The position numbers and the translations under genes were made by a program. A model generated the notes under the pieces. The model made no database searches. It saw only the letters and a list, made by a program, of their open reading frames with translations, and was not told the DNA's origin. From positions 1 to 64,000 of IMG/VR virus record IMGVR_UViG_3300020171_000018: a stretch of 64,000 nucleotides of DNA; one strand, 5' to 3'. Positions within the stretch are counted from its first letter, which is position 1. Each line of letters starts with the position of its first letter. Origin of the DNA: a virus. Below are positions 1-64,000 of the stretch, piece after piece.

Positions 1-126
1 CTGCTGGATGGCGTCAAGGCCATCTGCGTCGAGATGCAGCCCAATAGGTTTGGGGTGCGCGTCACGCTTGAGCAAACAGCGGGTGCCGTTAAGAACTACC
101 AGTGGCAGAGATTGGCGGAGGAATAG
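1..126 (+). CDS. 3' end of a small beta-rich virion-type protein, paralog of 33123..33635
   Basis: Frame 1 reads LLDGVKAICVEMQPNRFGVRVTLEQTAGAVKNYQWQRLAEE*, resembling TKPAKYGLKLTLQQMAGVNRTYTYQ at the C-terminus of 33123..33635. Confidence 0.6.
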   Translation: MLDGVKAICVEMQPNRFGVRVTLEQTAGAVKNYQWQRLAEE

Positions 127-134
127 GGTGCGCA

Positions 135-821
135 ATGACAATTAGCACCGACAAGATAGGCTACAATGCGGGGTGCCTGCTCCGGCTGCCGTTCACCGAG
201 TACACGGGTCTCGTTACCTATGATACGAGCAAGGCCCCGCACCGGATGACGTTGACGGGGCCTCCCACATGGCTGGCTATGGGCAGCGGGCAGCCCTACC
301 TGTCGTTTGACGGCGCAGGCGACCGCCTCTCTTGCCCGGCTGCTAGTAGCATAGACCTCAACTTCACCTTTGAGGACTGGACGATGCTGGCCTGGGTCTA
401 CAACGCAGGGGCAGGTGGCGCCCAGCTACTCCTTGACCAGGGCCGCGTTGACGTTGACGGCTGGCAGTGGTTCTTGTTTGGGACTAATATATCGCTCAGA
501 ACCAATCAGGCAGGCTCCCATGATGAGATAGCTGCCGTTAGTGGACTTATTCCTAATATTTGGCAGCTCATCGGCGTCACGCGGGACGGCATCGCGGGAC
601 AATTCTACCGCAACGGCGCAGCGATACCCACGCTTTTAAACGGCGGCCTGGCCAACCCCGTAAGCGTCGCGGGCGGCAGGTTGCTATATGTTGGCTGTCA
701 AGAGGCTCTGGCCAACTTCTATGTTGGCTTTATGGCCCGTCCGCGCATCTGGCCCCGTGCCCTGAGTGCTGTTGAGATGGCACAAATCTTCGCGGTCAAG
801 CGGTCCCGCTTTGGAGTATAG
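135..821 (+). CDS. LamG/concanavalin A-like domain protein
   Basis: LSFDG, WTMLAWV, WQLIGVTRDG, FYRNG and RIWPRALSAVE motifs; ATG 135 follows the upstream stop (track ORF starts at 102). Confidence 0.8.
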   Translation: MTISTDKIGYNAGCLLRLPFTEYTGLVTYDTSKAPHRMTLTGPPTWLAMGSGQPYLSFDGAGDRLSCPAASSIDLNFTFEDWTMLAWVYNAGAGGAQLLLDQGRVDVDGWQWFLFGTNISLRTNQAGSHDEIAAVSGLIPNIWQLIGVTRDGIAGQFYRNGAAIPTLLNGGLANPVSVAGGRLLYVGCQEALANFYVGFMARPRIWPRALSAVEMAQIFAVKRSRFGV

Positions 822-830
822 GAGCGCAGT

Positions 831-1931
831 ATGACAAGTGGAATTGATAGTGTCAATCGGCTGAAGCAGGTACGCCTCCTCCCCGATGGAGTGTACGTTG
901 ACTCCGACAACGGCGTTGCTGGCACCGCTTGGCCTATTGGAACACCAGGGCGTCCTGTAGACAACATGGCCGACGCGGTAACCATTATGCTTGCGCGCCG
1001 CCTAGTCAAAATATACGTGCATGACCGGAGCGGACTTCTGGCTCCAGATAACACGCCATTCGGTTTCATACCGCAGTACATAGGACGCGGCGGTCTAGGT
1101 GCTGGAGGTGCATGGGATGTAGATAGACTGGATTTTGCGCCTGCTAACAATCCTGGCTATCAAATGTACAAGGGTCTTTGGTTGACCGGACAAGCGGGTG
1201 GCACGGACCCCGTGTGGACAGAGGAATGCCATCTGTACAACGTTACTGGCAATCCAGAATTGCGCCTGATACGGTGCGTCTGTGGGGGCAATATCACGGT
1301 CGGAGCCCAAGGTTTTTGGGGCACCGACTGCGACTTCATAAACGCCATTCTATCAGCAACTGGAGCCCAGCCGCTCGACATCATACGCGCTTCGGGCATA
1401 CTCAACCTACGGGACATTGTAGGCGGCCTCAACGTGATCACTGGCGACGGGCTCGTACTGACCATAGAAGCATCTTGCACTGGGGGCACTATCAGCATCT
1501 ATGGCGATGTGACGGTAATAGACAACTCCAATGGTGCCCTTGTCCAAGATTACACGAACCAACAGCACCGCTATAGAACCTGGTTTAGCCTGAATCAGGG
1601 TGCTGCCAGCTATAACCTCTACACGACAAACCAGAGTGCTGTCCTGGAGGGGCTGATAATCAAATGCCCCAATGCTGCCGCTGGCGGCGCCCTTACGGCT
1701 ATATCAGTACAGACGGACGACTCCACTCCTCAGGTGCTCATATCGCAAGCCCAGGGAGCTGTCGCCAACCTGGCAGCAGAAGCGCAGTTAGCCTGGCAGG
1801 GCCTCTGCTGGTTGGACAAAACACGCAATCTGCAAGTGACCATTTATGGCGGAGCGACGGGCTTTGGATATACTCTGACTGTTGTGCTGCTTTGGAGAAG
1901 TGTCGGCGTGTTTAACAGTGTGGTGGCGTGA
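831..1931 (+). CDS. Putative virion fibre/adhesin with beta-helix-like region
   Basis: 366 aa; VYVDSDNG...GTPGRPVDNMADA beta-helix N-cap-like motif; G/T/V-rich. Confidence 0.55.
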   Translation: MTSGIDSVNRLKQVRLLPDGVYVDSDNGVAGTAWPIGTPGRPVDNMADAVTIMLARRLVKIYVHDRSGLLAPDNTPFGFIPQYIGRGGLGAGGAWDVDRLDFAPANNPGYQMYKGLWLTGQAGGTDPVWTEECHLYNVTGNPELRLIRCVCGGNITVGAQGFWGTDCDFINAILSATGAQPLDIIRASGILNLRDIVGGLNVITGDGLVLTIEASCTGGTISIYGDVTVIDNSNGALVQDYTNQQHRYRTWFSLNQGAASYNLYTTNQSAVLEGLIIKCPNAAAGGALTAISVQTDDSTPQVLISQAQGAVANLAAEAQLAWQGLCWLDKTRNLQVTIYGGATGFGYTLTVVLLWRSVGVFNSVVA

Positions 1932-2049
1932 CGACTCCCCCGGGTAGGAGTATTGCAGGTGGCGCCGCTGGTGTGGCCCGCGTCTGTGATGTGATAGTCC
2001 ACTGGCGCGGCACCGGCGTAGCCCATAAGTTCTTGGTGTAGGGGAGAAC

Positions 2050-2556
2050 ATGACTACACAGAAATCAGGACAGAGCGCATTAGGCACCAGGGATGATGCT
2101 GCGGTAACGGCAGTTGGAGTTGTGGCCTCCGCGCTGGCGTACCTCAAGGGGCTGCTGACCAGCCTGGACCTTGTCCAGCAGGCGGTAAACGGCCAACCCG
2201 TTCTGCTACAGTCCACCTTTACGGGCAACCTGTCTAATGCAGGCAGCGCCACCATCTGCGCCCTGGATGCACTTGGCGGAGCCATGCGGAACATCAGGGC
2301 AAAGGTGTTCATAAGCGGGGCTGTGGCTGGCGCTGGAATCACACCAGGCTGGTATGGGACTCGCTACGGCGACCTCGTGACCTTCACCCAGCAGACGGTT
2401 CCATCCTTGGGGGCGCAGCACGCTCCTGCTGCTGCCGTCGTGGAGGACTACGAGGTGGAGGACTTGCCAGAGGGGTTGCAGGGCGAGTTGCGGATAGCTT
2501 CCGCTGGCAACGATTCGGCCCTCACCTTCGAGGCCACGGTCACTTACGAAGGATAG
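2050..2556 (+). CDS. Hypothetical beta-rich structural protein
   Basis: 168-aa ORF with GGGGAG RBS. Confidence 0.55.
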   Translation: MTTQKSGQSALGTRDDAAVTAVGVVASALAYLKGLLTSLDLVQQAVNGQPVLLQSTFTGNLSNAGSATICALDALGGAMRNIRAKVFISGAVAGAGITPGWYGTRYGDLVTFTQQTVPSLGAQHAPAAAVVEDYEVEDLPEGLQGELRIASAGNDSALTFEATVTYEG

Positions 2557-2565
2557 GAGACGAAC

Positions 2566-2787
2566 ATGGTGAGCGCAAAGGTTCAGCCCTTACCTATCGA
2601 GATTCAGGCGCTGATAGACGCACAGCAGGCCGCCATCGCTCAGTGCGATGGTGAGCTGGCGAGCCTACAAAAGGCTGTGGATAACTGGCAAGCGCAGAAG
2701 CAGGCGGCGCTTAACGGAATCAAGGCGCTCAAGTTCAAGTACGGCAAGCCTGGCCTGACGGTATGGCCCCCAGAGGTAACGCTATGA
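2566..2787 (+). CDS. Small coiled-coil protein
   Basis: 73 aa, AGGAG RBS, heptad pattern, ATGA overlap with the next gene. Confidence 0.55.
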   Translation: MVSAKVQPLPIEIQALIDAQQAAIAQCDGELASLQKAVDNWQAQKQAALNGIKALKFKYGKPGLTVWPPEVTL

Positions 2788-4127
2788 AGACGCCCCTCCC
2801 AATCACGTTCAGAGAACGCTGGGAGTTCTCGGGGACTCGTGGCCTCTTCGTGCCGACGGGCTGTGGCGGCGGTCATCCATTGACCGCCACAGGGGCGCAG
2901 AAGGGCACCACAGCCGACGGCGTGCACTTCACAGGCGCTGCTACCAGCAACATCGTGGTCACTGCGGCTGCGGGCCAGAACGCCCAGCAAGCCTTCCACA
3001 TCACCATCAGGTTTAAGCTCGACCAGACGTTTGCGGCTGGAGCAGCGGCGGACTTCTACCTCTTCCAGAAGCTACTGGCTGCCGACGATTACCTGCGTGT
3101 CTATCTGGAGAATGCCGATGGCAAACTCTACTGGATACAAGGTAACGCGGCGGGTGGTGTTGAGTTTACACTTACCTCTACAACGGTATCCTGGACAGCG
3201 GGCACTTGGTACACCGTGACTGTGAGCCTTACGAACACACCCACACAAAGGCTATTGGTTAATGGGACGGTTGAGGATACGGACACGGTAGCCACTCCTG
3301 TAGCCACTCCCAACGGCGGCGACATGGTAATTGGTTCTTCCTCTGACGGTGGGACAGACGGCGTCGTAGGCACCATCTCCTGGGTGGTCATCGGCGTTGG
3401 CGCTACGGCGGCGACGGCCCTAACCGCAGCCGAGGAGAGTGACCTGAGTAAGGGCGCCCCGCCGCCTACAGCCAAGGTCCAGTATATGTACTTGATGGAC
3501 GAGGGTCGAGGCGTAACGGCCACAGACCGAGGCAGTGCTGGTGGCAACGGTACGCTGGACACGGCCTGCGCCTGGCAGTACGGACAGGTGCAGCAGCCAG
3601 TCCTGAGCCTGGATGGGATAAACGACCACGGCGACAGTTCCAGTGGAGTTGACATCGGTGGAGACATAACACTCGTGCTGGTGATAAAGGCCAAAACCAC
3701 GTTTGCCGCTGCCGTGGCGAATGGGTTTCTATTGCAACTACGCATTGACGGTAACAACTACCTCGTGCTTCTCAACACCCCCACGACAATAATCAAGTGG
3801 CGCGCTGTCGTGGGCGGGGGCGTAAGTGATATTGACTACATAACCTCCTCTGTGATAGACGATTACCTGATACTGGTTGGTACGGTAACAGTGGCTGGTG
3901 CTCAGGCTTTCTATGTCAACGGCGCGCTAGTGAACACAGCGGCTGGCGGCGGGGCTACTTCCCATGCCGCTGCGACTGCATACTTTGGTTCGGAAGCAGG
4001 CGCTGGAAACTTTGACATCAACAAGCCCATCTATTCTGCCCTGATTGAAGGCGCGCTCACTGCTGCCCAGGTCAAGGCGTACTCCCGCTGGCTGCGGGAC
4101 AGGTTCAACCTGCCAGTGAGCATCTAG
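2784..4127 (+). CDS. Tandem LamG-like domain protein (putative receptor-binding)
   Basis: Two LamG-like units (WTAGTWYTVTVS..LLVNG; LSLDGINDH..AFYVNGALV..ALTAAQV); ATG 2784 overlaps the previous stop. Confidence 0.75.
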   Translation: MKTPLPITFRERWEFSGTRGLFVPTGCGGGHPLTATGAQKGTTADGVHFTGAATSNIVVTAAAGQNAQQAFHITIRFKLDQTFAAGAAADFYLFQKLLAADDYLRVYLENADGKLYWIQGNAAGGVEFTLTSTTVSWTAGTWYTVTVSLTNTPTQRLLVNGTVEDTDTVATPVATPNGGDMVIGSSSDGGTDGVVGTISWVVIGVGATAATALTAAEESDLSKGAPPPTAKVQYMYLMDEGRGVTATDRGSAGGNGTLDTACAWQYGQVQQPVLSLDGINDHGDSSSGVDIGGDITLVLVIKAKTTFAAAVANGFLLQLRIDGNNYLVLLNTPTTIIKWRAVVGGGVSDIDYITSSVIDDYLILVGTVTVAGAQAFYVNGALVNTAAGGGATSHAAATAYFGSEAGAGNFDINKPIYSALIEGALTAAQVKAYSRWLRDRFNLPVSI

Positions 4128-4136
4128 GAGACCGAC

Positions 4137-4664
4137 ATGGGCAGTAGAGGAAGTACAACGATGAAGCCCAGCGGCGCGCGGTTCTTGGCCAAAGTCATCC
4201 CTATGATGGTGATGCTCGTGGTGCTCGCCATCCTGGCCGTGCCGTTCCACGAAGCGGCCCACCAGCTTGTTGGCAACACGCTGTCCGGCACGCAAGGCTA
4301 CGTCATCTTCACCTGGGCCGGCGGCATGTACTACCAGTACCCCGGCACGCCATTGCAGGATTTCCTCACCCGAATTGCTGGTGGTCTGTTCCAAGCCCTC
4401 CTATTTGGCATCCTGTGGGCTTTGTCAGCATGGCAGGCCAGATACTCCAAGTGGGAGCTCGACACCTGCGCCATCTTTGGGATGCTCACCGTGGGCTACT
4501 TCGTCTACGCCTGGTTCGACGGGCTGGGCGTCTGGATAGACTACGGCGCCCTAATCGGCATAGTAGCAGCAATCACCGTCTGCGGAGTTCTGTACGGGAG
4601 GAAGCTCCTGTCCTGGATATTCGAGCTAAATGGCCTGACGGCCAACAAATCAGACATCACATAG
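4137..4664 (+). CDS. Membrane protein with HExxH motif (M50/site-2 peptidase-like)
   Basis: About four TM segments; PFHEAAH in the first TM region, then RIAGG. Confidence 0.55.
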   Translation: MGSRGSTTMKPSGARFLAKVIPMMVMLVVLAILAVPFHEAAHQLVGNTLSGTQGYVIFTWAGGMYYQYPGTPLQDFLTRIAGGLFQALLFGILWALSAWQARYSKWELDTCAIFGMLTVGYFVYAWFDGLGVWIDYGALIGIVAAITVCGVLYGRKLLSWIFELNGLTANKSDIT

Positions 4665-4674
4665 AGGTGTAGCC

Positions 4675-5001
4675 ATGACAGTTTATTACGGAGACATAAA
4701 TGCCGACGGTGTGGTGGACATGGGCGATGCTCTCTTGGCCGAGGGGTTTGCCTTGGGGATCCAGACTCCAACGGCTGACCAGAAAAGGCGTGCCGATGTG
4801 AACGGGGACGGTCAGGTGACTGGAGCCGACGTCCAGCTCATCCAGCAATACATCATGGGGATGATAACTCAGTTCCCGGTGGAGCTGATACAGCCTCCCC
4901 CCGGCACATCATGGTCTCCACTAATCATCTTGGGGGGTCTGACTCTAGCTATGGTAGCGCTGTCACGGGGGTCTCGTAAACCACAAAAGAGCCGCCATTA
5001 G
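4675..5001 (+). CDS. Dockerin type I domain protein with C-terminal membrane anchor
   Basis: GDINADGVVDMGD and ADVNGDGQVTGAD paired Ca-binding loops; hydrophobic tail followed by basic residues. Confidence 0.8.
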   Translation: MTVYYGDINADGVVDMGDALLAEGFALGIQTPTADQKRRADVNGDGQVTGADVQLIQQYIMGMITQFPVELIQPPPGTSWSPLIILGGLTLAMVALSRGSRKPQKSRH

Positions 5002-5084
5002 GTCACCGCTGAAAAACCTGTGAAAGACCTAAAAGACCTTGATACTTGCGACACTGTAGTACACTGTAGTGTAGCGAGAGGAGG

Positions 5085-7985
5085 ATGACCATGACAACGA
5101 CACAGGCTCCACTGGGGTACATGAGTCCGGGTGCCTGGCATAACAAATGGCGCTCCCAGCAACTGGGCAGGAGCATCATTGTCGGCAAGACGTTTGGGAA
5201 GTTCTCCACTATGCAAGCGGGCATCACCAACGCCGTGGCTATGGGCGCTGTGTCCGCCGCCACCAGAACAACTGTGTTTGTTGGGCCTGGCATCTACGTG
5301 GAGGCCCCCACTATGGCCCCCTTCGTGGACGTGGTGAGCTTGTATGGGCCTGAGCAGACAGTCATTCGGCAAGCCAACGCCACTATAGCCACCCTTGCCT
5401 CTAACTCCAAGCTCCGTGGGTTCACGCTCGACCTCAACCTCCCAACTGCAGCTCGAAACATGATAGTGGACGGTGGAGTTGCAGTGACCGCTTGTGTGCT
5501 AGAAGACTGCATAATCTCCATCACGACGCCAGGCGGGTTCGCCAGCAGAGTGGTGCTTCTGTCCGCTGCGTCCAACATGACCCTGCTGAGGTGCAGGGGA
5601 ACCATCACCGATGGAGCCAACCCAGGAATACAGATACTTCGCAATGACACGGCGGGCGCCACTCTGCTGGTGGAGCAGTGCGACTTTACCCTGAATGACA
5701 CAGCGGGGTTTGTGGTGTTCTCCAACGTGGCCGGGACGTGGACGCTCAGGGGCAACGCGCTCTCTGGAACGGCAGGGGGCTATTCCGTCTCTTTGGGAAC
5801 CGTGCGGGGCTTTGGAAACAACATCACCACTACTGCGGCCCATGCTGTAACGGGTGGAAGCGTTACTGAGAAGAGCGGACGCCAGCGGTACGACGTGTAC
5901 GTTGGTATGCTCATCCAGCACGCCATAACCGCTGCTACCGCTGATACCCCGGCCCCCGCTGCGGCTGCCCCCTACGATGTGTTCATCAACTCAGGAGTGT
6001 ACGTTGAGGCGATAACCGGAAGCGCCTTCGTGAGCCTGCGAGCTGTGCAGATAGGCGCCGTGACCATCAGGCAGGCCGACGCTACTGTGCTTACCCTTGG
6101 AGCGTCTAACTACTGGGTGGAGGGCATCGTATTCGACCTGAATGCCCCCATTGCAGCTAGAAACATGGTAGTAGAGGGCGGCGTTCCGACGGCCCGAACG
6201 GGCATAGTCTTTACGAGGTGCCGGTTCACTATCACGACCCCGGGCGGCTTTACCCATAGAGTGTTCCTGATTCAAGCGGCCTCTGACATAGGGCTGCACA
6301 ACGTCCACTGCTCCATCACGGACGGGGCCAACCCGGCTATCCACATGATTCGCAACGATGCAGTAGGAGCCACATTCCACCTGTTGGAGTGCTGGCTGGA
6401 CCTGAACACCACTGCTGGGTTCATTATCTTCTCGAACGTAGCCGGTACATGGACGCTGCGACAAAACTCCCTGTCCGGCTCGGCGGGCGGCTACTCTGTA
6501 AGCGCCGGGAACCTCCGGGGTTACAACAACGTCATCACCACCACTGCTGCACACGCGGTCACGGGCGGCTCCGTGATAGAAAAGAGCGGCAAGCAGCAGT
6601 ACGAGGTTTACGCAGGCATGGTGATTGCCCACGCCATCGCCGCCGCCGCCGCGGATGTTCCCGCTCCTGCGGTTGGGGCACCCTACATAGTGCAGATACA
6701 CCCGGGCGTGTATGCGGAGTCCAACCTGGCCCTAGCTGCCTCCGTGCACCTTGTGGGCCTGAACGCGGATAGCTGCCGAATCATAGCTGCCGACGCTGCC
6801 AACCCGATAGTGGCCTGCGCCGTTAGCGGCACCATTGCTAACCTCACCATTGGCAACACCAACGCTGGCGCGCCCGCTGTTCGAGTAACCGGGGGTGCCC
6901 TGACAATGCGGCGCTGCGTCCTCTACGGCACGGGCGGGGGGGACTGCATAGCCATGACCGCTGGTCTCATGGACATCTACGACACCACCGTGGGCGTAGG
7001 GGACATAGACCTCTCCACTGCCCCTTGCATCCTTCAGATGTTCAGGTGCAGGTTGACCTCTGACCCCATTGACACGGCTGGCGCGTTCGCCCACAACCTC
7101 CACCTTGAGAACTGCGATTTTGGCGGGCAGAGTCTGGTGAGCGCGGCTACGGGCGCCACGACCTTGGATATGTTCAACTGCACCTACATAGCTGTCATAT
7201 CCAATGCGGGCACGGGGGTCTTTGTCATTCGGGAGTCTGACGTGGCAACCGTCACGGCCACCGTGGGCGTCATAAGGCTGAGGGGCACCCAGTACAGGAG
7301 CGCAATCAGGACCGGGGCAGGCGTTGTCATTGACGAGTCCCTTGGCCCTGCTGCTGCTGCCCTGAGAGTAGTCCACCGTCTGTGGGAGCTGGCGATCATA
7401 GCCAACCAGAACATCGCTACCAGACTGGCAATCGGTGGCGCGGTCCTTTCAGGGGGTACAGGACAGACCAGACTGCGTATAAACGACAACGCTGCGGATG
7501 CCGCTGGAACTGAGCAGGCTGCAGACGCTGCGGGTTCTTTGGCCTCCACTTGGACTCCAGCGAGGGGCATCAGGTACGTCATGCCAGTCAGCGTTGCGAA
7601 CTTCAGGGCCACCACCTCCATGTTCTTCGGAGTGCGAGGGGTCTTGGGAGTTGCGGTTCCTGCCGCTGCTGAGCACCATGCAGGGTTCATCTGGACAGGG
7701 GCGGCCTTCAACGCCAGCTCCAGCAACGGTGGCGGCGTAGGACAAGTGAGTGCTCTAGCTACTCCCAGCACGGGGGTGCATCACATCCTTGAGGTCATAG
7801 TGGTGGGTGCTGTGCAGGTTGAGTTCTATGTGGACGGGGCACTGGTTGCCACCCATGCCACGGCTGCTGGCGTACCCACCGCCGCCCAATACTTCCAGGA
7901 GTACGAGATAAGCACGGGCGCAGGTGGGGCCACCACTTCTGACATCACCCTGCGCGAGGGGTTCTTGCAGGAATGCACAGCCTAA
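5085..7985 (+). CDS. Large right-handed beta-helix (pectin lyase-like) fibre/spike protein with internal repeats
   Basis: 966 aa; GAGGAGG RBS; three VxPG.Y.E-type caps; two near-duplicate ~235-aa units; C-terminal VEFYVDG beta-sandwich. Confidence 0.75.
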   Translation: MTMTTTQAPLGYMSPGAWHNKWRSQQLGRSIIVGKTFGKFSTMQAGITNAVAMGAVSAATRTTVFVGPGIYVEAPTMAPFVDVVSLYGPEQTVIRQANATIATLASNSKLRGFTLDLNLPTAARNMIVDGGVAVTACVLEDCIISITTPGGFASRVVLLSAASNMTLLRCRGTITDGANPGIQILRNDTAGATLLVEQCDFTLNDTAGFVVFSNVAGTWTLRGNALSGTAGGYSVSLGTVRGFGNNITTTAAHAVTGGSVTEKSGRQRYDVYVGMLIQHAITAATADTPAPAAAAPYDVFINSGVYVEAITGSAFVSLRAVQIGAVTIRQADATVLTLGASNYWVEGIVFDLNAPIAARNMVVEGGVPTARTGIVFTRCRFTITTPGGFTHRVFLIQAASDIGLHNVHCSITDGANPAIHMIRNDAVGATFHLLECWLDLNTTAGFIIFSNVAGTWTLRQNSLSGSAGGYSVSAGNLRGYNNVITTTAAHAVTGGSVIEKSGKQQYEVYAGMVIAHAIAAAAADVPAPAVGAPYIVQIHPGVYAESNLALAASVHLVGLNADSCRIIAADAANPIVACAVSGTIANLTIGNTNAGAPAVRVTGGALTMRRCVLYGTGGGDCIAMTAGLMDIYDTTVGVGDIDLSTAPCILQMFRCRLTSDPIDTAGAFAHNLHLENCDFGGQSLVSAATGATTLDMFNCTYIAVISNAGTGVFVIRESDVATVTATVGVIRLRGTQYRSAIRTGAGVVIDESLGPAAAALRVVHRLWELAIIANQNIATRLAIGGAVLSGGTGQTRLRINDNAADAAGTEQAADAAGSLASTWTPARGIRYVMPVSVANFRATTSMFFGVRGVLGVAVPAAAEHHAGFIWTGAAFNASSSNGGGVGQVSALATPSTGVHHILEVIVVGAVQVEFYVDGALVATHATAAGVPTAAQYFQEYEISTGAGGATTSDITLREGFLQECTA

Positions 7986-8040
7986 ATGCACAGCCTAGCT
8001 AATCTCCAAGCCGTACAATAGGATTCAGAAAGGGGGCCAC

Positions 8041-8205
8041 ATGGCCAAGAAGAGGGGTCAATCCAAGCGCAAGGGGGCAGGTCTGCTCCTGGCAGGGGCG
8101 GCAGTGCTGGGCCTCGTTGCTCTCGCAAGCCAGAAACCAACTCCCCCTCCACCGCCTCCGCCGCCACCTGGGGGAGGGCTGGACTTCAACATAACGATTG
8201 TCTGA
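8041..8205 (+). CDS. 54-aa membrane protein with poly-Pro tract (below the ORF-track cutoff)
   Basis: MAKKRGQSKRKGAGLLLAGAAVLGLVALASQKPTPPPPPPPPPGGGLDFNITIV*, preceded by AAGGGGG. Confidence 0.65.
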   Translation: MAKKRGQSKRKGAGLLLAGAAVLGLVALASQKPTPPPPPPPPPGGGLDFNITIV

Positions 8206-8255
8206 GGGTGAGAGGGTGAGGAAGCAGTGAGGCCGCACGCGGAGAAGGGGGCAGC

Positions 8256-9179
8256 ATGTATTATGGCGACGTAAATGGTGACAATTCCATTGACATGGGC
8301 GACGTGCTCAAGGCTCAGGCCATCGCCGACTTCAACGCGCTCTATCCGCCAGTAGCAGCCGGCACCAAACGCTGGACTGTCACGTATCTCGCAGGCTACG
8401 GTATGTGGGTACGCGCTGACAGCCAGGATATGTCAGGCTGGAAGTACATAGTCCAGTACGACGAGCAACCCGGCATATGGCACGGCCCGCTCACCGAGCA
8501 GGAAGTGCTTGACCAGTGTGGCATGACGGTGGATGTGCTGACACGGGCTGACGTTGACGGTGATGGCGTTGTCACGCAGGCCGACGCGGGCTTGATTCAG
8601 CAGTACATCATGGGGATGATAACCCAGTTCCCGGTCGAGGTAGTACCAATAGAACCACCAGCAGAAACAGAATTGGTAGTAGGAGGAAGTATGCCAACCA
8701 GAACAATCACCGCACAAGGGGTCATACAAAACGCATCGTTGGTCTCCATCACCTGCGCTCTGCGCCTAGAGGTGCAGACGTACAATGTCGCCAGCGGGGG
8801 TACTCCGCTTGCCGGGGGTGGGAGCGTACAATCCAAGACGGGCCTTGTCCTAGCAAAAGCGCCCGAGGGGATATACGTCGTTGGGGCGCCTGCGGGCTAT
8901 ACTCCCAACCCAGCCCAGCCAGCCTTCTCGTACTCAGTGAATGTGCCCGAGGGTGGACGGGTAGAGGCACGGATAATACTCGACATCGTGTCCTGGGAGG
9001 GCAAGACAGCGGGGGAGTCCGCGAAGTTCGACTTCGCCGTCACGCCCTGGGTGGTCAGGCTGGAGTCCGTGATCTCAGCCGGATTGGTGAGCTGGGGCAC
9101 GGTCATAGCCGGACGAGGAGGGCGTGGGGTAGGGAGTAGAGCAGGGGGCAGGATGGGGATGCTCTCAGGGCAGAGCTAG
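8256..9179 (+). CDS. Dockerin-domain protein with an insertion between the two Ca-binding repeats
   Basis: GDVNGDNSIDMGD ... ADVDGDGVVTQAD..LIQQYIMGMITQFPVE. Confidence 0.75.
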   Translation: MYYGDVNGDNSIDMGDVLKAQAIADFNALYPPVAAGTKRWTVTYLAGYGMWVRADSQDMSGWKYIVQYDEQPGIWHGPLTEQEVLDQCGMTVDVLTRADVDGDGVVTQADAGLIQQYIMGMITQFPVEVVPIEPPAETELVVGGSMPTRTITAQGVIQNASLVSITCALRLEVQTYNVASGGTPLAGGGSVQSKTGLVLAKAPEGIYVVGAPAGYTPNPAQPAFSYSVNVPEGGRVEARIILDIVSWEGKTAGESAKFDFAVTPWVVRLESVISAGLVSWGTVIAGRGGRGVGSRAGGRMGMLSGQS

Positions 9180-9284
9180 ACCCGGACTCCCCCGACTCTT
9201 GCCCCGGACTCCTAGGACTCCCAGCGAACTCTTAATCGAGCCCTTGGGAGCTAACGTCTTCTGCTAGGATCCCATTAGGAGGTT

Positions 9285-9659
9285 GTGCGTATGGATACCG
9301 GACAGGCTTTGCAACAGTTCCTAACAGGGAACCAGACCTTGGCGTTCTGGGCGCTGGTAGGGGTCAACCTTGTGCTGGGCGTCATCGTGGCCCTGAAGGA
9401 CAAGAAGTTCACGGTGGCCGAGCTGGGGGACATCTGCAAGAAGGTGCTCCCTTACTTCGGGGCGTACCTAGGGGCGGGACTGACGGGTACACTGCTACAG
9501 GACTGGTACGGCCAGACCCTCCAATGGGGCGGCGTGGTAGTTGGGTCCAGCGTGTTCGCGGTGGGGCTGGTGAAGAACATCGAGGCGCTGACTGGGGTGA
9601 AAGTGACCAAGCTGTTTGGGGGGTGGCTGGCACCGACTCCTACACCGCCCGCTGAGTAG
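9285..9659 (+). CDS. Holin-like membrane protein
   Basis: 124 aa, about three TM helices, LGVIVALKDKKF..ELGD..KK pattern; last gene of the rightward structural block. Confidence 0.6.
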   Translation: MRMDTGQALQQFLTGNQTLAFWALVGVNLVLGVIVALKDKKFTVAELGDICKKVLPYFGAYLGAGLTGTLLQDWYGQTLQWGGVVVGSSVFAVGLVKNIEALTGVKVTKLFGGWLAPTPTPPAE

Positions 9660-9786
9660 GTGACAACTCCCCAGAGCGTGCCGTTTCCAGCTATAGGAAA
9701 CCAGCGCTGGGGCGTCCTGGGGCCAAGAGTGCCCATAGGACACATCCAAGTGCCCCAGCGCCCCCAACGGCCTACTCCGTATCAAG

Positions 9787-10158
9787 TTACTCTGTGTCAG
9801 GCACATGCTCGAACAGGGCGAACTGTCCCTCCACCACTACCTCCCTGGTTGCCCCGAACCTCTCCACTAAGGAGTCAAACAACTCCTTAGCCTGTACATC
9901 CAAGGTTCGATGGGGGCCAGCCAAGACACTAGCGCACCTAGCCACCCACTGGGCTACGGTGCTGTTCAGGGTGTTGACCAGGGTGACGAACTCCTGAGTG
10001 TTGGGCTGGTAGGCGCTGGACACCCTGGCCCAGAGTGGGACTGAGACGGCACTCCGGTTAGAGCCTTGGCTTCCATCTGAGCTGAGAACACTGGACTGCT
10101 TCTTTGGAGGCATGATGACCATGTGACCATAGGGAACGCGGACCCAGATGATGTCCAT
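9787..10158 (-). CDS. Hypothetical protein
   Basis: 123 aa with AAGGAGG RBS. Confidence 0.5.
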   Translation of the reverse strand: MDIIWVRVPYGHMVIMPPKKQSSVLSSDGSQGSNRSAVSVPLWARVSSAYQPNTQEFVTLVNTLNSTVAQWVARCASVLAGPHRTLDVQAKELFDSLVERFGATREVVVEGQFALFEHVPDTE

Positions 10159-10175
10159 TGAGCTGACTACCTCCT

Positions 10176-11303
10176 TTACCCTTTTAACAATCGCAGAAGC
10201 TCTCGTACCACCGGCGATACGATGCCATTGCCACAGGCTCTAAGTCGGTCCACCCGATGGGAAGTCCCATTAGCCACTCCACGAATAGGGGATTCAAGCG
10301 ACGGCGCGAGTTCGGGCCATTGGTCGAGGACTCTTGCCCAAGCATCGGTGTCCTGGGGGCCTGGCGGCCAAGCAGACCAGCCGTCGGGGCCCTCTCGGAG
10401 GGGTTCGCCCCGTCCTTGTGGTCGCGGGTTGTCGGGGTTGCCCAAGTCACTGCTTGCACCACCAACTGTTTCTGATGCCCTGAGTCCGTCTGGCGACCGC
10501 TGTGCCGTGCTTCCTCTGCCCTCGGCGTTACCCATTCTTGTGCTGTTAGCCTCAAACCCGTCTCCCCTGGTCTGTCCTTGCCCTTCGTTGTCCTGCCACC
10601 CGTCACATCCCCTTCTAATGGGGTAGGCCATTCGCTTGCCCTTCTGCTCAGAGCCATCCCCGAATCCCGGGAGTTGTACTGCATCCTCTCTTCGGCCCTG
10701 GGAGTCGGCCAAAGTAGACTCGCAGCTTGCAGGTCGCCCCTGTCGTGGGGGCGCGGCAAGCCGTGGTGCTCCACACTTGCTTTCGGCGTCGGCCAAGCAC
10801 CACCACCTGTCCCGCCTGTGGGGTGCTCCGACATCTCTAGCACCCACAACTCCCCATTGGCAGTCATACCCCATCTTGGCAAGGTCAGCCAGAACCTTGT
10901 ACGCATACGCTGGCTGCTCACCTTTGCGGAGCTGGATTCCTGTATTCTCCAAGAGCACGTATCTGGGTTCAATCTCCCCAATAAGACGCGCTGTATCGGG
11001 CCAGAGGTCTCTGGGGTCATCTGCTCCCCTTCGCTTGCCCGCCGTGGAGTGAGGTTGACAGGGGAATCCCGCTGTAAGGAGGTCAACCAGGCCAGCCATT
11101 GGCCTACCGTCAAGCGTTCTTGCATCGTCCCAGATTGGGGCATCATCGAGATACCCGTCTCGGATGCGAACCGCAATGAGCGTTTGCAGGTACGGCTCAA
11201 TCTCGCAGTAGAGGACGGTCTGGAACTGGACTCCGGCAAGGGTGAGGCCAAGCTCGAAGCCCCCATAGCCCGTGTACAGAGAAACATGGGTAAGTACGCC
11301 CAC
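10176..11303 (-). CDS. DNA (cytosine-5) methyltransferase, main subunit
   Basis: Motif I SLYTGYGG, IV GFPCQPHS, VI LLEN, VIII PHRRDRWW, X RLRACGNGIV; no motif IX in this frame. Confidence 0.9.
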   Translation of the reverse strand: MGVLTHVSLYTGYGGFELGLTLAGVQFQTVLYCEIEPYLQTLIAVRIRDGYLDDAPIWDDARTLDGRPMAGLVDLLTAGFPCQPHSTAGKRRGADDPRDLWPDTARLIGEIEPRYVLLENTGIQLRKGEQPAYAYKVLADLAKMGYDCQWGVVGARDVGAPHRRDRWWCLADAESKCGAPRLAAPPRQGRPASCESTLADSQGRREDAVQLPGFGDGSEQKGKRMAYPIRRGCDGWQDNEGQGQTRGDGFEANSTRMGNAEGRGSTAQRSPDGLRASETVGGASSDLGNPDNPRPQGRGEPLREGPDGWSAWPPGPQDTDAWARVLDQWPELAPSLESPIRGVANGTSHRVDRLRACGNGIVSPVVRELLRLLKG

Positions 11304-11305
11304 AT
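10184..11305 (-). CDS. Overlapping alternative-frame methyltransferase subunit with WPTP repeats and motif IX-like C-terminus (true start probably internal)
   Basis: Open for 373 aa; five W(P/V/A)TP repeats; RRLNPLFVEWLMGLPIGWT. Confidence 0.75.
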   Translation of the reverse strand: MWAYLPMFLCTRAMGASSLASPLPESSSRPSSTARLSRTCKRSLRFASETGISMMPQSGTMQERLTVGQWLAWLTSLQRDSPVNLTPRRASEGEQMTPETSGPIQRVLLGRLNPDTCSWRIQESSSAKVSSQRMRTRFWLTLPRWGMTANGELWVLEMSEHPTGGTGGGAWPTPKASVEHHGLPRPHDRGDLQAASLLWPTPRAEERMQYNSRDSGMALSRRASEWPTPLEGDVTGGRTTKGKDRPGETGLRLTAQEWVTPRAEEARHSGRQTDSGHQKQLVVQAVTWATPTTRDHKDGANPSERAPTAGLLGRQAPRTPMLGQESSTNGPNSRRRLNPLFVEWLMGLPIGWTDLEPVAMASYRRWYESFCDC

Positions 11306-12022
11306 CTACCGAGCCTTTCCGCGCACATCCGTCTTTGACAGCAGGCGCACCCCAGGTATGCTTAGCGCGCCCCTCTGCGCTCGGGCGGCTGCGTTCAACG
11401 CTACCATGCTGGGTTCCAAGTAGACCAACAATCCAGGGTTCTGAGCTGCCGCCTTCACAAGAGCTGAGAAGTCCGTGACCTCCGCTGCATAGGTGGTGAC
11501 TGATACCACGTCTGACCGCTTCTCATAGGTGGGCTCTACTTTGGCAACCTGCTCCACCACTAGGGGTTGTGCGAGTTCGGCGTCCACGGACTCCTGAGTG
11601 ACCCCTCGCATCAACGCCTCTGCCGCCCTGTCCCACTGTTCCTCTTGGGCTATCCGGCGCGCCTCTGCCTCCAAGGCCCGCTGAGCCTCTAGGCGTACCC
11701 GCTCTTGCTCCCTGAGCCATCCCCCAATTTTGTCTTTTAGGAGCCGCTCAGCATCGTCTAGGGGGCCGTCAAGCCGCTTCTTGGCCTCAAGGTTCATCTT
11801 CCAGTTGTCGTGGGCACTCTTGATAAGGGGGTCATGGTGCTCGGCAATCTGGCGCCTGATGCGCTTCACCACGGCATTCAGCAGGTCGCTGGCGTAGTCA
11901 AAGGTCTGCTGGTCTACTACTTGGACTAAGCGCACTCGGTCAGCTAGGCTCCGTACCTCTGTCTGGATTGGCTCGATGGCCTGGGTTTGGGCCTGTGTGG
12001 TCTGGGCCTGAGTCTGTGTCAT
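11306..12022 (-). CDS. Coiled-coil phage protein (Gp157/Gam-like)
   Basis: Long helical region ending ..EVTDFSAL..LSIPGVR; AAGGAGG RBS. Confidence 0.55.
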   Translation of the reverse strand: MTQTQAQTTQAQTQAIEPIQTEVRSLADRVRLVQVVDQQTFDYASDLLNAVVKRIRRQIAEHHDPLIKSAHDNWKMNLEAKKRLDGPLDDAERLLKDKIGGWLREQERVRLEAQRALEAEARRIAQEEQWDRAAEALMRGVTQESVDAELAQPLVVEQVAKVEPTYEKRSDVVSVTTYAAEVTDFSALVKAAAQNPGLLVYLEPSMVALNAAARAQRGALSIPGVRLLSKTDVRGKAR

Positions 12023-12259
12023 GGGGCCCTCCTTCCTTTATGGTATTCGTACAATAGTGGGCTTCACGATACGCCCAAAGATGCTGTAGCAGTCACAGTC
12101 TTTGCACTTAGCCCTCCTGTGGAACAGGGGCCACCTGTGGCTGCATGGGCACTGGTCAAGCTCCGCACAGTTGAGTTTGGGTATCTGGTTGCTAGGCTGA
12201 TGTTGTCCCCACTTCCATAGACGAATCACGCGGGCCTCCTTCTATTTTGTGTCATGCAG

Positions 12260-12538
12260 TTACTCCTTCTTTATACCAAGTTTACGCTTTATCCAATCTG
12301 GGAAGCCCTTCCTTGGCTGAATGGGTGGCTGAATGGGCGCAGGGTCATCCCGATGCTCAATCACATAGAGCACTTCAGCATCTGTTATCTGTTGACCATA
12401 GAACCAATACGTTCCGTCCTTTCGCTTGTGAATACCCGTGTATCCAGGATGGGCAGGAATGTTGCCGTTGATGTCAAAGATTCCCTCTTCCATCATCTGC
12501 TGCCGTTCTCTCAGTGTAACCTCACGATACTCTGTCAT
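12260..12538 (-). CDS. Hypothetical protein
   Basis: 92 aa, AGGAGG RBS, ATGA overlap. Confidence 0.5.
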   Translation of the reverse strand: MTEYREVTLRERQQMMEEGIFDINGNIPAHPGYTGIHKRKDGTYWFYGQQITDAEVLYVIEHRDDPAPIQPPIQPRKGFPDWIKRKLGIKKE

Positions 12539-12891
12539 GTGGCCCTCCTTCCTGATCTTGACCGTTTCTTGGTTCTTGGCGCGGACATCAGTTTGAGCAA
12601 CGGCCCTATCCCCAACCCCTCCGCCTCCTCCTGAGCCACTATACCCATGCCCACCGCTACCCTTCTGAGCTCCACCACCACCTGTTTGGAGACCGCTGCC
12701 GCCCCAATTACGAACTCTGCCACCGCTGCCTGGGTCTCAGGGGTGGTGCTCTTGAGCAGGGCCTTAAGGGCAGACTTGGCCGCAGCTCGGATTCTTGGGT
12801 CAGAGTAGAACTGGCCCAAGTCTGAGAGAGGGGGCTTGTCTTGGCGCTGATTAGGCATAGGGCTTCTCAGGTGCAGGGACTGCTGGGCCAC
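12535..12891 (-). CDS. Hypothetical protein
   Basis: 118 aa in a tightly packed operon. Confidence 0.45.
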   Translation of the reverse strand: MAQQSLHLRSPMPNQRQDKPPLSDLGQFYSDPRIRAAAKSALKALLKSTTPETQAAVAEFVIGAAAVSKQVVVELRRVAVGMGIVAQEEAEGLGIGPLLKLMSAPRTKKRSRSGRRAT

Positions 12892-13192
12892 TCTCTTCTA
12901 GGAACATATGCTTATGCAGTAGTAGTCGGAGGCGTTGGAACCAGCCTCGCTTCCGGGGATGCTCTATGGTTTCCCCGTTTGGCAGGAGTTCCAAGGAGTC
13001 CCCACAGAAACAATGGAGCCGTGTGTGTGGCAGCAAGGGCAATTGGGGCTGGGGCTTGCTAATTGCCACGAGAACTCGTCGTAACTCTTCCGAGGATAGG
13101 TTACTCGTGGCCTTGACCGCTGCATAGCCAAGGGCACAAGCTAGAACAAAGATTCCCAAGTCCACAATGGTTGTGTCGCTACTCCTGCTCAT
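12851..13192 (-). CDS. Hypothetical membrane-anchored protein with CxC motif
   Basis: N-terminal TM segment, HCFCG. Confidence 0.45.
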   Translation of the reverse strand: MSRSSDTTIVDLGIFVLACALGYAAVKATSNLSSEELRRVLVAISKPQPQLPLLPHTRLHCFCGDSLELLPNGETIEHPRKRGWFQRLRLLLHKHMFLEESGPAVPAPEKPYA

Positions 13193-13823
13193 TTTCTTCC
13201 TCTTTCTCCTTCAACCCCTCCTCCCCTGTTGGCGCAGACGTGGGGGCGGGGGGCTCTATTATCCCCATCTCACCCAACGATGCGTCCCAAGGGTGCCCTG
13301 TCAGCAGTATCTCCACACAGTAGGCTGCATCCCTGGGTAGGCCCGTGCGAATTAGCGCCGTGGCGTCCCTCATGTCCATTCTCCTGACCCCCAGGGCATC
13401 GAACAGGGCCGGGAGGTAAAGGGCCGTCTTGTCGTCGCCGGACGTGCAACTCTCCGCCCGGCTGAGGATGTAGGTAGCGAACTCCTCCAAGAGGGCTAGG
13501 CGCGGGGATACAGGGGGCACCGGCGGGCGCTCTGGGGGAGGCGGCTCTTGGCGAACAGGGGTGCCTATGGTGATGGGCACAAGGGCCGTTTCCCCTGGGG
13601 CCAAGGAGGACATCATTACCACCTCAGAGACACTGCCCAGAGAACTCAGTGGAGCGGCCTCCTCTATTAGATGGGCCGAGACCCCATCTGGCCCGTTCTT
13701 GGTAACGAGGAGCATCTTGGTGCTGGTGTGGTTCGTCAGGGGTACACGCACTATTTCGTACATGGGTCCCTCCTGCGTCTGAGTGGCGTCGCGGTTCACT
13801 TCTGCGGCATCTTGGCTAGACAA
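13179..13823 (-). CDS. Hypothetical protein
   Basis: 214 aa with Pro-rich linker. Confidence 0.45.
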   Translation of the reverse strand: MSSQDAAEVNRDATQTQEGPMYEIVRVPLTNHTSTKMLLVTKNGPDGVSAHLIEEAAPLSSLGSVSEVVMMSSLAPGETALVPITIGTPVRQEPPPPERPPVPPVSPRLALLEEFATYILSRAESCTSGDDKTALYLPALFDALGVRRMDMRDATALIRTGLPRDAAYCVEILLTGHPWDASLGEMGIIEPPAPTSAPTGEEGLKEKEEENEQE

Positions 13824-14083
13824 GCCTCGTGGCGATAGTCATTCGCCCCGACCTTTCTAACAGGGCTGCCCCCCTTCTGGCCGACATTCTGGTGGCACTT
13901 GGAGCAGGATATGTAGGTGCGAATGGGCTTCTGCCTCCTGGGGGGTTGGAGAGCCTCCTGTCCCATGGAGGCCTGCTGGGGTGTTGGCGTCCCCGCCTCA
14001 GTGGGCACCGTTACCTTGACCTTGCTCCGCAGGCGATAGAGTACAGACTTGAGCCAGAATATGAGCCGAGAGAATGGATTCAT
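13796..14083 (-). CDS. Small Zn-finger-like protein
   Basis: CSKCH...HEAC; ATGA overlap with the recombinase stop. Confidence 0.45.
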   Translation of the reverse strand: MNPFSRLIFWLKSVLYRLRSKVKVTVPTEAGTPTPQQASMGQEALQPPRRQKPIRTYISCSKCHQNVGQKGGSPVRKVGANDYRHEACLAKMPQK

Positions 14084-15003
14084 GGGTTCCCTCCTTCTAC
14101 ACCTTTCTGCATTCGCTCCTGACTGGGGTGGTCATATATGTCCAGTGTGGTCTTCACCGAGGCGTGCCCCAGCAGCTCCTTGACCACCTTCCAGTCATGC
14201 CCAGTGGCCTCGATTGCCTCGGTTGCGAAGGTGTGCCTCAGCATGTGAGGGTGCAGGCTAGGGATGTCCGCCTTCTTACCGTAGGACTTGACCTTCTTTC
14301 GGATAGCAGAGGTGGTGTAGCGGGTGCCGCGACTGCTAATGAACAGGGGAGCTTGAGGGTCTTTGTTGGTAGCCTCTGTCCTCTGTAGGAAGTAGGGTAT
14401 CAGCACATCCTCCAAGGCAGCAGCAATGGGTAGGGTGCGCTCCTTGCCCCCCTTGCCCATGACCACCAGCTCGTGGCGCACCCCCTCATCGGTTTGGAAA
14501 GGATGAACGCTGCCCAGATTGAGGTTGACCAGCTCCTGCTCCCTGACGCCGGTGTGGGCCAGGGTCATTATCATTGGGTAGTCGGCACCCTTACCCAACT
14601 TCTCCACCGTCCAGAGCAGCCTGTTACGCCTCTGAGGGGTGAGCACTACGGGGTTGCGAACCACCCTGCCCAGTGGTTGGATTCTGGTAGCTGGGCTGCG
14701 GTCAAGGCCCCGCTCCTCCACTAACCAGGTGAAAAATTTGCGGATGGAGACAAGGCGCCTGTTGATGGTAGCTACAGCCTTGATTGACCTCATGGAGTCA
14801 CGGTAAGTGCGAATGTCGGCTGGAGAGCAGTGTGCGGGGTCAAAACTCTCCTTGAGGGCAACCTGATACCACCTTATGAACTCCTGGAGGTCAGTTGAGT
14901 AGGCTTCTTGGGTCAGGGGCGAGAGGTGGCCACAGGCTGAGGCGATGAACTGCGCTGGCCAGGTTAGAGACTCAAGTTGGGTGAACCTTGGGCTAGTCAT
15001 CAT
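14080..15003 (-). CDS. Tyrosine recombinase (XerC/D-like integrase or resolvase)
   Basis: N-terminal SAM-like domain (SPLTQEAY..ATINRRLVSIRKFF); catalytic HTGVR, GKGGKER, HMLRHTFAT, LLGHASVKTTLDIY. Confidence 0.92.
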   Translation of the reverse strand: MMTSPRFTQLESLTWPAQFIASACGHLSPLTQEAYSTDLQEFIRWYQVALKESFDPAHCSPADIRTYRDSMRSIKAVATINRRLVSIRKFFTWLVEERGLDRSPATRIQPLGRVVRNPVVLTPQRRNRLLWTVEKLGKGADYPMIMTLAHTGVREQELVNLNLGSVHPFQTDEGVRHELVVMGKGGKERTLPIAAALEDVLIPYFLQRTEATNKDPQAPLFISSRGTRYTTSAIRKKVKSYGKKADIPSLHPHMLRHTFATEAIEATGHDWKVVKELLGHASVKTTLDIYDHPSQERMQKGVEGGNP

Positions 15004-15182
15004 ACACGTCTTCGCCCAATGGCGTAGGCTATCTCTGCAGAGAGCATACCTAAGCCACCGACTATTGCACCGGCCACTGCATTAGCGGCCATCCTGTTAC
15101 CAATGCCCCAGAGAGCCTGTGTTGCACCAACAGCGGCTATGACCAAGATGATACCTACTACTACACCAACCCGAAAGGGCAT
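15000..15182 (-). CDS. Small two-TM membrane protein
   Basis: 60 hydrophobic aa, GGAGG RBS. Confidence 0.5.
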   Translation of the reverse strand: MPFRVGVVVGIILVIAAVGATQALWGIGNRMAANAVAGAIVGGLGMLSAEIAYAIGRRRV

Positions 15183-15212
15183 TCCAACCTCCCCTCAGTT
15201 CCTTCTAAGCAA

Positions 15213-15575
15213 CTATGCCGCCACAAAGCACAGGGCATCGTAGATACGCTTAATCAGGGCTCTGTCTATGTCCACATCCAGTCCTACTACAATGCACACT
15301 CCATCCTCATGGCGGAACACATTGGCGTAGGCCAGGTCATTACTGATACTCAACCAGTGTGTAAGCACCCTCCGCTCCAATACCATCCCCAGGCCGCAGG
15401 GCCAGCCTTTGGGGGGCATGGATTCGTTGTCTCGCATTCGGGACTCCCAGCGGCCCTCGGGATGAAGACCAAGCCCCTTGATGGCCCCCATTATCTCACC
15501 CCTGCTGAATGAGCGGCGTATCGTCAGTTGCGTACCCACTTCCTTGCTCAGTTCCCTCGTGCTTATCGTGTTCAT
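15213..15575 (-). CDS. Hypothetical protein
   Basis: 120 aa, AGGAGG RBS. Confidence 0.5.
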   Translation of the reverse strand: MNTISTRELSKEVGTQLTIRRSFSRGEIMGAIKGLGLHPEGRWESRMRDNESMPPKGWPCGLGMVLERRVLTHWLSISNDLAYANVFRHEDGVCIVVGLDVDIDRALIKRIYDALCFVAA

Positions 15576-15587
15576 TGGGCCTCCTAC

Positions 15588-15860
15588 TTAGTTCCTTCTG
15601 AGTAGCATCGTGAACTCCCACCCATCCAACAACTTCCCGGCCAGCAGACTCCCCACGGCGTACTCCACTGCCATCCTGGCCACCCCTGAATACCCCGGGT
15701 GCAGCACGATTGGCGGGAGCACGATTACAGGCGTCTCAGCCTCTACGTCCATCAACAAGCCGAGGTCATCCATGTTCAGGCCAAGATGCACTTCTACCTC
15801 CCGACCTGACCTCTGGGTGATTTTAGACTTGATGCCCGCTAAGAACTTCTCATCGTCCAA
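15588..15860 (-). CDS. Hypothetical protein
   Basis: 90 aa, AGGAG upstream of a TTG start. Confidence 0.45.
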   Translation of the reverse strand: MDDEKFLAGIKSKITQRSGREVEVHLGLNMDDLGLLMDVEAETPVIVLPPIVLHPGYSGVARMAVEYAVGSLLAGKLLDGWEFTMLLRRN

Positions 15861-15877
15861 AGGTGCCGCTCCTACCT

Positions 15878-16312
15878 TTACGGGTCAGCCGTGCAGTAAT
15901 GAGTAGGATACCTGATAGCCATGCCGCACCTACCGCACTGGTAGGGAAAGCTCCCAGACGGCTCTGCGGCCTTCGTTGAGGGCCAGACTTGGGTGTGCAA
16001 GCGCCACAGAGCCAAGAACTCGTCTGAGTCCTGGAGCATCTTTTGCTCGTGAAGTGCTCTGTCCATTGGGCCTCCTTTCGTTCTACCACCGAGGCTAACT
16101 GTAGGGGTGGCTATAGGGGTGGGATCCCCTGACTCCTCTACTGTGTGCCCGCTGCCCCCGAATCGCCTCTGGAGGTCCGCCCCGTATGCCTCCGCCTCCC
16201 CCCGGGAGGCGAATCGAATCCCCGGGTTGAACCTTGGTGGGAGCATCCGCAAGACCTCAGACGCATCCCCGACGTACAACCGAGCCTGACCCACCGTGGC
16301 CTGTAGCCTCAT
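15878..16312 (-). CDS. Mosaic hypothetical protein
   Basis: LYVGDASEVLRMLP (like an MTase N-terminus), RFASRGEAEAYG module, C-terminal CGRCG. Confidence 0.45.
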   Translation of the reverse strand: MRLQATVGQARLYVGDASEVLRMLPPRFNPGIRFASRGEAEAYGADLQRRFGGSGHTVEESGDPTPIATPTVSLGGRTKGGPMDRALHEQKMLQDSDEFLALWRLHTQVWPSTKAAEPSGSFPYQCGRCGMAIRYPTHYCTADP

Positions 16313-17229
16313 GCCCGCACCTTCTTACGCTCCCGATGTCCCTGAGCTGACATGGCAACCTTGGGCCTGCCCGTTGACCCGTCCAAGGCACTCCGTAACG
16401 ATGATAGCCTTGGGAGTCGAGCCTTGCACACATCCAACACTGTTGGGGGCTGGTAGGCCAAATCATGTCTCCTGCACCAGTCCTGATAAACCGTAGGAGC
16501 ATCCAGCCCCACGGACCTACAGAGGAGCCAGAAGCAGGGGTCTTGAACCTGCCCAATGCCATCCAGTAGGGCCTCTCGAATGAGCTGCCCCATGAGGCGT
16601 AGCACGGACTCCTCCTCAAATTGCCAGCCAGCATTAGTGAGCATTCTAGCGCAGAACGGGCAGAGATTCAGAGTCACCAAGCCTGCCCCACGCTCCAAAA
16701 CTGTGATTGAACTGGTGAGGGCGTTTGAGTGGTTGAGACCCACCAGACACCCACAACCCTGACAATAGAGATGTTGTGTCAACGGAACATCGCAGATTTC
16801 GCAGGCTCTGGGTGCCTTTGGGACGCCCGGAGTGGGGACGCTGACCGCTGCTATCCTTGTCAGGTCTATGAACTGCCCGGTCAGCAGCCCAGCAGCAATT
16901 CCGATGTGTGGGGGTGGGAAGCAGAACACGCCGTCTAGGAGCCGGGCCCAAAGGACCCGCCATTTCACAGCACCGTCGTAGCCCAAGCGTTCTGATAGTG
17001 CCGTGGAGTTGGGGTTGATGCTGTGACCCTGGGCGGTCAGGGACTTCAGAATGCGCTCTCGGGCCCGTGGGAGCCTCTGGGCGTCTATTGAGCGCATCCA
17101 ACGGGCAAGGCCCTCCCAGCTCCTCATTCGGCGGGGGAGGTGCTTGACAGAGGCCGGGGAGTCGTCTGGGATTCGATAGACCTTCCAGATGAGCGTGGGA
17201 GCGGGCGTAGGTGGCAGTGTCGCGGTCAT
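16309..17229 (-). CDS. Multi-CxxC (Zn-binding) protein directly downstream of the RAMP gene
   Basis: ATG 17229 lies 1 nt after the RAMP stop; CEIC, CQGC and CPFC motifs. Confidence 0.6.
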   Translation of the reverse strand: MTATLPPTPAPTLIWKVYRIPDDSPASVKHLPRRMRSWEGLARWMRSIDAQRLPRARERILKSLTAQGHSINPNSTALSERLGYDGAVKWRVLWARLLDGVFCFPPPHIGIAAGLLTGQFIDLTRIAAVSVPTPGVPKAPRACEICDVPLTQHLYCQGCGCLVGLNHSNALTSSITVLERGAGLVTLNLCPFCARMLTNAGWQFEEESVLRLMGQLIREALLDGIGQVQDPCFWLLCRSVGLDAPTVYQDWCRRHDLAYQPPTVLDVCKARLPRLSSLRSALDGSTGRPKVAMSAQGHRERKKVRA

Positions 17230-17230
17230 G

Positions 17231-17971
17231 CTAACCCTCGCCCACCTGCACATCGCCCCAAACATCAGCGGGCTCCACTACTGTGGCCTCCCCCAACTCG
17301 AAGGTGTAGCGCCCCATGCCGCGACCTCGGCCACCCCCAATGCCGTGGATGGCCCCGTAGTTCAGGATGGACCCCAGTATAGACCGCCCCCCTTTCCCCG
17401 CCCACCGGGGGTCGTTGACCACATAGAGCCTGAACTGTAACTCTACCCCCAGTGCGAACTCGGCGCGGCGGATGCTGCTTATCCTGCCCATCTTGTACAC
17501 ATCGGAGTGGGCAGGCCACGTCTCCACCTCTACCTTGCAGCCCGCCGGGAGGTAGATGCGCTCGGGCCGCACGAACACCGTCCGAGTGATGAGCTGCTGG
17601 AGGCCCCAGATGCCCAGCGCACGCGACAGGGCCTCACCACAATCTCTGAGGTGACCGCGGACGAAGTTGTCGTGGATGAACGGGTGCTGCTGTTCATCCC
17701 GGCGGAACACCGCCATCGGCTCTGGGGGCGGTTCGGCGGCGCCAGCCTCCTGCTCGACCTGCGCCTTGAGCTCATCCATTGGCTTGATGGGTTCCCCAGC
17801 CGCCAACCGAGCCGCTAGATCCGGCTCGCTGGGTTGGTTCCGCAACTGGTATGCAATGCTCTCCGGGTTGCTCGCCGTCGTGGCGTGCAGGGGACCGCGC
17901 ATCGTGAGGGTCACTGGGTATCTTGTGAACTTGAGTTCCTTGATTTCCTTGGGCTCCTTTGTCTCTGCCAT
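17231..17971 (-). CDS. Stand-alone Cas7/RAMP-superfamily protein (VIPR-like)
   Basis: N-terminal strand YPVTLTMRGPLHA, PFIHDNFVRGHLRD helix, late strand ELQFRLYV, C-terminal Gly-rich loop YGAIHGIGGGRGRGMGRY; AAGGAGG RBS. Confidence 0.8.
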   Translation of the reverse strand: MAETKEPKEIKELKFTRYPVTLTMRGPLHATTASNPESIAYQLRNQPSEPDLAARLAAGEPIKPMDELKAQVEQEAGAAEPPPEPMAVFRRDEQQHPFIHDNFVRGHLRDCGEALSRALGIWGLQQLITRTVFVRPERIYLPAGCKVEVETWPAHSDVYKMGRISSIRRAEFALGVELQFRLYVVNDPRWAGKGGRSILGSILNYGAIHGIGGGRGRGMGRYTFELGEATVVEPADVWGDVQVGEG

Positions 17972-17994
17972 GTCCTACCCTCCTTAGCTATTTT

Positions 17995-18930
17995 GCTCTA
18001 TCCGTTCCGCTCCTGTCCTATCCAGTCGCCAGCCTAGCCCCGCCTTTCCTGCCCTAACCGTCCGCCGTCCTGACCGTTCCCATCTTGGCCGACCGCCACT
18101 TGGCCCATGCCGGCCCCAGCCCGCCCGTTCGTCGCCCTGACCACGCCCACCTCGCCCTACCCGTTCGCCAGCCTACCCTCTCCTCGCCAATCTGCTCGCC
18201 TACCCATCCTGTCCCTGCCGTACCGTCCCCAACCCTTCCGTTCGCCGCCCTGACCGTGCCTGACCTAACCGTCCCACGCCAGCCGCCTTCCTGCCCTTGT
18301 CTCGCTAACCCTGCCCTCTCGCCAGCCTGACCAGCCTCAGCCCAGCCCGTCCGCCCGCCAACCCGTCCGCTCCGTCCCCGGCCTCCCGCCAGCCTGTCCT
18401 CTCCCGACCATTCGCCAGCCTGCCCATCCCTGGCCCCTCCCACCCTCTCACCAGCCTACCCGGACCGACCCTCACCTAACGCCAGCCCAACCTCTCCCAT
18501 CCCGCCCTTTCGCAGCCTTTCCATCCCATCCCCATCGCCTACCCTACCCAATCCTCGCCTGCCCCATCGCCGACCTGCCCTTCCGCCAGCCCAGCCCTGC
18601 CGGCCCCACACCGCCCCGGCCGCCAACCTCACCAAGCCGCACGTCCCCTTTCCTACCGCCAGCCTGTCCTATCCTATCCAGTCCCGACCTAGCGTAGCGC
18701 CTCCGTGGCCGCTCCGCCCGTGTCGCTTCGCCGCCCGTACCCGACCTTGCCAAGCCCATCGCCAGCCTATCTTAGCCTGACCTATCGACTCGCCGCCCTA
18801 CCCCCTCTTGCCCGTCCGCCATCCTATCCGCACCCTCCTAGCCCCTGCCGTTCGTCAGCCTACCCTCTCCTGACTACCCTATGCCCGACCTTCCGCCTAC
18901 CTAGCCCATCCAGCCCTACCCTAGCGCCAC
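17995..18930 (-). repeat. Non-canonical array of roughly 27-30 units with 5-nt GG-NNN periodicity, each closed by GGCTGGCG-like motifs (candidate guide-RNA array)
   Basis: On + strand CC recurs every 5 nt between CGCC(AG)CC boundaries, e.g. 18027 cgcc ag cc tag cc ccg cc ttt cc tgc cc taa cc gtc; no credible ORF. Confidence 0.85.
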
Positions 18931-18968
18931 CCCCTCCTTTCCACACTGGGCCTATTGCCCATCAGACG

Positions 18969-19460
18969 TTACTCCGCCCAACCAGCAGGTGTGTGAACCC
19001 GGCCAGTGTCCCTGTCCACCACTGAGATGATGCGCCCCCGCTCGTCTCGGTCTACTAGGAATCGGTCTGGTTGTTTGCTCAGGGACAGGGTTTGCTCCCA
19101 CTCAGCGTTGAAGGCGTTGAATCGGTCTGGCTGGCCTAGCAGCAGCGATCCCAGCATGGCCTTGGCCTTGGCCCGCCAGCAGGTGCAGCGGTTGGACAGG
19201 CTGGCCATCATTCCGCAATCCCTAGCGTGGTCATACCGTCCCTGCTCCAAGGCACCATGCAGTATCATTTGGAGCGTCGGCCCGTCCACCTGTACGGCGT
19301 CGGCGTTGGCGCCAGCCACGTTGCCTGCTAGGTGCTCCGCTAGAGTTGGCGCATCTAGGACGAACATATCGCCTAGTTTGTGAACCAATATTTGCCGCTC
19401 GAACCAGGCGGCGTCGGGCACACGCTGGACTAGGGTGATGGACGGGCGCTGCGTGCTCAT
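18969..19460 (-). CDS. Hypothetical protein
   Basis: ATG 19460 follows the upstream stop; HARDC..CTCW motif. Confidence 0.5.
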   Translation of the reverse strand: MSTQRPSITLVQRVPDAAWFERQILVHKLGDMFVLDAPTLAEHLAGNVAGANADAVQVDGPTLQMILHGALEQGRYDHARDCGMMASLSNRCTCWRAKAKAMLGSLLLGQPDRFNAFNAEWEQTLSLSKQPDRFLVDRDERGRIISVVDRDTGRVHTPAGWAE

Positions 19461-19461
19461 G

Positions 19462-19683
19462 CTAGTTACACTCCCTCTCCGCCCTGGCTTGCCTGATGGC
19501 CTGCACCGCAGCGGCGTAGGGGCAGTCCTTAGTGTGGGCAATAGTCGCGGGGGAACCTGCTCGGTTGCCGCATGTCACGCAGGTAGCTAGGTCGTCGGCC
19601 TTGAATCCCTGGGTGTAGCCGACGCAGCGAAAATAGAACCACTCTGCAGCCTCTAGGAGCGTCATGGTGCGCTCTGTGCTCAC
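19462..19683 (-). CDS. Small Cys/His-rich protein
   Basis: CVTCG...HTKDCP; AGGAGG RBS. Confidence 0.5.
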   Translation of the reverse strand: MSTERTMTLLEAAEWFYFRCVGYTQGFKADDLATCVTCGNRAGSPATIAHTKDCPYAAAVQAIRQARAERECN

Positions 19684-19880
19684 GAGTCCACCTCCTTCAG
19701 GATGCGTTCGAGGATCGAATACTCAGCGTCTTCATCTCCGGCACTATGCCCATCGAACCCCATCGAGCGAAGGTGTGCTAGGCGCTCGCACACCAGCCGC
19801 CCGATGCGCTCGTGGCGCTGGCGGAGGGCTTCGGTTCGCAATGAGTCTTGGTGCTGTTCCCAGAGTGGCTTGCTGGTCAT
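19680..19880 (-). CDS. Small hypothetical protein
   Basis: 66 aa, AAGGAGG RBS. Confidence 0.55.
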   Translation of the reverse strand: MTSKPLWEQHQDSLRTEALRQRHERIGRLVCERLAHLRSMGFDGHSAGDEDAEYSILERILKEVDS

Positions 19881-19889
19881 GCCGTCCCT

Positions 19890-20230
19890 CCTTACAGGCT
19901 GTGTGTCTTGGTCTCTTGTGCTGGGGTCCCACTGCGACGCCTTACCTCACGGCAGGTCGGATTCCAGGAGGGTAGCCCCCAGCGGGCTGAGGAGTCTTGG
20001 TAACGGTACTCCCCCACCGCCATGCCTTTACCTATCATGGCAGGCTGGGTCTGTCTTTGCCCCGTCCCCAGCGCGGGTCTGGCTGTACATGTTTGGGTGG
20101 GTTGGCCGATGTCCCACTTGCAGCACCACTCCATCAGGGGTGCCGAGCCTGCCGCTTGCGCCACTGGGAGGCAGGGTCTCCTTTTGGTGGTGGCCGCCAG
20201 TTGAGGGCTGGGTGTCCTTGCCTTCAACAG
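19890..20230 (-). ncRNA. Candidate structured RNA or long 5' leader (~340 nt)
   Basis: Chain of hairpins (20148-53/20170-75, 20019-24/20036-41, GUGA-loop stem 19941-55) between the promoter and the first RBS. Confidence 0.45.
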
Positions 20231-20235
20231 TTATC

Positions 20236-20264
20236 ACATTATCAGGAATTGCTTTCCCTGTCAA
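20236..20264 (-). promoter_or_regulatory. sigma70-type promoter upstream of the array/RAMP operon
   Basis: TTGACA-17 nt-TAATGT. Confidence 0.65.
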
Positions 20265-20373
20265 GACCCTCCACCCCCCAATTTAGCCCCAGTTTCCCAA
20301 CTCCCTCTCCCCCCTACACCCCTTTCCTGATAAGGGGGCTTATCAACACCCCTTGAACTCTCCGTCCTCCCCC

Positions 20374-20763
20374 TCATTCCCCTCTCGGAAGGCCGTTCTG
20401 CGGAGGAAGGGCCCCGCTGTGCTCTATATGCCGCTTGAGGCGCCAGCAGGCATTCCGCGCTATCTGACGAACCCTCTCCCTGCTAATAGTGGCTCCTGTT
20501 GGCGCTACCGGTTTAGAGAACTGGTTGTAGGGCAGTCTGGGGATCATTACCTTGATCTCGTTAAGCGTCTTGGGAGCTTGCCCATCCAGGCCAAAATACA
20601 GCGTCAATACCTGCCGCATCCGTTTGGGCAAACTCGCCAGCCCCTCCCTAAGCAGCTCTTCCAAGGCCTCTCCGCATGGATACTGGCCCTCGTGGACGTG
20701 CGCGACATACTGCATATGTTTGAACAGCCTCCTCCAGCATTCACCTGATACAGCGTCGGCCAT
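20374..20763 (-). CDS. Stand-alone sigma70 region-4 HTH protein
   Basis: LASLPKRMRQVLTLYFGLDGQAPKTLNEI...ISRERVRQI, with an insertion in the HTH turn. Confidence 0.8.
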   Translation of the reverse strand: MADAVSGECWRRLFKHMQYVAHVHEGQYPCGEALEELLREGLASLPKRMRQVLTLYFGLDGQAPKTLNEIKVMIPRLPYNQFSKPVAPTGATISRERVRQIARNACWRLKRHIEHSGALPPQNGLPRGE

Positions 20764-20789
20764 TTTTACTTCCTTCCCTATCCGTTGGG

Positions 20790-21629
20790 TTAGGCACTCC
20801 CGCCGCGCTCCCTGCTGGCCTCAATGCCCTGTTCGACCTCTGCCAGCTCCTCCAACGACTCCCCATCCCTGAACACTACTAGCTCCTCCCCCGCCAACCC
20901 CTCCCCCGCCAGCCCCCGCTCCACCAGTTCTCGCTCTGCCTCCATCTCGTTTATGCGGTAGTACGCCCCCCGAACCCCGCCGGAGAACATGCTCTCAGTC
21001 TTACACTTGAGGCAGACCCCGGAGCAGGCCCCGTTGGCGTCGTAGGGACTGCTAAGACGCCAGTGATGGGGGGTTCCGTCCGGGCAGAAGTGCCTTGGGT
21101 CTGTCTTGGGGTCTGTCCTGAGGTCTGTCTTGCCCAGCCCGCCCTGCTTGTCAGTGGTTCGGGGCTGGGGCACCCCTGTGGGTCTCCGTGCCTTAGCGCC
21201 CTTACGACGCCTATATGGAATGAAGTACCCGGTCATCAAACGCCTCCAAGTGTGATAGATGTGATAGAGCATCAGGTCCCAAACAGCCACCCACTGGGGC
21301 CTTTTAGAACGCCTGACCTGTTCTACCTGAGCCAAGACCGAGAACAGCAGGCCCCGGTGGTAGAGGAGCTGGTCAACCCAGGATTGCCTCTCTGCCAGCC
21401 TGCAGACCTTCACATGGGCCTCGATGACCCCCTCAGACTGCTTGCTGGGTTGGGTCCACCCGTGGAACAGCAACTCCCCACAGTATGGGCAGGAGAACCG
21501 AAGCCAGCCCCGGCCAGAGGACAGACTGACCTCTACGCGGGGGGTTCGAATGGATCCCAACTTTGACCTGCTACGGGTTGGCATGGGCCTGTTGCTCCCC
21601 GTTGCTCTGGTACAGGCTGAGCGCCCCAA
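20790..21629 (-). CDS. Zn-finger-containing hypothetical protein
   Basis: CPYCG..H..VC and HHWRL..CLKC motifs; start uncertain. Confidence 0.5.
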   Translation of the reverse strand: MGRSACTRATGSNRPMPTRSRSKLGSIRTPRVEVSLSSGRGWLRFSCPYCGELLFHGWTQPSKQSEGVIEAHVKVCRLAERQSWVDQLLYHRGLLFSVLAQVEQVRRSKRPQWVAVWDLMLYHIYHTWRRLMTGYFIPYRRRKGAKARRPTGVPQPRTTDKQGGLGKTDLRTDPKTDPRHFCPDGTPHHWRLSSPYDANGACSGVCLKCKTESMFSGGVRGAYYRINEMEAERELVERGLAGEGLAGEELVVFRDGESLEELAEVEQGIEASRERGGSA

Positions 21630-22041
21630 AGAGTTCCAGCGTAGTTCCGCACAGGAAGTCGGCCAGCCCGTACATCACGTCCCACTCTCCAACCACCCAT
21701 CCACCCTCTGGGGCCAGTATCCATAACCCCTTGCCTTGGCCCTTGGCATACCCTCCCTCGAGGTGAGCAGACTTCCCAGAGGGCAGGATCAGTACCACCC
21801 CATCACACCAGTCCAGCCACTTCTTGTCTTCGTAGTAGGCGTGCTGGGCCTCGGGCTGGAACAGGAACTCGGGGGCGGTTAGCCGGCCCCCATCAGGGAG
21901 TTCCTTGACCGCACTGAACACGTATCGGCCAGTGGATGTGTCGCAGAAGCAGTCAACCTCATGGCCTTTGCTGCGAAGGAGTTGAGCGAGGGCCAAGACG
22001 CGGGACTCGTTCCTCCAACTGCTAGCGATGTAGAGTCTCAT
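21571..22041 (-). CDS. Nucleoside 2-deoxyribosyltransferase-like protein
   Basis: MRLYIASSWRN...DKKWLDWCDGVVLILPSGKSAHLEGGYAKG; GAGG RBS. Confidence 0.7.
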   Translation of the reverse strand: MRLYIASSWRNESRVLALAQLLRSKGHEVDCFCDTSTGRYVFSAVKELPDGGRLTAPEFLFQPEAQHAYYEDKKWLDWCDGVVLILPSGKSAHLEGGYAKGQGKGLWILAPEGGWVVGEWDVMYGLADFLCGTTLELFGALSLYQSNGEQQAHANP

Positions 22042-22273
22042 GCTACCCTCTGACCTGTTCTTGAGCCTTCTTGCCCCTCCAAGGGCACTTTCTACACGCC
22101 CAATCCTGCGTCCGCTGGCGCCACTCAACGAGGGCACCGCAGGCCGGGCACTTGGGCCTGCCTGGAACCTCTGAGGCAACTGTGGTCTTATTCACGGGTC
22201 AACTCCCCTTCTTGAAAATGAGGTAGAAGCAGTGTTTCCTTCCTAGCCAACTTGTCTCGTCTAATGAGCGCCA

Positions 22274-22552
22274 TTAGCTAGCTGCTGTTTCCAAGAGACT
22301 CCATATTGGGTTCTCCTTCAGTCCCATCCTACACCCATAGATTTTGCTGTGGTCGAAAGCCCCCTCCTTGAAAATGAGTCTGCCAATTTGGATACCATCG
22401 GGATTGGTCACAAATACACTCCCCCACATAGGCGTCCCGTAGTATGGTAGTCGTGAGCCGACTTTGCCAACGGTGAAGCGGTAACTTGGGAACTCTTGCC
22501 CCAAAGATAGGGCCTTCGCCTGCATTGAGTCCTCGCACTTGTGCCAATCCAT
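22274..22552 (-). CDS. Hypothetical protein
   Basis: 92 aa, AAGGAG RBS. Confidence 0.5.
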   Translation of the reverse strand: MDWHKCEDSMQAKALSLGQEFPSYRFTVGKVGSRLPYYGTPMWGSVFVTNPDGIQIGRLIFKEGAFDHSKIYGCRMGLKENPIWSLLETAAS

Positions 22553-22632
22553 ATCATATCTCCTTACGGTACTTGTACTTCCTCTCAGTGGAATCCCACT
22601 CTATGTAACCCTTCGAGACCGCCCCGCTTGCC

Positions 22633-22971
22633 CTATCCATGAGCCGGATCTTCGGGCTTGACCGCTGCTCCGGGTATGGGGTTGCCACGAAACCTGTTTG
22701 CGGCCAACTTGCTGGCGGGGCGGTAAGAGATGCTGTCTCCCCTTGCACCCTCTGGCAGGTCTGACGGCTTAGCAATCCTGACAAATGACTCGCTGGGCGC
22801 TTGGATAGGATAGCGGGTCAGCAGGTACTTCCCCGTTGCGGGCCCGGCTGTGACCTGGGCAAGGAGGCATAGCGTACCCTTGCTGCGCCAAGTCTTAACC
22901 ACCGCAGTGGAGGCGTAGTAGCCACTCGGAGCGAAGTCAGCCTTTTTTAGGTCTCGCAGTCGAATGGTCAT
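22633..22971 (-). CDS. Hypothetical protein, first gene after the leftward promoter
   Basis: 112 aa, AAGGAGG RBS. Confidence 0.55.
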   Translation of the reverse strand: MTIRLRDLKKADFAPSGYYASTAVVKTWRSKGTLCLLAQVTAGPATGKYLLTRYPIQAPSESFVRIAKPSDLPEGARGDSISYRPASKLAANRFRGNPIPGAAVKPEDPAHG

Positions 22972-23032
22972 GGAGCCTCCTTGTACCCGTAGTCAGGCAT
23001 CTATCTCTCCCACTCTCGCCAGCGTTTCCCCT

Positions 23033-23061
23033 AGCATATCACCAACTGAAAACCCTGTCAA
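23033..23061 (-). promoter_or_regulatory. sigma70 promoter (leftward)
   Basis: TTGACA-17 nt-TATGCT with extended TG. Confidence 0.8.
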
Positions 23062-23099
23062 GGGGCCAAAACTCGTACAAAATTGGGGGGTAAAGGGTA

Positions 23100-23128
23100 T
23101 TGACATTGTGTGAAAGGGGGTGTACTAT
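23100..23128 (+). promoter_or_regulatory. sigma70 promoter (rightward)
   Basis: TTGACA-17 nt-TACTAT. Confidence 0.8.
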
Positions 23129-23168
23129 TTCAGTGTACAGCGAGAGAATAGAAGGAGGGGGAGCGGCA

Positions 23169-23378
23169 ATGAGGAAGACGATGCTGACAGTCCGGGAGCA
23201 AAGGTTCGTGAACAACTTTGTGGGGTCGGAAGCGGGCCCCTACTGGCGCGCCAACTTGGAGGCTGACCTCGCCAGCTACCGCTACCCCCACACAGCAGCG
23301 GTGAGGGCGACCGTTGCGCGGTTGCAGGAGCAATACAACGCCACGGGGGCTTTCACACCCCTGCCCGAAACAATCTAG
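23169..23378 (+). CDS. Small early protein
   Basis: AAGGAGG upstream of ATG 23169. Confidence 0.55.
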   Translation: MRKTMLTVREQRFVNNFVGSEAGPYWRANLEADLASYRYPHTAAVRATVARLQEQYNATGAFTPLPETI

Positions 23379-23453
23379 CAGAGCCACCCCTTGCCCAGCG
23401 CAAGGGGCTAATGCCCAGCCCGGTGGCAAGGCCGGGCAGAAAGAAGGAATGAC

Positions 23454-23711
23454 ATGGCGACAATGCAGGAGCGCATCAACAAGCAAGGGCAGGCGTACAT
23501 AGCGGGACTGGCAGCCACAGCCAAGAGTCTGTGGGCACTGGCCTGCAATGAGGATGGCATCCCGGTGGACAGCAAGTTCGCGGTCTTCTCGGACGGCAAC
23601 CGGGCAGCCAAGCTCCACGACAGGGCAATGCAGCAGTATTTCGAGGCTCGCCAACAGTACGCCGATGGGGGGTATGTCGGCCTGAGGATTGAGCAGGGCA
23701 GAGCAAAGTAG
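23454..23711 (+). CDS. Small early protein
   Basis: 85 aa; hairpin plus AAGGA leader. Confidence 0.55.
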   Translation: MATMQERINKQGQAYIAGLAATAKSLWALACNEDGIPVDSKFAVFSDGNRAAKLHDRAMQQYFEARQQYADGGYVGLRIEQGRAK

Positions 23712-23736
23712 GAACGCAGAAGAGGGAGGTAAGGCG

Positions 23737-23919
23737 ATGGGACACGGGCAACTCGGCTGCTACAGAGCAATCAAGGTGACGGCCCCTTGCGGTCATGTAC
23801 TCCTAGTGAGCATCCCCCCAACGCGGAGTGGGCAGCCTGGGGCAGCAGGCCGCCGAAACATTGAGAGGGCCAAGAACCGCCCATGCTGGAATTGCAGACA
23901 GATACACCCTGGTCTTTAA
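23737..23919 (+). CDS. Small Zn-binding protein
   Basis: CGH...CWNC; GGAGG in a repeated leader. Confidence 0.55.
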   Translation: MGHGQLGCYRAIKVTAPCGHVLLVSIPPTRSGQPGAAGRRNIERAKNRPCWNCRQIHPGL

Positions 23920-23947
23920 GGGGAACGCAGAAGAGGGAGGTAAGGCG

Positions 23948-24712
23948 ATGACATACAGGGAGCGCAAAGAGGCCAAGGCTGAGCGCCTCCGCGAGTGGGC
24001 GGCCAAGCGCAACGAGAAGGCCATAGCCGCCAGCGACAAAATGCACGCTATTATGGACAACATCCCCCTGGGCCAGCCAATCCTGGTCGGCCACCACTCC
24101 GAGGCCCATGCCCGACGCGACCAGGCCCGCATCGAAAGCAGCATGTCTGCTGTAGTGGAGAACACCCGCACGGCAGAGGCATTCGAGAGCCGCGCTGACA
24201 ACATCGAGAAGGCCCTGGACCGCTCCATCTACTCGGACGACGACAACGCCATCGCAGCTCTGGAGGCCCGCATAGCCCAGCATGAGCGGGAGCGCGACCA
24301 CATGAAGAACATCAACGGCCTTTTTCGCAAGGCTGACGTGGCAGGACTGGCCGCGCTGGGCCTGGACTATAGCACCCTCAAGGCCAAGGTGGACAAGGCG
24401 TACTCTTGGGAGAAGTCGCCCTACCCTGGATGGGCGCTGACCAACCTGGGCGCCCGCATTCGCACGGACAAGGAGCGCATGGAGACCATCAAGGCGCAAT
24501 CGGCCCGCCACGAGCAGGCAGAGGCCAGCGGGGGCGTCACGGTGGAGGGTGCCGAGTGGGTGCGTGTGACGTTCGCAGAAAAGCCAGAGCGCGAAATCCT
24601 GACGGCTCTCCGAGCTGCCGGCTTTTACTGGGGAGGTGGTTCCTGGAACGGGCAGAGGGCCAAGATACCCACCTGTGTGCCCATAGCCCAAGAAGCCCAA
24701 AAGGAATCTTAG
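23948..24712 (+). CDS. DUF3560-like protein
   Basis: NIPLGQPILVGHHSEAHARRD signature; C-terminal VRVTFAEKP..LRAAGFYW. Confidence 0.8.
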   Translation: MTYRERKEAKAERLREWAAKRNEKAIAASDKMHAIMDNIPLGQPILVGHHSEAHARRDQARIESSMSAVVENTRTAEAFESRADNIEKALDRSIYSDDDNAIAALEARIAQHERERDHMKNINGLFRKADVAGLAALGLDYSTLKAKVDKAYSWEKSPYPGWALTNLGARIRTDKERMETIKAQSARHEQAEASGGVTVEGAEWVRVTFAEKPEREILTALRAAGFYWGGGSWNGQRAKIPTCVPIAQEAQKES

Positions 24713-24727
24713 AAGGAGATTGACACA

Positions 24728-24931
24728 ATGAAGCGTGAGTACATCATCTACGACTCAAGGCCCGCGTACTGCTTCGGCGGAGGGCACAAGTTCAACGCAT
24801 TCCCGACCCACAACCAGCCCTGGGAAGTCGTGAGGGAGTTCTTGCCGGCTGATGTGTGCAACTACGCTCGCACTATCGCAGAGAACAAGCCTGCGGCAGT
24901 CAAGGAGGCCAAGAGACGTTGGGCCAAGTAA
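24728..24931 (+). CDS. Small early protein
   Basis: 67 aa, AAGGAG RBS. Confidence 0.5.
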   Translation: MKREYIIYDSRPAYCFGGGHKFNAFPTHNQPWEVVREFLPADVCNYARTIAENKPAAVKEAKRRWAK

Positions 24932-24969
24932 CGCCCAGCCACGGCGAGACGTGGCGGAAAGAGGATAGC

Positions 24970-25155
24970 ATGATTGACGGAATGGCAGAAGCCAAAGCGC
25001 ACGAGAAGGCGCGAATCCACTCCAAGCACGGCCTAACGCGCTATGTGGTGTACGAGGGTGGCGAGTGGAGCACGGCAAGCGATTACGATATGGACACCTT
25101 CTACGCTGGCAATCAGCCAGTCGCCTGCTACGTGGACGGGAAACGCGATAGCTAG
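24970..25155 (+). CDS. Small early protein
   Basis: GAGGA RBS after a hairpin leader. Confidence 0.5.
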   Translation: MIDGMAEAKAHEKARIHSKHGLTRYVVYEGGEWSTASDYDMDTFYAGNQPVACYVDGKRDS

Positions 25156-25193
25156 CAGCCTGGTGGCAAGCCGAGGGGCGGAAAGAGGATACG

Positions 25194-25553
25194 ATGGCAA
25201 CGATGGCGGAACTGGTAGAGATATTCGGGGAGCCAATCTCCACCTACACCCGCGCCCAGGGCATCGAGGACGGCGTGTTGGTGGACGTGACCGAGTGGGC
25301 CAGCCCCCAACAGATGATGGGCGGATTCACGGTGCCCGTGGCAATGACGGCGGCTCTGTGGGCGAAGGTGGAGGCTCCCAAGGGCAGCCTACAGGACACA
25401 CGGGGTCGCGCCCATGACGTGCTCTGGCTGGCGAGCTTGGCAGTGCGGCGCGGGCGGGAATATTACAAGGTCAAGCTCGGAAACCGCGCACCCGTGCTCC
25501 GCGTGGTGGTGGACGGCGACGGCGTAACCATCGGATACCCAGACGACTTCTAG
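25194..25553 (+). CDS. DUF6573-like protein
   Basis: ISTYTRAQGIEDGVLVDV...PVAMTAALW...GRAHDVLW. Confidence 0.7.
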   Translation: MATMAELVEIFGEPISTYTRAQGIEDGVLVDVTEWASPQQMMGGFTVPVAMTAALWAKVEAPKGSLQDTRGRAHDVLWLASLAVRRGREYYKVKLGNRAPVLRVVVDGDGVTIGYPDDF

Positions 25554-25565
25554 GGGAGGTCTAAC

Positions 25566-26075
25566 ATGACCATCTATCGCACGAGAGGTCGCATTCGCCA
25601 GCGGGTTCGCACACTCGCCAAACTCGCAGGCATCGAGCCGCCCATCGTCGCCTTCTCACGAGCGGAGGTTCTGGCGCACCGCCCCGACATGGGAGACGCC
25701 CGGCGGTCAATGTTCACCAAACGCGACGACTGCTACGGACGGGCCTGTCACGCTATCCCCGCTATAGACAACTGCCCAACTCATCCAGCCTTGATATGGT
25801 TCTCTATGCCAGTTGCCGACAGCACGCTGGCGCACGAGGTCAATCATCTCAGGACGCGAACCAGCCACAACACCCAGACCTTTGACCGCCAAGTGGCCGC
25901 AATGGTGCGCGGCAAGGCCCCCACAGTCAAGTGGCATGATTACATCGTCACGGTTACTGTCTCGACGCGATACAAGGTGAGCGCACCATCACCAGCCGTC
26001 GCCAAGCAATCCTATAGGCGCGGCGAGGTACTGGACACCAAGCAGGCGCTGACCGCACGAAAGGGGGCAAAGTGA
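25566..26075 (+). CDS. HExxH (zincin-like) protein
   Basis: TLAHEVNHLR; GGAGG RBS. Confidence 0.55.
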   Translation: MTIYRTRGRIRQRVRTLAKLAGIEPPIVAFSRAEVLAHRPDMGDARRSMFTKRDDCYGRACHAIPAIDNCPTHPALIWFSMPVADSTLAHEVNHLRTRTSHNTQTFDRQVAAMVRGKAPTVKWHDYIVTVTVSTRYKVSAPSPAVAKQSYRRGEVLDTKQALTARKGAK

Positions 26076-26338
26076 GATGAACAGCATAAGATTCCGCTTC
26101 TGGGGCCTGCTGTTTAAGTTCTGGTATCGGCTGGGGGAGTACAGTGGCCGCCGCGCTCAGGGGTGCGTTGACAGGATGCCTTGGTCCAAGCCCAAGAAGG
26201 AGGCCCAGCCATGAGTTGCGTAGGACGCCTGATACTACGCCTCTGGACATTCGTCTACGGCCGTCCGGCCCACACTCCTGTTATCTGGGGCGGGAGGGTC
26301 ATAATCATTCCTAATGAGCAAGGGCGGCGAGGGCGGCG

Positions 26339-26995
26339 ATGAGCCTAGAGACTACCCTTCCAGCCAAGGTGCAAATAGCCAACCTCTTTGCCAACTCAGG
26401 TCCCCAGGTCTCATCTTGGGCCAAGCTGGGGCGCCTAGTCAACCCTCCCATCTCCCGTGAGCGGGCCAGGGTGATAGGTCGCATCCTTGGCCTCTCCCTG
26501 CCCGAGAAGAATAGCTCGCACCTGTGCCAGTCCTGCGGCACAAAGGTACACCGGGCATCCAACATCTGCCGGGCCTGCAACAGTCAGAAGAGGTTCGCGG
26601 ACTCCTCGGTGGAGCTCACCTGCACTGGCTGCGGTGTCATCAAGCGGGTCCTGAAGTCCTACGCACGGGAGCTGGAACGGAGAGGCCACAAACGGTTCTA
26701 CCATGACCGGGCCTGCTTCTTGGCTCACGGCGGCAGGCCCCCTAGTGGATCCGTGGCGTCCATGCAGACCATCAAGCCCGGGGAGGCCAGGCGCATTGAG
26801 CACCCAGATGTATCCTGCATATCCAGAAAGGCTCAGGGGCGGGGGTCTGGGTACATTTGCACTCTGGCCCATGCGTTCTATCGGACTGGGTGGAAAGGGG
26901 TGGTGTACCATGAGGGGGAGCATGTGGCGGTGGTAGTGAGGTTCCCAGAGTCAACCATTATCCCTTCATATGCCTATCTGGTTAACTCCCAATGA
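26339..26995 (+). CDS. HTH (sigma4-like ISRERAR) plus Zn-finger protein; C-terminus altered by an insertion
   Basis: SWAKLGRLVNPPISRERARVI; CQSC, CRAC and CTGC motifs. Confidence 0.6.
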   Translation: MSLETTLPAKVQIANLFANSGPQVSSWAKLGRLVNPPISRERARVIGRILGLSLPEKNSSHLCQSCGTKVHRASNICRACNSQKRFADSSVELTCTGCGVIKRVLKSYARELERRGHKRFYHDRACFLAHGGRPPSGSVASMQTIKPGEARRIEHPDVSCISRKAQGRGSGYICTLAHAFYRTGWKGVVYHEGEHVAVVVRFPESTIIPSYAYLVNSQ

Positions 26996-27787
26996 TACTA
27001 GGGGTAGTAGGAGGATGTAAACGATGAGAAACGATACGTCGAGTGCATCTCGGCATGGTAGAATCCTGGGTAACGGTATCCTGTTGTGGGGCGCAACCGT
27101 TATGATGATGGGGACGTTCTCAGCAGTATTCGCCTCTTACGCAGCAGGGGATATTGGATTCGGGCCAGCTATTGCCGTGGGACTCATTGCTGCTACGTTC
27201 TCTGCCTTACTGGCACTCTTTGGGGTACTCGGCGTGTGGTTGTGGCACCATTGGTTGCAGCCCAACCTGACATATGAGGTGCTCTTTCATCCGCATGTTG
27301 CTGGTGGGTGTGAATGGCCTCCAACGTCAGACCACGACATTCAATGGCAACAAAAGATGACTCGTCCTATTCCCGGGCCTCCTGATGGTGCTTTCATCTA
27401 TCTACGGCTTCGAGCAACAATGGGGGGCACCGTTCGGGATGTTCATGTGCAATTCGTCACGCGACATTGGAAGCTGCATCCATCCTTGTGGCAGTGGGAT
27501 GCAGCTACTCCCATTGTTGAACAACTTGAGGACCCCGTTACGGAGGGCAACCAAAGGGGTGGTCAAACGCTCACCTATAGCAAGCCAAAGGAACTGTCCA
27601 AAGGGGACTGCTTGTACCTTCGTCTAGTCGTTGCTGCTAGGAATCAATGGTCGGGCCACTTGGAGGTGAGTACACAGGCGGCCTATGGACAAAAGGGGTT
27701 CATACGGCGCTCCGTTACTTTGGTATAAGAAAAGGGTAACTGGCTCTACAAGGGGTGGTAGTCTTGGGAGTTAACCAGATAGGCATA
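26969..27787. mobile_element. Non-autonomous IS1595-like insertion cassette (819 bp) with one passenger gene
   Basis: Perfect 24-bp TIR TATGCCTATCTGGTTAACTCCCAA (26969-26992 / 27764-27787); 8-bp direct repeat TCCCTTCA (26961-68 / 27788-95); no transposase. Confidence 0.9.
27024..27728 (+). CDS. Passenger protein: two TM helices plus a beta-sandwich-like domain
   Basis: 234 aa, AGGAGG RBS, visibly lower GC than the flanks. Confidence 0.7.
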   Translation: MRNDTSSASRHGRILGNGILLWGATVMMMGTFSAVFASYAAGDIGFGPAIAVGLIAATFSALLALFGVLGVWLWHHWLQPNLTYEVLFHPHVAGGCEWPPTSDHDIQWQQKMTRPIPGPPDGAFIYLRLRATMGGTVRDVHVQFVTRHWKLHPSLWQWDAATPIVEQLEDPVTEGNQRGGQTLTYSKPKELSKGDCLYLRLVVAARNQWSGHLEVSTQAAYGQKGFIRRSVTLV

Positions 27788-27926
27788 TCCCTTCAAACCC
27801 CTTCTAACACCCCCTGAAAACCAGTACCGCCAATAGTGGCCCAGGCTATCAGCGGCACCGGAAGGAGGGTCGCCACGAAGCGGCGAGGATGAATGCTAAG
27901 TAGGCGCTACTGCCATTGGCTCCTTC

Positions 27927-28394
27927 TCATGCTATCCTCAGTGGAGTCAGCACCCTCGTCCTGATGGTAGTCACCTTGCTGCGCACGTCTTCAATTTCGG
28001 ATATGACGGCAGAGACGGCGATGCTCAGGCTGTAGGTCACGTAGTCAGCAGGAGCCAGCGGGTCATGTGGGTCAGGTCCATTGGCTGCTGCGGTGATGAA
28101 GTTGCCCCCTGTGATGCTTACTCGCACAAAGGATGGCCCTCCTCTGTCCGCAGCCTTCAGTCGCCAGCCGTTCAGCAGCTCCACGGTCAACCCGGTCTTG
28201 AGGCCACCACCTAGGTCATTCTGCCCGGATGCCCTGGCGACAATCTTGCTGTCCATGTGGTTCAGGTTGGCCGAGGCATCATGGGCAGAGTCGTAGATTT
28301 CTTGGAGCGTGATGGTCACGTAGGCTATCTGCAACTCCATAATCTGCGTATCGAAGTTGAAGTCGAACTTCCCAAAGGTCTGAGTGTTAGCCAC
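27927..28394 (-). CDS. Putative structural protein
   Basis: ITLQEIYD..ASGQNDLGGGLKTGLTVELLNGW, resembling the N-terminus of 28674..31166. Confidence 0.55.
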   Translation of the reverse strand: MANTQTFGKFDFNFDTQIMELQIAYVTITLQEIYDSAHDASANLNHMDSKIVARASGQNDLGGGLKTGLTVELLNGWRLKAADRGGPSFVRVSITGGNFITAAANGPDPHDPLAPADYVTYSLSIAVSAVISEIEDVRSKVTTIRTRVLTPLRIA

Positions 28395-28677
28395 TAGTGG
28401 CTTCCTGCAACAGGTCTAGCAGTTCGACTTTATGGGCTTTCTCGTTCTTGATGCCCCCCTCAAACATCAGAACATTCGCGTCGCACTGGTCAATCGCTGC
28501 CCTCAATGCCTTCGGGTCATACCGAGTCTTGCGGGGGAGGGACATTTTGACGCTCAACTGGCCCGCCCTCGCAAGCTCCATTACATGGTTCCAGCACAGC
28601 GGGAGGTTGTCCTCCCGCCGTGTGACCACAGCATCCTCGTGACACCCGTTCTGTCCGCAAGCACCTAAGTTCTTCAT
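28387..28677 (-). CDS. Small Cys/coiled-coil protein
   Basis: CGQNGC..LCWNH; overlaps both neighbours. Confidence 0.5.
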   Translation of the reverse strand: MKNLGACGQNGCHEDAVVTRREDNLPLCWNHVMELARAGQLSVKMSLPRKTRYDPKALRAAIDQCDANVLMFEGGIKNEKAHKVELLDLLQEATSG

Positions 28678-31166
28678 GTGGCGTTCGGGTCTGGGGTGCG
28701 GGTGGCCGTTGCCGACAGACCCGTTGTGCCTATGCTCCCTGTAGACTCGAACGGTACGATTGGCACGCCTGCTGATTCCCTCACCCGGATAATCACCGAG
28801 ATTGCAGTCGTCTGCACGATGTCGTTGGACTCGCTTGCAGCGTCCGCCACGCGGTCCAGGTAGGGCACATAGGCGTCGTCGTCTGTACCATATGCCCTGA
28901 CCAGCCTGTTTATCTGGTAGGTGTCAGTCGACACCTGACCAGCGATGGGCGGGCTGATGGTAAGCTCCGTGGCAGTCACCGCCGTCACATAGCTGCTGAG
29001 TGCCCGGGTGACGTTGTACACGATGTCTCCCACCAGCACGGGCTCTGCACCCAGCCAGTTGGCACCCGAGTTCACCATGAGGGTGGTTGTAGTATTTGCT
29101 GTGAGCGTCCCTGCGGAGTTCGTCACCACCGTCAGCACGAATGTGACGCCGCTAAAGCTGGAGAACCGATACCTGTCCTCGATTGCCAGTACCGTGTCAA
29201 TGACGCGGATGGCCGCTCGGTTGATGTCTTTGCCGTCTGGCACATCCAACTGAATGGTTGCGTGTCCGTCCCCATCGTCAGTGATAACGATGTCCAGGTC
29301 ACTCAGGTTGTTGCCCGCCGCCAGGTTGAACGTAGCGTGCTTGTGCTCAGCACCTACTGGGGTCTGCGTGGGGAGCTTGAGGACTGCCCCGCTGGCGTCC
29401 ACCTGGAATACAGCTACGGAGTCTCCAGCCACCAGACCGCCTACCGTGACAGGCACTGTGTTCGGCGGAGCCTGCGTTGAGCCGTCGTCTCCAATCAGGG
29501 TGTAGTTCTGCTTGTCCGCCGTCGCCATAAGCTTGACGTAGACGCCCCTGGCTCCGAACAGCTTGCCTCCTGCAAATGTACCGAAAGCGGCAGCTTTGGG
29601 ACTTGAGATTGCCGTCACAACGGTACAGTTGGCCGCCGTCAACGTCGGGGTAGTAATCTGCTCCGAGGTCTGGAAGGTCCCATCGAGCCGTGTCACCATG
29701 AGGTATCCCGCCGCACCTGAAGCAGTGGCACTGGCCACGACACCCTTTGCACCTGAGGTTCCACCCGTCACGACCTCGCCCACCACAGCGTTGCCCGTCG
29801 CACCGTTGTAGTCGAGCCGTACCTCGACGCCCTTGTAAAACTGCCCCTGTACTGCTAGGGCTGCACCGGAGTCAATATCCGCTGTGACCCCACGTCGCAT
29901 CCTGTACTGGAGCACCTCATAGGTGTCCTTCATCAACTCGGCGCTGCAGTCAATCTCGACGGAGTAAAGGATTGGGCCATTACCGTTGAGCAGGTCACGG
30001 CTGATGCGTCCAAAGGTGATGGTCACATCGGACTGCGGCGCAACAGCAGCATTGATGTTGGTGATGGTGCCTACCGTGGCGACAGCACTGCTGGACTGGC
30101 CTTCGAGTACGTCACCCACAGCTATGTCAAGGTGGCCTAGCTGCATGATGTCCAGCGTGATGGTCGGGTTGCTGCCGGACTTCGCTCGTATGTAGCCAAC
30201 GAAGCCCTTGTTGGAAGGCGTCGTTGGGACCTTGATAACCTCACCCACCGTGAACGTCCCACTGGATGAGGTGGTGGTCAACCGCCTCGTGCCATCCGTG
30301 TTGTTGATGTCTGTGGCGGTGGCGAAGGCGATAACGCTGTTACCACCAATCTTGCTGGCCTCAAAGTTGTCGTACACGGTGCCCTCCTTATGGGCAAAGA
30401 ACTGTACGCGGCCAGCGTTTATAGCCTTTCCCGCCTCCTGCGTCGCCACTAGGATGTCTATCTGCCCCAGTGAGCCGAGGGCCCCGTTGGTCTCTGTGGC
30501 TGATGCATGTTCTGGAAGCACCCCGATAGGGATGCCTACTGCCGACCTGTCCTGTACGGCGTACAGTTTGGTATCGGGAGTTCCCGCTACCTGGGCGTGA
30601 ATCGTGCCCAGGGTGCTGAACTGTGACCAGAAGTTCTCGCCGGTGGCGGAGCCGCCAGTTTGGAATGTGGCGGTGAAGTTGCCCGCAGCTACGGAGTTGC
30701 TGACCGTATATGCCTCGGTTGCGTTGTTGAAGGTGCCGGTAAGTACTCTGATATAGACGACACCTATCTCCGAGCCATACCGCTGGTCCCAGCCCAGAAT
30801 CTTTCCAGTGGCGGTCGATGTAGTACCCGTGATGGTCTCACCACGGTCATCGGCCTCGAACATCACGCCCGCGCCAGAGGCGTTATAGGAGATTGCTCGA
30901 ATCACCCCGGTCGCCCATCCACTGGTCGTGAGAGAGCCTGTCTTGATGTACTGAAGCGAGTCCGAGTCTATAAACCAGCCATTTATCATGGTGAACTGAG
31001 TCGGTGTCTGTGCCGACATGGGTACCTGGTCATCCATCTGGTTCAGGGCATCGAACAGGTCCTGCAACTCTGAGTACATCGTCTGGGCACTGTAAATGTC
31101 CGTTCCAGTCAGGTGCCGTATGATTTTGTTGGCATAGTCAATGCTGAAGTCGCTTAGGAATGCCAT
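28674..31166 (-). CDS. Large virion structural/fibre-like protein
   Basis: 830 aa, T/G/A/S-rich, repeated GE.ITG.TS.A.G modules; GAGGAGG RBS. Confidence 0.7.
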   Translation of the reverse strand: MAFLSDFSIDYANKIIRHLTGTDIYSAQTMYSELQDLFDALNQMDDQVPMSAQTPTQFTMINGWFIDSDSLQYIKTGSLTTSGWATGVIRAISYNASGAGVMFEADDRGETITGTTSTATGKILGWDQRYGSEIGVVYIRVLTGTFNNATEAYTVSNSVAAGNFTATFQTGGSATGENFWSQFSTLGTIHAQVAGTPDTKLYAVQDRSAVGIPIGVLPEHASATETNGALGSLGQIDILVATQEAGKAINAGRVQFFAHKEGTVYDNFEASKIGGNSVIAFATATDINNTDGTRRLTTTSSSGTFTVGEVIKVPTTPSNKGFVGYIRAKSGSNPTITLDIMQLGHLDIAVGDVLEGQSSSAVATVGTITNINAAVAPQSDVTITFGRISRDLLNGNGPILYSVEIDCSAELMKDTYEVLQYRMRRGVTADIDSGAALAVQGQFYKGVEVRLDYNGATGNAVVGEVVTGGTSGAKGVVASATASGAAGYLMVTRLDGTFQTSEQITTPTLTAANCTVVTAISSPKAAAFGTFAGGKLFGARGVYVKLMATADKQNYTLIGDDGSTQAPPNTVPVTVGGLVAGDSVAVFQVDASGAVLKLPTQTPVGAEHKHATFNLAAGNNLSDLDIVITDDGDGHATIQLDVPDGKDINRAAIRVIDTVLAIEDRYRFSSFSGVTFVLTVVTNSAGTLTANTTTTLMVNSGANWLGAEPVLVGDIVYNVTRALSSYVTAVTATELTISPPIAGQVSTDTYQINRLVRAYGTDDDAYVPYLDRVADAASESNDIVQTTAISVIIRVRESAGVPIVPFESTGSIGTTGLSATATRTPDPNAT

Positions 31167-31181
31167 GTCGTCCTCCTCATG

Positions 31182-32918
31182 CTACAGATTTGGGTCTACC
31201 GATAATGCTATGGTTGAAACCAGTCCCGTTGCAGGAATCGTTGAAGGAGTCGAAATGGGAACGTATCGGGTGCTTCCTACGGATGTCTTGCGCACCCGTA
31301 TTGTAACGGCCTTTGGGGTTGAGCCAGGATAGCTTCCAGAGGCTATCCCGTCTGGCGCCACACTCAGTGTATTCATGTACTCATCGTTGGTCGTTGCGTC
31401 GTAGACGCCTACCCGTGCGTCTATCACTGCCACTGCGCCTTGGTCAACGATGGTCAGGGTAATATCCACTGAAGAAGAGAAGGTCATTGTGCCCGCGCCA
31501 GCGTTCTCTGCGGTCAGCCCTGTTGTGCCCCCAACAATGGCAACAACAGTGTTGCTGGCCCCCTCATAGCGTACAGCCAGAGCGACCGTTCCAAACGTGA
31601 GGTTGGTGAACGTCAGGGTAGGCGAGGGGGTACTCTCCACCACGATGGAGTGAAAGGCAGGGTTCACAAACAGCGAACTCTGGCAGTTTGTGCTGTTGTC
31701 CCACTTCACTGCGCCGTCCAATGTCCCAACAATCGAGTTCAGTATGTTGCAGTTGCGGACTTTGGCTGCCCCTAGGTAGACACGTCCACAGGCATCGAAC
31801 GTGGTGCCGAATATCTCGTCGCTAACGTCGCAGTTAGTGAAGTCAATGGCGTTGGCTTCGTCCGCCCGCTCACAGTTCTTGAAGGTTGTAGCATAGAGGT
31901 CAAAGTCCTCCACCGCAGCGGTCCTGGTAAGACGCCACCCCTGCCGTGTAGACCCTGAGTTGATTTCGGGGTTCGCCGCCACGGAGAAACTCGGCCCGCT
32001 GCGTCCTCGGTCAGTACCCACAGCCACGCCAAACGTAACCACCGTATCACCCGATGGAGTCGTGGCATTGCCCACCACATCAAGTCCCCAGTAGCACAGC
32101 CCCGCTGCGTCCTCGTCGGGAACCGCCTTGACCCTGCTGGTGCCGTTGTAGTACATGGGAGTTTCCCAGACAAGGTTTTCTGCCTGACTGGAGAAGGTCA
32201 AGCCTGCAGCCGCAACGGCGTCGCCCAGCACAAACTTACACCTACAGAAGAAGGTGCCTGCCTTTTCAATAATCATGCCGTAGCGTCGGCTCTTGGTACC
32301 CCAGTCCCAGTCCGCTATCTCCTTGAAGCCCGCACCTGCAACCGCCACGGTGCCGGATACCCGTATCTCACCACGCCCATAGCATATCTGGTCTATGGCG
32401 AAGTTCTGACCTTTGGCGGTGCCAGTCGTTGTGATTGTCGCTCCAAAGTACTGAATGCTGGAAAGGGTCAGTCCAGCGCCACCGTAGGTGGAACGTGTCT
32501 GACTTGGGTCAATCACGTACATCACCCAACCATCACTATCAGGAATACCATAGTCAGAGCCACCCACGTAATACTCGTTATAATCAGTGGTAGTAGTACC
32601 AAGGCGAATGGAGAGGCCACCAAGCGCAAGAGTTTGGATTAGCTTTGGCGTGTTGCAGCGCAGCCACATGAAGATGAGCATCTTGTAGGCTGCTCCACCT
32701 GAGGCGAAGTTGAGTCCCGACCCCCTGTTGTACCACGCCCCCTTTGTGACTGCACCCGATACCGCTTTTGAGATACAACCAGCACCAGACCCAGCCGTCC
32801 GCTGCACCCAAGTGTCAGTTTCATCCACTATTGAAGTAGTGCCAATTTGAATCCACACTGACCCACCGGCATCGGCATCGTTCAGCACCGTTAGGTCTGT
32901 GCTTATTGCGAGTGTCAT
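31182..32918 (-). CDS. Virion structural protein, partly beta-helical
   Basis: 578 aa; C-terminus (VTIRVRK..YVP.ST..TI..TGL) paralogous to that of 28674..31166. Confidence 0.65.
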   Translation of the reverse strand: MTLAISTDLTVLNDADAGGSVWIQIGTTSIVDETDTWVQRTAGSGAGCISKAVSGAVTKGAWYNRGSGLNFASGGAAYKMLIFMWLRCNTPKLIQTLALGGLSIRLGTTTTDYNEYYVGGSDYGIPDSDGWVMYVIDPSQTRSTYGGAGLTLSSIQYFGATITTTGTAKGQNFAIDQICYGRGEIRVSGTVAVAGAGFKEIADWDWGTKSRRYGMIIEKAGTFFCRCKFVLGDAVAAAGLTFSSQAENLVWETPMYYNGTSRVKAVPDEDAAGLCYWGLDVVGNATTPSGDTVVTFGVAVGTDRGRSGPSFSVAANPEINSGSTRQGWRLTRTAAVEDFDLYATTFKNCERADEANAIDFTNCDVSDEIFGTTFDACGRVYLGAAKVRNCNILNSIVGTLDGAVKWDNSTNCQSSLFVNPAFHSIVVESTPSPTLTFTNLTFGTVALAVRYEGASNTVVAIVGGTTGLTAENAGAGTMTFSSSVDITLTIVDQGAVAVIDARVGVYDATTNDEYMNTLSVAPDGIASGSYPGSTPKAVTIRVRKTSVGSTRYVPISTPSTIPATGLVSTIALSVDPNL

Positions 32919-33121
32919 GGATAAGCCTCGTCAAGTGCGGCCTGTAGCTCTGCCTCAGTCAGTGTATCATCCCACGGACCATTGTTCTTGACACCTCTCT
33001 CAATAACACAGTGCCCCTTCACGCACATGACACCAAAGCGGGCAATGTTCACCTTGAGCACCCACACTATCTCCTTGTCCAGTGAGCATCGTCCATAGAC
33101 CGCGACATCGCTTACTAGCAT
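32915..33121 (-). CDS. Small Cys/His protein
   Basis: 68 aa, tightly coupled to neighbours. Confidence 0.45.
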   Translation of the reverse strand: MLVSDVAVYGRCSLDKEIVWVLKVNIARFGVMCVKGHCVIERGVKNNGPWDDTLTEAELQAALDEAYP

Positions 33122-33122
33122 A

Positions 33123-33635
33123 TTAAGCCACCCTCTTCCGCCAGAGCTGGTAGGTGTATGTCCTGTTCACACCTGCCATTTGCTGTAGCGTGAGCTTGAG
33201 GCCATACTTGGCAGGTTTGGTCGTAATGAATAGAACGAACAGGGTTTGAGCATCCAAGTAGGTCTCCTCCGCATACTTGAGATAGGTTGTAGGACCCGTC
33301 ACGAGGCTCATGTACTGGCGGATGATTAGCGTGTCGCCAGCCTGCATTGGACTCAGGCCAACATAGCCCTCTAAGTACCTGCTGGGGTTGCCTGCCGTCT
33401 CGTCTAGGATGATGTTCTGCTCAAGGCCGTCTGCGACGATGGTTCCCTCGATGGCGGCGTCGAAAGCTTCTATCCTATCTATGCGGGCCTTTCTGGCACC
33501 CGTACCAGCCTCGAAGGTCGCGTCCTCACCCAAGAGGTCCGTCCTGGGTTGACCGGTAAGAGCGGTCAGCGCCCTAGTCGCGTGTCCCCATATCTCACCT
33601 ACGCTTGCGCCTCCTCTAGCCGGAAAGTCAGGCAT
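33123..33635 (-). CDS. Small beta-sandwich virion-type protein
   Basis: Paralogous to 33646..34002 (L.GYV.LS....G..........Y.EETY....YGLK.T). Confidence 0.6.
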   Translation of the reverse strand: MPDFPARGGASVGEIWGHATRALTALTGQPRTDLLGEDATFEAGTGARKARIDRIEAFDAAIEGTIVADGLEQNIILDETAGNPSRYLEGYVGLSPMQAGDTLIIRQYMSLVTGPTTYLKYAEETYLDAQTLFVLFITTKPAKYGLKLTLQQMAGVNRTYTYQLWRKRVA

Positions 33636-33645
33636 GGCTTACCCC

Positions 33646-34002
33646 TCACATCTCGCTGAAGAACTCGTAATCTACATCAACATCCGGCCCTGCCACCGTC
33701 CGAACCGTGACCTTTAGCCCATAGGTATCCGGGCGCCCCTCGATAAAGACCACCGGGCTGGGCAGGGGTGCCGTATAGGTCTCCTGATGGTACTGTTGCC
33801 AAGCGCCCCCTGGCCTTACTTTCACGTAGAGCGCCACAACAACGGAGCCGCCCGGTGCCAACTTTGACAGGTCTACGTAGCCCGATAGTTTGTGGGGGAC
33901 GCCCCCAGATGCCTCAACGAGTGGGGACTCTGCATTGCTGCACAGAACGCTCCCAGAGCCCAACTCGTAAAGTCCCCGCACCCTAACCGTAGTGATTCCC
34001 AT
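33646..34002 (-). CDS. Small beta-sandwich virion-type protein
   Basis: Paralog of 33123..33635; ATG 34002 follows the upstream stop. Confidence 0.6.
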   Translation of the reverse strand: MGITTVRVRGLYELGSGSVLCSNAESPLVEASGGVPHKLSGYVDLSKLAPGGSVVVALYVKVRPGGAWQQYHQETYTAPLPSPVVFIEGRPDTYGLKVTVRTVAGPDVDVDYEFFSEM

Positions 34003-34006
34003 GATT

Positions 34007-34573
34007 CTACCTTCGCCATCCTTCTTGCCCGGGGATGGCCGTTGCGTCCCCCTGCTCGATGGGGGTCTTTCCTTCAATGACGCTCAATCGAATAGCCGCC
34101 GTAGCCCCAGCCACCGCCGTTTGGAAGAACAACCTGTAGATAATCGGGTAGCGAAGGTCCACTCCGTAGCTCTCAGTTGGCAGTACGAAGTGGGCGTACA
34201 TCAGAGCGTCCTGATTATTTATAGCCACACCTACATTGTTGGGCCCGTCGTTTATCACATTGAATGAGATGCAGGGTCTGGGCAACTCGAACCGAGTCAC
34301 GGCGAAGCCTATGGTGCGCGAGTACCCCTTACTCCCCGTTGGAATCTTGCTCTCTTCCAACCTACGCAATCGGGCAAGCTGAGCGGCAGAGGCGGCCTGC
34401 ACAAGAAACGACATCACATCAGGCCGCATCCGGGCCTCATCCCCACTCAGCACCTCTGACCCCTGCAACCCCTGAGGAGTGGCAAGCGCCGACTCCTTCA
34501 GCAAGCGGGCCAAGTCTGTTCTGTCTAGGTCTGTTCTGTCTTGGTTACTGGGGTTACTGGCGTTTTGCGTCAC
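34007..34573 (-). CDS. Putative single jelly-roll-like protein
   Basis: Beta-strand pattern SFNVINDGPNNVGVAIN..VLPTESY..IYRLFFQT. Confidence 0.4.
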   Translation of the reverse strand: MTQNASNPSNQDRTDLDRTDLARLLKESALATPQGLQGSEVLSGDEARMRPDVMSFLVQAASAAQLARLRRLEESKIPTGSKGYSRTIGFAVTRFELPRPCISFNVINDGPNNVGVAINNQDALMYAHFVLPTESYGVDLRYPIIYRLFFQTAVAGATAAIRLSVIEGKTPIEQGDATAIPGQEGWRR

Positions 34574-34874
34574 GGTGTATCTCCACCTCGGTTGGCAGCA
34601 GCGTCACGGGGTCCCACCGAATCTTCCAGACTTCCTTGTTGGTGTACGTGGCAGGGGCAGCAATAGGGGCAGCAACAGGAGCGCTAATGCTGTTGTTGGG
34701 GTTGCGAGAACGCAGCCATACCACTAACCCTATGGCAGCAACTAATCCCACGGCCAGCCACAGGCCAGTGTTGTCACGGTGCTCTTTACGGTTCTCTCCG
34801 CTCTCTCTGCGGGCCAGCCTTCTTGACTTAGTCGCCACGATTAGCCCCCTCCCACTCCTGTTACGGCCCCCCAA
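34554..34874 (-). CDS. Single-TM membrane protein
   Basis: GLWLAVGLVAAIGLVVWL TM; YTNKEVWKIRW tail. Confidence 0.55.
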   Translation of the reverse strand: MGGRNRSGRGLIVATKSRRLARRESGENRKEHRDNTGLWLAVGLVAAIGLVVWLRSRNPNNSISAPVAAPIAAPATYTNKEVWKIRWDPVTLLPTEVEIHRDAKRQ

Positions 34875-35442
34875 TGGTAGCTAGGGGAGCAACCGTCTCA
34901 GGAGTCAACTTCCCGCCTGGTACGGTAGTCTCCATCCCATACACCCGCCCTTGAATCCAAGTCCTAGCCATAGCGTGATCCAACTCCCCGTCGTTGTCCA
35001 AGTCGTAGTAGGCTATGTCGGCGGGGAGACCCGCTTGACGGGCAAGACTGGCAGCCAGGATCGCCGTATCATCACAGTCTCTCCATTTTGGCACCTGTCC
35101 CTGGGCCAGCATAGAAGCGAACTCATCAGGACTCGTGATGCTCTCCATGCCAACTGGGTCATCAGTGTACCCCACCGTGTCCGATATGTAGGTCTGGATG
35201 GCCTGGGCCGCCTGAGGGGTGCCGGGGTTGGCGCCTGCTTGGGACAGCACCGAGCGGGCAAGGTGGCTCACGGACTCGCTCTGCTCCCCACGGTGCAGGA
35301 ACTCCTGAGAGGCTTGCATGACCTGATTGGCGGAGTCGGGGCTGATTGGGAACTGGACTACCTCGCCAATGCTGCTGCCGATACCTGGCCGCCCCTTGAC
35401 CCCAGTAGACCCCAATCCTGACCCTTGGCTCAGTCTCAGCAC
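34861..35442 (-). CDS. Transglutaminase-like cysteine protease
   Basis: VGYTDDP.GME.ITSP...DCDDTAILAASL...DHAMAR...METT (Cys-His-acid triad). Confidence 0.8.
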   Translation of the reverse strand: MLRLSQGSGLGSTGVKGRPGIGSSIGEVVQFPISPDSANQVMQASQEFLHRGEQSESVSHLARSVLSQAGANPGTPQAAQAIQTYISDTVGYTDDPVGMESITSPDEFASMLAQGQVPKWRDCDDTAILAASLARQAGLPADIAYYDLDNDGELDHAMARTWIQGRVYGMETTVPGGKLTPETVAPLATIGGP

Positions 35443-35464
35443 TGCTACCCCCTCTCCCCGTATC

Positions 35465-35806
35465 TCACCCGTATCTTAGCACCAACGGGGGTGAGAATCG
35501 GAGGTTGTTCTTACCCGCTTTGCCTCGCAACACCTCAATTGTACCACTGCCCTCTAGGAAAGCCTCTTGTAATACACGGCCATAGAGGTCATCACCGGGG
35601 AGCACCCGCAACTCTCCAACCGATTTCCCACCAAGCAGCTCATCCAGTGACCAGACCGCCACGGCTCCACTATTGGGGAACACCACGGCGAGTTTTCGGT
35701 CGTGGGGCATTCCTCTGGACTCGTCTACGAACTCCACCAGTTGAAACCCAGTACCCCCCACGCCGTTACCGTGGTAGGCCACCTCATGCACCTTGATGCG
35801 CCCCAC
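35465..35806 (-). CDS. Hypothetical phage protein
   Basis: VAYHGNGVGGTGF motif; 113 aa. Confidence 0.5.
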   Translation of the reverse strand: MGRIKVHEVAYHGNGVGGTGFQLVEFVDESRGMPHDRKLAVVFPNSGAVAVWSLDELLGGKSVGELRVLPGDDLYGRVLQEAFLEGSGTIEVLRGKAGKNNLRFSPPLVLRYG

Positions 35807-35819
35807 TGCGCCCCCTTTC

Positions 35820-36170
35820 TCACTTCAATAGCCTGTTGACGACTTCCACTACCAAGCCGCCCAGGGCCACCGCTCCTGCCCAGGGGCTGAACTTGACTAT
35901 GATGTTGCGGGGCCTAGTCCTCTTCTGGTGGTTCTGCTCAAGGGTCTGCACCACCAAGTTGGGGATGGTCTGCTCCAAGCTTCTCACCATCCACCAGGCC
36001 GAGGAGAGTTGGATTGCAGTGGGAGTCGCGGACATGCCTCTCGCGGCCACCTCGTCCAGCCCTACCTCCACCAGCCTGTCCATCTGTGAGAGGTCCCTAG
36101 TTGGCGTCATATCGGTCTCCTCTTGGTGAGAGTCCATTGTGCCCCACCTCTTTGCGCACAGAATACCCAA
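35820..36170 (-). CDS. Membrane-anchored hypothetical protein
   Basis: C-terminal TM; start uncertain. Confidence 0.45.
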   Translation of the reverse strand: MGILCAKRWGTMDSHQEETDMTPTRDLSQMDRLVEVGLDEVAARGMSATPTAIQLSSAWWMVRSLEQTIPNLVVQTLEQNHQKRTRPRNIIVKFSPWAGAVALGGLVVEVVNRLLK

Positions 36171-36238
36171 TCGTATTCTCTCCGTACAGGGAGAGGTGGC
36201 GCATCAGTACAAAAGAGCGGGTCACACAAGTACCTACT

Positions 36239-38791
36239 TTACGCCCTTGTGGTCTTGTGGTAACTTGCGTCTCCCTTGAACCCCGTAGTGCCCGTCTTTC
36301 GGTACTCCCCAGACTTCTCGTTGTACCGATACCAGTGGTACAAGCCGCTTTTACGCACGCCAATGAGGCCACTGGGGTCACTATACCACCCCTTCGCCTT
36401 ATCTAGTTCCTTGACGCCTGTGGCACCTGGGTTGCGGAAGATGATGCTCCCGTTGACGTTGTAGAGCTGCGGGGCGGTCTTGAGCTCACCCCTGTTGGCG
36501 GCGTCCAGCTCTTGGAACGGGATAGAGTCGGGGTTCTTCTTCCCGCCCACCCCCTTTGCCCCTTTCACCCCTCGCACCCCCCTAGCCCCCCTGATGTACT
36601 CATGGAGCGCCCCAGGGTACGCCTCAGGAGCAGCCCTAGACTCAGTGGGCTTGGTCTCAACCGTCCCCTCGGTGTGGACAAGGCCCCCTGGGGTGGTTGT
36701 GGACTCCAGCACGGACTCAGGAGCGGGGGCATCGGGGAAGTCGGTGATGGAGCTGGCGTCCATCTCCCCAAAAGTGGGGTTGCGCTTGCCCTTGTGGTAG
36801 TGCGGCCCAATGTACCGCTTGCTGCCCTTAGTAAGTTGGTGCCCAATTGTGGCTACGAGGCCCTCTCCTTTTGCATCGTGGTAGTGCCTAGGGCCATGAT
36901 GGGTCACTTTCCCGCGCCGAGAAGCATGGGTGTGCCAGTAGCCCTCTGGGTTTTGGGGGTTCTGCAGGGGCGGCTCAATCACCCTCCCTTTATCCCCAAG
37001 AGCTGGCGTCACCAGCGTCGCCAGCTCCTTCTGAGAGGTGTACTCCTCAGGGCCGGGCTGGATTGACACCCCAGCCCCGCAGCCACTGCACCGCCCGACT
37101 CCTACTGACCCAGACTCGAATGGTTGACCACAGGACGGGCATTTTAGCTCTGAAACGATTGACATTGGATTCTCCTTCCTTCTACCATATGTTCCCCCAG
37201 AGTGCCCATACCCGCCACGCTGCTTGTGAGGGGATGGGGCATTGGGGGGTATAAACGAGATTATAGGGGACTCCAAGGCCATCTCAAGGTTCAGGTATGC
37301 CACTGTGCTACTCCAGCCAGAGTGGGCCTTGGCGAACTCCTTGGCCGCCCAGACCATTCGAGCGTGCCTGCTATCATCTTTACCCGCAAGGGCAGCTCTG
37401 GCAAGGTGATAGAGGTTCACAAGCTCAGCCTGTTCCCTTTTGTTGGCATATCTACTGGGATTCTTGCTCATATCAGCCTTCTCTCTAACAGGGCCTAGCC
37501 ACTCCTGACCCTTGCCCTTCTTCAACCCCAACTCTTTCAGGTACGCAAGGTCTCCTGCTGTGATGCTACCTTTGCCCTTGAAAGTCAACACATACTGCAC
37601 GGACGCCACGGGGCTTGGCCCAAACCACCCCGTAGGCCCAATGACTAGCTGCCCCTGAGCGTCCCACCTATTCGCTCTGAGCGTCCACCCAGGGGACATA
37701 CGAGACAGGTCTGGCATATTGGTGGGATTCATGGTGAACAGTGGCAGCATCGCACCCCTCCAGGCACTTGGAACCTTCGGCCTCTTCAGCTTCTCCCCGG
37801 TATCGCTCTTATAGTAGTGCTCCGCCATCCTGTCGTAGTACGTTTCCAGCTTCTTCAGCTTCTTCCCGTACTTCCGGCGTAGCTCTTCCTGCTCTTTGTA
37901 GACGGGGAACTGGGCATGACCCATCTCACTCCACTCCAACATGCGCTTCGTCTTGAGCTGGACCTCAACGGGCAGGCCGTTCGACTCAACAAGCAGGTGG
38001 TAGGAGCGGTACAGGCCCTTGGGCTGGGTTATGTAGTCCTCCTCTTCTATCACATTGAACTCGCCACGAATCTTTTTCAGTCCAGCGTACAGGGAGTCCA
38101 AGGTGGAGAATACGACGCGGACGCCCGCTATGTCGGTTAGTGAGGATAGCTCAGTACCCCGCCTAGTCAGCTTCTCCATGATGCTCTCCACGGTCTTTAG
38201 CCGGGATGAGACCTTGCCGGGGAACATGCGCTCCAACTCTGTAGAGACCTGAGATAGGGACTCCCGGTAGCGTGCCTGGTACGCCTCGATGCTTGTGTCA
38301 CTGAGGCCATTGGATCCCTCTGGGTTCCCCTTGGGCATCGTCTCAGAGGTGGTCAGCCACATTTTGTGACCCAATCCCAGCTTCTTAATCTCCTTCTGGG
38401 CGTCCCTTAGGCTACCAGCGAACACTAGCTTGCCATCGGAGACTCTGAATATCTTGTAGCTGGTGCTCTTGGGTATGGGGTTCCCGCTTCCTTCCTTGGT
38501 CTTCTCCAACAGTCCCAGAAACGCCTCGACCACTTCAGCCTCTGCCGCCATCTTGGTAGTGGCCCTTCTCGACCCCAGTTTCCTAGAGCCATCCCAGATA
38601 GCCCACTCCCAATCGTTGTGACCGAGCCTCTTCACCGCCGCCGAGTATTCCTGGAGGCCAAGGTAGGTCTCCCTGTCAGGGTGCAGGGCCTCCCATTCGT
38701 CATGCCCCACAGAGCGCCAGGCTACCTTGTCCCGCATCTCCTGGAGGGCGAGCCGGCGCCTCATCAGCTTGAACTGTGTAGTCAAGGGCAT
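36239..38791 (-). CDS. NP-punctuated multidomain protein with a RelA/SpoT small alarmone synthetase domain and a Zn ribbon
   Basis: SRLKTVESIMEKL, DIAGVRVV, DYITQPKGLYRSYHL, VEVQLKT, WSEMGH..YK at ~37725-38325; 10 NP dipeptides. Confidence 0.85.
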   Translation of the reverse strand: MPLTTQFKLMRRRLALQEMRDKVAWRSVGHDEWEALHPDRETYLGLQEYSAAVKRLGHNDWEWAIWDGSRKLGSRRATTKMAAEAEVVEAFLGLLEKTKEGSGNPIPKSTSYKIFRVSDGKLVFAGSLRDAQKEIKKLGLGHKMWLTTSETMPKGNPEGSNGLSDTSIEAYQARYRESLSQVSTELERMFPGKVSSRLKTVESIMEKLTRRGTELSSLTDIAGVRVVFSTLDSLYAGLKKIRGEFNVIEEEDYITQPKGLYRSYHLLVESNGLPVEVQLKTKRMLEWSEMGHAQFPVYKEQEELRRKYGKKLKKLETYYDRMAEHYYKSDTGEKLKRPKVPSAWRGAMLPLFTMNPTNMPDLSRMSPGWTLRANRWDAQGQLVIGPTGWFGPSPVASVQYVLTFKGKGSITAGDLAYLKELGLKKGKGQEWLGPVREKADMSKNPSRYANKREQAELVNLYHLARAALAGKDDSRHARMVWAAKEFAKAHSGWSSTVAYLNLEMALESPIISFIPPNAPSPHKQRGGYGHSGGTYGRRKENPMSIVSELKCPSCGQPFESGSVGVGRCSGCGAGVSIQPGPEEYTSQKELATLVTPALGDKGRVIEPPLQNPQNPEGYWHTHASRRGKVTHHGPRHYHDAKGEGLVATIGHQLTKGSKRYIGPHYHKGKRNPTFGEMDASSITDFPDAPAPESVLESTTTPGGLVHTEGTVETKPTESRAAPEAYPGALHEYIRGARGVRGVKGAKGVGGKKNPDSIPFQELDAANRGELKTAPQLYNVNGSIIFRNPGATGVKELDKAKGWYSDPSGLIGVRKSGLYHWYRYNEKSGEYRKTGTTGFKGDASYHKTTRA

Positions 38792-38793
38792 AC

Positions 38794-39204
38794 CTACCCC
38801 CCGCCCCCAAGAGTGCCCAGTAGTTCCATCACCTTTGCTCTCCCTCTCCCACCTTGATTCCTGTGCTCCCTCACAATCAACCAGTATAGCTGTCTCCCAA
38901 ACCTGTCCTTGGCTGGCCGGGAGTAGAACCCCTTGCTGGGTCTGTGCGGATACCCCAGACAGTGCGTTAACTCGTGAACCAGCCTCTTTCTGCGTTCATG
39001 CACCCTTTGCTTGGCCCACTCAGGAGTCACCACAATCAGCTTCTTGGCCGGGACCGCCCAGATGTCTGGGTACTTCCCCCTGTACGTTGGCTCCTCTTGC
39101 AAATACACCCGCTCCACCCCCATGATGGGGCACGCAACCTTCTCAAGCCAGTCCATGTCGGCCTGGTGAATCAGGACCGCTCCTCTGGCCAACTTGGCGG
39201 GCAT
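38794..39204 (-). CDS. HExxH zincin-like metallopeptidase
   Basis: RLVHELTHCLGYPH. Confidence 0.6.
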   Translation of the reverse strand: MPAKLARGAVLIHQADMDWLEKVACPIMGVERVYLQEEPTYRGKYPDIWAVPAKKLIVVTPEWAKQRVHERRKRLVHELTHCLGYPHRPSKGFYSRPAKDRFGRQLYWLIVREHRNQGGRGRAKVMELLGTLGGGG

Positions 39205-39417
39205 CTACACTCTCGCCCTCTTAGCCCGCCGTGCCTCATTTATCAAGATAATCCAAGAGTCATTCGGGAGCAGGCCAGGCCCCTCAGCAATCATTAGCTC
39301 TCCCCTTGAGTTGAAATGCAACTTGACGGGCACGAGAGGCATCAGGGTGCCGTGCCGCTTCTCCAAGGCGCGGAGCTCCTGTTTCGAGAAGGAGACCATA
39401 AACGAGGGGTTACGCAA
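39205..39417 (-). CDS. Small protein starting MRNP
   Basis: 70 aa. Confidence 0.45.
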   Translation of the reverse strand: MRNPSFMVSFSKQELRALEKRHGTLMPLVPVKLHFNSRGELMIAEGPGLLPNDSWIILINEARRAKRARV

Positions 39418-39427
39418 GATGCACCTC

Positions 39428-41608
39428 CTAGCTCACCATCAGAGTGGCACCACAGTCACACTGGTACACCCCGGGGTCAGGGTTCCCGATTGACCCCTGG
39501 CATGAGGGGCAGCTCAGAGATGGGTTCCTTCCGGGATTGCTCCTTCTGGGATTACCTGGGTTAGCCTCCACCGTCTTTGCCCCTGCTACCAGACTACTCA
39601 CCACCTCTTTACTCGGTGCCGCCACAAACAGCGGCATGATAACGATGTCCTGCATGACGCTCCCTGAGAACGTCCCGGGGCTGCTCTCGGTAGTCAGACC
39701 CACTGATATGGTCTCGGTCTCCTTGAACGTCCTGACAACGGTGTCACTGAGGTAGCTTGCGTCAAAGGCTATGTACCGTCTCTTGTCTTGCCCCGTCCAA
39801 TCTCCATTGAGAGACGCTGGCACCAGAGCGGCCTTGGGGTCAGAGTACGTGAATACCAGCAGCCTATCTCCGGCTATCCCCACTGTGCTCCAAGGCATGA
39901 ACCCCACCTGTTTGGACTCCTTGTACCTACCAGTAATCAGGCCCCCAGTTTCCGCAAGGGCCGCCACCAGTGCCCCAGCCCTCACATCGAAGCCCCACTC
40001 CTGCCCGGAAGGGATTAGTTGGGGGTAGTTGGGGAACTTGCCTAGTATCCCCTTGAACGATTGCTCCTTATCCCCAACGGCCACAACCAGACCGGGGACA
40101 TCGCTGACCTCGGTGCTGATAATGCTGCCTGCCCTGTTCTTGTTCACAAAGGTCTCATAGCTGGATACTGGAACGAAGTCAATCAGGGCCTTGCCACCCT
40201 TGAGTGCCTTTGCAGGTATGCCAGACGCCCACTTTGCCAGCTCCTTAGCGGGGATGTTGGCCGTCCAATCACCCCTCCCCGCAGTCTCTAGGGTCAGTGA
40301 TGCGTGGGCCAGCCGGAACCCGTCCGCCGCTGCCAGGTCTAGGAGCTCCCCCTGCTTCTGGATGTTGATGCAGGTAAGAGTGGGCCTTGCTCTGTCGGTA
40401 GCAGCGTACAGGGTTATGCGCTTGATTACGTCCACGAGCAGGTTGGCACTGATTGTTGAGGGGTCACCAGCGGGCTTGCCAATCCTAGACTTGGCTACCT
40501 CCTCAGCCTCCTGAGCAGCTTTGGCCTCAGCAGCCTCCTTCTGCTTCTTGCGCTCGGCGGCCTCCTTGACCTCTTGAATGGCCTGTTTCGCCAAGGGGTG
40601 GAGAGGCTTGACCTCATCCTCTGGGCCCCATCTACCGCCGCTGAACAGGTCGGAAGGCCCACCCAGCACGCCTACCGTGTCATCGCTTTGAGAGACGGGC
40701 CCTACCCCGACCTCCAGACTGTTTGCCTCCTCTAGGACCGGGCTGGGTGGGGGCAATTTTACCAGAACGAACTTCCCCTGCACATTTTGGAACTCCTCAC
40801 CGCCTTGGGCCCCCGCAAACATAATGGGGAGAGAGTGCTTTGCTAGACTCTCTTCATGTTCCAGCCAGCTCCTCCAGTGCGGGTCAGCCTGCAACTCCTC
40901 CTTTGCTACAGCCCTAATGTAAGCTACATGGTGGGCTCCGTCAGCCCCCAACCAAGAGGCCATCTCATACCACTGGCCCAGTTTGAGCCCATATTTGTCG
41001 GCCTGCTTTTGGCGTTCCCCCTTGACCCTAGCTAGGGCCTGCCGTGATGCCCACTGGTAGCCGAATAAGGACCGATTGAACTTGCTTGTCTTGACCGCCT
41101 CACCCAGCCCCACAATCCGGCTAATGGTCCGTCCCACCTTGTTGTTGCCTACAGGCTTGGGAGGGTGCATGGTGTCCATATTGGCCCACCGCACGGCCTC
41201 CCAAGCAGACGGCTCACTATGAACCCCTCGCTCTCTGGTAAGAATCTCTCGTAGCCTCTCGGTGCTAGGCTTGCCCCCGTACCTAGTGGACATTATCACG
41301 TACCCCTCAGGGCCCTTCACTAGGTAGTAGTCCAGCCGTGGGTCCCCATAGCGCCCAGTAGTGCCGGGTTTGGAGGCGTATAGGACGGGCGTCTCGGTTA
41401 TCAGCCCGTCCAAGGCAGCAATAGCCTGTTGCTGGGTGGCCTCAGCATCGGCAACAGCCTTGTCCAGCTTAGCAGCCTCACGGTCATACTCCCCTTGGTC
41501 TGGGGTAGAGGGGGGCATAGTGGTCTCCCCACGGTGGGAAGCCTCTACAGCCCAAGGTTCGCCAGCCTGTACATGCTCCTCAAAGGGCGGATTGCGGGAC
41601 ATGCTCAC
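39428..41608 (-). CDS. NP-punctuated multidomain protein with a partial beta-clamp (DnaN domains II-III) and C-terminal Zn ribbon
   Basis: AATDRARPTLTCI, LAAADGFRLA, IPAKEL, GKFPNYPQLIP, IAFDASYL, IVIMPL at ~39630-40460. Confidence 0.85.
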   Translation of the reverse strand: MSMSRNPPFEEHVQAGEPWAVEASHRGETTMPPSTPDQGEYDREAAKLDKAVADAEATQQQAIAALDGLITETPVLYASKPGTTGRYGDPRLDYYLVKGPEGYVIMSTRYGGKPSTERLREILTRERGVHSEPSAWEAVRWANMDTMHPPKPVGNNKVGRTISRIVGLGEAVKTSKFNRSLFGYQWASRQALARVKGERQKQADKYGLKLGQWYEMASWLGADGAHHVAYIRAVAKEELQADPHWRSWLEHEESLAKHSLPIMFAGAQGGEEFQNVQGKFVLVKLPPPSPVLEEANSLEVGVGPVSQSDDTVGVLGGPSDLFSGGRWGPEDEVKPLHPLAKQAIQEVKEAAERKKQKEAAEAKAAQEAEEVAKSRIGKPAGDPSTISANLLVDVIKRITLYAATDRARPTLTCINIQKQGELLDLAAADGFRLAHASLTLETAGRGDWTANIPAKELAKWASGIPAKALKGGKALIDFVPVSSYETFVNKNRAGSIISTEVSDVPGLVVAVGDKEQSFKGILGKFPNYPQLIPSGQEWGFDVRAGALVAALAETGGLITGRYKESKQVGFMPWSTVGIAGDRLLVFTYSDPKAALVPASLNGDWTGQDKRRYIAFDASYLSDTVVRTFKETETISVGLTTESSPGTFSGSVMQDIVIMPLFVAAPSKEVVSSLVAGAKTVEANPGNPRRSNPGRNPSLSCPSCQGSIGNPDPGVYQCDCGATLMVS

Positions 41609-41621
41609 TCTCCTAGGCAGC

Positions 41622-43013
41622 CTAACTCACTTGGAACTCAGCGCCACACCCGTCGCACCGATACGTGCCAGCGCCCAGGCTGCCCACCCCCTGGTTGCAG
41701 CCTGGGCAGGAAAGGGAGTCTGGGTTCCCTCTTGGTGTCCCTTCGTACTCTCGTATCAATCTGTCCTGAGTAGCGTTGTCGTACCCATGCCACACACCGG
41801 CGGTCACCTGAGCAATCCGCCTCTTGCCGAACTTGGGATACTCAGCCTTGATTCTGGGCAGCATCATGGCCCACCACTTGGCGGGGGGTCTGGTGGACTT
41901 CCCAGGCGCTGAGCGGGGATTCAGGGAAGGGGCACTCCCGCCTTCCCCCTCAACATACCTTTGGGCTACCTTGCGCGGCAGCGTCTCACGCTCTATCTTG
42001 GGTAGGCGCTCACTTACTAGCCGTTGTAGCTCATCCCGACCCTTCTCATTGGTAGGTCTGCCTACCCACATCTGCTCGACGCTGCCCTTGAATGGTAGCT
42101 CTATTTGGCGCACGTCTGTGAGCCCATATTGGTCTACGAGCCATTGGTCAGGCCCCTCTTTTGTACCAAGATAGCGCCAACCCCTAACCGCCAACTCGGC
42201 AATTAGCACATGGCGCTCACGGCCAGACCCAAACATCCACAGATTGCCCTCCAGCTTCTTGGTAACTGAGGTAATGCCCCGAAGGGAAGACGGCAGCGGC
42301 TTTCCACGAGGGTTAGTATGGTCAAGGCCAACCTGTTCAGGTCTTAGCCCTGCCTTGGCATAGGCAAAGCATGTCTTGTGGTAGGTGTGCAGCTTCCCCA
42401 CCTTCACACCTCCAGCATAGATGGGGCGCGTGCAGAAGAAGCAGGTAGCCTTGCCCCTCTCCTGCTTTCGGGAGCGCCAGGTCCGCTTGGAGACGGCTGA
42501 GCGTTCGGCGTGAGAGAGGGGGTTCATGCAGCACCCTGGGTTCTTTCCACCACAACACCCAGCCCTGACCCCTGGGTTAGCTACTGGTTGGTAGGCGTGC
42601 TGCTCCACCCACTCCATAGCCTTGGCTCTAGCCTTAAACCAGCGCACCTTTGCCTTGCTGGGGGCTATCCAAGCTTTCGCCCTCCACGGCTTACCCTCGT
42701 GACCCTGGGGGGCATCGGGGAAATAGGCCACACTCCCGTATTCCAGACCGGAGAGGTCACCCCAGAACATGATGCCCTTCTCCTGTCCGGCCCATTGGAG
42801 CTTACTGGGGTTGGACACGGGTTGCGTTACATGCTGCACTACCCCATCCCCGTCCCGCACAATTACGGGCCTCTCCACGGGCCCCTCTCCAACTCCCCTG
42901 ACAACCCCCTTGGTAATGGACTGAGCGCCGGACTGGGTAGTCTCAGGCCCAGGGTGCTCTACCCTGACTGTGGCTGTTGTTTCATTCAGACTGTTCGGAT
43001 TAGCCATGTCCAC
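41622..43013 (-). CDS. NP-punctuated multidomain basic protein with Zn-finger modules
   Basis: 8 NP dipeptides; CFFC..HKTC; terminal CPGC..CDGC ribbon. Confidence 0.7.
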   Translation of the reverse strand: MDMANPNSLNETTATVRVEHPGPETTQSGAQSITKGVVRGVGEGPVERPVIVRDGDGVVQHVTQPVSNPSKLQWAGQEKGIMFWGDLSGLEYGSVAYFPDAPQGHEGKPWRAKAWIAPSKAKVRWFKARAKAMEWVEQHAYQPVANPGVRAGCCGGKNPGCCMNPLSHAERSAVSKRTWRSRKQERGKATCFFCTRPIYAGGVKVGKLHTYHKTCFAYAKAGLRPEQVGLDHTNPRGKPLPSSLRGITSVTKKLEGNLWMFGSGRERHVLIAELAVRGWRYLGTKEGPDQWLVDQYGLTDVRQIELPFKGSVEQMWVGRPTNEKGRDELQRLVSERLPKIERETLPRKVAQRYVEGEGGSAPSLNPRSAPGKSTRPPAKWWAMMLPRIKAEYPKFGKRRIAQVTAGVWHGYDNATQDRLIREYEGTPRGNPDSLSCPGCNQGVGSLGAGTYRCDGCGAEFQVS

Positions 43014-43182
43014 GCTCCTTTAGTCCAACTGTTCTAAACACAATCACTCGGTCACACCTCTCACAGTACCGTACCGACCCAAGGCACCTGGCCCACTTCT
43101 TAGCCCTCTCAGCCCCCTTCACTTGGTACACCACTATCTCTCCCCAACGATGATTGCAGGCTGGCCCAGACCCCCCCTTCAC
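43000..43182 (-). CDS. Small Zn-binding protein
   Basis: CNHRW...CERC. Confidence 0.45.
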   Translation of the reverse strand: MKGGSGPACNHRWGEIVVYQVKGAERAKKWARCLGSVRYCERCDRVIVFRTVGLKERGHG

Positions 43183-43844
43183 CCAACCACGCCCCTAGAA
43201 GTCAACTGAGGGTATCGGTCGCCCCCCTTCACCTTGGCTATGAACAGCCCCTTGCCGTGCTCGTCTGTGAATACCCAATACTCGGTGCCGACCTTCCCAC
43301 TTCCCAAGTCGCCCACCTCATGCTCCCAAAGGCTGCCAGCCCGTTTGGAGGGCTTCCAAGATTCGTAAACAAAGGAGCGAAGCCTCCCAATTACGATGCC
43401 CCTCTTGGGGTAGTCCTCTATCTCCACCTCTACCAGCTCTTGGGGCTCGGTCTCGTGGAACTCCCGGTACTTCTTGACCAGCTCAGGGGGGAGATTGGAT
43501 ACATCCATTTGGGCCTGAGGGTTCTTCTGCACGTTGTCTCGTGGGTTCCCTTGTACCCCCCTTGGCAGTATCTCTAGCAGGTTGATTTCCGTTCGGTAGT
43601 ACCGTCTCTTGGGGGTTATGACCTCTACTTGACCCGTGAAGGGAATCCACACTCCCTCCCCAGTGCTAAGGCCATGCTCTCCCTTGTTGGTGACTGTGAA
43701 TATCCTCGATGGGGGCATAGTGACCACTGGGTACTGCCCCTCCAACAGGGCAAAGGAGACGTTCTTGACCCTATCCCCCACTCTGACTTTACTAGCTGGA
43801 ACCAACTTCCCACTCACTATGACACCCCTCAAAATACCAGCCAT
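43179..43844 (-). CDS. Two-module protein split by an NP linker
   Basis: GNPRDNVQKNP, then YREFH..P...IGRL..FVY......WEHE module. Confidence 0.6.
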   Translation of the reverse strand: MAGILRGVIVSGKLVPASKVRVGDRVKNVSFALLEGQYPVVTMPPSRIFTVTNKGEHGLSTGEGVWIPFTGQVEVITPKRRYYRTEINLLEILPRGVQGNPRDNVQKNPQAQMDVSNLPPELVKKYREFHETEPQELVEVEIEDYPKRGIVIGRLRSFVYESWKPSKRAGSLWEHEVGDLGSGKVGTEYWVFTDEHGKGLFIAKVKGGDRYPQLTSRGVVG

Positions 43845-43923
43845 CTTCCCAGTGAAATGCCATCCAAACGCCTCCTCATTGGGTTATAGCCCCCTTCTGG
43901 CGCTCCTGACGCTCCCAAGCCCT

Positions 43924-44472
43924 TTACGCCCACTTGGCATCGAACCCGCTCAGAGCCGCCCCTGACACCACTCTCAGCACTCCCACATCAGTGTCAATCA
44001 GCGTGAACCCTGAGTCATCCAAGAACGCCGCCGCGCCGTAGAGGGTTGTCAACGCACTATCCACCACCCAGATGTAGGCGTCGAAGGTGCGCCCGGCCCA
44101 GGCCGACTCTATGAGCAGCGCCACCGGGGTAGAGAGGGTCTGCTGCACTACGCCGACCGTACCCCTGCTTGGCGTGGTGAATGCGGACACGGTGTACTTC
44201 CCGTCGGCCAGGTTGGCGCCGTCGTTGAAGTCACCTGAGCCCTTCTTCAGCCCGATGAGCACCCAGAACAAGGTGGCCGGGCCCACCCAGTTGTACTGCA
44301 CGTCCGTGACTCTCAGGTACTCACCCGGATTCTTGTTCAACGGCAGGGAGCCGGGATTGAGCGCCCCGAGGCCCCGCCCGACCATCCCCACTCGAAACCC
44401 GCTCATCCTGCTCACGTGGTTGCTCATCCGGTGCTTGCTCACTGTTCCCTCGTTGCTCATCCTGATGGCCAT
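43924..44472 (-). CDS. Protein with basic leader, NP linker and beta-rich domain
   Basis: RMS repeats, then LNPGSLPLNKNP; AGGAGG RBS. Confidence 0.6.
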   Translation of the reverse strand: MAIRMSNEGTVSKHRMSNHVSRMSGFRVGMVGRGLGALNPGSLPLNKNPGEYLRVTDVQYNWVGPATLFWVLIGLKKGSGDFNDGANLADGKYTVSAFTTPSRGTVGVVQQTLSTPVALLIESAWAGRTFDAYIWVVDSALTTLYGAAAFLDDSGFTLIDTDVGVLRVVSGAALSGFDAKWA

Positions 44473-44512
44473 GTCAGCCTCCTGCCAGCTCTGTTAGCTC
44501 CACCCGACTTTG

Positions 44513-45223
44513 TTAGCTCCACTTCACTGCGATGTTTGATAGGACCCCTTCTGGTGGCGGCGGTGGCGGCGGGGGAGGAGGAGGGGTAGTGCCCTTGCCC
44601 CCCAGCATCAACAGCGCACCAACCCCTACTGCCGCTATACCCAACATCCCGCCCCCGCCCCCCTTTTCTGGGTTGCGTGGGTTGCGTGGGTTGCGCCGTA
44701 CACGGGGAACCACACCCTTCTTCGCCAGGGCCTGGTATGCGATGAACAGCCCCCCACCAATGAGAAGGAGCGGCCCCAGACCAGCGGCTATTCCTCCCCC
44801 GATGTCTTTCCATGAAGAGCGCGCCAGCTTGAACGTCAACGCCCCAAACAGGGCTAGTATTCCGATGGCAATAGCGATTACAATGATGGCTGGCCAGGCC
44901 CCTATGCCCCCGCTTCTGGACCCCACTCCGTTCTCCGTCACAACCCCGTTCCGGACCGTGCCGCTGGACTCCCTCTCAGGCGCCCCCTCCATGTCCACCG
45001 TCACCCGATACCCGTCGAATATCGGGGCCGTGTCCTGCTCAATGACGTAGTGGAGGAGCTTCCCCCGGAGTCCCGGAGTCCACCCGGTTCCGGCGTTTAT
45101 AGCGGCTGCAATGGTGCCAGAGAGCCCCGGAGTCCCAGAGAACGCCATCACCAACTGACTGGAGGGGCCGTGGTAGCTGTCACCCCGGGGCGTAGTCACC
45201 TCTCTTGATATAGCGTAGGCCAT
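44513..45223 (-). CDS. Membrane protein (three TM) with RRNPRNPRNP linker and poly-Pro tail
   Basis: 236 aa; GGGAGG RBS. Confidence 0.65.
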   Translation of the reverse strand: MAYAISREVTTPRGDSYHGPSSQLVMAFSGTPGLSGTIAAAINAGTGWTPGLRGKLLHYVIEQDTAPIFDGYRVTVDMEGAPERESSGTVRNGVVTENGVGSRSGGIGAWPAIIVIAIAIGILALFGALTFKLARSSWKDIGGGIAAGLGPLLLIGGGLFIAYQALAKKGVVPRVRRNPRNPRNPEKGGGGGMLGIAAVGVGALLMLGGKGTTPPPPPPPPPPPEGVLSNIAVKWS

Positions 45224-45225
45224 GA

Positions 45226-45456
45226 TTACCTCCCTTGACCCGGTTGACCGCGCCTTGGTTGACCGCGCCCCCGGGTGTCATATGGGGCGTTTATGTATCG
45301 CTCGACCTCCACGGCGTCAACATACAGGATTCCCCGTACCTTGACCCCGTGGAGGTCGTTGGCCTTTATCATGCGATAGATGGTGATGAGGGGCTTTCCA
45401 AGCTCCTGAGATACCCTTTTGACCGTCAAGAGAACTAGGGAGCCGTCATCCGCCAC
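45226..45456 (-). CDS. Excisionase/MerR-like HTH DNA-binding protein
   Basis: LLTVKRVSQELGKPLITIYRMIKANDLHGVKV..YV...EVERY. Confidence 0.75.
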   Translation of the reverse strand: MADDGSLVLLTVKRVSQELGKPLITIYRMIKANDLHGVKVRGILYVDAVEVERYINAPYDTRGRGQPRRGQPGQGR

Positions 45457-45503
45457 GTCAACACCACCAATTTCTACAAGTTTTTCAGCTTTTGATACCT
45501 AGA

Positions 45504-45533
45504 ATACTACCCCCTTTATCACGTTGTTGTCAA
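45504..45533 (-). promoter_or_regulatory. Possible sigma70 promoter for the leftward structural operon
   Basis: TTGACA-18 nt-TAGTAT. Confidence 0.5.
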
Positions 45534-45832
45534 GTGGCCCTCTTAGATGAAGCCAACAGCTCCTTGTTGGTCGGCCCCATACCATCCCCGGTTCGCCGAA
45601 GTGCGTCAAACAACGTTTCAAGCTCGTCCCTGCATCTGGTACACAAGTTGAAGCCTGTACGTGGAGGCTCCGTGCCGGGAGGGTTTGCGCAATGATGCTG
45701 GAACCTCGTATCTACCCAGGCGCGGTGCCTATCGCAGGTATCCTTCTTGCACATCGCACAGGCGGTACTGGCCTCGTCTGGGAGAGTTGGTTCACACAGG
45801 TCACAGATATAGATTACCTTGGTTGTCTTCAT
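45530..45832 (-). CDS. Cys-rich Zn-finger protein
   Basis: CDLC, CAMC, CDRH, CTRC; AGGAGG RBS; similar pattern in 59555..59848. Confidence 0.55.
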   Translation of the reverse strand: MKTTKVIYICDLCEPTLPDEASTACAMCKKDTCDRHRAWVDTRFQHHCANPPGTEPPRTGFNLCTRCRDELETLFDALRRTGDGMGPTNKELLASSKRAT

Positions 45833-45929
45833 CAGGAGAAACCTCCTTCGTTGCTCAATGATTCGCATACAGCAACCCCTCCTTACCACACTGCGCCATA
45901 AAGCCCCCGGATTTACCCGTGGGGAGTAG

Positions 45930-46553
45930 TCACCAAGCCCCAGGCAGCTTCCTAAAGGCATTCAACGCCCTGATTCGCATGTTGGGGCCATTGGTCACTG
46001 CTACTACAGCCACCCTCTCCATTTCTGGGGGCGTGATAAGCACCAACCAGTGGAGCACTATCAGCAACCCCTCAGGCCGAGTGACTCTAGCGGCCTCTCT
46101 TGCCATGATATTGGGTCTGGGGTACGGATACCCCCAGTAGGCGGCCCGACTCTCGTCATATGGCGGGTCGCATATCACTATTCCAAAGAGGCTGTCAGCA
46201 AAGGGCAGGTGGCAGGCATCCGCTAGAACAGTAGGTCTAACAGCCGGGTTCATGTCCACTGACATCCCCTCTTTGACTAGCCCAGAGCAGACGAACAGGA
46301 CAGGCTCCTCCCAGCCTATGCGCTCTTTGATGCGCTCAAGAAGCAGGCCAGGAAAGCGTTGGGCATACTTGCCCGTGGCCCTGGGGAGCGCCCACACCTC
46401 AGTCTTACCTATCTGGTGGTACTGTCCAGAGCCCCCAGCCCAGCGATTAGGAGTAGGAGTGGGTTGAGTCACAGCGACGGAAGGCCGCTCACTCACGTCG
46501 TACCAACTTCCATCTTGGGAACCACCCCTGACTTCGCATCTTGGCCAGGGCAA
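45930..46553 (-). CDS. Small N6/N4 DNA methyltransferase-like protein
   Basis: LFVCSG..SVDMNP..DACHLPFAD..VICDPPY; start probably downstream. Confidence 0.75.
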   Translation of the reverse strand: MPWPRCEVRGGSQDGSWYDVSERPSVAVTQPTPTPNRWAGGSGQYHQIGKTEVWALPRATGKYAQRFPGLLLERIKERIGWEEPVLFVCSGLVKEGMSVDMNPAVRPTVLADACHLPFADSLFGIVICDPPYDESRAAYWGYPYPRPNIMAREAARVTRPEGLLIVLHWLVLITPPEMERVAVVAVTNGPNMRIRALNAFRKLPGAW

Positions 46554-46782
46554 ACACCAGCATGTTTATGGCATCCAAGGCATCATCCTTTGCCTTGTAG
46601 GGGGGAGTCTCTACCAGTAGATGGGACTTTGGCACCTCTACCAAGCTCCCCCTCTTGGCCTTGTACGCAGCCTGCCCCATTAGCTCCTCCACCGAAAAGT
46701 GTTTCCACAGGTCTGCATAGGGGGAGTCCTTGTGGATCTGGAAGGCCACAGAGATTATGGAGTCGTACTCGTCTCTGGTCAT
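46489..46782 (-). CDS. Nucleotide-modification-associated helical domain (DUF1599/MazG-like)
   Basis: HKDSPYADLW...KAKR...KDDALDAINM; ATGA overlap with the dcd stop. Confidence 0.5.
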   Translation of the reverse strand: MTRDEYDSIISVAFQIHKDSPYADLWKHFSVEELMGQAAYKAKRGSLVEVPKSHLLVETPPYKAKDDALDAINMLVFALAKMRSQGWFPRWKLVRRE

Positions 46783-47252
46783 GGCCTGCCCTCTCGCGGA
46801 GACACAAGGGCCTTGGGGAGCTGCAACCCAACCTGCCCCTGATACCGTCCCCGGTACAGCGGCTCGTCCACTGCCAGCTTCAGGTAGGAGATGGACCACA
46901 CCTTCATGCACGGCTCTATCCTGATGCCGTAGCAGGAGCCGTTGAATACCTCCATCGTGAGGGTGCCCTTGAACCCAGGGTCCGCCACTGTTGGAGGGGC
47001 CATCAACCCCAGCCTTGCCCAGGTGGAGCGGAGGCAGATAAGGCCAATGACTCCCGCAGGCACCTCAACAGTCTCTATAGTGGAGGCAAGAATCCGTCTC
47101 ATGGGTGGGATGACCATAGGCAGGGCGATGGGCTCCCAGAACATCCTATCTATGGACTCTTGATTGGTAGCATCTATGAACAGGGCTGGCAAGATTCGAT
47201 TATCCTGGGGGTGCCTCTCGAACACTACCCTGTCAGCAATTGTCAGATCCAT
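46779..47252 (-). CDS. dcd: dCTP deaminase/dUTPase-family protein
   Basis: LASTIETV, LRSTWARLGL, DPGFKGTLTMEVFN, YRGRYQGQ. Confidence 0.85.
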   Translation of the reverse strand: MDLTIADRVVFERHPQDNRILPALFIDATNQESIDRMFWEPIALPMVIPPMRRILASTIETVEVPAGVIGLICLRSTWARLGLMAPPTVADPGFKGTLTMEVFNGSCYGIRIEPCMKVWSISYLKLAVDEPLYRGRYQGQVGLQLPKALVSPREGRP

Positions 47253-47256
47253 GTTT

Positions 47257-47604
47257 CTACCCCCCTTTCCGTTCGACTATCAACCGAGTCCCAGGCACTC
47301 CAACCTTTGTGGCCTGCTCGATGATCCTCGGACTCACCCCGAGGGTCAGGAGTGCCTGCTTATCCAAGGTTGCCCGGCCCTGAGTCGGTGCCAGAGATAC
47401 CTCGTATCCACCGGCGTACCAGGCCCTGGGCAGCTCCAACTCAACTGCGGCATCCAGTAGGGCCTGCTTGAGCCTGTCCTCCTCTTCTTTCAGGGCCGCA
47501 AGAGCCTCATGGGTGTTGAAGTAGTCTTGGGCCAGAACGGACATTCTCTGGGCGTCTGAACCAGCGAGAACTAGTGGCTCTACCTTAGTCTCCGCCACTG
47601 ACAC
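47257..47604 (-). CDS. Gp157/Gam-like small coiled-coil protein
   Basis: Coiled coil followed by RATLDKQALL; AGGAGG RBS. Confidence 0.5.
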   Translation of the reverse strand: MSVAETKVEPLVLAGSDAQRMSVLAQDYFNTHEALAALKEEEDRLKQALLDAAVELELPRAWYAGGYEVSLAPTQGRATLDKQALLTLGVSPRIIEQATKVGVPGTRLIVERKGG

Positions 47605-47756
47605 ACCTCCTACTCACTTGCCAAGAATCCGGGCCCGGGCATCCCTGAACTGCTTCCATATCCCCTCTCTGGCCTCCTTCCATGTCTTCTCTATCGCCCT
47701 CAGCGCCTCATCCCGCTCCCGCCGCGCTCTCTGTAGCTCACTCTTGATGCTCATGG

Positions 47757-48188
47757 CTACCCTCCTTTCGTTTCCTGCTTTGATCTGGTTCTACGGGGCC
47801 TTCTTGTCACCGTGGTCCTCTCCGTGACGTTCTCAGCCATGTAGTGTGCGGGGCAATCGTGCCCAAACAGCCCACACGACCTGTTCGTTTGCTGATGTAC
47901 TGACCCACCAGGCATCTTCATGCCAGGCAGGGGATAGACTTCCACAAGCCCCCCGTATGGGCAGAATCCCGCCTTGAGGCAGGGGTGCTCAACGTCCTGG
48001 GAGACTACCCTCTCACAGTTGACCCAGAGACCCTTGTGGAAGTCCCAGAGGGCACGCTTCTGTGTTTCGGGGTCTGGAATACCCACCCTGAGTGCGTTAG
48101 ACACGGCCTCATCGTAGGCTGCGTAGGCTCTGTAAACATCGTCGCTTTCGCCCTCGGGGTTCTTGGAACCTTTGCTGTTGCTACTCAT
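47757..48188 (-). CDS. Cys-rich hypothetical protein
   Basis: PCLKAGFCPYG..SCGLFGHDCPAHY. Confidence 0.5.
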   Translation of the reverse strand: MSSNSKGSKNPEGESDDVYRAYAAYDEAVSNALRVGIPDPETQKRALWDFHKGLWVNCERVVSQDVEHPCLKAGFCPYGGLVEVYPLPGMKMPGGSVHQQTNRSCGLFGHDCPAHYMAENVTERTTVTRRPRRTRSKQETKGG

Positions 48189-48202
48189 GCCTCTACTCCT
48201 CT

Positions 48203-50839
48203 TTATCTCCAATCTAGCTTCTCCATTTCGCCCCACCTGTACCCCACCTTGGCATCGCACGGCGTCGGCACGTCCAACTTCACCGCCGACTCCATGATTG
48301 GCACAACCAGTCCCGCCAGCTCCTCCACCTCCCAGGCCGGGCACTCAAACACCAACTCGTCATGCACCTGTAGAATCATCCTGCCCTGCAACCTAGCCTT
48401 TTGGAGTGCCCAGTCAATCCGTATCATGGCTATCTTGAGGATGTCTGCGGCTGTCCCTTGGACCGGCATGTTGACGGCCATCCTGATGCCCTCAGCCCGC
48501 TCCTTCCTGATTGGCGAGTAGGCCTCAGGCACCCACCTCACCCGATTGAACATATCTTTGACCCACCCCCTCTCTAGTATCTCAGCCTCTTTGGTCTTCA
48601 TGTAGGCCCTGACACCTTGATACGTCTCAAACCAGGTGTTCAGGTGCCCCTGCCAGTCCTCCACGCCGATGTTCCTGTCCTGCTTGTAAAGGCCCATCGC
48701 CGAGATGCCATAAATGACGCCGAAGTTGACCCTCTTGGCGGCCTTCCTCTCATCGGGGGTTATCTGCTGGGCCAACTTCTCGTACATATAGGTTGCGGTC
48801 TCGGCGTGAAGGTCCCGCCCCTCCCTGAACGCACGCAGCATTACAGGGTCTTGGCTGAGATGGGCCATGCAGCGCATCTCTATCTGTGAGGCGTCCACCG
48901 ATAGCAGCACCCAGTCCCAGGATGGGGCCGTAAACACCCTACGCACCACCAACCCGTACCCCTCTACAGGTACATTCTGTACATTTGGAGCCTCGGATGA
49001 GAGGCGCCCAGTCGCCGTCCGGGTCTGCTTGTAGGTGGTTCGTATTCTGCCATCTGGATGCACAATCCTGGGGTACACGTCTATGTACGTCCCCTTGAGC
49101 TTCTCTATCTCCCTGTGCTCCATGATGGCATCCACAACCGGGTGCCGGCCCTTCAGCTCCTCCAGCACATCATCGTCCGTGGAGATGCCACCAGTCGGGG
49201 TTCGCTTGGTGGGCTTCAACCCTAATCTGTCGAACAGGAGCCACGCCACCTGCTGGGGAGAAGATACGTTGAAGGGTGTCCCTGCCTCCCACCACACCTG
49301 GCCCAGGGCGTCCTCCAACTTCTCAGCCATCTCCTTGGCTATCCGCTCGTTCTCAACCCTGTCCCAATACAACCCCTGAGCTGTCATGCGGTTCAGTATG
49401 GGCACTAGGGGCAACTCTATATCCCACAGCAGTGACCCCATATCCCAATGCTTGATTTGGCGTTCGAGCACCGGCCTGAGCTGGTGAGTTGCGATTGCGT
49501 CCATCGCTGAGTAGCGAACCCACTTGGCCTCAGTGGGCACATCAGCGATGGTCGGGTGAGGCACCGTTAGCCCCGTGGCCCGCTCTATGGCCTCCCTCTC
49601 CACCGCCTCAAGGTTCCCTACCAGTTTGAATCCGTCCGCCCCCTGCCCCACCTTCTTGGCCATAGATCCCAGCTTCCTCTCTAGGGGCTGGTGCTTGTGC
49701 GTCTTTAGCAGGATGTCGGTCTTGCCTTTGTTCCACTCCCACCTGTCCTCTGGGGGCATGGGGCCGTACTTGTGCTTGGCGGCCTCCAAGAGGTAGCGTT
49801 TGACCTTCTCGGCCCCATACTGGCCCACTAGGTCATCGTAGCGGGCCATCTTCAAGCCAAGGTCACGGTAGGCCAACTCTTTCAGGGCCTGACTCTCCTT
49901 CCCCAAAAGGTAGGCCGCAATCATGGAGTCAAACACGGTCTTGTCAACCTTGATACTGACCGACTCAAGGACTCTTACATCGTAAAGTGCGTTGTGCATC
50001 ACCACCACCAGCCCGGGCCTGTTCAGGGCCTCAGTTAGCCTCTTGGCCCCGTCTGCCCCCAGGTCATCCCGATGCACCACGTACCCAGTCCGACCATCCG
50101 TGCTAAATGACATGCAGAACAGGCCCCGCTCGTCTGATTCTGTGTCCACCGCCACACTAGGGGACTGGCTGATGGCCTCCACCACTGTGTCCACACTTAC
50201 TCTGATGGTCACGAGGTCTGGTCTGGAGTTGTCCCTGCTGAACCTCAGGCCATCCGCCAGAAACGCCCCTAGTGCCTTGAAGTCATCCATCACCAGCTTC
50301 CTGAACCGGGCCTGCCTGAGTCCCGCCGCCGGGTGATAGCATGGGAACACGACCGTCCTATGCCCCGCCACCATGACCTCCTTGGGCAGTCCATGAGTCT
50401 GGCTGACTGTGAGAGTGGGATCATTTAGCACCCAGCGAATCGCAGCGGCACCTACGGGGATGATGAGCTTGGGGCGCATGGCGCGAATCTCATCAACTAG
50501 CCAAAGAGTGGTGCAGATGGAGACCGCTTCTTCTGGGGGGGTGCCACTCCCCGTGGCGCTTGACAGGCAATTTATAGTATTAGTGAGCAGCACCCCTGTT
50601 CTGCCCAGCCCCGCTATCTCCAACAACTCATTCAGGTATCTCCCGGCGTTTCCAATGAATGGTATGCCCCCCGATTCAGGGTCCGCCTCTTCCTTGCCGG
50701 GCTGCTCCCCAATCAGCATGACCTCTAGCTCATCGTCGGCCCACCAAGGGGGAACAGGGATACCGTGCTTGCCAGCCAGGGAGCAGGAGGCGCAGGAGCG
50801 CACGCCGTCAGCTATCTGGGAGAGTTGGGTGGAGTTCAC
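48203..50839 (-). CDS. polA: Family A DNA polymerase with N-terminal uracil-DNA glycosylase (family 4-like) and 3'-5' exonuclease domains
   Basis: UDG: CASCSL, GEQPG, PFIGNAG, YHPAA; Exo: VDTES, HNALYD, YSAMDA; Pol: TGRLSS, DASQIEMR, RKAAKRVNFGVIYG, QVHDE. Confidence 0.95.
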   Translation of the reverse strand: MNSTQLSQIADGVRSCASCSLAGKHGIPVPPWWADDELEVMLIGEQPGKEEADPESGGIPFIGNAGRYLNELLEIAGLGRTGVLLTNTINCLSSATGSGTPPEEAVSICTTLWLVDEIRAMRPKLIIPVGAAAIRWVLNDPTLTVSQTHGLPKEVMVAGHRTVVFPCYHPAAGLRQARFRKLVMDDFKALGAFLADGLRFSRDNSRPDLVTIRVSVDTVVEAISQSPSVAVDTESDERGLFCMSFSTDGRTGYVVHRDDLGADGAKRLTEALNRPGLVVVMHNALYDVRVLESVSIKVDKTVFDSMIAAYLLGKESQALKELAYRDLGLKMARYDDLVGQYGAEKVKRYLLEAAKHKYGPMPPEDRWEWNKGKTDILLKTHKHQPLERKLGSMAKKVGQGADGFKLVGNLEAVEREAIERATGLTVPHPTIADVPTEAKWVRYSAMDAIATHQLRPVLERQIKHWDMGSLLWDIELPLVPILNRMTAQGLYWDRVENERIAKEMAEKLEDALGQVWWEAGTPFNVSSPQQVAWLLFDRLGLKPTKRTPTGGISTDDDVLEELKGRHPVVDAIMEHREIEKLKGTYIDVYPRIVHPDGRIRTTYKQTRTATGRLSSEAPNVQNVPVEGYGLVVRRVFTAPSWDWVLLSVDASQIEMRCMAHLSQDPVMLRAFREGRDLHAETATYMYEKLAQQITPDERKAAKRVNFGVIYGISAMGLYKQDRNIGVEDWQGHLNTWFETYQGVRAYMKTKEAEILERGWVKDMFNRVRWVPEAYSPIRKERAEGIRMAVNMPVQGTAADILKIAMIRIDWALQKARLQGRMILQVHDELVFECPAWEVEELAGLVVPIMESAVKLDVPTPCDAKVGYRWGEMEKLDWR

Positions 50840-52569
50840 TGGGCGTTCTTCTGGGCGTCCCTTGGGTCAACCATTCTGTTCGCCGCAATGTCCAGATAGT
50901 GCTGGTCTTGGTCTATCCCGATGCACTCGAACCCCTCCAAGATACAGGCGAGGCGAGTCGTACCTGAGCCTATGAAGGGGTCAAGGACTACGCCATTGGG
51001 GGGAGTGATAAGCCTGCACAGCCACCGCATCAAGTCAAGGGGTTTACAGGTGGGGTGATCCGCCTTGATGCCTGTCCCCCCTAGCCCGTATTCCCGTTCA
51101 GAGCGCGAAGCCTTAGAGGTATAGAAGAACCTGCTAACAGGCCCGCTATCCCCGTAGTTGCGAATCAGCTCGCGCCTACTGCCATCTGGATGATCTGTGC
51201 GCCCCTCCATACGCCGCCAAGCATTTAGAGTACCTGAACCGTCTGTGATGCGGAATGAGCCGCCTTTGCGCTCCCCTGCTTGCTCGTCCAGTAATTGGGC
51301 AGCCCCTTCATCTAGCAGCAGGTTGGCGGGCCAGCGGCCCTCTGTACTCAACTCACCACTGCTAGTGCGGGACTTGGTGTGCAGAATCGGGTTCGCCCGC
51401 CTATCCGACTCTATCGGATGGAGAAGAGGTTTTGACCCAGGGATGCGACATGCCCCAATGTTCAACCCGCCCACACTCCATCGAAGGACGTTCTGGGCCA
51501 CTGTTGGCTCCGACAGGGGCTTGCGAACTAGGATAATTGGCTCATAGCTGGGTTTAAGAGCGACGTTCCATCCACGCCAGACGGACAATGTTCCCAATCC
51601 CGGCCCGGAAGCAAGCACGGGAACAAAAGCACCTGGGATGGTGCTCAAACTCAAGCTTCCTACGCTCAAACCGTTTACCGCAAGACAAGCAGAATACCAT
51701 GACCCATTTACTTGGATGCCTGATTGGGGGGTGAAAGTCTCTTGTGTGAGCAGCCCAATCAAGCAGGATAAGGTTTTCAGGTCGGTTGTCATCTCGTTGG
51801 TGATTCCCATGATGGACGTGCTCGTTCGGCTGCAATCGCCGTTGGATGATGCCTTCCATGATGACATCGTGTTCAAGGCGATAGTCACCATTGGGGCATC
51901 TGACCGCGATATAGCCATCACTACGCTTGAACCGTCCGCCCTTCCAATTTCCATTAGCAACGCCTCGGCGTCCCCTGGCCGGATTAGAGCAAGGGCGGCT
52001 GCAATAGGTTCCTTCACCTCTTCGGATTTGAGACAAAAAAACTCGGAACGTTGTACCACATGCGGGACATTGGCGCTCAACAGACATTTTTCTACCTCCT
52101 CTCGGAGATAGTTTACCACATTCAGACCTTTCGGGAACCCAGTTCCGAAAAGATACATAAGACAGTCCCTCACCTCAAACCCAGCGTCCTCAAGAGCGCA
52201 CATGAGCCTGTGATGGGTTCGAGTCCCTCCGAACACCAAGGCATGACCCCCGGGCTTGAGGACTCGCAGGGCTTCAACGGCCCAGGTCTTGTGCCACTCT
52301 TGGGCAGACAAGCCAGCATGATAGCGCGGCTTTGCACCACCAGCACCGAACCAGGTCTTCCCACTAATCCCTGGTATGCCCTCCTTACCATCTTTAGGCA
52401 AACGCCAATCGCCCGCTAGTTTGTCCCACTCTTTGCCCATGAACTCCAATCCATACGGGGGATCAGTCACGATTGCATCCACCGAGCTCTCTGCCATCTC
52501 AGCCATGACAACCCTACAGTCCCCCAGATACAGGGTGGTTGTCAAGTCCTCGTAGTACGGTGCTCTCAT
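50836..52569 (-). CDS. N4/N6 DNA methyltransferase (beta class) with a ~180-aa in-frame insert
   Basis: VTDPPY, GFPK, ALKPSYEPIILVRKP, HPTCKP, LDPFIGSGTT. Confidence 0.9.
   Translation of the reverse strand: MRAPYYEDLTTTLYLGDCRVVMAEMAESSVDAIVTDPPYGLEFMGKEWDKLAGDWRLPKDGKEGIPGISGKTWFGAGGAKPRYHAGLSAQEWHKTWAVEALRVLKPGGHALVFGGTRTHHRLMCALEDAGFEVRDCLMYLFGTGFPKGLNVVNYLREEVEKCLLSANVPHVVQRSEFFCLKSEEVKEPIAAALALIRPGDAEALLMEIGRADGSSVVMAISRSDAPMVTIALNTMSSWKASSNGDCSRTSTSIMGITNEMTTDLKTLSCLIGLLTQETFTPQSGIQVNGSWYSACLAVNGLSVGSLSLSTIPGAFVPVLASGPGLGTLSVWRGWNVALKPSYEPIILVRKPLSEPTVAQNVLRWSVGGLNIGACRIPGSKPLLHPIESDRRANPILHTKSRTSSGELSTEGRWPANLLLDEGAAQLLDEQAGERKGGSFRITDGSGTLNAWRRMEGRTDHPDGSRRELIRNYGDSGPVSRFFYTSKASRSEREYGLGGTGIKADHPTCKPLDLMRWLCRLITPPNGVVLDPFIGSGTTRLACILEGFECIGIDQDQHYLDIAANRMVDPRDAQKNAQ
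51554..52087 (-). CDS. HNH endonuclease nested out of frame inside the methyltransferase
   Basis: CPACG..YCSRPC, NGNWKGG, EHVHHGNHQRDDNRPENL, CLSC..FCSRAC; own GAGGAGG RBS. Confidence 0.9.
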   Translation of the reverse strand: MSVERQCPACGTTFRVFLSQIRRGEGTYCSRPCSNPARGRRGVANGNWKGGRFKRSDGYIAVRCPNGDYRLEHDVIMEGIIQRRLQPNEHVHHGNHQRDDNRPENLILLDWAAHTRDFHPPIRHPSKWVMVFCLSCGKRFERRKLEFEHHPRCFCSRACFRAGIGNIVRLAWMERRS

Positions 52570-52827
52570 TTAGTAGCCGCTGCCCGTTGTGAGCACATAG
52601 GTAAAGAAAGCGCTGCCCATTCCCCGACGCAACCTTGCCCGGATTCTGTTGTAGCCCGCCCCCATGTCCACCTGCAACTGCGGAACAGTGGTCGCCCCGC
52701 ACTTATCACAGGTCAGGGTCTTGGGGAACCCCCTTACCCTTTGACTCAGCGCATCGGTGCCGCAGTACCAGCACATTGGACTGACTCTATGGGTAGTCGG
52801 TGTCCATCGGACGTTTATCATACCCAT
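52570..52827 (-). CDS. Small Zn-ribbon protein
   Basis: CWYCG...CDKCG; GGAGG RBS. Confidence 0.55.
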   Translation of the reverse strand: MGMINVRWTPTTHRVSPMCWYCGTDALSQRVRGFPKTLTCDKCGATTVPQLQVDMGAGYNRIRARLRRGMGSAFFTYVLTTGSGY

Positions 52828-52875
52828 TGAACCCTCCTCCTACGATGCTCTATAGCGCTTTCTTGTCCGTAATCT

Positions 52876-53511
52876 CTACTGTCCTATCACCAAGAGAGCA
52901 GGATCAAGCACGGCCCCCTGCTCCTTATTGGCCTTTTCGCCCTCATTGCCAATCTGCGTCTTCAGGTTGTGCCAAATACGGAGTTCCTCGCCATGTACCC
53001 AGCACGTAGCCAACATGCTGACAGCAGCGCCGTACATGAATCCAGTAATGCCCTCAAGGTCGGCTTCGTGAGACACCTCTTTAGCAATATCCACCAACTT
53101 GGTGCCTGTGGCCATGCGGGCTTCCATAAGGTTGGCCCAGCGTGCTGCATACCTCACACAAGCAGCACCATATGGATCCTTGTTGAACTTAACCCAGGTA
53201 TTCCACTTGGTAACGTTGGTGACAGTGAACGGCTTGATGCCCTCAGCGGCGGCAGCTTCGGCACGGCGTTGCGCTTCTGCGCGCTCGGCAAGCACTCGCT
53301 GGCCCTCAGGTGAGGCTTCCCACCTCTGATGGCGGCGGTTCACCTCCGCGAAGTATTCGTTGACCATGAGCAGGGGGTCACTATCGGGGTTGGCTGTAAT
53401 CGACACGTCGTTGAATGTGGTCGTTACTACCCTGCGGCTCTCAGATGCCCGCTTTGCCATGCGCCGTGTGACCTGTTCTATGGTTTCACCAACCATCGGC
53501 TCGTCCTTCAT
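52876..53511 (-). CDS. Conserved-looking phage hypothetical protein
   Basis: YAARWANLME..GITGFMYGAAV..L..CWVHGEELR. Confidence 0.6.
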   Translation of the reverse strand: MKDEPMVGETIEQVTRRMAKRASESRRVVTTTFNDVSITANPDSDPLLMVNEYFAEVNRRHQRWEASPEGQRVLAERAEAQRRAEAAAAEGIKPFTVTNVTKWNTWVKFNKDPYGAACVRYAARWANLMEARMATGTKLVDIAKEVSHEADLEGITGFMYGAAVSMLATCWVHGEELRIWHNLKTQIGNEGEKANKEQGAVLDPALLVIGQ

Positions 53512-53765
53512 TTACTTCTCCTTCCTTAGTCATTGTCGCTCTCCTACCTGTGATTCCCTTTTAGCTGACTCTCTAGAAGAACAGCCACAAACCGCTAACG
53601 TCCTTGAAGCCGAGAGCGGGAAGGTATCCAGCCAATGGGGTATGAGGTAGGATAGCTCCCCAACTTATCATCACTATCCACATACAAAACATGTAGGCAG
53701 GTACGAAAAGCACCGCAAGCCCTATGTAGTAGAAGGGATCCGAGTTGTCTTCCATACTATTCCTC

Positions 53766-54536
53766 CTATAACGCTCTCTTGTCCCACCGCTTGTGTATCT
53801 CAGCCACAACCCCCTTGCTGACCACTGACCCGAATCCCTCTATCCCCCGCCACTCAGACACAGAGGCATTCACCATCTCCGCAATACTCCCAAAGTGCTT
53901 GGCCGCCGCAATCGCCCTCTTCGGCCCCAATAGCGGGTGCTCTCTGGTCCCACTGAGGGCCAGCGCCACCCTCTCCAGCATCGTGGCCTCCCCGAACATG
54001 AACGGGTCCGGAGGCTTGACCAAGGGCGCAGGCATGGGCGTCTGGTAGGAATCGTACAGGCTAAGAATAGTCCGCGCCACCTCTCTGTCGCTCTCTACCC
54101 ACTTTACCAGCACCCCCATCTCCTGCCGGGCGGTATCCCAGGCACAAAGGCTATGGTACATGAACCCGGATGACTTCCAGACCACTTTCCCATCCCTGCT
54201 CCTTCCTGCCATGTACTCCAGCAGGCCCTCAGTACCCACCCTAACCCCCTGACGATTGATTATCACCCAAGACCTATCATAGGCGTGCAGCATCCCCGCA
54301 AGTTGCCAGTTAGCCCTCCCCGATTCTATGTCCCCCGTGAGGGACCTGACCTTCTTGTACTCAATCCCAATCTGGATCGGTTTGGAGTGGTGGTCCACCC
54401 CGAAGAAGGCGTAGTCTCCAAACTCCAACTCCGTTATCTCTACGGCCCTACCCAGTATAGATAGGATGGCAGGAGAGGATGCCTGCTCCCGGCGGTCTGC
54501 GAGGATGACTGGGGGGGCCTCTTCGCCACTCGACAT
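53766..54536 (-). CDS. ERCC4/XPF-family nuclease with C-terminal HhH
   Basis: DRREQ, LEFGDY, IEYKK..L..DI.SGR...Q, GPKRA..HFGSI..GIEGFG. Confidence 0.85.
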   Translation of the reverse strand: MSSGEEAPPVILADRREQASSPAILSILGRAVEITELEFGDYAFFGVDHHSKPIQIGIEYKKVRSLTGDIESGRANWQLAGMLHAYDRSWVIINRQGVRVGTEGLLEYMAGRSRDGKVVWKSSGFMYHSLCAWDTARQEMGVLVKWVESDREVARTILSLYDSYQTPMPAPLVKPPDPFMFGEATMLERVALALSGTREHPLLGPKRAIAAAKHFGSIAEMVNASVSEWRGIEGFGSVVSKGVVAEIHKRWDKRAL

Positions 54537-54542
54537 ACTCCC

Positions 54543-54830
54543 CTACCAGACTGCGATGAACCAGTAGTTCGACTTGTTGACCACGCATAGCCTCTCCTCA
54601 ACAGGCCCCTTGATTAAGTAGTTGCCATTTGGCGCTATCTTCTCGGTGGCAGCCAAGGTGAACGTGTACCTCTCTACGGACTCAATGGTTCCCTTGAGGG
54701 CCACCTGAGCTGAGAACCAGACCGTGACCAACTTCCCCATTAGGCCCTTGAGCTGGTCTATGTCGTAGGGTGAAAGAGGTTTGCTCTCCTTGCCTTGGGA
54801 GCCTTGGGGGCCTTGTGGATGTTCAGGCAT
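54543..54830 (-). CDS. Sm/Hfq-like protein
   Basis: GKLVTVWFSAQVALKGTIESVERYTFTL (Sm1-like), VVNKSNYWFI (Sm2-like). Confidence 0.55.
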   Translation of the reverse strand: MPEHPQGPQGSQGKESKPLSPYDIDQLKGLMGKLVTVWFSAQVALKGTIESVERYTFTLAATEKIAPNGNYLIKGPVEERLCVVNKSNYWFIAVW

Positions 54831-54881
54831 TATTGTCTCCCTGTTGTTTGTCCAGTTCCCCGCTCAGTGTCTTGGCCCGAC

Positions 54882-55664
54882 TCAGGGGTATATCAGGTCC
54901 AAAACCCTCGGTATGGTCAACCCCTGCTCAACCGTGGTGTCATACGGGGGCTCCGCATCCACTGCGAACTCCGCCCCGTACAGCCACGCAGCCAACCTGC
55001 AGTCAACCACATTCGCTACAAACCCACGCCTAGAATGATGCTCCGTTCGCACATTCATCTGCACCAGATATGGACTCTGGTTGAACCCCCGCCTCACCTG
55101 CTTGCCGGTCGCCTTGTCGTTCACATACTCCCCATGGAGCTGGAATGTGACCAGCAGGTTCACATCGGTCTCGTAGGCGTCCTTGTATATCTGCGACTGC
55201 TCGGCGTTGACTGGCCCATAGTCCCTGGGGAGCACCTGGGTGAGCTTACCAAACCGGGCCAGCCTGTGCAGCTCCCACATCTCCGACCCTGAGTCAATAG
55301 CAATAGAGGCTGCGTTCTTCAGGGCATACTTGTAGTCGCCCACGAACTGCTCCCAGGTCTCCAGGTACTTGTCCTTGTCGGCCTGTATCGGCACCTCCGG
55401 CACATCGTAGTGGGCCACGTAGATGTCCCCTGGGCCGAACTCTGTCAGCCCCAAGAACTTGTCCACCACCCCTTCTAGGCCCTTGTCAAAGTTCATCACG
55501 TAGAGGGGCTGAGGGGCGGTCAGTGCCAAGGTGCTCTTGCCGGACTTCTCACCCCCCTCTACGGCGGCGATTATGCGCCTCTTGGTGGAGACTGTGGCTG
55601 GCTTGAATCGAGTGGTGCGGTCTGTGGTGGGTTGTATTTTGTCAACGGCCTTAGGTACGGGCAT
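54882..55664 (-). CDS. P-loop ATPase (AAA_24/Sak4-like)
   Basis: GGEKSGKS Walker A; SIAIDS Walker B. Confidence 0.8.
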   Translation of the reverse strand: MPVPKAVDKIQPTTDRTTRFKPATVSTKRRIIAAVEGGEKSGKSTLALTAPQPLYVMNFDKGLEGVVDKFLGLTEFGPGDIYVAHYDVPEVPIQADKDKYLETWEQFVGDYKYALKNAASIAIDSGSEMWELHRLARFGKLTQVLPRDYGPVNAEQSQIYKDAYETDVNLLVTFQLHGEYVNDKATGKQVRRGFNQSPYLVQMNVRTEHHSRRGFVANVVDCRLAAWLYGAEFAVDAEPPYDTTVEQGLTIPRVLDLIYP

Positions 55665-56073
55665 CGCTCTGGGCCTCCTGCATGGGAATCAGGAGTATGA
55701 GCAAGTCATAGGCGCGTTTGGCCTCTCGGTCAAAGCGGAAATCTGGACTACGCACGTTCCTGTCCAACTCGTGCAAAACGCCCAACAGGGTAGAGGCTGC
55801 TTGGTACGAGGGCATCTGCTCCTTGGTCAACCTGTGTGCCCACACAATTCCCCCAGCCAGCATGATGTCCGCCGCACTCGAAATCGAGAACCCTTGGAGA
55901 ACCCGGGACGCCTCTTCCCAAGACTTCACCAAGAGTTCCAGCTTGCCCAGGGCCTCGTTCACGGTTGAGTCTGCCTGACTCACCGTGCTGGCCCTGAGGG
56001 TGTTCAGGGATTCCTGGGCCTCCTTGACCACTTGCTTCTTGTAGGACTCTAAGGCTTGCGAAATGCTAGACAT
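55651..56073 (-). CDS. Hypothetical protein
   Basis: 140 aa, AAGGAGG RBS. Confidence 0.55.
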   Translation of the reverse strand: MSSISQALESYKKQVVKEAQESLNTLRASTVSQADSTVNEALGKLELLVKSWEEASRVLQGFSISSAADIMLAGGIVWAHRLTKEQMPSYQAASTLLGVLHELDRNVRSPDFRFDREAKRAYDLLILLIPMQEAQSDART

Positions 56074-56091
56074 GACTAACCTCCTTGGTCT

Positions 56092-56838
56092 TTACTCTCC
56101 TGTCAGTATCTTGTCAGATTCCTCCACCAGTACCGCCCACCCCTCCTCCACACTCAGCCCCACCCCTAGCCTATCGCACACCCCCTTCACCGGGCACCTC
56201 GGACAGAACCTCGTTTTATCCACTGTCTGTGGCGGAATCGGCCCCTCAGCCGCCATCGCCCTCTCCACCACATCCCTGCCCGACACAATGGTCCGCCAAT
56301 GCTCCTCCAACTCCCTAGGGGTAAAACTCACCCTGTACCTGTCTGGCCCCCTTGGAGCTGGCGGCGCATAGTTGCCGTTGACCCAGAGCACCGCTAGCCC
56401 CGCCTCTCCTTGAATGTACTCAGGCCTCAGCCTCACCATGTAGAGGTAGGCTCCAATTTGCACGAACCACTCCCAATGGGCTTCTGGGCCTTTGTTGCTC
56501 GATGTCCAGGTTGCCTTGGCCTCCCAGATTCTCCCACCCTCCACCCAGTCGGGAGTGCCCAGAATGCCGTCCAACACGAGCCCTGGGTGCCTTGTAGTCC
56601 CCTCTGGGGCAGTGGGGGCCAGCAGGTTCTCCCAAGCCTCTCCCACACCGAACAGGGTCAGGGTCTCTCGGGAGATGTTGTACTGACCCATGACTCGGAT
56701 TATGAATGTGCGCCTGAGACACACAATAAAATCCGAAATGTGCGGGTCTGGCCTGGGGTTAGCTATGATTCCCCCAGTCTGCCCAGGTTGCCCCTGTTCC
56801 CCTGCTGTTCCTACTGCCCCAAAGGGTTCTATCTTCAC
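56092..56838 (-). CDS. Cas4-like PD-(D/E)xK exonuclease
   Basis: HISDFIVCLR, GTPD, WEAKAT, QIGAY, FCPRCPVKGVC. Confidence 0.8.
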   Translation of the reverse strand: MKIEPFGAVGTAGEQGQPGQTGGIIANPRPDPHISDFIVCLRRTFIIRVMGQYNISRETLTLFGVGEAWENLLAPTAPEGTTRHPGLVLDGILGTPDWVEGGRIWEAKATWTSSNKGPEAHWEWFVQIGAYLYMVRLRPEYIQGEAGLAVLWVNGNYAPPAPRGPDRYRVSFTPRELEEHWRTIVSGRDVVERAMAAEGPIPPQTVDKTRFCPRCPVKGVCDRLGVGLSVEEGWAVLVEESDKILTGE

Positions 56839-56868
56839 ATCAAGCCTTTCACCGAACTGGAGCTGGGT

Positions 56869-57666
56869 TTATGGTGTGCTCAGATTCCCCTCAGTCTCCA
56901 CCAGCAGCCCGGCCTCCACCATCGCCCTGAGGCTTCTCATGGCCGTTTGCTTGGTGGCGTTGTCGGCCACCTTGACCTCCGGGTTCGCCTTCTGCAACTC
57001 CTCCAGCTTCCTGCCCATTATCTGGCCGGGCAGCTTGGTTCGGGCGATGGTGCCGCCGTTGATCTTGATGACGGCGTACACCAAGTTGGTGATGTCCTCA
57101 CTGATGGCCTGAGGCTCAGCGACCCCCTCAGCAGCCTCTGTACCCGTCGCTGGGGCCGTCGCGGGCTTCCCGCCCTTCTTGTACGCCTGTCCGGGCTTTC
57201 CCACGAGCCTGGTTGGGAGCAGTATGGTCGGCTGCCGAACAGTCGCCCCATCTTCAGACGCAGACCTGAACCCGGTGGTGGTGGGCTTGCGCTCCACGTA
57301 GAGCTTGTACCCTACCAGCCACTTGAGGTCTGGGGCGTCGGTCTCCTTCTTGGGAATGCCGCAGTTCACGCACTCCCGCAGGAACTGGGCCAGGTTGCTC
57401 GTCTTGACCAGACCATCCCTCGGGGCGTCCTCCACGGTCTGTCTGTCCTCGCTCACCACCCACTCGTCGGGGGCACCGCTGAGCGGGTATATCTGTTCGG
57501 CCTCCTCCGCTGGGGGATCCAAGGGCTTCATTTTGAGGTGGGCCGCCATGACCGTCACTCCCCTGCCAGGGTAAGTGAACGGCTCAAAGCTGTAGCCCGT
57601 TATCTCGACTACGGACTTGTCCAGTAGCCCTTCTTCTTGCTTTTCTACCGAGAATGTAAAGGCCAT
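56869..57666 (-). CDS. Putative ssDNA-binding/replication protein
   Basis: Position between helicase and exonuclease; beta-rich N-terminal half; AAGGAG RBS. Confidence 0.45.
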   Translation of the reverse strand: MAFTFSVEKQEEGLLDKSVVEITGYSFEPFTYPGRGVTVMAAHLKMKPLDPPAEEAEQIYPLSGAPDEWVVSEDRQTVEDAPRDGLVKTSNLAQFLRECVNCGIPKKETDAPDLKWLVGYKLYVERKPTTTGFRSASEDGATVRQPTILLPTRLVGKPGQAYKKGGKPATAPATGTEAAEGVAEPQAISEDITNLVYAVIKINGGTIARTKLPGQIMGRKLEELQKANPEVKVADNATKQTAMRSLRAMVEAGLLVETEGNLSTP

Positions 57667-57723
57667 GTTGGGCTGTTCTCCTTTCGTGACCCGTTTCGAC
57701 TTCTACTTTAGCTACCATGTTAG

Positions 57724-59397
57724 CTACCGTGGTTCCAATGGATCCGGTAGGGTTGCATACTCCCTCCATGCTTGCTGGAACCACCAAGGAAAGAACCTAT
57801 TGTATTGTCGTCTAAACCACCTCCATGTATCATCCAAGACAATCGTTTCACTCCAATCCGTCTCTGACCTGATTGCTCGGAAGCTCTGTTGAATTAGCGT
57901 AGTGGCAGCCACATACGCGGCGTAATCTGGGTCTTGGGCCTCTCTGGCCTTGAGCTGATTGGTCTGTGTGGTCGGGAACGGCACCTTGGGGAGAATCTGA
58001 TACCTGGCCAGATTTCCCATCAAATCAAGCCCAATTCCCGCCCTTGGGGATATTAGGACCGCCGGAGGGTCAGCCGCCTTGAACTCCTCCAGCGGCCCAT
58101 CCCCATTCCCCCGCTCATGGACGTAGAACAGCGACCTGTGCTGCGTCCGGGCCAGAATCGCCTCTTGGAGCCAATATGAAACAGAGTGCACCACCCCCTT
58201 TCTATCGAGCCTTCGTCCTATCACCTGGTCAATCCTGGCCGCCAGAGTATCCAGCTCCTCTGACGTGACCTGATAGCGCATCTTGGCCGTTGGCACGTAT
58301 ATCACTGGCCTATTCTCCACTGGCCAGCGACAGGGGTATGAGGCATAGTCCCACTGCCCATCTGGAACCCCCAGCAGGTGGGCGTACATCTTCCCATCGG
58401 GCATGGTGCCACTCATAAACACAACTTTGCTCTCCGCCAATGTGTAGATGTCTTGGGCAAACTCTCCCACCCAGATTGGCTTGAGGTCAGCACCCACTAG
58501 GGAGCCCGGGGAAATCTCCGCCCCGTGTCTCCTGCGGTGCCGAGCATCCGCGGCAATGATGGGCTCCACCACCCAGCTCTCGGGCTTCATAACGGAGATT
58601 CGCAGCAGGGCATCCACCAGGGTTTCGGCCTTCTTGAGACCCTTGGCCGTCTCCCTTGGTATGTCGTCGTTGGTGCCCCCCTGCGTGGCCTCCTTGACCC
58701 GTCCGGCCCATCCTGCCAACTCCTGTCGGGCCAACTTGAGGGTCTCCTTGGCCCAGGCTGCCCAGTCCTCTACCTTCTCGCTGGCTGGTAGCCCAATATC
58801 CGCATCCAATCCCAACACCTGTTCTAGTTGTGGGAGCGTGACTCTGACGGATACTAATTGCATTAGCCAGCCCTCAAGCAAATGGGCCTCATCCACAATG
58901 ATGGTGTGCCATTTACCCAGGCCGCCCCCAAACTTGTTGGCGTACCAGAAGTAGGCGACGTTGGTAATGAGGATTCTGGTGGTCTGGGCTTCCCTCTTGG
59001 CGTCGTAGTAGGAACAGCCCCCGTCTCTTAGCTCACACTTGAACCCGAGATGGCAGGGACCCTCTTCTACGGTTAGGAATGGTTTGAGGGCGCAACTATG
59101 TTCGCTCATTCCTTTCATCACGAACGCCTGCCCCTCGAACTCTTGTGCGTATTGATCTTGGAGACTTTTGAGGGGCACAAGGATAGCCACTCGTTGGTCA
59201 TCCATGAGAAGTTGAGCAATGGACATGGCGACAACCGACTTGCCGGAGCCAGGAGGTGCCTCACGAATGGTGTATCTCTTGGGGGAGGAAAGAATAGAAG
59301 AAGTCATGCGCCACTGGTCCCGACGCCAGCTAGGGTGCTTGAACCCCAAATCCGTTGGGGGGAAAGGCGCATCGTCTACAGGTGGCCGTCTGGTCAC
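57724..59397 (-). CDS. DinG/XPD-like superfamily 2 helicase
   Basis: Q motif WRRDQ, APPGSGKS, Cys cluster, DEAH, FMSGT, QSFRAIRSETD. Confidence 0.9.
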   Translation of the reverse strand: MTRRPPVDDAPFPPTDLGFKHPSWRRDQWRMTSSILSSPKRYTIREAPPGSGKSVVAMSIAQLLMDDQRVAILVPLKSLQDQYAQEFEGQAFVMKGMSEHSCALKPFLTVEEGPCHLGFKCELRDGGCSYYDAKREAQTTRILITNVAYFWYANKFGGGLGKWHTIIVDEAHLLEGWLMQLVSVRVTLPQLEQVLGLDADIGLPASEKVEDWAAWAKETLKLARQELAGWAGRVKEATQGGTNDDIPRETAKGLKKAETLVDALLRISVMKPESWVVEPIIAADARHRRRHGAEISPGSLVGADLKPIWVGEFAQDIYTLAESKVVFMSGTMPDGKMYAHLLGVPDGQWDYASYPCRWPVENRPVIYVPTAKMRYQVTSEELDTLAARIDQVIGRRLDRKGVVHSVSYWLQEAILARTQHRSLFYVHERGNGDGPLEEFKAADPPAVLISPRAGIGLDLMGNLARYQILPKVPFPTTQTNQLKAREAQDPDYAAYVAATTLIQQSFRAIRSETDWSETIVLDDTWRWFRRQYNRFFPWWFQQAWREYATLPDPLEPR

Positions 59398-59554
59398 GGT
59401 GGCCCCTTTTCTATGTTCCTGACAGGCTAGGTTCCAGTTTTGGGGCCCCAGCAGTCTCTTGTCGAAACGGGCCCCAATCCTATCCCAGTGTTAGCTCACA
59501 GACTCGGCAAAAGCTATTGCCGTGCGCTTCGCATCACCTTCCCGGCTGCGTCTG

Positions 59555-59848
59555 TCAGACCTGCATAGGCCCCCGGTCAGACAATGCTCTCTTGGTATAG
59601 AAAGAGTCCCAGATAAACTTATGCCTTTCGGCGGTCAAATAGGAGCGTATGCTGCCGAGATGTTCTGCATTATGATTACAGCAAACGAGGAAACGCAAAC
59701 TTCCAAGGCTTGACCCCGGTAGTCGCATCTCTACCGAGTGTGTATCACACAAGTCGGCACCGCAGATGATGCAGGGGCTAATAGCTACATTGTCGCACTT
59801 CGGCATGTCACAGAGTAGGAACATCTTGGTTATCTCACGAATACTCAT
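59555..59848 (-). CDS. Cys-rich Zn-finger protein
   Basis: CDMPKC, CIICG, CDTH; GAGGAGG RBS. Confidence 0.55.
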   Translation of the reverse strand: MSIREITKMFLLCDMPKCDNVAISPCIICGADLCDTHSVEMRLPGSSLGSLRFLVCCNHNAEHLGSIRSYLTAERHKFIWDSFYTKRALSDRGPMQV

Positions 59849-59902
59849 GCTACCTCCTCTTTATCCCGCTTACCTTGAGGTACTTCGGGGGGGGGGGGGC
59901 AT

Positions 59903-60850
59903 CTACGGGTAGAAAGACCCCTTACTCTCACTCCCGCCCCCGTTCACTTCTACCGCCTGCAACTCCTCGCGCCTCTCCACGGTCGGGTGCTCTCTCCAGC
60001 TCATCAACTGCCCCATCCCCTCCCCGTTATCCTCCACCAAGAGTGTCAGGTTCCAACCCCTAGAGGCCAGACCATGCAAGGCCGAGCCGTACATGGGAGT
60101 ATTCTCCACCTGCGCCCAAAAGAACCTGCGCCATTCTAGGCTCCCAATCCCGTCCAAAACCGCCTTGAGTTGGGTGAGTTGCTCATATATCCCCGACCAA
60201 TCCCCGACCTTCATGCTCATATCCAGGGTATGGGCGTACCCCACTATGGCGCTGGCTGCCTTGCCCTTGAGCCGCGTTCTCTCGCCAAACTCGAAAAAAA
60301 TATCACTTGCTGCTATTGCCGAGTTGTCTACATCCAGCACATCCATGCTCATGCCCTGCACCACGTAGGCGACACAAGTACGCACAAAATCAGAGGGGGT
60401 CTTGAAATGCGCCCGATAGGTCTCGCATATCTGGTGGACGTAATGGGCCATCTCCGGTGGCACCACCACGTCAAACCTCTCCTTGTGGCCCTTCTCGTCG
60501 GTTGAGCGGACATGCGGCGAGAGGGAGTCAGAGTCCAAGGTCTTAGTGACACCGGCGAGGTCCGCTAGGGAGATGCGAGAGCCGTGAGCCGTTCGTGGGA
60601 GGTCGGAGAAGGGGGTCTGTTGGTCAAAGGTCCGCTGGTCAAACCCGGGGTCAATAGAGGAGGCTGGGGGGGCCGAGAGGGTCAGGGGAGATGAGGGGGC
60701 CGCAGCAGTAGAAGTAGGGGTAGGAAGTGCGATGGAGCCGTGGCCGTCGTGGGCGTTCTCTCGCCCAGCACTATTTCGTCTCATCAAGATCCTCCGAGGC
60801 GGCTCGTAGGTTTTAGGCCGGGTCTCAAACAGGCATTGTAGAGCATACAC
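59903..60850 (-). CDS. Hypothetical protein with ribbon-helix-helix-like segment
   Basis: RFDVVVPPEMAHYV..FKTPSDFVRTCV; start uncertain. Confidence 0.45.
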   Translation of the reverse strand: MYALQCLFETRPKTYEPPRRILMRRNSAGRENAHDGHGSIALPTPTSTAAAPSSPLTLSAPPASSIDPGFDQRTFDQQTPFSDLPRTAHGSRISLADLAGVTKTLDSDSLSPHVRSTDEKGHKERFDVVVPPEMAHYVHQICETYRAHFKTPSDFVRTCVAYVVQGMSMDVLDVDNSAIAASDIFFEFGERTRLKGKAASAIVGYAHTLDMSMKVGDWSGIYEQLTQLKAVLDGIGSLEWRRFFWAQVENTPMYGSALHGLASRGWNLTLLVEDNGEGMGQLMSWREHPTVERREELQAVEVNGGGSESKGSFYP

Positions 60851-61065
60851 TAGGGGTCAAGGGCTCCGCAATAGAACGGAAGTACAGGTGCAGCGGCGTG
60901 GTCACTTCGGCTCCACCACAGTAGCAGGCATAAGGGAGACGACGCCCCGCTTGACCATCATGTAGTACCTCTCAGCGCTCTAGGCTGGAGGTATCCTACA
61001 CGACTTCGGGGTACTAGTCCATAGTTACGCAACGGAGCCCTTGGTTCCTAACGCTAACGGCGTGG

Positions 61066-61344
61066 TCACGATGGCTCCTCCTGCGCCTTGTGCCACGCCA
61101 TATGTTCTCGCCAAGCGCGTAGAGACCGCCCACCGTCTATCTCCTCCCTGACAAGGGCCGCCTGAACACCGCAGTAGCGGCAGCGTCCACAATCGCAAGA
61201 AGGACAAACATCGGTGCCGCCCATCGAGGCTTCAAGAACACGTTCACCACAGACACGGCAGGGGGCGTTCTCGTCATACTCCACGACGACACACCCACCA
61301 CCAATTAGGGGATACCGTGTTAGGGGATACCGTGCTGTTTTCAT
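61066..61344 (-). CDS. Cys-rich small protein
   Basis: CRVCG, CPSCDCGRCRYC. Confidence 0.5.
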   Translation of the reverse strand: MKTARYPLTRYPLIGGGCVVVEYDENAPCRVCGERVLEASMGGTDVCPSCDCGRCRYCGVQAALVREEIDGGRSLRAWREHMAWHKAQEEPS

Positions 61345-61787
61345 GCTTGCTCCTTCTGCGCCAGCGCCGTTAGCAGACACTCACCATCCTTGAAGGTCGT
61401 CCCTCTGTTCTCCTCCCAGCTCGTGACGTGAATCGTTGGCATCTTCGATGCTGGATGCCAAATGACATGGACTACATAACCCGCGTTGGCAAGTGCAGGC
61501 TCCCACACCCGCCTGTCCAGCGAGGCCATCCAGCCACGGCCACCACAAGGCTGACACACATCTAGTTCCTCACCACCATGTTTCAAGCTCTTTCGCCACG
61601 CTCTACGTGTGCCTCCGCAGTTTTTGCACAGCACCCGCACGGAGTCGTCGAAGACAAACACCTTGCCCGTACCGTGGCAATCAGGGCACTCTTGAAGGTT
61701 GTGGAATCCTAGACCATGACAACCTAGGCACAGCCGATGCATCCCCGCCAACTGCGTGGCGAGGGCATCACGCCCATTTGTAGTCAT
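61341..61787 (-). CDS. DnaJ-type CxxCxGxG Zn-finger protein
   Basis: Four CxxCxG repeats, three with the full CxxCxGxG. Confidence 0.65.
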   Translation of the reverse strand: MTTNGRDALATQLAGMHRLCLGCHGLGFHNLQECPDCHGTGKVFVFDDSVRVLCKNCGGTRRAWRKSLKHGGEELDVCQPCGGRGWMASLDRRVWEPALANAGYVVHVIWHPASKMPTIHVTSWEENRGTTFKDGECLLTALAQKEQA

Positions 61788-61967
61788 GTCTCAGTTCTCC
61801 TTCGTCATCAAGTACTCCCCTTGTTTTCGCCTCGCTCTGGCACAAGCAGGGGCCGTTGTGCCGACTAGGGAGTGCGCACTCACGCCAACGAGTACAACGG
61901 GCAGTACGATTTGGCTTTCGGGGGATTCCCGCCAGCATCCGCACGAGGGCAAGAGTCTCCTCTTGGT

Positions 61968-62216
61968 TCACGTATCTCCTTTGCCCCCCAGTTGGGCAAC
62001 TAGCGCCCATATCTGCTCTCGCTCCTCTTGGCTGGTGTATGCAGACTCACTGCCCCAATAGCTTTCTGTGACCGTAAGCACATATTTCAGCGCCGCCGCT
62101 AGCGCCTCCACCGTGCGGCAGAGGTCAAGGGTGCTATCTAGCGCAACTTCTTGCCAAGGTCCCTCCAACTTTCTTTGTTTGGCTTCGCGCACCTGCTCCA
62201 GCGACATGATGGTCAT
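61968..62216 (-). CDS. Hypothetical protein
   Basis: 82 aa, GGAGG RBS. Confidence 0.5.
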   Translation of the reverse strand: MTIMSLEQVREAKQRKLEGPWQEVALDSTLDLCRTVEALAAALKYVLTVTESYWGSESAYTSQEEREQIWALVAQLGGKGDT

Positions 62217-62368
62217 GCTTCACCTCCAACCTTCAAGCAAGGCATCTAACTCGAACATCTCCCAATCCTCGCCGTCCATGTAGGTCTCCTGGTAGTAGCA
62301 CTTGAATAACTCTACAATCTCTTCGGCTATCATGCTTCACCTCTCACTATTGCTGGCCCGCCGCCTGG

Positions 62369-62587
62369 CTACTGCCCCGACCTCAAGGTAGTCAGGACAT
62401 CGTTGTGCCCCAACCCGTACTGGTCTATTACCGCCAAGAATGCAGCCTCTGGATACGCCTGTGATTCTCCGCGCCGCTCCCTGTAGGCATTTAGTGCCTT
62501 CATGCCCTCAATAGTTGCCAGAGCCGCCACGCACTGGCTGAAGACGAAGGCTACTTGTCGCATGGTAAGGACATCGTAACTATTCAT
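62369..62587 (-). CDS. Small phage protein
   Basis: IEGMKALN..R..RGESQAYPEAAF. Confidence 0.55.
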   Translation of the reverse strand: MNSYDVLTMRQVAFVFSQCVAALATIEGMKALNAYRERRGESQAYPEAAFLAVIDQYGLGHNDVLTTLRSGQ

Positions 62588-62706
62588 GGCTCTCTTCTCC
62601 TCTCTACTATTGCTGCCCGCCGCTCGGCGTGTGTACGCTACCCTCTGCCCCGTCGGGCAAAGTCGCCGATACCTGACAGTAGACACGGCGGGCTTGCTGG
62701 CGCTGT

Positions 62707-63102
62707 CTACTTTGGCATCTCAACGTCAATATCAGGTATGATAACGGATGGCCTGAATATCACCCTGTAGCGGTAGGCGTCCGCGCGTACAGGTTCCAGT
62801 TGCTCCACGAAGTAGCTGACGTTGTCTGATAGGCCCAGGAAGTGCTTCTTGTAGGTGCTAGGCCCTACCTTGCAAGTCACAGAGAGTTCACTTGACGGGT
62901 CATAGTTGCCTAGTGAACACAGTCCTTCGATAGTTAGCAGGTATGTGTCCGTGATGCCGTTGAAGAACACAATCCTACGTGTAACCTCGAATTGGTCTGC
63001 CGCCTTTGATACGTTCTTTGAAGCTACGTCCGCTTCTGAAGAACAGGCTACCAGGGCCAGGACGCCGGCAACGAGGACGAGTAGGCACAGTAGCTTCTTC
63101 AT
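62707..63102 (-). CDS. Phage lipoprotein of a widespread family (mycobacteriophage gp64-like)
   Basis: Lipobox LVAC; ADVASKNVSKAADQFEVTRRIVFFNGITD..KKHFLGLSDNV; AGGAGG RBS. Confidence 0.8.
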   Translation of the reverse strand: MKKLLCLLVLVAGVLALVACSSEADVASKNVSKAADQFEVTRRIVFFNGITDTYLLTIEGLCSLGNYDPSSELSVTCKVGPSTYKKHFLGLSDNVSYFVEQLEPVRADAYRYRVIFRPSVIIPDIDVEMPK

Positions 63103-63109
63103 GTCTCCT

Positions 63110-63699
63110 CCTTCAATTAGTGGGCTTGCTGGCGCTGGCCCAGCTTGCGCACTGCTTTCGGGTGGTCTCCACCACCAGCGCCAGCCTTGGCAGCCTTGCC
63201 GCAGGAGAACTTGCCCTTTCGGGTAGCTGTCGTCCCACGACTGCCCTATCCTTCCCCGCCGACTGCCACGGGAAGGCCCTTGCCCTCCCTGACGGAGCGG
63301 GCCCCTCAAACTGGCGGTTGCGCTTTTGTCTGTGGCCCTCTGCCACCACGTCCACGCCAGTTATTAGGCATTGTAGCGTGCTGGCACCCCTCGTCTATTA
63401 AGGCATCTCCTGATACGTCCACAAGAGTCTGGCAACTCACCAGTCCGAGCCTGTGGACTGCTCTTGTGCTGGACTCCTAGTTGTCCGCACATGCCACCAG
63501 CACGCTACGACTCAGAGCCTACATTAGTCTCCATCGCCGACCGGACACTTCCACCAGGCCACTGCCATCCTTTGGCGACTCCGGCAGCACCTACACCGTT
63601 CTGGTTTCGCGGTGTCCACGATACATCGTCTCGTGAACTCGCCCTCGGCTCTGAGTAGTCGCCTAAGTCGTTAAAACCCTTCTACGGGCTACCCACCTA
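63110..63699 (-). ncRNA. Candidate large structured non-coding RNA (~590 nt)
   Basis: Perfect 10-12-bp long-range helices (63128-38/63175-85, 63373-84/63497-508, 63510-19/63647-56) and a CCC-GAAA-GGG tetraloop on the minus strand. Confidence 0.7.
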
Positions 63700-63852
63700 C
63701 GTTGACTTTGGAATCCCTATAGGCTCCACAGGCTCCACAGGCTCCACAGGCTTCTGGCAACGAGGGCATCGGCGCACCTCTACCTTCCGTGGAGCCCAAC
63801 TGTGCCCGCAGAAGGCGCAGGTGACCATAGTTACTGGGACGTTGACCGGCAT
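63697..63852 (-). CDS. 51-aa Zn-finger protein (below the ORF-track cutoff)
   Basis: MPVNVPVTMVTCAFCGHSWAPRKVEVRRCPRCQKPVEPVEPVEPIGIPKST*; GGAGG RBS. Confidence 0.7.
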   Translation of the reverse strand: MPVNVPVTMVTCAFCGHSWAPRKVEVRRCPRCQKPVEPVEPVEPIGIPKST

Positions 63853-63876
63853 TGCAAACCTCCGACGTTATGATAT

Positions 63877-63905
63877 ATGATATACTCTAATAATTCCACC
63901 GTCAA
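63877..63905 (-). promoter_or_regulatory. sigma70 promoter (leftward)
   Basis: TTGACG-17 nt-TATCAT; tandem TATGATA repeat across the -10/+1 region. Confidence 0.75.
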
Positions 63906-64000
63906 GGGGGGTGTTTGGTGACAGCCATAGGCAAGCCCCGCCGAACCATAATCGTCACTCCGGCCAGATCCCCTATTCCACCCAGACCTGATCCCAGCCC

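Follow-up and report, generated by a model that had tools for sequence, protein, structure and literature searches.

Seven neighbouring, co-directional genes on the minus strand of an uncultured groundwater virus (85.8-kb genome) encode 2814 amino acids in which the dipeptide asparagine-proline (NP) occurs repeatedly. The locus raises the question of what this pair does there. A preliminary description of the window, i.e. the whole stretch of 64,000 nucleotides that was analysed, had proposed that the products are polyproteins punctuated and cut at NP.

Asn-Pro enrichment in the block proteins

Analysis of the seven proteins revealed 31 NP dipeptides compared with 5.3 expected from composition, an approximately six-fold excess. 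Taken in order, the proteins of 850, 136, 726, 463, 221, 182 and 236 amino acids contain 10, 0, 6, 8, 2, 2 and 3 NP. The enrichment reported earlier is thus real, while the count of 32 given with it is corrected to 31, the 136-amino-acid protein having none instead of one. The dipeptide statistics suggested as a check placed NP far above composition and shuffled sequences alike: when residues were shuffled within each protein for 20,000 rounds, the block contained on average 5.28 NP (sd 2.18) and at most 15. With the neighbouring 143-amino-acid ORF (45530-45961) included, 33 NP were found vs 5.6 expected (Poisson p 2.6e-15), and for this set none of the other 400 possible dipeptides comes close to NP in its deviation, NP being the only strongly deviant one. 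The clusters ANPGNPRRSNPGRNP, RRNPRNPRNP and QNPQNP, pointed out in the preliminary description, are all present in the block.

Asparagine is followed by proline in 39% of cases in the block vs 9% elsewhere in the genome. The remainder of the 85.8-kb genome holds 54 NP vs 37.7 expected, i.e. NP is not depleted there. PolA (48203-50839) and the helicase (57724-59397) contain no NP, as described earlier, but this zero carries little weight as a contrast and is not significant alone, because only 1.6 NP are expected in the two proteins. The excess is specific to asparagine: DP (0.80x), SP (0.54x) and TP (1.15x) are not enriched. A generic Asx/ST-Pro turn would tolerate these residues, in contrast to an S1 pocket or amide chemistry. 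At positions -1 and -2 of the sites K/R is preferred 2-3x, and the flanks are otherwise not conserved; NP often follows a basic residue at the joints.

Modules and seams

The NP sites are referred to here as seams and numbered by their asparagine. The features of the block and its surroundings are as follows.

34861..35442, minus strand: 193-amino-acid transglutaminase-core (papain-like) protein, downstream of the block (PF01841, E 2e-6, above cut-off)
36239..38791, minus strand: 850-amino-acid multi-module protein, 10 NP, seams conserved in homologues P0002 and P0003
36242..36430, minus strand: its C-terminal beta module, aa 788-850, after seam N787-P788, with stand-alone homologues
37061..37165, minus strand: zinc ribbon 1, aa 543-577, kept in P0002 and P0003
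37166..37171, minus strand: seam N541-P542, preceding the internal zinc ribbon
37262..37456, minus strand: small helical module spanning aa 446-510, with ELVNLYHLARxAL as its core and with homologues
37457..37462, minus strand: seam N444-P445, preceding the widespread small helical module, invariant in alignment A1
37886..38206, minus strand: RelA/SpoT synthetase domain, aa 196-302 (Pfam PF04607, E 1.4e-22)
38794..39204, minus strand: 136-amino-acid protein, candidate minimal zinc metallopeptidase with HELTHCLGYPH (HExxHxxGxxH), no NP
39428..41608, minus strand: 726-amino-acid protein with an N-domain without assigned family, a two-domain beta-clamp, an NP cluster and a zinc ribbon
39431..39520, minus strand: zinc ribbon 2, aa 697-726, with an internal NP at 709
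39521..39562, minus strand: NP cluster ANPGNPRRSNPGRNP, aa 682-696, separating the clamp from zinc ribbon 2
41622..43013, minus strand: 463-amino-acid protein, 8 NP, ending in zinc ribbon 3 (41625-41720)
43179..43844, minus strand: 221-amino-acid two-module protein, modules joined by NP100 and NP108
43924..44472, minus strand: 182-amino-acid protein, NP39 and NP48 close to the N-terminus
44513..45223, minus strand: 236-amino-acid membrane-like protein, its hydrophobic segments separated by a basic loop with RRNPRNPRNP
45530..45961, minus strand: 143-amino-acid Cys-rich protein, NP17 and NP93, just beyond the range of the preliminary description

The seams of the 850-amino-acid protein are N104, N156, N355, N444, N541, N611, N614, N671, N753 and N787. 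Its RelA/SpoT domain (80.5 bits vs a cut-off of 27; catalytic motifs RLKxxxSxxxK, DIAGVRV, YRSYH and EVQLKT readable) sits inside the segment 157-354 and is thus flanked by N156 and N355, in agreement with its placement between two NP in the preliminary description. The helical module has homologues in more than 100 representative clusters of stand-alone proteins of 60-95 amino acids, and no Pfam family was found for it. In the AF2 model, which is of low confidence (mean pLDDT 33.8), the confident islands lie inside seam-bounded segments, among them 803-836 within the C-terminal beta module, and all 10 NP lie in low-pLDDT coil outside predicted helices and strands.

Three similar zinc ribbons (CPxC...C(D)GCG), each beginning 1-2 residues after an NP, were found where they had been described. 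The true start of the 726-amino-acid protein is likely the ATG at 41602, giving MSRNPP. Its clamp (aa 385-659; PF02767, E 1.3e-9) also matches phrog_947 over profile positions 129-362 only, domain I not being detected. The clamp, described earlier as ending at the NP cluster, ends about 24 residues ahead of the cluster (683-696). No NP is present at the N-domain/clamp junction, so NP does not mark every border. In the 463-amino-acid protein the eight NP bound segments of 63, 78, 12, 6, 70, 131, 65 and 33 amino acids. Five further viral multi-module proteins (P0026, P0034, P0110, P0113 and P0131) also carry the C-terminal module of the 221-amino-acid protein (43182-43520), again preceded by an NP seam.

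Comparison with homologues revealed that N355P, N444P and N541P are invariant at 31-55% identity, amid variable linkers (alignment A1). N671 is also invariant, the following proline being lost in P0003 (which reads NR), and NP691, 695 and 709 of the 726-amino-acid protein are conserved in P0005. Homologues of the 850-amino-acid protein exchange whole NP-bounded segments. NP is thus conserved and found at domain borders in homologues, the opposite of the outcome that the preliminary description had named as contradicting its proposal.

Several seams of the 850-amino-acid protein match the ends of homologues that exist as stand-alone proteins. The stand-alone RelA/SpoT homologue P0033 (232 amino acids) projects onto residues 155-386 (seam N156); for 73 stand-alone helical homologues the median projected N-terminus is residue 441 (seam N444); and stand-alone beta modules P0011, P0083 and P0117 begin at projected residues 787, 787 and 785 (seam N787). 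For all three modules the stand-alone N-termini fall within about 3 residues of NP. Of 18 multi-module matches, 15 have NP next to the helical module, and any NP at all occurs in just 8 of 74 stand-alone helical copies. Most of these stand-alone copies come from lineages without NP use.

Six viral loci with a stand-alone module, used as controls, contain 64 NP vs 56 expected and show no excess; the unrelated metagenomic virus L008 contains 24 vs 8.8 expected, with KKNP seams. In some lineages the helical module is fused without NP (P0015, P0021, P0051 and L004), so a working fusion does not require NP. The restriction of NP to certain lineages suggests a trans-acting reader. As judged from sequence comparison, NP marks, in certain lineages only, the seams at which exchangeable modules of polyvalent-like proteins are joined, and modules recombine between proteins at the seams. 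No published description of such Asn-Pro seams was found.

Possible scission at the seams and alternative readings

Modules encoded by separate genes elsewhere are here strung into polyvalent-like chains, each joint carrying at least one NP, and we infer that some sequence-specific process reads the seam. The likeliest such process would be chain scission at or beside Asn-Pro, which would free the modules; on the sequence evidence, a probability of roughly 0.4 is given to the prediction that NP seams in multi-module proteins mark scission sites. Scission could be carried out by a virus-encoded endopeptidase, the 136-amino-acid HExxHxxGxxH protein being the leading candidate and the transglutaminase-like protein (34861-35442) the second. 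Alternatively, the side-chain amide of the Asn could attack the residue's own peptide bond, as it does at Asn/Pro in RsgI, reovirus mu1/VP5 and YscU/FlhB. More tentatively, many uncultured prokaryotic viruses may use a two-residue Asn/Pro cut code to release small accessory proteins from chains, through a new Asn/Pro-specific minimal zincin or through Asn-amide self-scission in flexible linkers, with the seam serving also as breakpoint for module exchange between viruses.

Both genes named as possible proteases in the preliminary description do encode peptidase-like features (HExxHxxGxxH in 38794-39204, a Transglut_core match in 34861-35442). The 136-amino-acid gene lies directly upstream of the 850-amino-acid gene, the stop of the former and the start of the latter being 2 nt apart. 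Its product has the zinc-binding motif HExxH together with a third ligand; H77, E78, H81, G84 and H87 are invariant in its only homologue (87% identity), and no Pfam or PDB sequence match was found for it. The neighbours of its ESM Atlas model are SprT, YgjP, M48 and DUF6782 zincins at TM 0.5-0.6, to be read as a lead only; the AF2 model (pLDDT 42) is unusable. The protein is hence described as a candidate zincin, from its motif and this structural lead. In homologue P0003, an HExxH-bearing N-terminal region, with a weak, sub-threshold match to the DUF6782 metallopeptidase family (E 7e-4), and a RadC/JAB domain are fused to seamed modules.

Some observations sit less easily with scission. No split/fused pair was seen within one lineage. 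NP also occurs at places where a cut would serve no evident purpose in a polyprotein, namely at residues 4-6 of two proteins (MSRNPP, MANPNS), in basic loops of membrane proteins and in tandem clusters that would yield peptides of 1-4 residues. As the other proteins of the virus show no shortage of NP, a protease cutting every NP would need a context of disorder.

A reading without any protein-level function, in which NP would be due to chance, to a motif in the DNA, to remnants of spacers at gene starts or to internal sites of ribosome binding, draws on seam N541. Its DNA lies between in-frame AAGGAG and ATG (AAGGAG AATCCA ATG) and so takes the place of the spacer between a perfect Shine-Dalgarno sequence and a start codon. 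This reading is highly improbable. The shuffles never rose above 15 NP, and the underlying AAYCC is mainly confined to frame 0 of the block (33 times, compared with 2 and 6 in the other two frames), the Asn and Pro codons at NP being degenerate and at background usage; frame-locking and background codon usage therefore indicate selection on the protein, and a DNA motif was rejected. Internal ribosome sites were rejected as well: Shine-Dalgarno-like pairing upstream of NP is not above background (-3.5 vs -4.4 kcal/mol, p 0.94). AAYCC occupies the spacer of only 3 of 105 ORF starts, all of them dubious short ORFs. Asn-Pro forms a rigid turn, breaks secondary structure and cannot deamidate, and a hinge or insulator that is never cut is a weightier alternative, although we consider it rather unlikely. 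A rigid Asx-Pro turn would then be a durable spacer between independently folding modules, and the chains would work at full length. The location of all ten NP of the 850-amino-acid protein outside predicted helices and strands (low-confidence model) is consistent with a hinge, NP near N-termini, in membrane loops and in tandem clusters suits a hinge as well as a cut, and cleavage at the seams is a prediction only. However, Asp, Ser and Thr before proline are equally good turn or cap formers and yet are not enriched, NP is invariant while other linker residues drift, and the same helical module is fused without NP in the lineages listed above.

NP might instead be part of a docking tag, a short linear motif [K/R]-x-N-P that is bound by a viral or host partner and of which every module, the first one and membrane-protein loops included, has its own copy. 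The partner types considered were a chaperone, an assembly or sorting factor and a DNA-bound machine. Such a tag would account for N-terminal and loop NP, for tandem copies (avidity), for the basic context and for the lineage restriction, and the C-terminal zinc ribbon shared behind NP by three proteins resembles a common handle. It is nevertheless improbable: stand-alone copies are nearly without NP (8/74), though they come mostly from lineages not using NP, two residues make a weak core for specific binding and the partner is hypothetical. A poor prospect too is the extension made in the preliminary description, by which the seamed proteins would be packaged in the virion, injected and cut into effectors on entry. 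It gains from the likeness to polyvalent proteins of the phage type, among whose domains is RelA/SpoT (PMC5512222), and from a membrane protein with five NP at 78347-78868, in a presumed structural region. Against it, no link of the block to packaging or delivery was seen; no profile match to MuF, portal, HK97 capsid, terminase or prohead protease was found in the genome, the structural genes of the virus not being recognised; and the block lies between nucleotide-metabolism/replication genes and unassigned genes, and contains a sliding clamp.

Comparison with known systems

Viral maturation proteases that read a single motif include T4 gp21, which cuts after L/I-x-E, and the phiKZ-type enzymes, which cut after S/A/G-x-E. 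As in the block, several proteins of the virus share a short recurrent motif at the edges of their functional units; unlike here, where none was found, a known prohead protease acts within the capsid. Proline at P1' is unusual for endopeptidases. The Pro-Pro endopeptidase PPEP-1 of Clostridioides difficile, an M34 zincin with the site VNP/PVP, resembles the candidate of the block in its HExxH motif and has a recognition site that includes Asn-Pro. It differs in cutting between two prolines (NPP is found in 2 of 33 seams only), in being a secreted enzyme for surface adhesins and in having no sequence relation to the 136-amino-acid protein. Asx-Pro turns and NANP-type repeats form a local turn that breaks regular structure and can be repeated in linkers; such a turn also takes Asp, whereas the block is enriched in Asn only, and it leaves the lineage restriction and the coincidence with gene borders unexplained. 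The 2A/StopGo motif D(V/I)ExNPG/P was rejected, since 8 sites read NPG, none reads NPGP and the upstream context is variable.

Self-scission at Asn/Pro has been experimentally shown in three unrelated folds (PMC10328401, PMC9148132, PMC3189125): the RsgI anti-sigma factors (PMC10328401), reovirus mu1 and aquareovirus VP5, cut at N42/P43 (PMC9148132), and FlhB/YscU/EscU, with autocleavage at NPTH (PMC3189125). The likeness lies in a conserved Asn-Pro pair, which in the known systems is scissile with Asn strictly required. In those proteins the Asn is positioned by the folded domain around the pair, with one site per protein; the block proteins have up to 10 sites each, in what a low-confidence model predicts to be coil, without conserved flanks and without NPTH. 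The FlhB/YscU precedent invoked in the preliminary description is not applicable as family membership, because none of the 33 sites is NPTH (nearest NPTF and NPTN) and no FlhB fold is seen, with no Pfam match to the FlhB C-terminal export gate in the block.

A resemblance is also seen to the polyvalent proteins that phages and conjugative elements encode (Iyer, Burroughs, Anand, de Souza and Aravind 2017, PMC5512222), for which processing of the chains by an embedded zincin was proposed (PMC5512222). That paper gives no junction motif, and the words 'linker' and 'zinc ribbon' do not occur in it (PMC5512222). The present proteins differ in that the PF18818 metallopeptidase (MPTase-PolyVal) is absent from this genome (no match at E<=1), no MuF or portal linkage was found, and the modules are mostly tiny (33-130 amino acids) and of unassigned families. 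They agree in having several unrelated domains with mosaic evolution within one viral polypeptide (two to fifteen in the polyvalent proteins; here RelA/SpoT, helical, zinc ribbon and beta modules, each with homologues that stand alone or are fused differently), in the presence of RelA/SpoT among phage-type domains, in the proposed processing by a zincin and in the RadC/JAB domain found in relatives.

Asn-Pro excess in the gene block

The following features were analyzed.

36239-45223, minus strand: block of seven ORFs encoding proteins of 850, 136, 726, 463, 221, 182 and 236 aa
36239-38791, minus strand: 850-aa protein
38794-39204, minus strand: 136-aa protein, candidate zincin (HExxHxxGxxH)
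39428-41608, minus strand: 726-aa clamp protein
45530-45961: adjacent 143-aa ORF
34861-35442, minus strand: transglutaminase-core protein

A total of 31 Asn-Pro (NP) dipeptides were identified in the 2814 aa of the seven block proteins (10, 0, 6, 8, 2, 2 and 3, in the order listed) against 5.3 expected from composition; within-protein shuffling (20,000 rounds) gave a mean of 5.28 +/- 2.18 and a maximum of 15. The strong excess claimed in the preliminary description was thus borne out, as were its NP clusters, by direct count; the single NP that it assigned to the 136-aa protein does not exist. With the 143-aa ORF included, 33 NP were found against 5.6 expected (Poisson p 2.6e-15), and NP was the sole outlier among 400 dipeptides. 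Pro follows 39% of the Asn residues in the block and 9% of those elsewhere in the genome; the remainder of the genome has 54 NP against 37.7 expected. PolA and the helicase contain no NP, although a mere 1.6 were expected. Genome-wide, enrichment of NP at N-termini was not significant (4 of 105 ORFs).

As had been proposed, the RelA/SpoT domain is flanked by N156 and N355 (NP at module joints, hereafter seams, are named by the Asn residue of the 850-aa protein), the clamp domain stops ahead of an NP cluster, and three similar zinc ribbons, in the 850-, 726- and 463-aa proteins, each start just behind an NP.

Analysis of the block genes by frame revealed 33 occurrences of AAYCC in frame 0, and 2 and 6 in the other two. 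The seam Asn codons AAC and AAT occur at 22:11, compared with 59:25 across the block, and all four Pro codons are in use at the seams. This frame bias and the degenerate codons rule out a DNA-level motif. Internal ribosome-binding sites were ruled out as a general cause because Shine-Dalgarno-like pairing is not raised upstream of NP, N541 excepted. A relic of the start-codon spacer was likewise ruled out, AAYCC lying in the spacer at 3 of 105 ORF starts, every one a dubious short ORF, and NPTH/FlhB and 2A skipping were rejected since their motifs are missing. Other X-Pro pairs are not enriched (DP 0.80x, SP 0.54x, TP 1.15x, GP 0.79x), and the lack of DP, SP or TP enrichment weakens the case for a generic Asx/ST-Pro turn. 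At the seam flanks K/R are favoured 2-3x at -1 and -2, with no further preference.

At seam N541 (37166-37183, minus strand) the in-frame AAGGAG AATCCA ATG reads as a canonical ribosome-binding site, spacer and start; this is either a scar left by gene fusion or a start site inside the gene, from which the zinc ribbon and the modules after it would be expressed on their own. Shine-Dalgarno spacing favours downstream ATGs as the true starts of the 726- and 463-aa proteins (41602-41608 and 43007-43013, minus strand), with which they would begin MSRNPP (NP at residues 4-5) and MANPNS (NP at 3-4).

Modules and joints in homologous proteins

An exhaustive phmmer search with residues 310-850 of the 850-aa protein yielded 130 representative proteins. 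More than 100 of these are stand-alone proteins of 60-95 aa matching only residues ~446-506, within a helical module (residues 446-510) that has the core ELVNLYHLARxAL and no Pfam family; four match the last 60 residues alone, and one is a free-standing RelA/SpoT protein, P0033, of 232 aa. The N-terminus of P0033 projects to residue 155 (seam N156), those of 73 helical proteins to a median of 441 (interquartile range 433-446; seam N444), and those of the homologues P0011, P0083 and P0117 to 787, 787 and 785 (seam N787). NP lies a few residues from the module ends in 15 of the 18 hits of at least ~190 aa (typical offsets -5 to -10 and +2 to +9), whereas only 8 of 74 stand-alone module copies have any NP at all; NP is therefore a property of the joint and not of the module. 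When 39 proteins were divided at each NP and the resulting fragments clustered, modules proved to be reused: the C-terminal module of the 221-aa protein recurs in five other viral proteins, directly after the helical module and with an NP seam between, and the JAB segment of homologue P0003 recurs in P0038.

The helical module family (37262-37456, minus strand, and P0006-P0132) has the core ELVNLYHLARTALxG...RMxWA and comprises over 100 clusters (50% identity). The majority of its members are stand-alone metagenomic proteins of 60-95 aa; ESM Atlas gave TPR-like leads only, weak and of low recognition.

Three homologues of the 850-aa protein were compared: P0001 (97% identity), P0002 (54%) and P0003 (43% by local BLASTP, 31% over the whole alignment), the last bearing RadC/JAB. 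In their alignment N355-P356, N444-P445 and N541-P542 are unchanged and the surrounding linker residues variable; N671 is invariant, its Pro being missing in P0003 (NR). The NP-bounded segment 356-443 is common to P0003 and the 850-aa protein and the next one is replaced; P0002 is the reverse, with 356-443 replaced and the next segment shared. These homologues are NP-rich as well, with 11 NP where 2.1 were expected and 6 where the expectation was 1.3. In the clamp protein, NP691, 695 and 709 are retained in homologue P0005 (65% identity).

Other differences were observed between relatives. In zinc ribbon 2 (39431-39460, minus strand) the second knuckle is C-D-C, compared with C-x-G-C in the two paralogues and in P0005; the change amounts to one codon and may weaken binding of the metal. 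The source sample also contains a diverged strain (~89% identity), represented by a contig of low depth (5 vs 22), in which an in-frame stretch of 96 nt is missing (36779-36874); this removes about residues 640-671 of the His-rich segment, with the N671 codon as endpoint. P0001 diverges past residue ~735, as though a frameshift had occurred in the Gly/Arg-rich linker ahead of N753, and ends at 765; either faulty assembly or a natural separation of the final two modules could account for this.

The AlphaFold2 model of the 850-aa protein, built from four sequences, is poor (mean pLDDT 33.8) and was used for coarse secondary structure only. Its better islands (361-434, 474-503 and 803-836) each fall within a single seam-bounded segment of this poor model, and its predicted helix and strand, of the same low quality, hold none of the ten NP yet 37% of the residues, a weak indication that the seams may lie in linkers.

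The seam trait is lineage-restricted. In six IMG/VR loci where the gene for the helical module is stand-alone or NP-free, NP numbers 64, with 56 expected, and the helical-module fusions P0015, P0021, P0051 and viral locus L004 are without any NP. L008, a metagenomic virus that differs in base composition (GC 48%), has 24 NP where 8.8 were expected; KKNP-type seams occur in its multi-module proteins of 389 and 294 aa and in basic arms of its membrane proteins. Pfam analysis of ten L008 neighbours revealed lysis enzymes and no peptidase. Beyond the window, a 173-aa membrane-like protein (78347-78868 of the whole 85.8-kb genome G000, plus strand; L009:14347-14868) contains five NP, of which three surround an RRHRRHYRR arm; it resembles the NP-rich basic arms of L008 membrane proteins (612-1325 and 8020-8757).

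Possible roles of the seams and candidate readers

The reading of NP as a functional seam that joins swappable modules and is specific in sequence is well supported, with a probability of about 0.9. Putative cutting of the chain at the seams is a tentative proposal, to which we give somewhat short of even odds. Cutting is favoured by the functioning of the modules as separate proteins elsewhere, by the requirement for Asn, with Asp, Ser and Thr not accepted, and by the lineage restriction, which implies a dedicated reader of the seam. It is also favoured by the zincin-like gene adjoining the 850-aa gene, by the HExxH-bearing region fused to seamed modules in a homologue, and by zincins being the presumed processors of polyvalent proteins (PMC5512222). 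Asn|Pro is moreover a proven site of self-scission in RsgI (PMC10328401), reovirus mu1/VP5 (PMC9148132) and YscU/EscU (PMC3189125), which adds to the case; however, the known self-cleavers provide a folded catalytic context and the seams here are without one, which counts against cutting. So do the NP close to the N-terminus of two proteins (residues 4-6), those in loops of membrane proteins and those in tandem clusters, and the lack of NP avoidance in the other proteins of the virus. The rival reading of the seam as an uncut hinge appears rather unlikely, and its reading as a docking tag improbable.

For putative cutting, the 136-aa protein is a candidate reader. Its gene stops 2 nt ahead of the 850-aa gene start, and it carries HELTHCLGYPH (HExxHxxGxxH), unchanged in the sole homologue. 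Pfam and PDB sequence searches with it gave no match, and its AlphaFold2 model was unusable (pLDDT 42); the structures nearest to its ESM Atlas model were the minimal zincins SprT, YgjP, M48 and DUF6782 (TM 0.5-0.6), a lead to zincin-like character and no proof of it. In P0003, a region that contains HELTHERMQH and weakly matches DUF6782 is fused ahead of the seamed modules, and a RadC/JAB domain lies at the end; BLASTP aligned the HELTH motifs of the 136-aa protein and the P0003 N-terminus, but at E 0.22. Complex prediction with Zn and seam peptide 425-465 scored 0.02, which gives no verdict. The 34861-35442 protein, likewise a candidate reader, matched Transglut_core above cut-off.

Genome setting and comparison with known systems

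The window covers the opening 64 kb of an IMG/VR virus record of 85,802 bp that has direct terminal repeats, and the stretch occurs in groundwater metagenomes from two studies. The closest protein relatives are annotated on small contigs that were binned in one Chloroflexota MAG, so that a Chloroflexota host is only weakly indicated. Searches for close relatives in IMG/VR with the clamp protein, PolA, P0032 or the 355-445 module found none; among GenBank phages neither the DNA nor the helical module had a counterpart. No match resulted from a metagenome scan with the alignment of the 850-aa protein and its homologues, using zinc-ribbon patterns only, or from a scan of genome contigs with P0005.

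The seven co-directional block genes are preceded in transcription by a nucleotide-metabolism and replication set (PolA with a fused UDG domain, a dCTP-deaminase-like gene and methyltransferases) and followed by genes without assigned function. At the N-terminus of PolA (48203-50839, minus strand), a domain of the uracil-DNA-glycosylase superfamily is joined to the 3'-5' exonuclease and polymerase domains. In the replication region, a 211-aa protein (52876-53511, minus strand) matches Pfam Tad4, a type I Thoeris inhibitor (E 9.6e-32), and is likely an anti-defence protein. Proteins 5085-7985 and 31182-32918 appear by eye repeat-rich and beta-helix-like.

The proposal that the block proteins are packaged and delivered found no support: head, portal, terminase and MuF signals were not found in the genome, and the clamp lies within the block. 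None of the profiles PF18818 (polyvalent-protein MPTase), PF04586, PF03237, PF05065 and PF05707, which include those for S78 prohead protease, large terminase (Terminase_6N), HK97-type capsid and Zot ATPase, had a match in the whole genome; few large ORFs matched PHROGs.

Polyvalent proteins and Asn|Pro autoproteolysis are described in the literature, in which no description of NP seams in phages or prokaryotic viral proteins was found. The polyvalent, multi-module viral proteins analyzed here hence bear a junction motif without earlier description. A strict Asn-Pro pair flags fusion points of independent small proteins, and uncultured viruses unrelated to this one appear to follow the same rule. 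Should the seams be cut, computation could resolve large 'giant' viral ORFs into real functional units, the shuffling of accessory modules would be explained, and biotechnology would gain either a self-cleaving linker or a protease of new specificity as a tool. If they are uncut, NP would still be a simple, reliable domain-boundary marker for annotation of viral dark matter. Eukaryotic RNA viruses routinely process polyproteins at a fixed motif, whereas for viruses of bacteria and archaea this is, to our knowledge, not described as a general strategy.

What the first reader, a model, noticed from the sequence alone, without database searches (positions are those of the whole stretch)
63110..63699. 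Large (~590 nt) ornate structured RNA candidate
The non-coding stretch between the 51-aa Zn-finger gene and the lipoprotein RBS has nested perfect helices: 12 bp (63373-84/63497-508), 10 bp directly adjacent to it (63510-19/63647-56), 11 bp (63128-38/63175-85) and 8 bp (63420-27/63461-68). It also has TAGGC/GCCTA closing a multiloop, many local hairpins and a GAAA tetraloop on the minus strand. The two ends (UGGGU near 63695, GCCCA near 63121) could pair. Size and viral context recall large phage ncRNA classes such as ROOL or GOLLD, but I cannot assign it to any, so it may be a new class or a ribozyme.
Basis: partly seen in the sequence, partly recalled or inferred. Interest (0 to 1): 0.75.

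Follow-up and report, generated by a model that had tools for sequence, protein, structure and literature searches.

The report
Orphan stem-loop cluster in phage spacer
The largest gene-free gap of this groundwater phage carries a cluster of long perfect stem-forming repeats that chance does not explain. It has no relatives, matches no known RNA family and has no expression data, so it remains an unproven candidate RNA structure.

Summary
The 593-nt gap 63104-63696 lies on the minus strand between an orphan 51-aa zinc-ribbon gene and a Phage_VG64 lipoprotein gene, and I found no sign of coding in it.

That cluster is beyond chance. None of 5000 shuffles gave three such stems, and no other 593-nt window of the 85.8-kb genome has three. 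Two stems abut with one base between them, and a 6-bp stem encloses both, which gives a three-way junction.

The "ornate 590-nt RNA" reading is weaker:
- The folding excess (z about -4) comes mostly from the closing stems. The domain interiors are barely better than shuffles.
- z is the same on both strands.
- The end-to-end stem and the D1 stem vanish when flanking mRNA is added to the fold.
- One mostly coding window reaches z -4.5.

No Rfam family matches, including ROOL, GOLLD, OLE, RNase P and introns. No homologue was found in any collection; the nearest helicase is 38% identical. Other runs hold identical copies, so covariation cannot be tested.

My best reading, at about 40%, is a cis-acting structured segment of the early operon mRNA in a region prone to cassette and IS insertion.

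The parts
63877..63905 (-). Promoter-like site TTGACG-17-TATCAT (10 of 12) in an AT-rich island. It is the likely start of the minus-strand early operon.
   Evidence: sequence
63697..63852 (-). 51-aa zinc-ribbon gene with a GGAGG ribosome-binding site. It is an ORFan: the only hit among 5.8 billion proteins is itself.
63722..63748 (+). Three tandem 9-bp repeats (GGCTCCACA) that encode PVEPVEPVEP. As RNA they are perfectly complementary over 11 nt to 63447-63457 inside D2.
63104..63696 (-). 593-nt gene-free gap, the largest in the 85.8-kb genome. No frame has a coding signal, a family hit or a usable ribosome-binding site.
63364..63666 (-). Core three-way junction: the 6-bp stem P1 (63666-63661 with 63369-63364) encloses D1 and D2. 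z is -4.2 on the minus strand and -3.8 on the plus strand.
63510..63656 (-). D1: a 147-nt domain closed by a 10-bp perfect stem. Its interior is no more structured than shuffles, and the closing stem is lost in the long-context fold.
63373..63508 (-). D2: a 136-nt domain closed by a 12-bp perfect stem (14 bp with G-U) over two internal hairpins. It is the most robust part: pair probabilities are 0.96-0.99 in both contexts and z is about -4.9.
63370..63397 (-). Weak internal promoter-like site TAGACG-16-TACAAT (9 of 12) inside the 3' arm region of D2. It could be the lipoprotein's own promoter.
63128..63185 (-). 3' hairpin (D3c): an 11-bp perfect stem (12 bp with G-U) carrying two small inner hairpins. 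Pair probability is 0.97-0.99. z is -2.45 on the minus strand and -0.5 on the plus strand.
63270..63289 (-). 8-bp hairpin GGGAGGGC/GCCUUCCC, pair probability 0.98-0.99.
63214..63223 (-). CCC-GAAA-GGG tetraloop hairpin.
63122..63137 (.). Upstream copy of a 16-bp direct repeat (GGGCTTGCTGGCGCTG). It overlaps the 3' arm of D3c.
   Evidence: read
62690..62705 (.). Downstream copy of the same 16-bp direct repeat, one base after the lipoprotein stop codon. The two copies bracket a 416-bp cassette of ribosome-binding site plus lipoprotein gene.
   Evidence: read
62707..63102 (-). 131-aa lipoprotein of family Phage_VG64 (PF25682, E 2e-54) with its own strong ribosome-binding site.

Best explanation
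The gap is an untranslated, strongly self-complementary segment of the minus-strand early operon transcript of a temperate groundwater phage. RNA polymerase would start at the promoter-like site near 63880, read the 51-aa zinc-ribbon gene, and then transcribe about 300 nt that can fold into a three-way junction. In that junction a 6-bp stem (P1) encloses two adjacent domains of about 140 nt, closed by 10- and 14-bp stems. A looser 260-nt leader follows and ends in an 11-12-bp hairpin just before the lipoprotein's ribosome-binding site.

I read it as a cis-acting mRNA structure. It could be a processing or stability element, or an insulator between the first early gene and an inserted lipoprotein cassette that may have its own promoter. 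I do not read it as a free-standing ornate RNA.

Shown: the gap, the helices, their statistical excess, the promoter-like sites, the cassette repeats and the absence of any known family.

Inferred: transcription, the strand, folding in vivo and any function.
For: - The gap is non-coding by every test. No frame scores positive in D1-D2. The gap ORFs have no Pfam or PHROG hit. ORF80 has no homologue and was not called as a gene. TAG is the commonest genuine stop, so there is no recoding. The only start with a strong ribosome-binding site is the lipoprotein's.
- It is the largest gap in a densely coded genome.
- Three perfect stems of 10 bp or more occur in 0 of 5000 shuffles, and this is the only such window in the genome.
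- The whole-gap MFE z is -4.1, against -2.4 to +1.1 for 12 random windows.
- The stems are 112-127 nt apart, so they can pair only in single-stranded nucleic acid.
- All flanking genes are on the minus strand, downstream of a 10-of-12 promoter match, and no terminator is found.
- D2, the 3' hairpin and two small hairpins keep pair probabilities of 0.94-0.99 in two different contexts.
- A second gap of the same operon (60851-61065) is also stem-closed and structured, with z -3.7 to -4.2.
Against: - No homologue exists, so there is no covariation evidence.
- Other runs hold identical sequence, so there are no variants either.
- z is equal on both strands, and the helices are almost purely Watson-Crick. 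That is what DNA-level inverted repeats would look like.
- The excess stability is largely the closing stems. The interior z is -0.4 to -0.7 for D1 and -1.5 to -1.9 for D2. Stem-bounded domains inside coding regions reach a whole-domain z of -5 to -6.
- One mostly coding 593-nt window reaches z -4.5.
- The D1 stem, P1 and the end-to-end stem are lost in the long-context fold.
Confidence: 0.4

Rival explanations
1. A non-functional spacer. The gap would be debris of gene decay and mobile-DNA traffic (cassette insertion, IS or MITE-like ends), and its inverted repeats would be DNA-level leftovers with no role as RNA.
For: - 16-bp direct repeats bracket the lipoprotein cassette exactly.
- The next gap of the operon holds an orphan IS end, 61004-61040, that is 35 of 37 identical to an inverted copy at genome 75912-75948.
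- An intact IS6-like element with 26-bp terminal repeats lies at genome 76228-78114.
- The stems are perfect Watson-Crick and strand-symmetric, and the interiors are near random.
- The 12-bp arms of D2 plus TT equal the arms of a multi-copy repeat family in two Verrucomicrobiota MAGs.
Against: - Each stem sequence occurs only once as a pair in the phage genome.
- The D2 interior is unrelated to the MAG repeats. A model of D2 finds nothing at genome-level E of 0.01 or below in 151 genomes of that order.
- The arm match could be chance: about 0.07-0.3 such hits are expected in 596 Gb (my calculation).
- Two stems abutting with one base between them and enclosed by a third is not expected of independent insertions.
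- No target-site duplications flank D1 or D2.
Confidence: 0.3
2. A free-standing large structured non-coding RNA of a new class. It would be processed out of the early transcript and act in trans, in the manner of ROOL or GOLLD.
For: - The size (about 300-590 nt), the phage context and the multi-branched predicted fold.
- The stem cluster is beyond chance.
- It matches no known family.
Against: - It has no terminator of its own and sits inside an operon between two genes with ribosome-binding sites.
- No homologues were found, whereas known large ornate RNAs are widespread families.
- The interiors are not more structured than shuffles.
- The global fold depends on context.
Confidence: 0.13
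3. A DNA-level or single-stranded-DNA signal. Examples are a lagging-strand priming site (plasmid sso/ssi-like), a regulator-binding region, or a recombination site used while the region is single-stranded during replication.
For: - Folding excess is equal on both strands.
- The gap lies at the head of the replication-gene operon, which encodes DinG-like helicase, nucleases and PolA.
- An 8-mer, GGCTCCAC, is clustered here: 8 of its 12 genomic copies lie in 60.9-64.6 kb, and D2 contains 11 nt complementary to the repeat junction.
Against: - No iterons lie inside the gap.
- The integrase is 49 kb away, so this is not attP.
- The genome has no reverse transcriptase, so this is not a retron or DGR.
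Confidence: 0.12

Closest known systems
ROOL (RF03087) and GOLLD (RF01998), large ornate RNAs often found in phages and prophages
   Same: The size range, the phage location, a multi-branched predicted fold and the absence of coding capacity.
   Different: There is no covariance-model match even at E up to 10. There is no family of homologues. The candidate is embedded between two translated genes without its own terminator. Its structure is carried by a few perfect stems rather than many conserved junctions.
Intercistronic stem-loops of phage early operons, such as the RNase III processing sites of T7 early mRNA (from my own knowledge)
   Same: They are cis-acting stem-loops placed between genes of an early polycistronic transcript, downstream of a strong early promoter.
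   Different: Those sites are single irregular hairpins of about 60 nt. Here there are 136-147-nt domains closed by long perfect stems and joined in a three-way junction. Processing has not been shown.
MITE or REPIN-like repeat elements, including the Verrucomicrobiota family with arms ending TTGTAGCGTGCTGG
   Same: Units of 120-160 bp bounded by perfect inverted repeats. The 12-bp arms of D2 are identical to that family's inner arms.
   Different: The candidate is single-copy in the phage. It lacks the outer part of the family's arms and has an unrelated interior. No target-site duplication is present, and the covariance model finds no members.
Plasmid single-strand origins and ssi signals, and ColE1 RNA II (from my own knowledge)
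   Same: A few hundred nucleotides of highly folded single strand near replication functions. In the RNA II case this is a roughly 550-nt structured untranslated transcript used by a Pol I-type polymerase.
   Different: There is no sequence or model similarity, and no evidence of priming here. An origin-like locus was proposed elsewhere in the genome.

Membership tests
ROOL (RF03087) | Match to the Rfam covariance model at or above its gathering score | tested here: not met
   cmscan of the whole window at gathering thresholds gave 0 matches. A permissive scan of 62900-64000 at E up to 10 gave only a noise hit to Methylosinus-1 (11.9 bits against a gathering score of 145).
GOLLD (RF01998) | Match to the Rfam covariance model at or above its gathering score | tested here: not met
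OLE, RNase P, group I and II introns, HEARO/omega RNAs, small self-cleaving ribozymes (Rfam 15) | Match to any of these models | tested here: not met
   all 4227 families were scanned on both strands
Conserved structured non-coding RNA (generic) | Homologues with compensatory base changes in the helices | not testable with these tools
   No homologue was found in the phage records, in 160 loci carrying lipoprotein homologues, in 80 loci carrying helicase relatives or in 5 other loci. The D2 covariance model found nothing relevant. Other runs hold identical sequence.
Conserved structured non-coding RNA (generic) | A discrete transcript with its own ends | tested here: inconclusive
   There is an upstream promoter-like site and a weak internal one, and no terminator-like site on either strand. 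No RNA run is available.
MITE / REPIN-like mobile repeat | Several copies with conserved terminal inverted repeats and a related interior, flanked by target-site duplications | tested here: not met
   The candidate is single-copy in the phage. Only the 12-14-nt arms match the Verrucomicrobiota family, and the interiors are unrelated. There were no hits in 151 genomes of that order.
Retron msr-msd or DGR template repeat | An adjacent or same-genome reverse transcriptase | tested here: not met
   PF00078 has no match in the 85.8-kb genome.
Phage attP | Lies next to the integrase gene | tested here: not met
   The only tyrosine integrase is at 14080-15003, about 49 kb away. There is no serine recombinase.
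Hidden or recoded protein gene | An open frame with coding signal, a homologue, or a single recoded stop type | tested here: not met

The most novel reading that the evidence does not exclude
The roughly 300-nt three-way junction (P1, D1, D2), alone or with the 3' leader, is the founding member of a new class of large structured phage RNA. It would be made from the first early transcript of a phage lineage that is itself nearly unsampled. That would explain why no homologues can yet be found.
Probability: 0.12. Interest if true: 0.7.

Novelty: new variant of a known kind. Interest (0 to 1): 0.3.

Why it matters
If the fold is real and functional, it adds a large RNA element from a deeply divergent temperate groundwater phage. 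The phage's helicase is at most 38% identical to anything among 5.8 billion proteins.

It would also show how such a phage organises its first early transcript around an inserted lipoprotein cassette.

As it stands, the value is modest. It is a statistically real but orphan cluster of stems that needs transcript mapping and probing before it can be called an RNA.

Tried and rejected
Homologue searches, all empty:
- blastn against 50,697 phage records.
- blastn and nhmmer against 80 IMG/VR and 80 metagenome loci carrying lipoprotein homologues, where only the gene itself matches.
- 80 loci of helicase relatives at 35% identity or less, with no synteny.
- Loci of p73 and the 148-aa zinc-finger protein.
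- The zinc-ribbon protein and ORF80, which have no homologues.
- A covariance model of D2 over all 260 loci. Apart from the model's own source sequence in the window (172.5 bits; its plus strand 20.4 bits), it gave a 28-bit hit driven by the shared arms and a 13-bit, E 5 noise hit in L057.
- The same model over 151 Chthoniobacterales genomes, with no match.
- An exact scan for the D2 arm pair in IMG/VR, with 0 hits.

Sequencing runs: no RNA holder is listed. Contigs of four other groundwater runs are identical over the gap, so they give no variants.

Readings rejected:
- TAG or TGA recoding.
- A hidden small gene.
- Retron or DGR.
- attP.
- An intrinsic terminator.
- D1 and D2 as duplicates of each other.

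One control misled. Regressing MFE on composition gave noisy residuals (sd 16 kcal/mol) and understated the signal. Direct shuffles were used instead.

Full report
**Context.** The window is bases 1-64000 of an 85,802-bp IMG/VR viral contig with direct terminal repeats. The same sequence occurs in several groundwater metagenomes. The genome is densely coded. It encodes a tyrosine integrase, a PolA with an N-terminal UDG domain, a DinG-like helicase, nucleases, a methyltransferase and a Tad4 homologue. The lineage is very isolated: the nearest helicase among 5.8 billion proteins is 38% identical, and the best phage-record PolA matches are 26-42% identical.

**Anatomy.** All genes around the finding lie on the minus strand.
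- A promoter-like site, TTGACG-17-TATCAT, sits in an AT-rich island at 63905-63877.
- It precedes a 51-aa zinc-ribbon ORFan at 63852-63697.
- Then come 593 nt without a gene (63696-63104).
- Then comes a 131-aa Phage_VG64 lipoprotein with a strong ribosome-binding site.
- The gap is the longest in the genome.

**The gap is non-coding.**
- No frame has a positive codon score in its 5' 300 nt.
- Its ORFs hit no Pfam or PHROG family.
- The 80-aa ORF that ends at the lipoprotein's ribosome-binding site has no homologue and was not called as a gene.
- Stops of all three kinds interrupt the frames.
- TAG ends 14 of 33 long ORFs, so it is a genuine stop and is not recoded.
- The only start with a strong ribosome-binding site is the lipoprotein's own.

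**The observation.**
- Shuffles of the gap average 0.10 perfect stems of 10 bp or more within 300 nt. None of 5000 shuffles has three.
- Among 1705 sliding 593-nt windows of the genome, only those over this gap have three.
- Genome-wide, such stems occur at about the chance rate: 46 in 85.8 kb.
- On the minus strand the 10-bp stem (D1, 63656-63510) and the 14-bp stem (D2, 63508-63373) are separated by one base.
- Both are enclosed by a 6-bp stem, UUAGGC/GCCUAA, which gives a three-way junction.

**How strong the folding signal is.**
- The whole gap folds with z -4.1 on the minus strand and -4.7 on the plus strand.
- Twelve random windows of the genome gave z from -2.4 to +1.1.
- Among eight windows picked as the most stable by regression, one mostly coding window (genome 81835-82427) reached -4.5. 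The next two reached -3.05 and -2.8.
- By domain (minus/plus strand): D2 -4.9/-5.2, D1 -2.7/-3.4, the 3' 259 nt -1.8/-2.4, and the 3' hairpin -2.45/-0.5. The flanking genes score about -0.3 to -0.7.
- A key control: any domain bounded by a perfect stem of 10 bp or more scores z -1 to -6, inside coding regions too. With the closing stem removed, the D1 interior scores -0.4 to -0.7 and the D2 interior -1.5 to -1.9.
- When the transcript 63870-63060 is folded, D2, the 3' hairpin and two small hairpins keep pair probabilities of 0.94-0.99. The D1 stem, P1 and the end-to-end stem are replaced by pairings with the coding flanks.

The cluster of long stems is therefore real and unusual. An ornate single 590-nt fold is not established, and the strand cannot be told from the energies.

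**Known families.** cmscan against all 4227 Rfam families gave nothing at gathering thresholds. At E up to 10 it gave only a noise hit. ROOL, GOLLD, OLE, RNase P, introns, HEARO and the small ribozymes are thereby excluded as memberships. The genome has no reverse transcriptase. The integrase is 49 kb away.

**Relatives.** None were found by DNA, by synteny or by a covariance model of D2. Contigs from four other groundwater runs are identical, and no RNA run is listed.

**Signs of DNA traffic around the gap.**
- A 16-bp direct repeat (63122-63137 and 62690-62705) brackets the ribosome-binding site plus lipoprotein gene, to within 19 bases at the upstream end and one base at the downstream end. 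The lipoprotein therefore looks like a cassette inserted into an older non-coding region of about 690 nt.
- The next gap of the operon (60851-61065) is also stem-closed and structured, with z -3.7 to -4.2. It contains an orphan IS end whose inverted copy lies at genome 75912-75948, next to an intact IS6-like element.
- The 12-bp arms of D2, plus two flanking T, equal the inner arms of a multi-copy inverted-repeat family in two Verrucomicrobiota MAGs. The interiors are unrelated, and about 0.07-0.3 chance hits are expected for that scan (my calculation). One of the two MAGs (G002, locus L248) is unpublished. The same point rests independently on G001 (L247, L257).

**Verdict.**
- The most likely reading (about 0.4) is a cis-acting structured stretch of the early operon mRNA. 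The rivals are inert debris of mobile DNA (about 0.3), a free-standing new large RNA (about 0.13) and a DNA or single-stranded-DNA signal (about 0.12).
- The feature is real, orphan and unproven, so interest is moderate to low until transcript and probing data or relatives exist.
Nothing like it was noted on other DNA.

Noticed in passing
window 63122-63137 and 62690-62705: A 16-bp perfect direct repeat brackets the lipoprotein gene and its ribosome-binding site, a 416-bp unit. This is the signature of a gene cassette inserted into an older non-coding region. None of the 160 loci carrying lipoprotein homologues has this boundary sequence next to the gene.
   Followed up: partly
window 60909, 63722-63747, 63789, and genome 64023, 64035, 64591: The 8-mer GGCTCCAC, often as TTGGGCTCCAC, occurs 12 times in the genome against 4.5 expected. 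Eight copies lie in 60.9-64.6 kb, around the divergent early promoter region. It may be an operator. It shares GGGCTCCA with the tip of the IS terminal repeat.
   Followed up: partly
window 60851-61065: A second structured intergenic gap in the same operon: a 186-nt domain closed by an 11-12-bp stem, with z -3.7 to -4.2 on the minus strand and no Rfam match. It contains a 37-bp orphan IS end (61004-61040) that is 35 of 37 identical to an inverted copy at genome 75912-75948.
   Followed up: partly
genome 76228-78114 (outside the window): An intact insertion sequence with 26-bp terminal inverted repeats (25 of 26). It carries a 317-aa transposase-like protein with an N-terminal zinc finger, plus a 125-aa ORF. 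An IS inside a phage genome is unusual.
   Followed up: partly
L247 23-145, L257 2-121 (G001); L248 2108-2231 (G002, unpublished): A multi-copy inverted-repeat family in Verrucomicrobiota MAGs, with 26 arms in G001, often at contig ends. The arms are about 27 nt, and the internal hairpins change by compensatory substitutions between copies. It is a REPIN or MITE-like element, or a small structured RNA, in its own right.
   Followed up: partly
window 9010-9194: A domain closed by a 12-bp perfect stem at the 3' end of ORF 8256-9179 and the following gap. It has the strongest folding excess of all the stem-bounded domains tested: whole z -5.9/-5.5 and interior z -2.8/-4.7.
   Followed up: no
window 45226-45440: The most stable 140-nt windows of the genome after correcting for composition (residual z -4.4 on the minus strand). 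They lie inside a 76-aa ORF and include a 12-bp perfect stem at 45303-14/45347-58.
   Followed up: no
window 14080-15003 and 52876-53511: A tyrosine integrase (PF00589, E 8e-29), so the phage is probably temperate. Also a homologue of the Thoeris inhibitor Tad4 (PF25186, E 1e-31).
   Followed up: no
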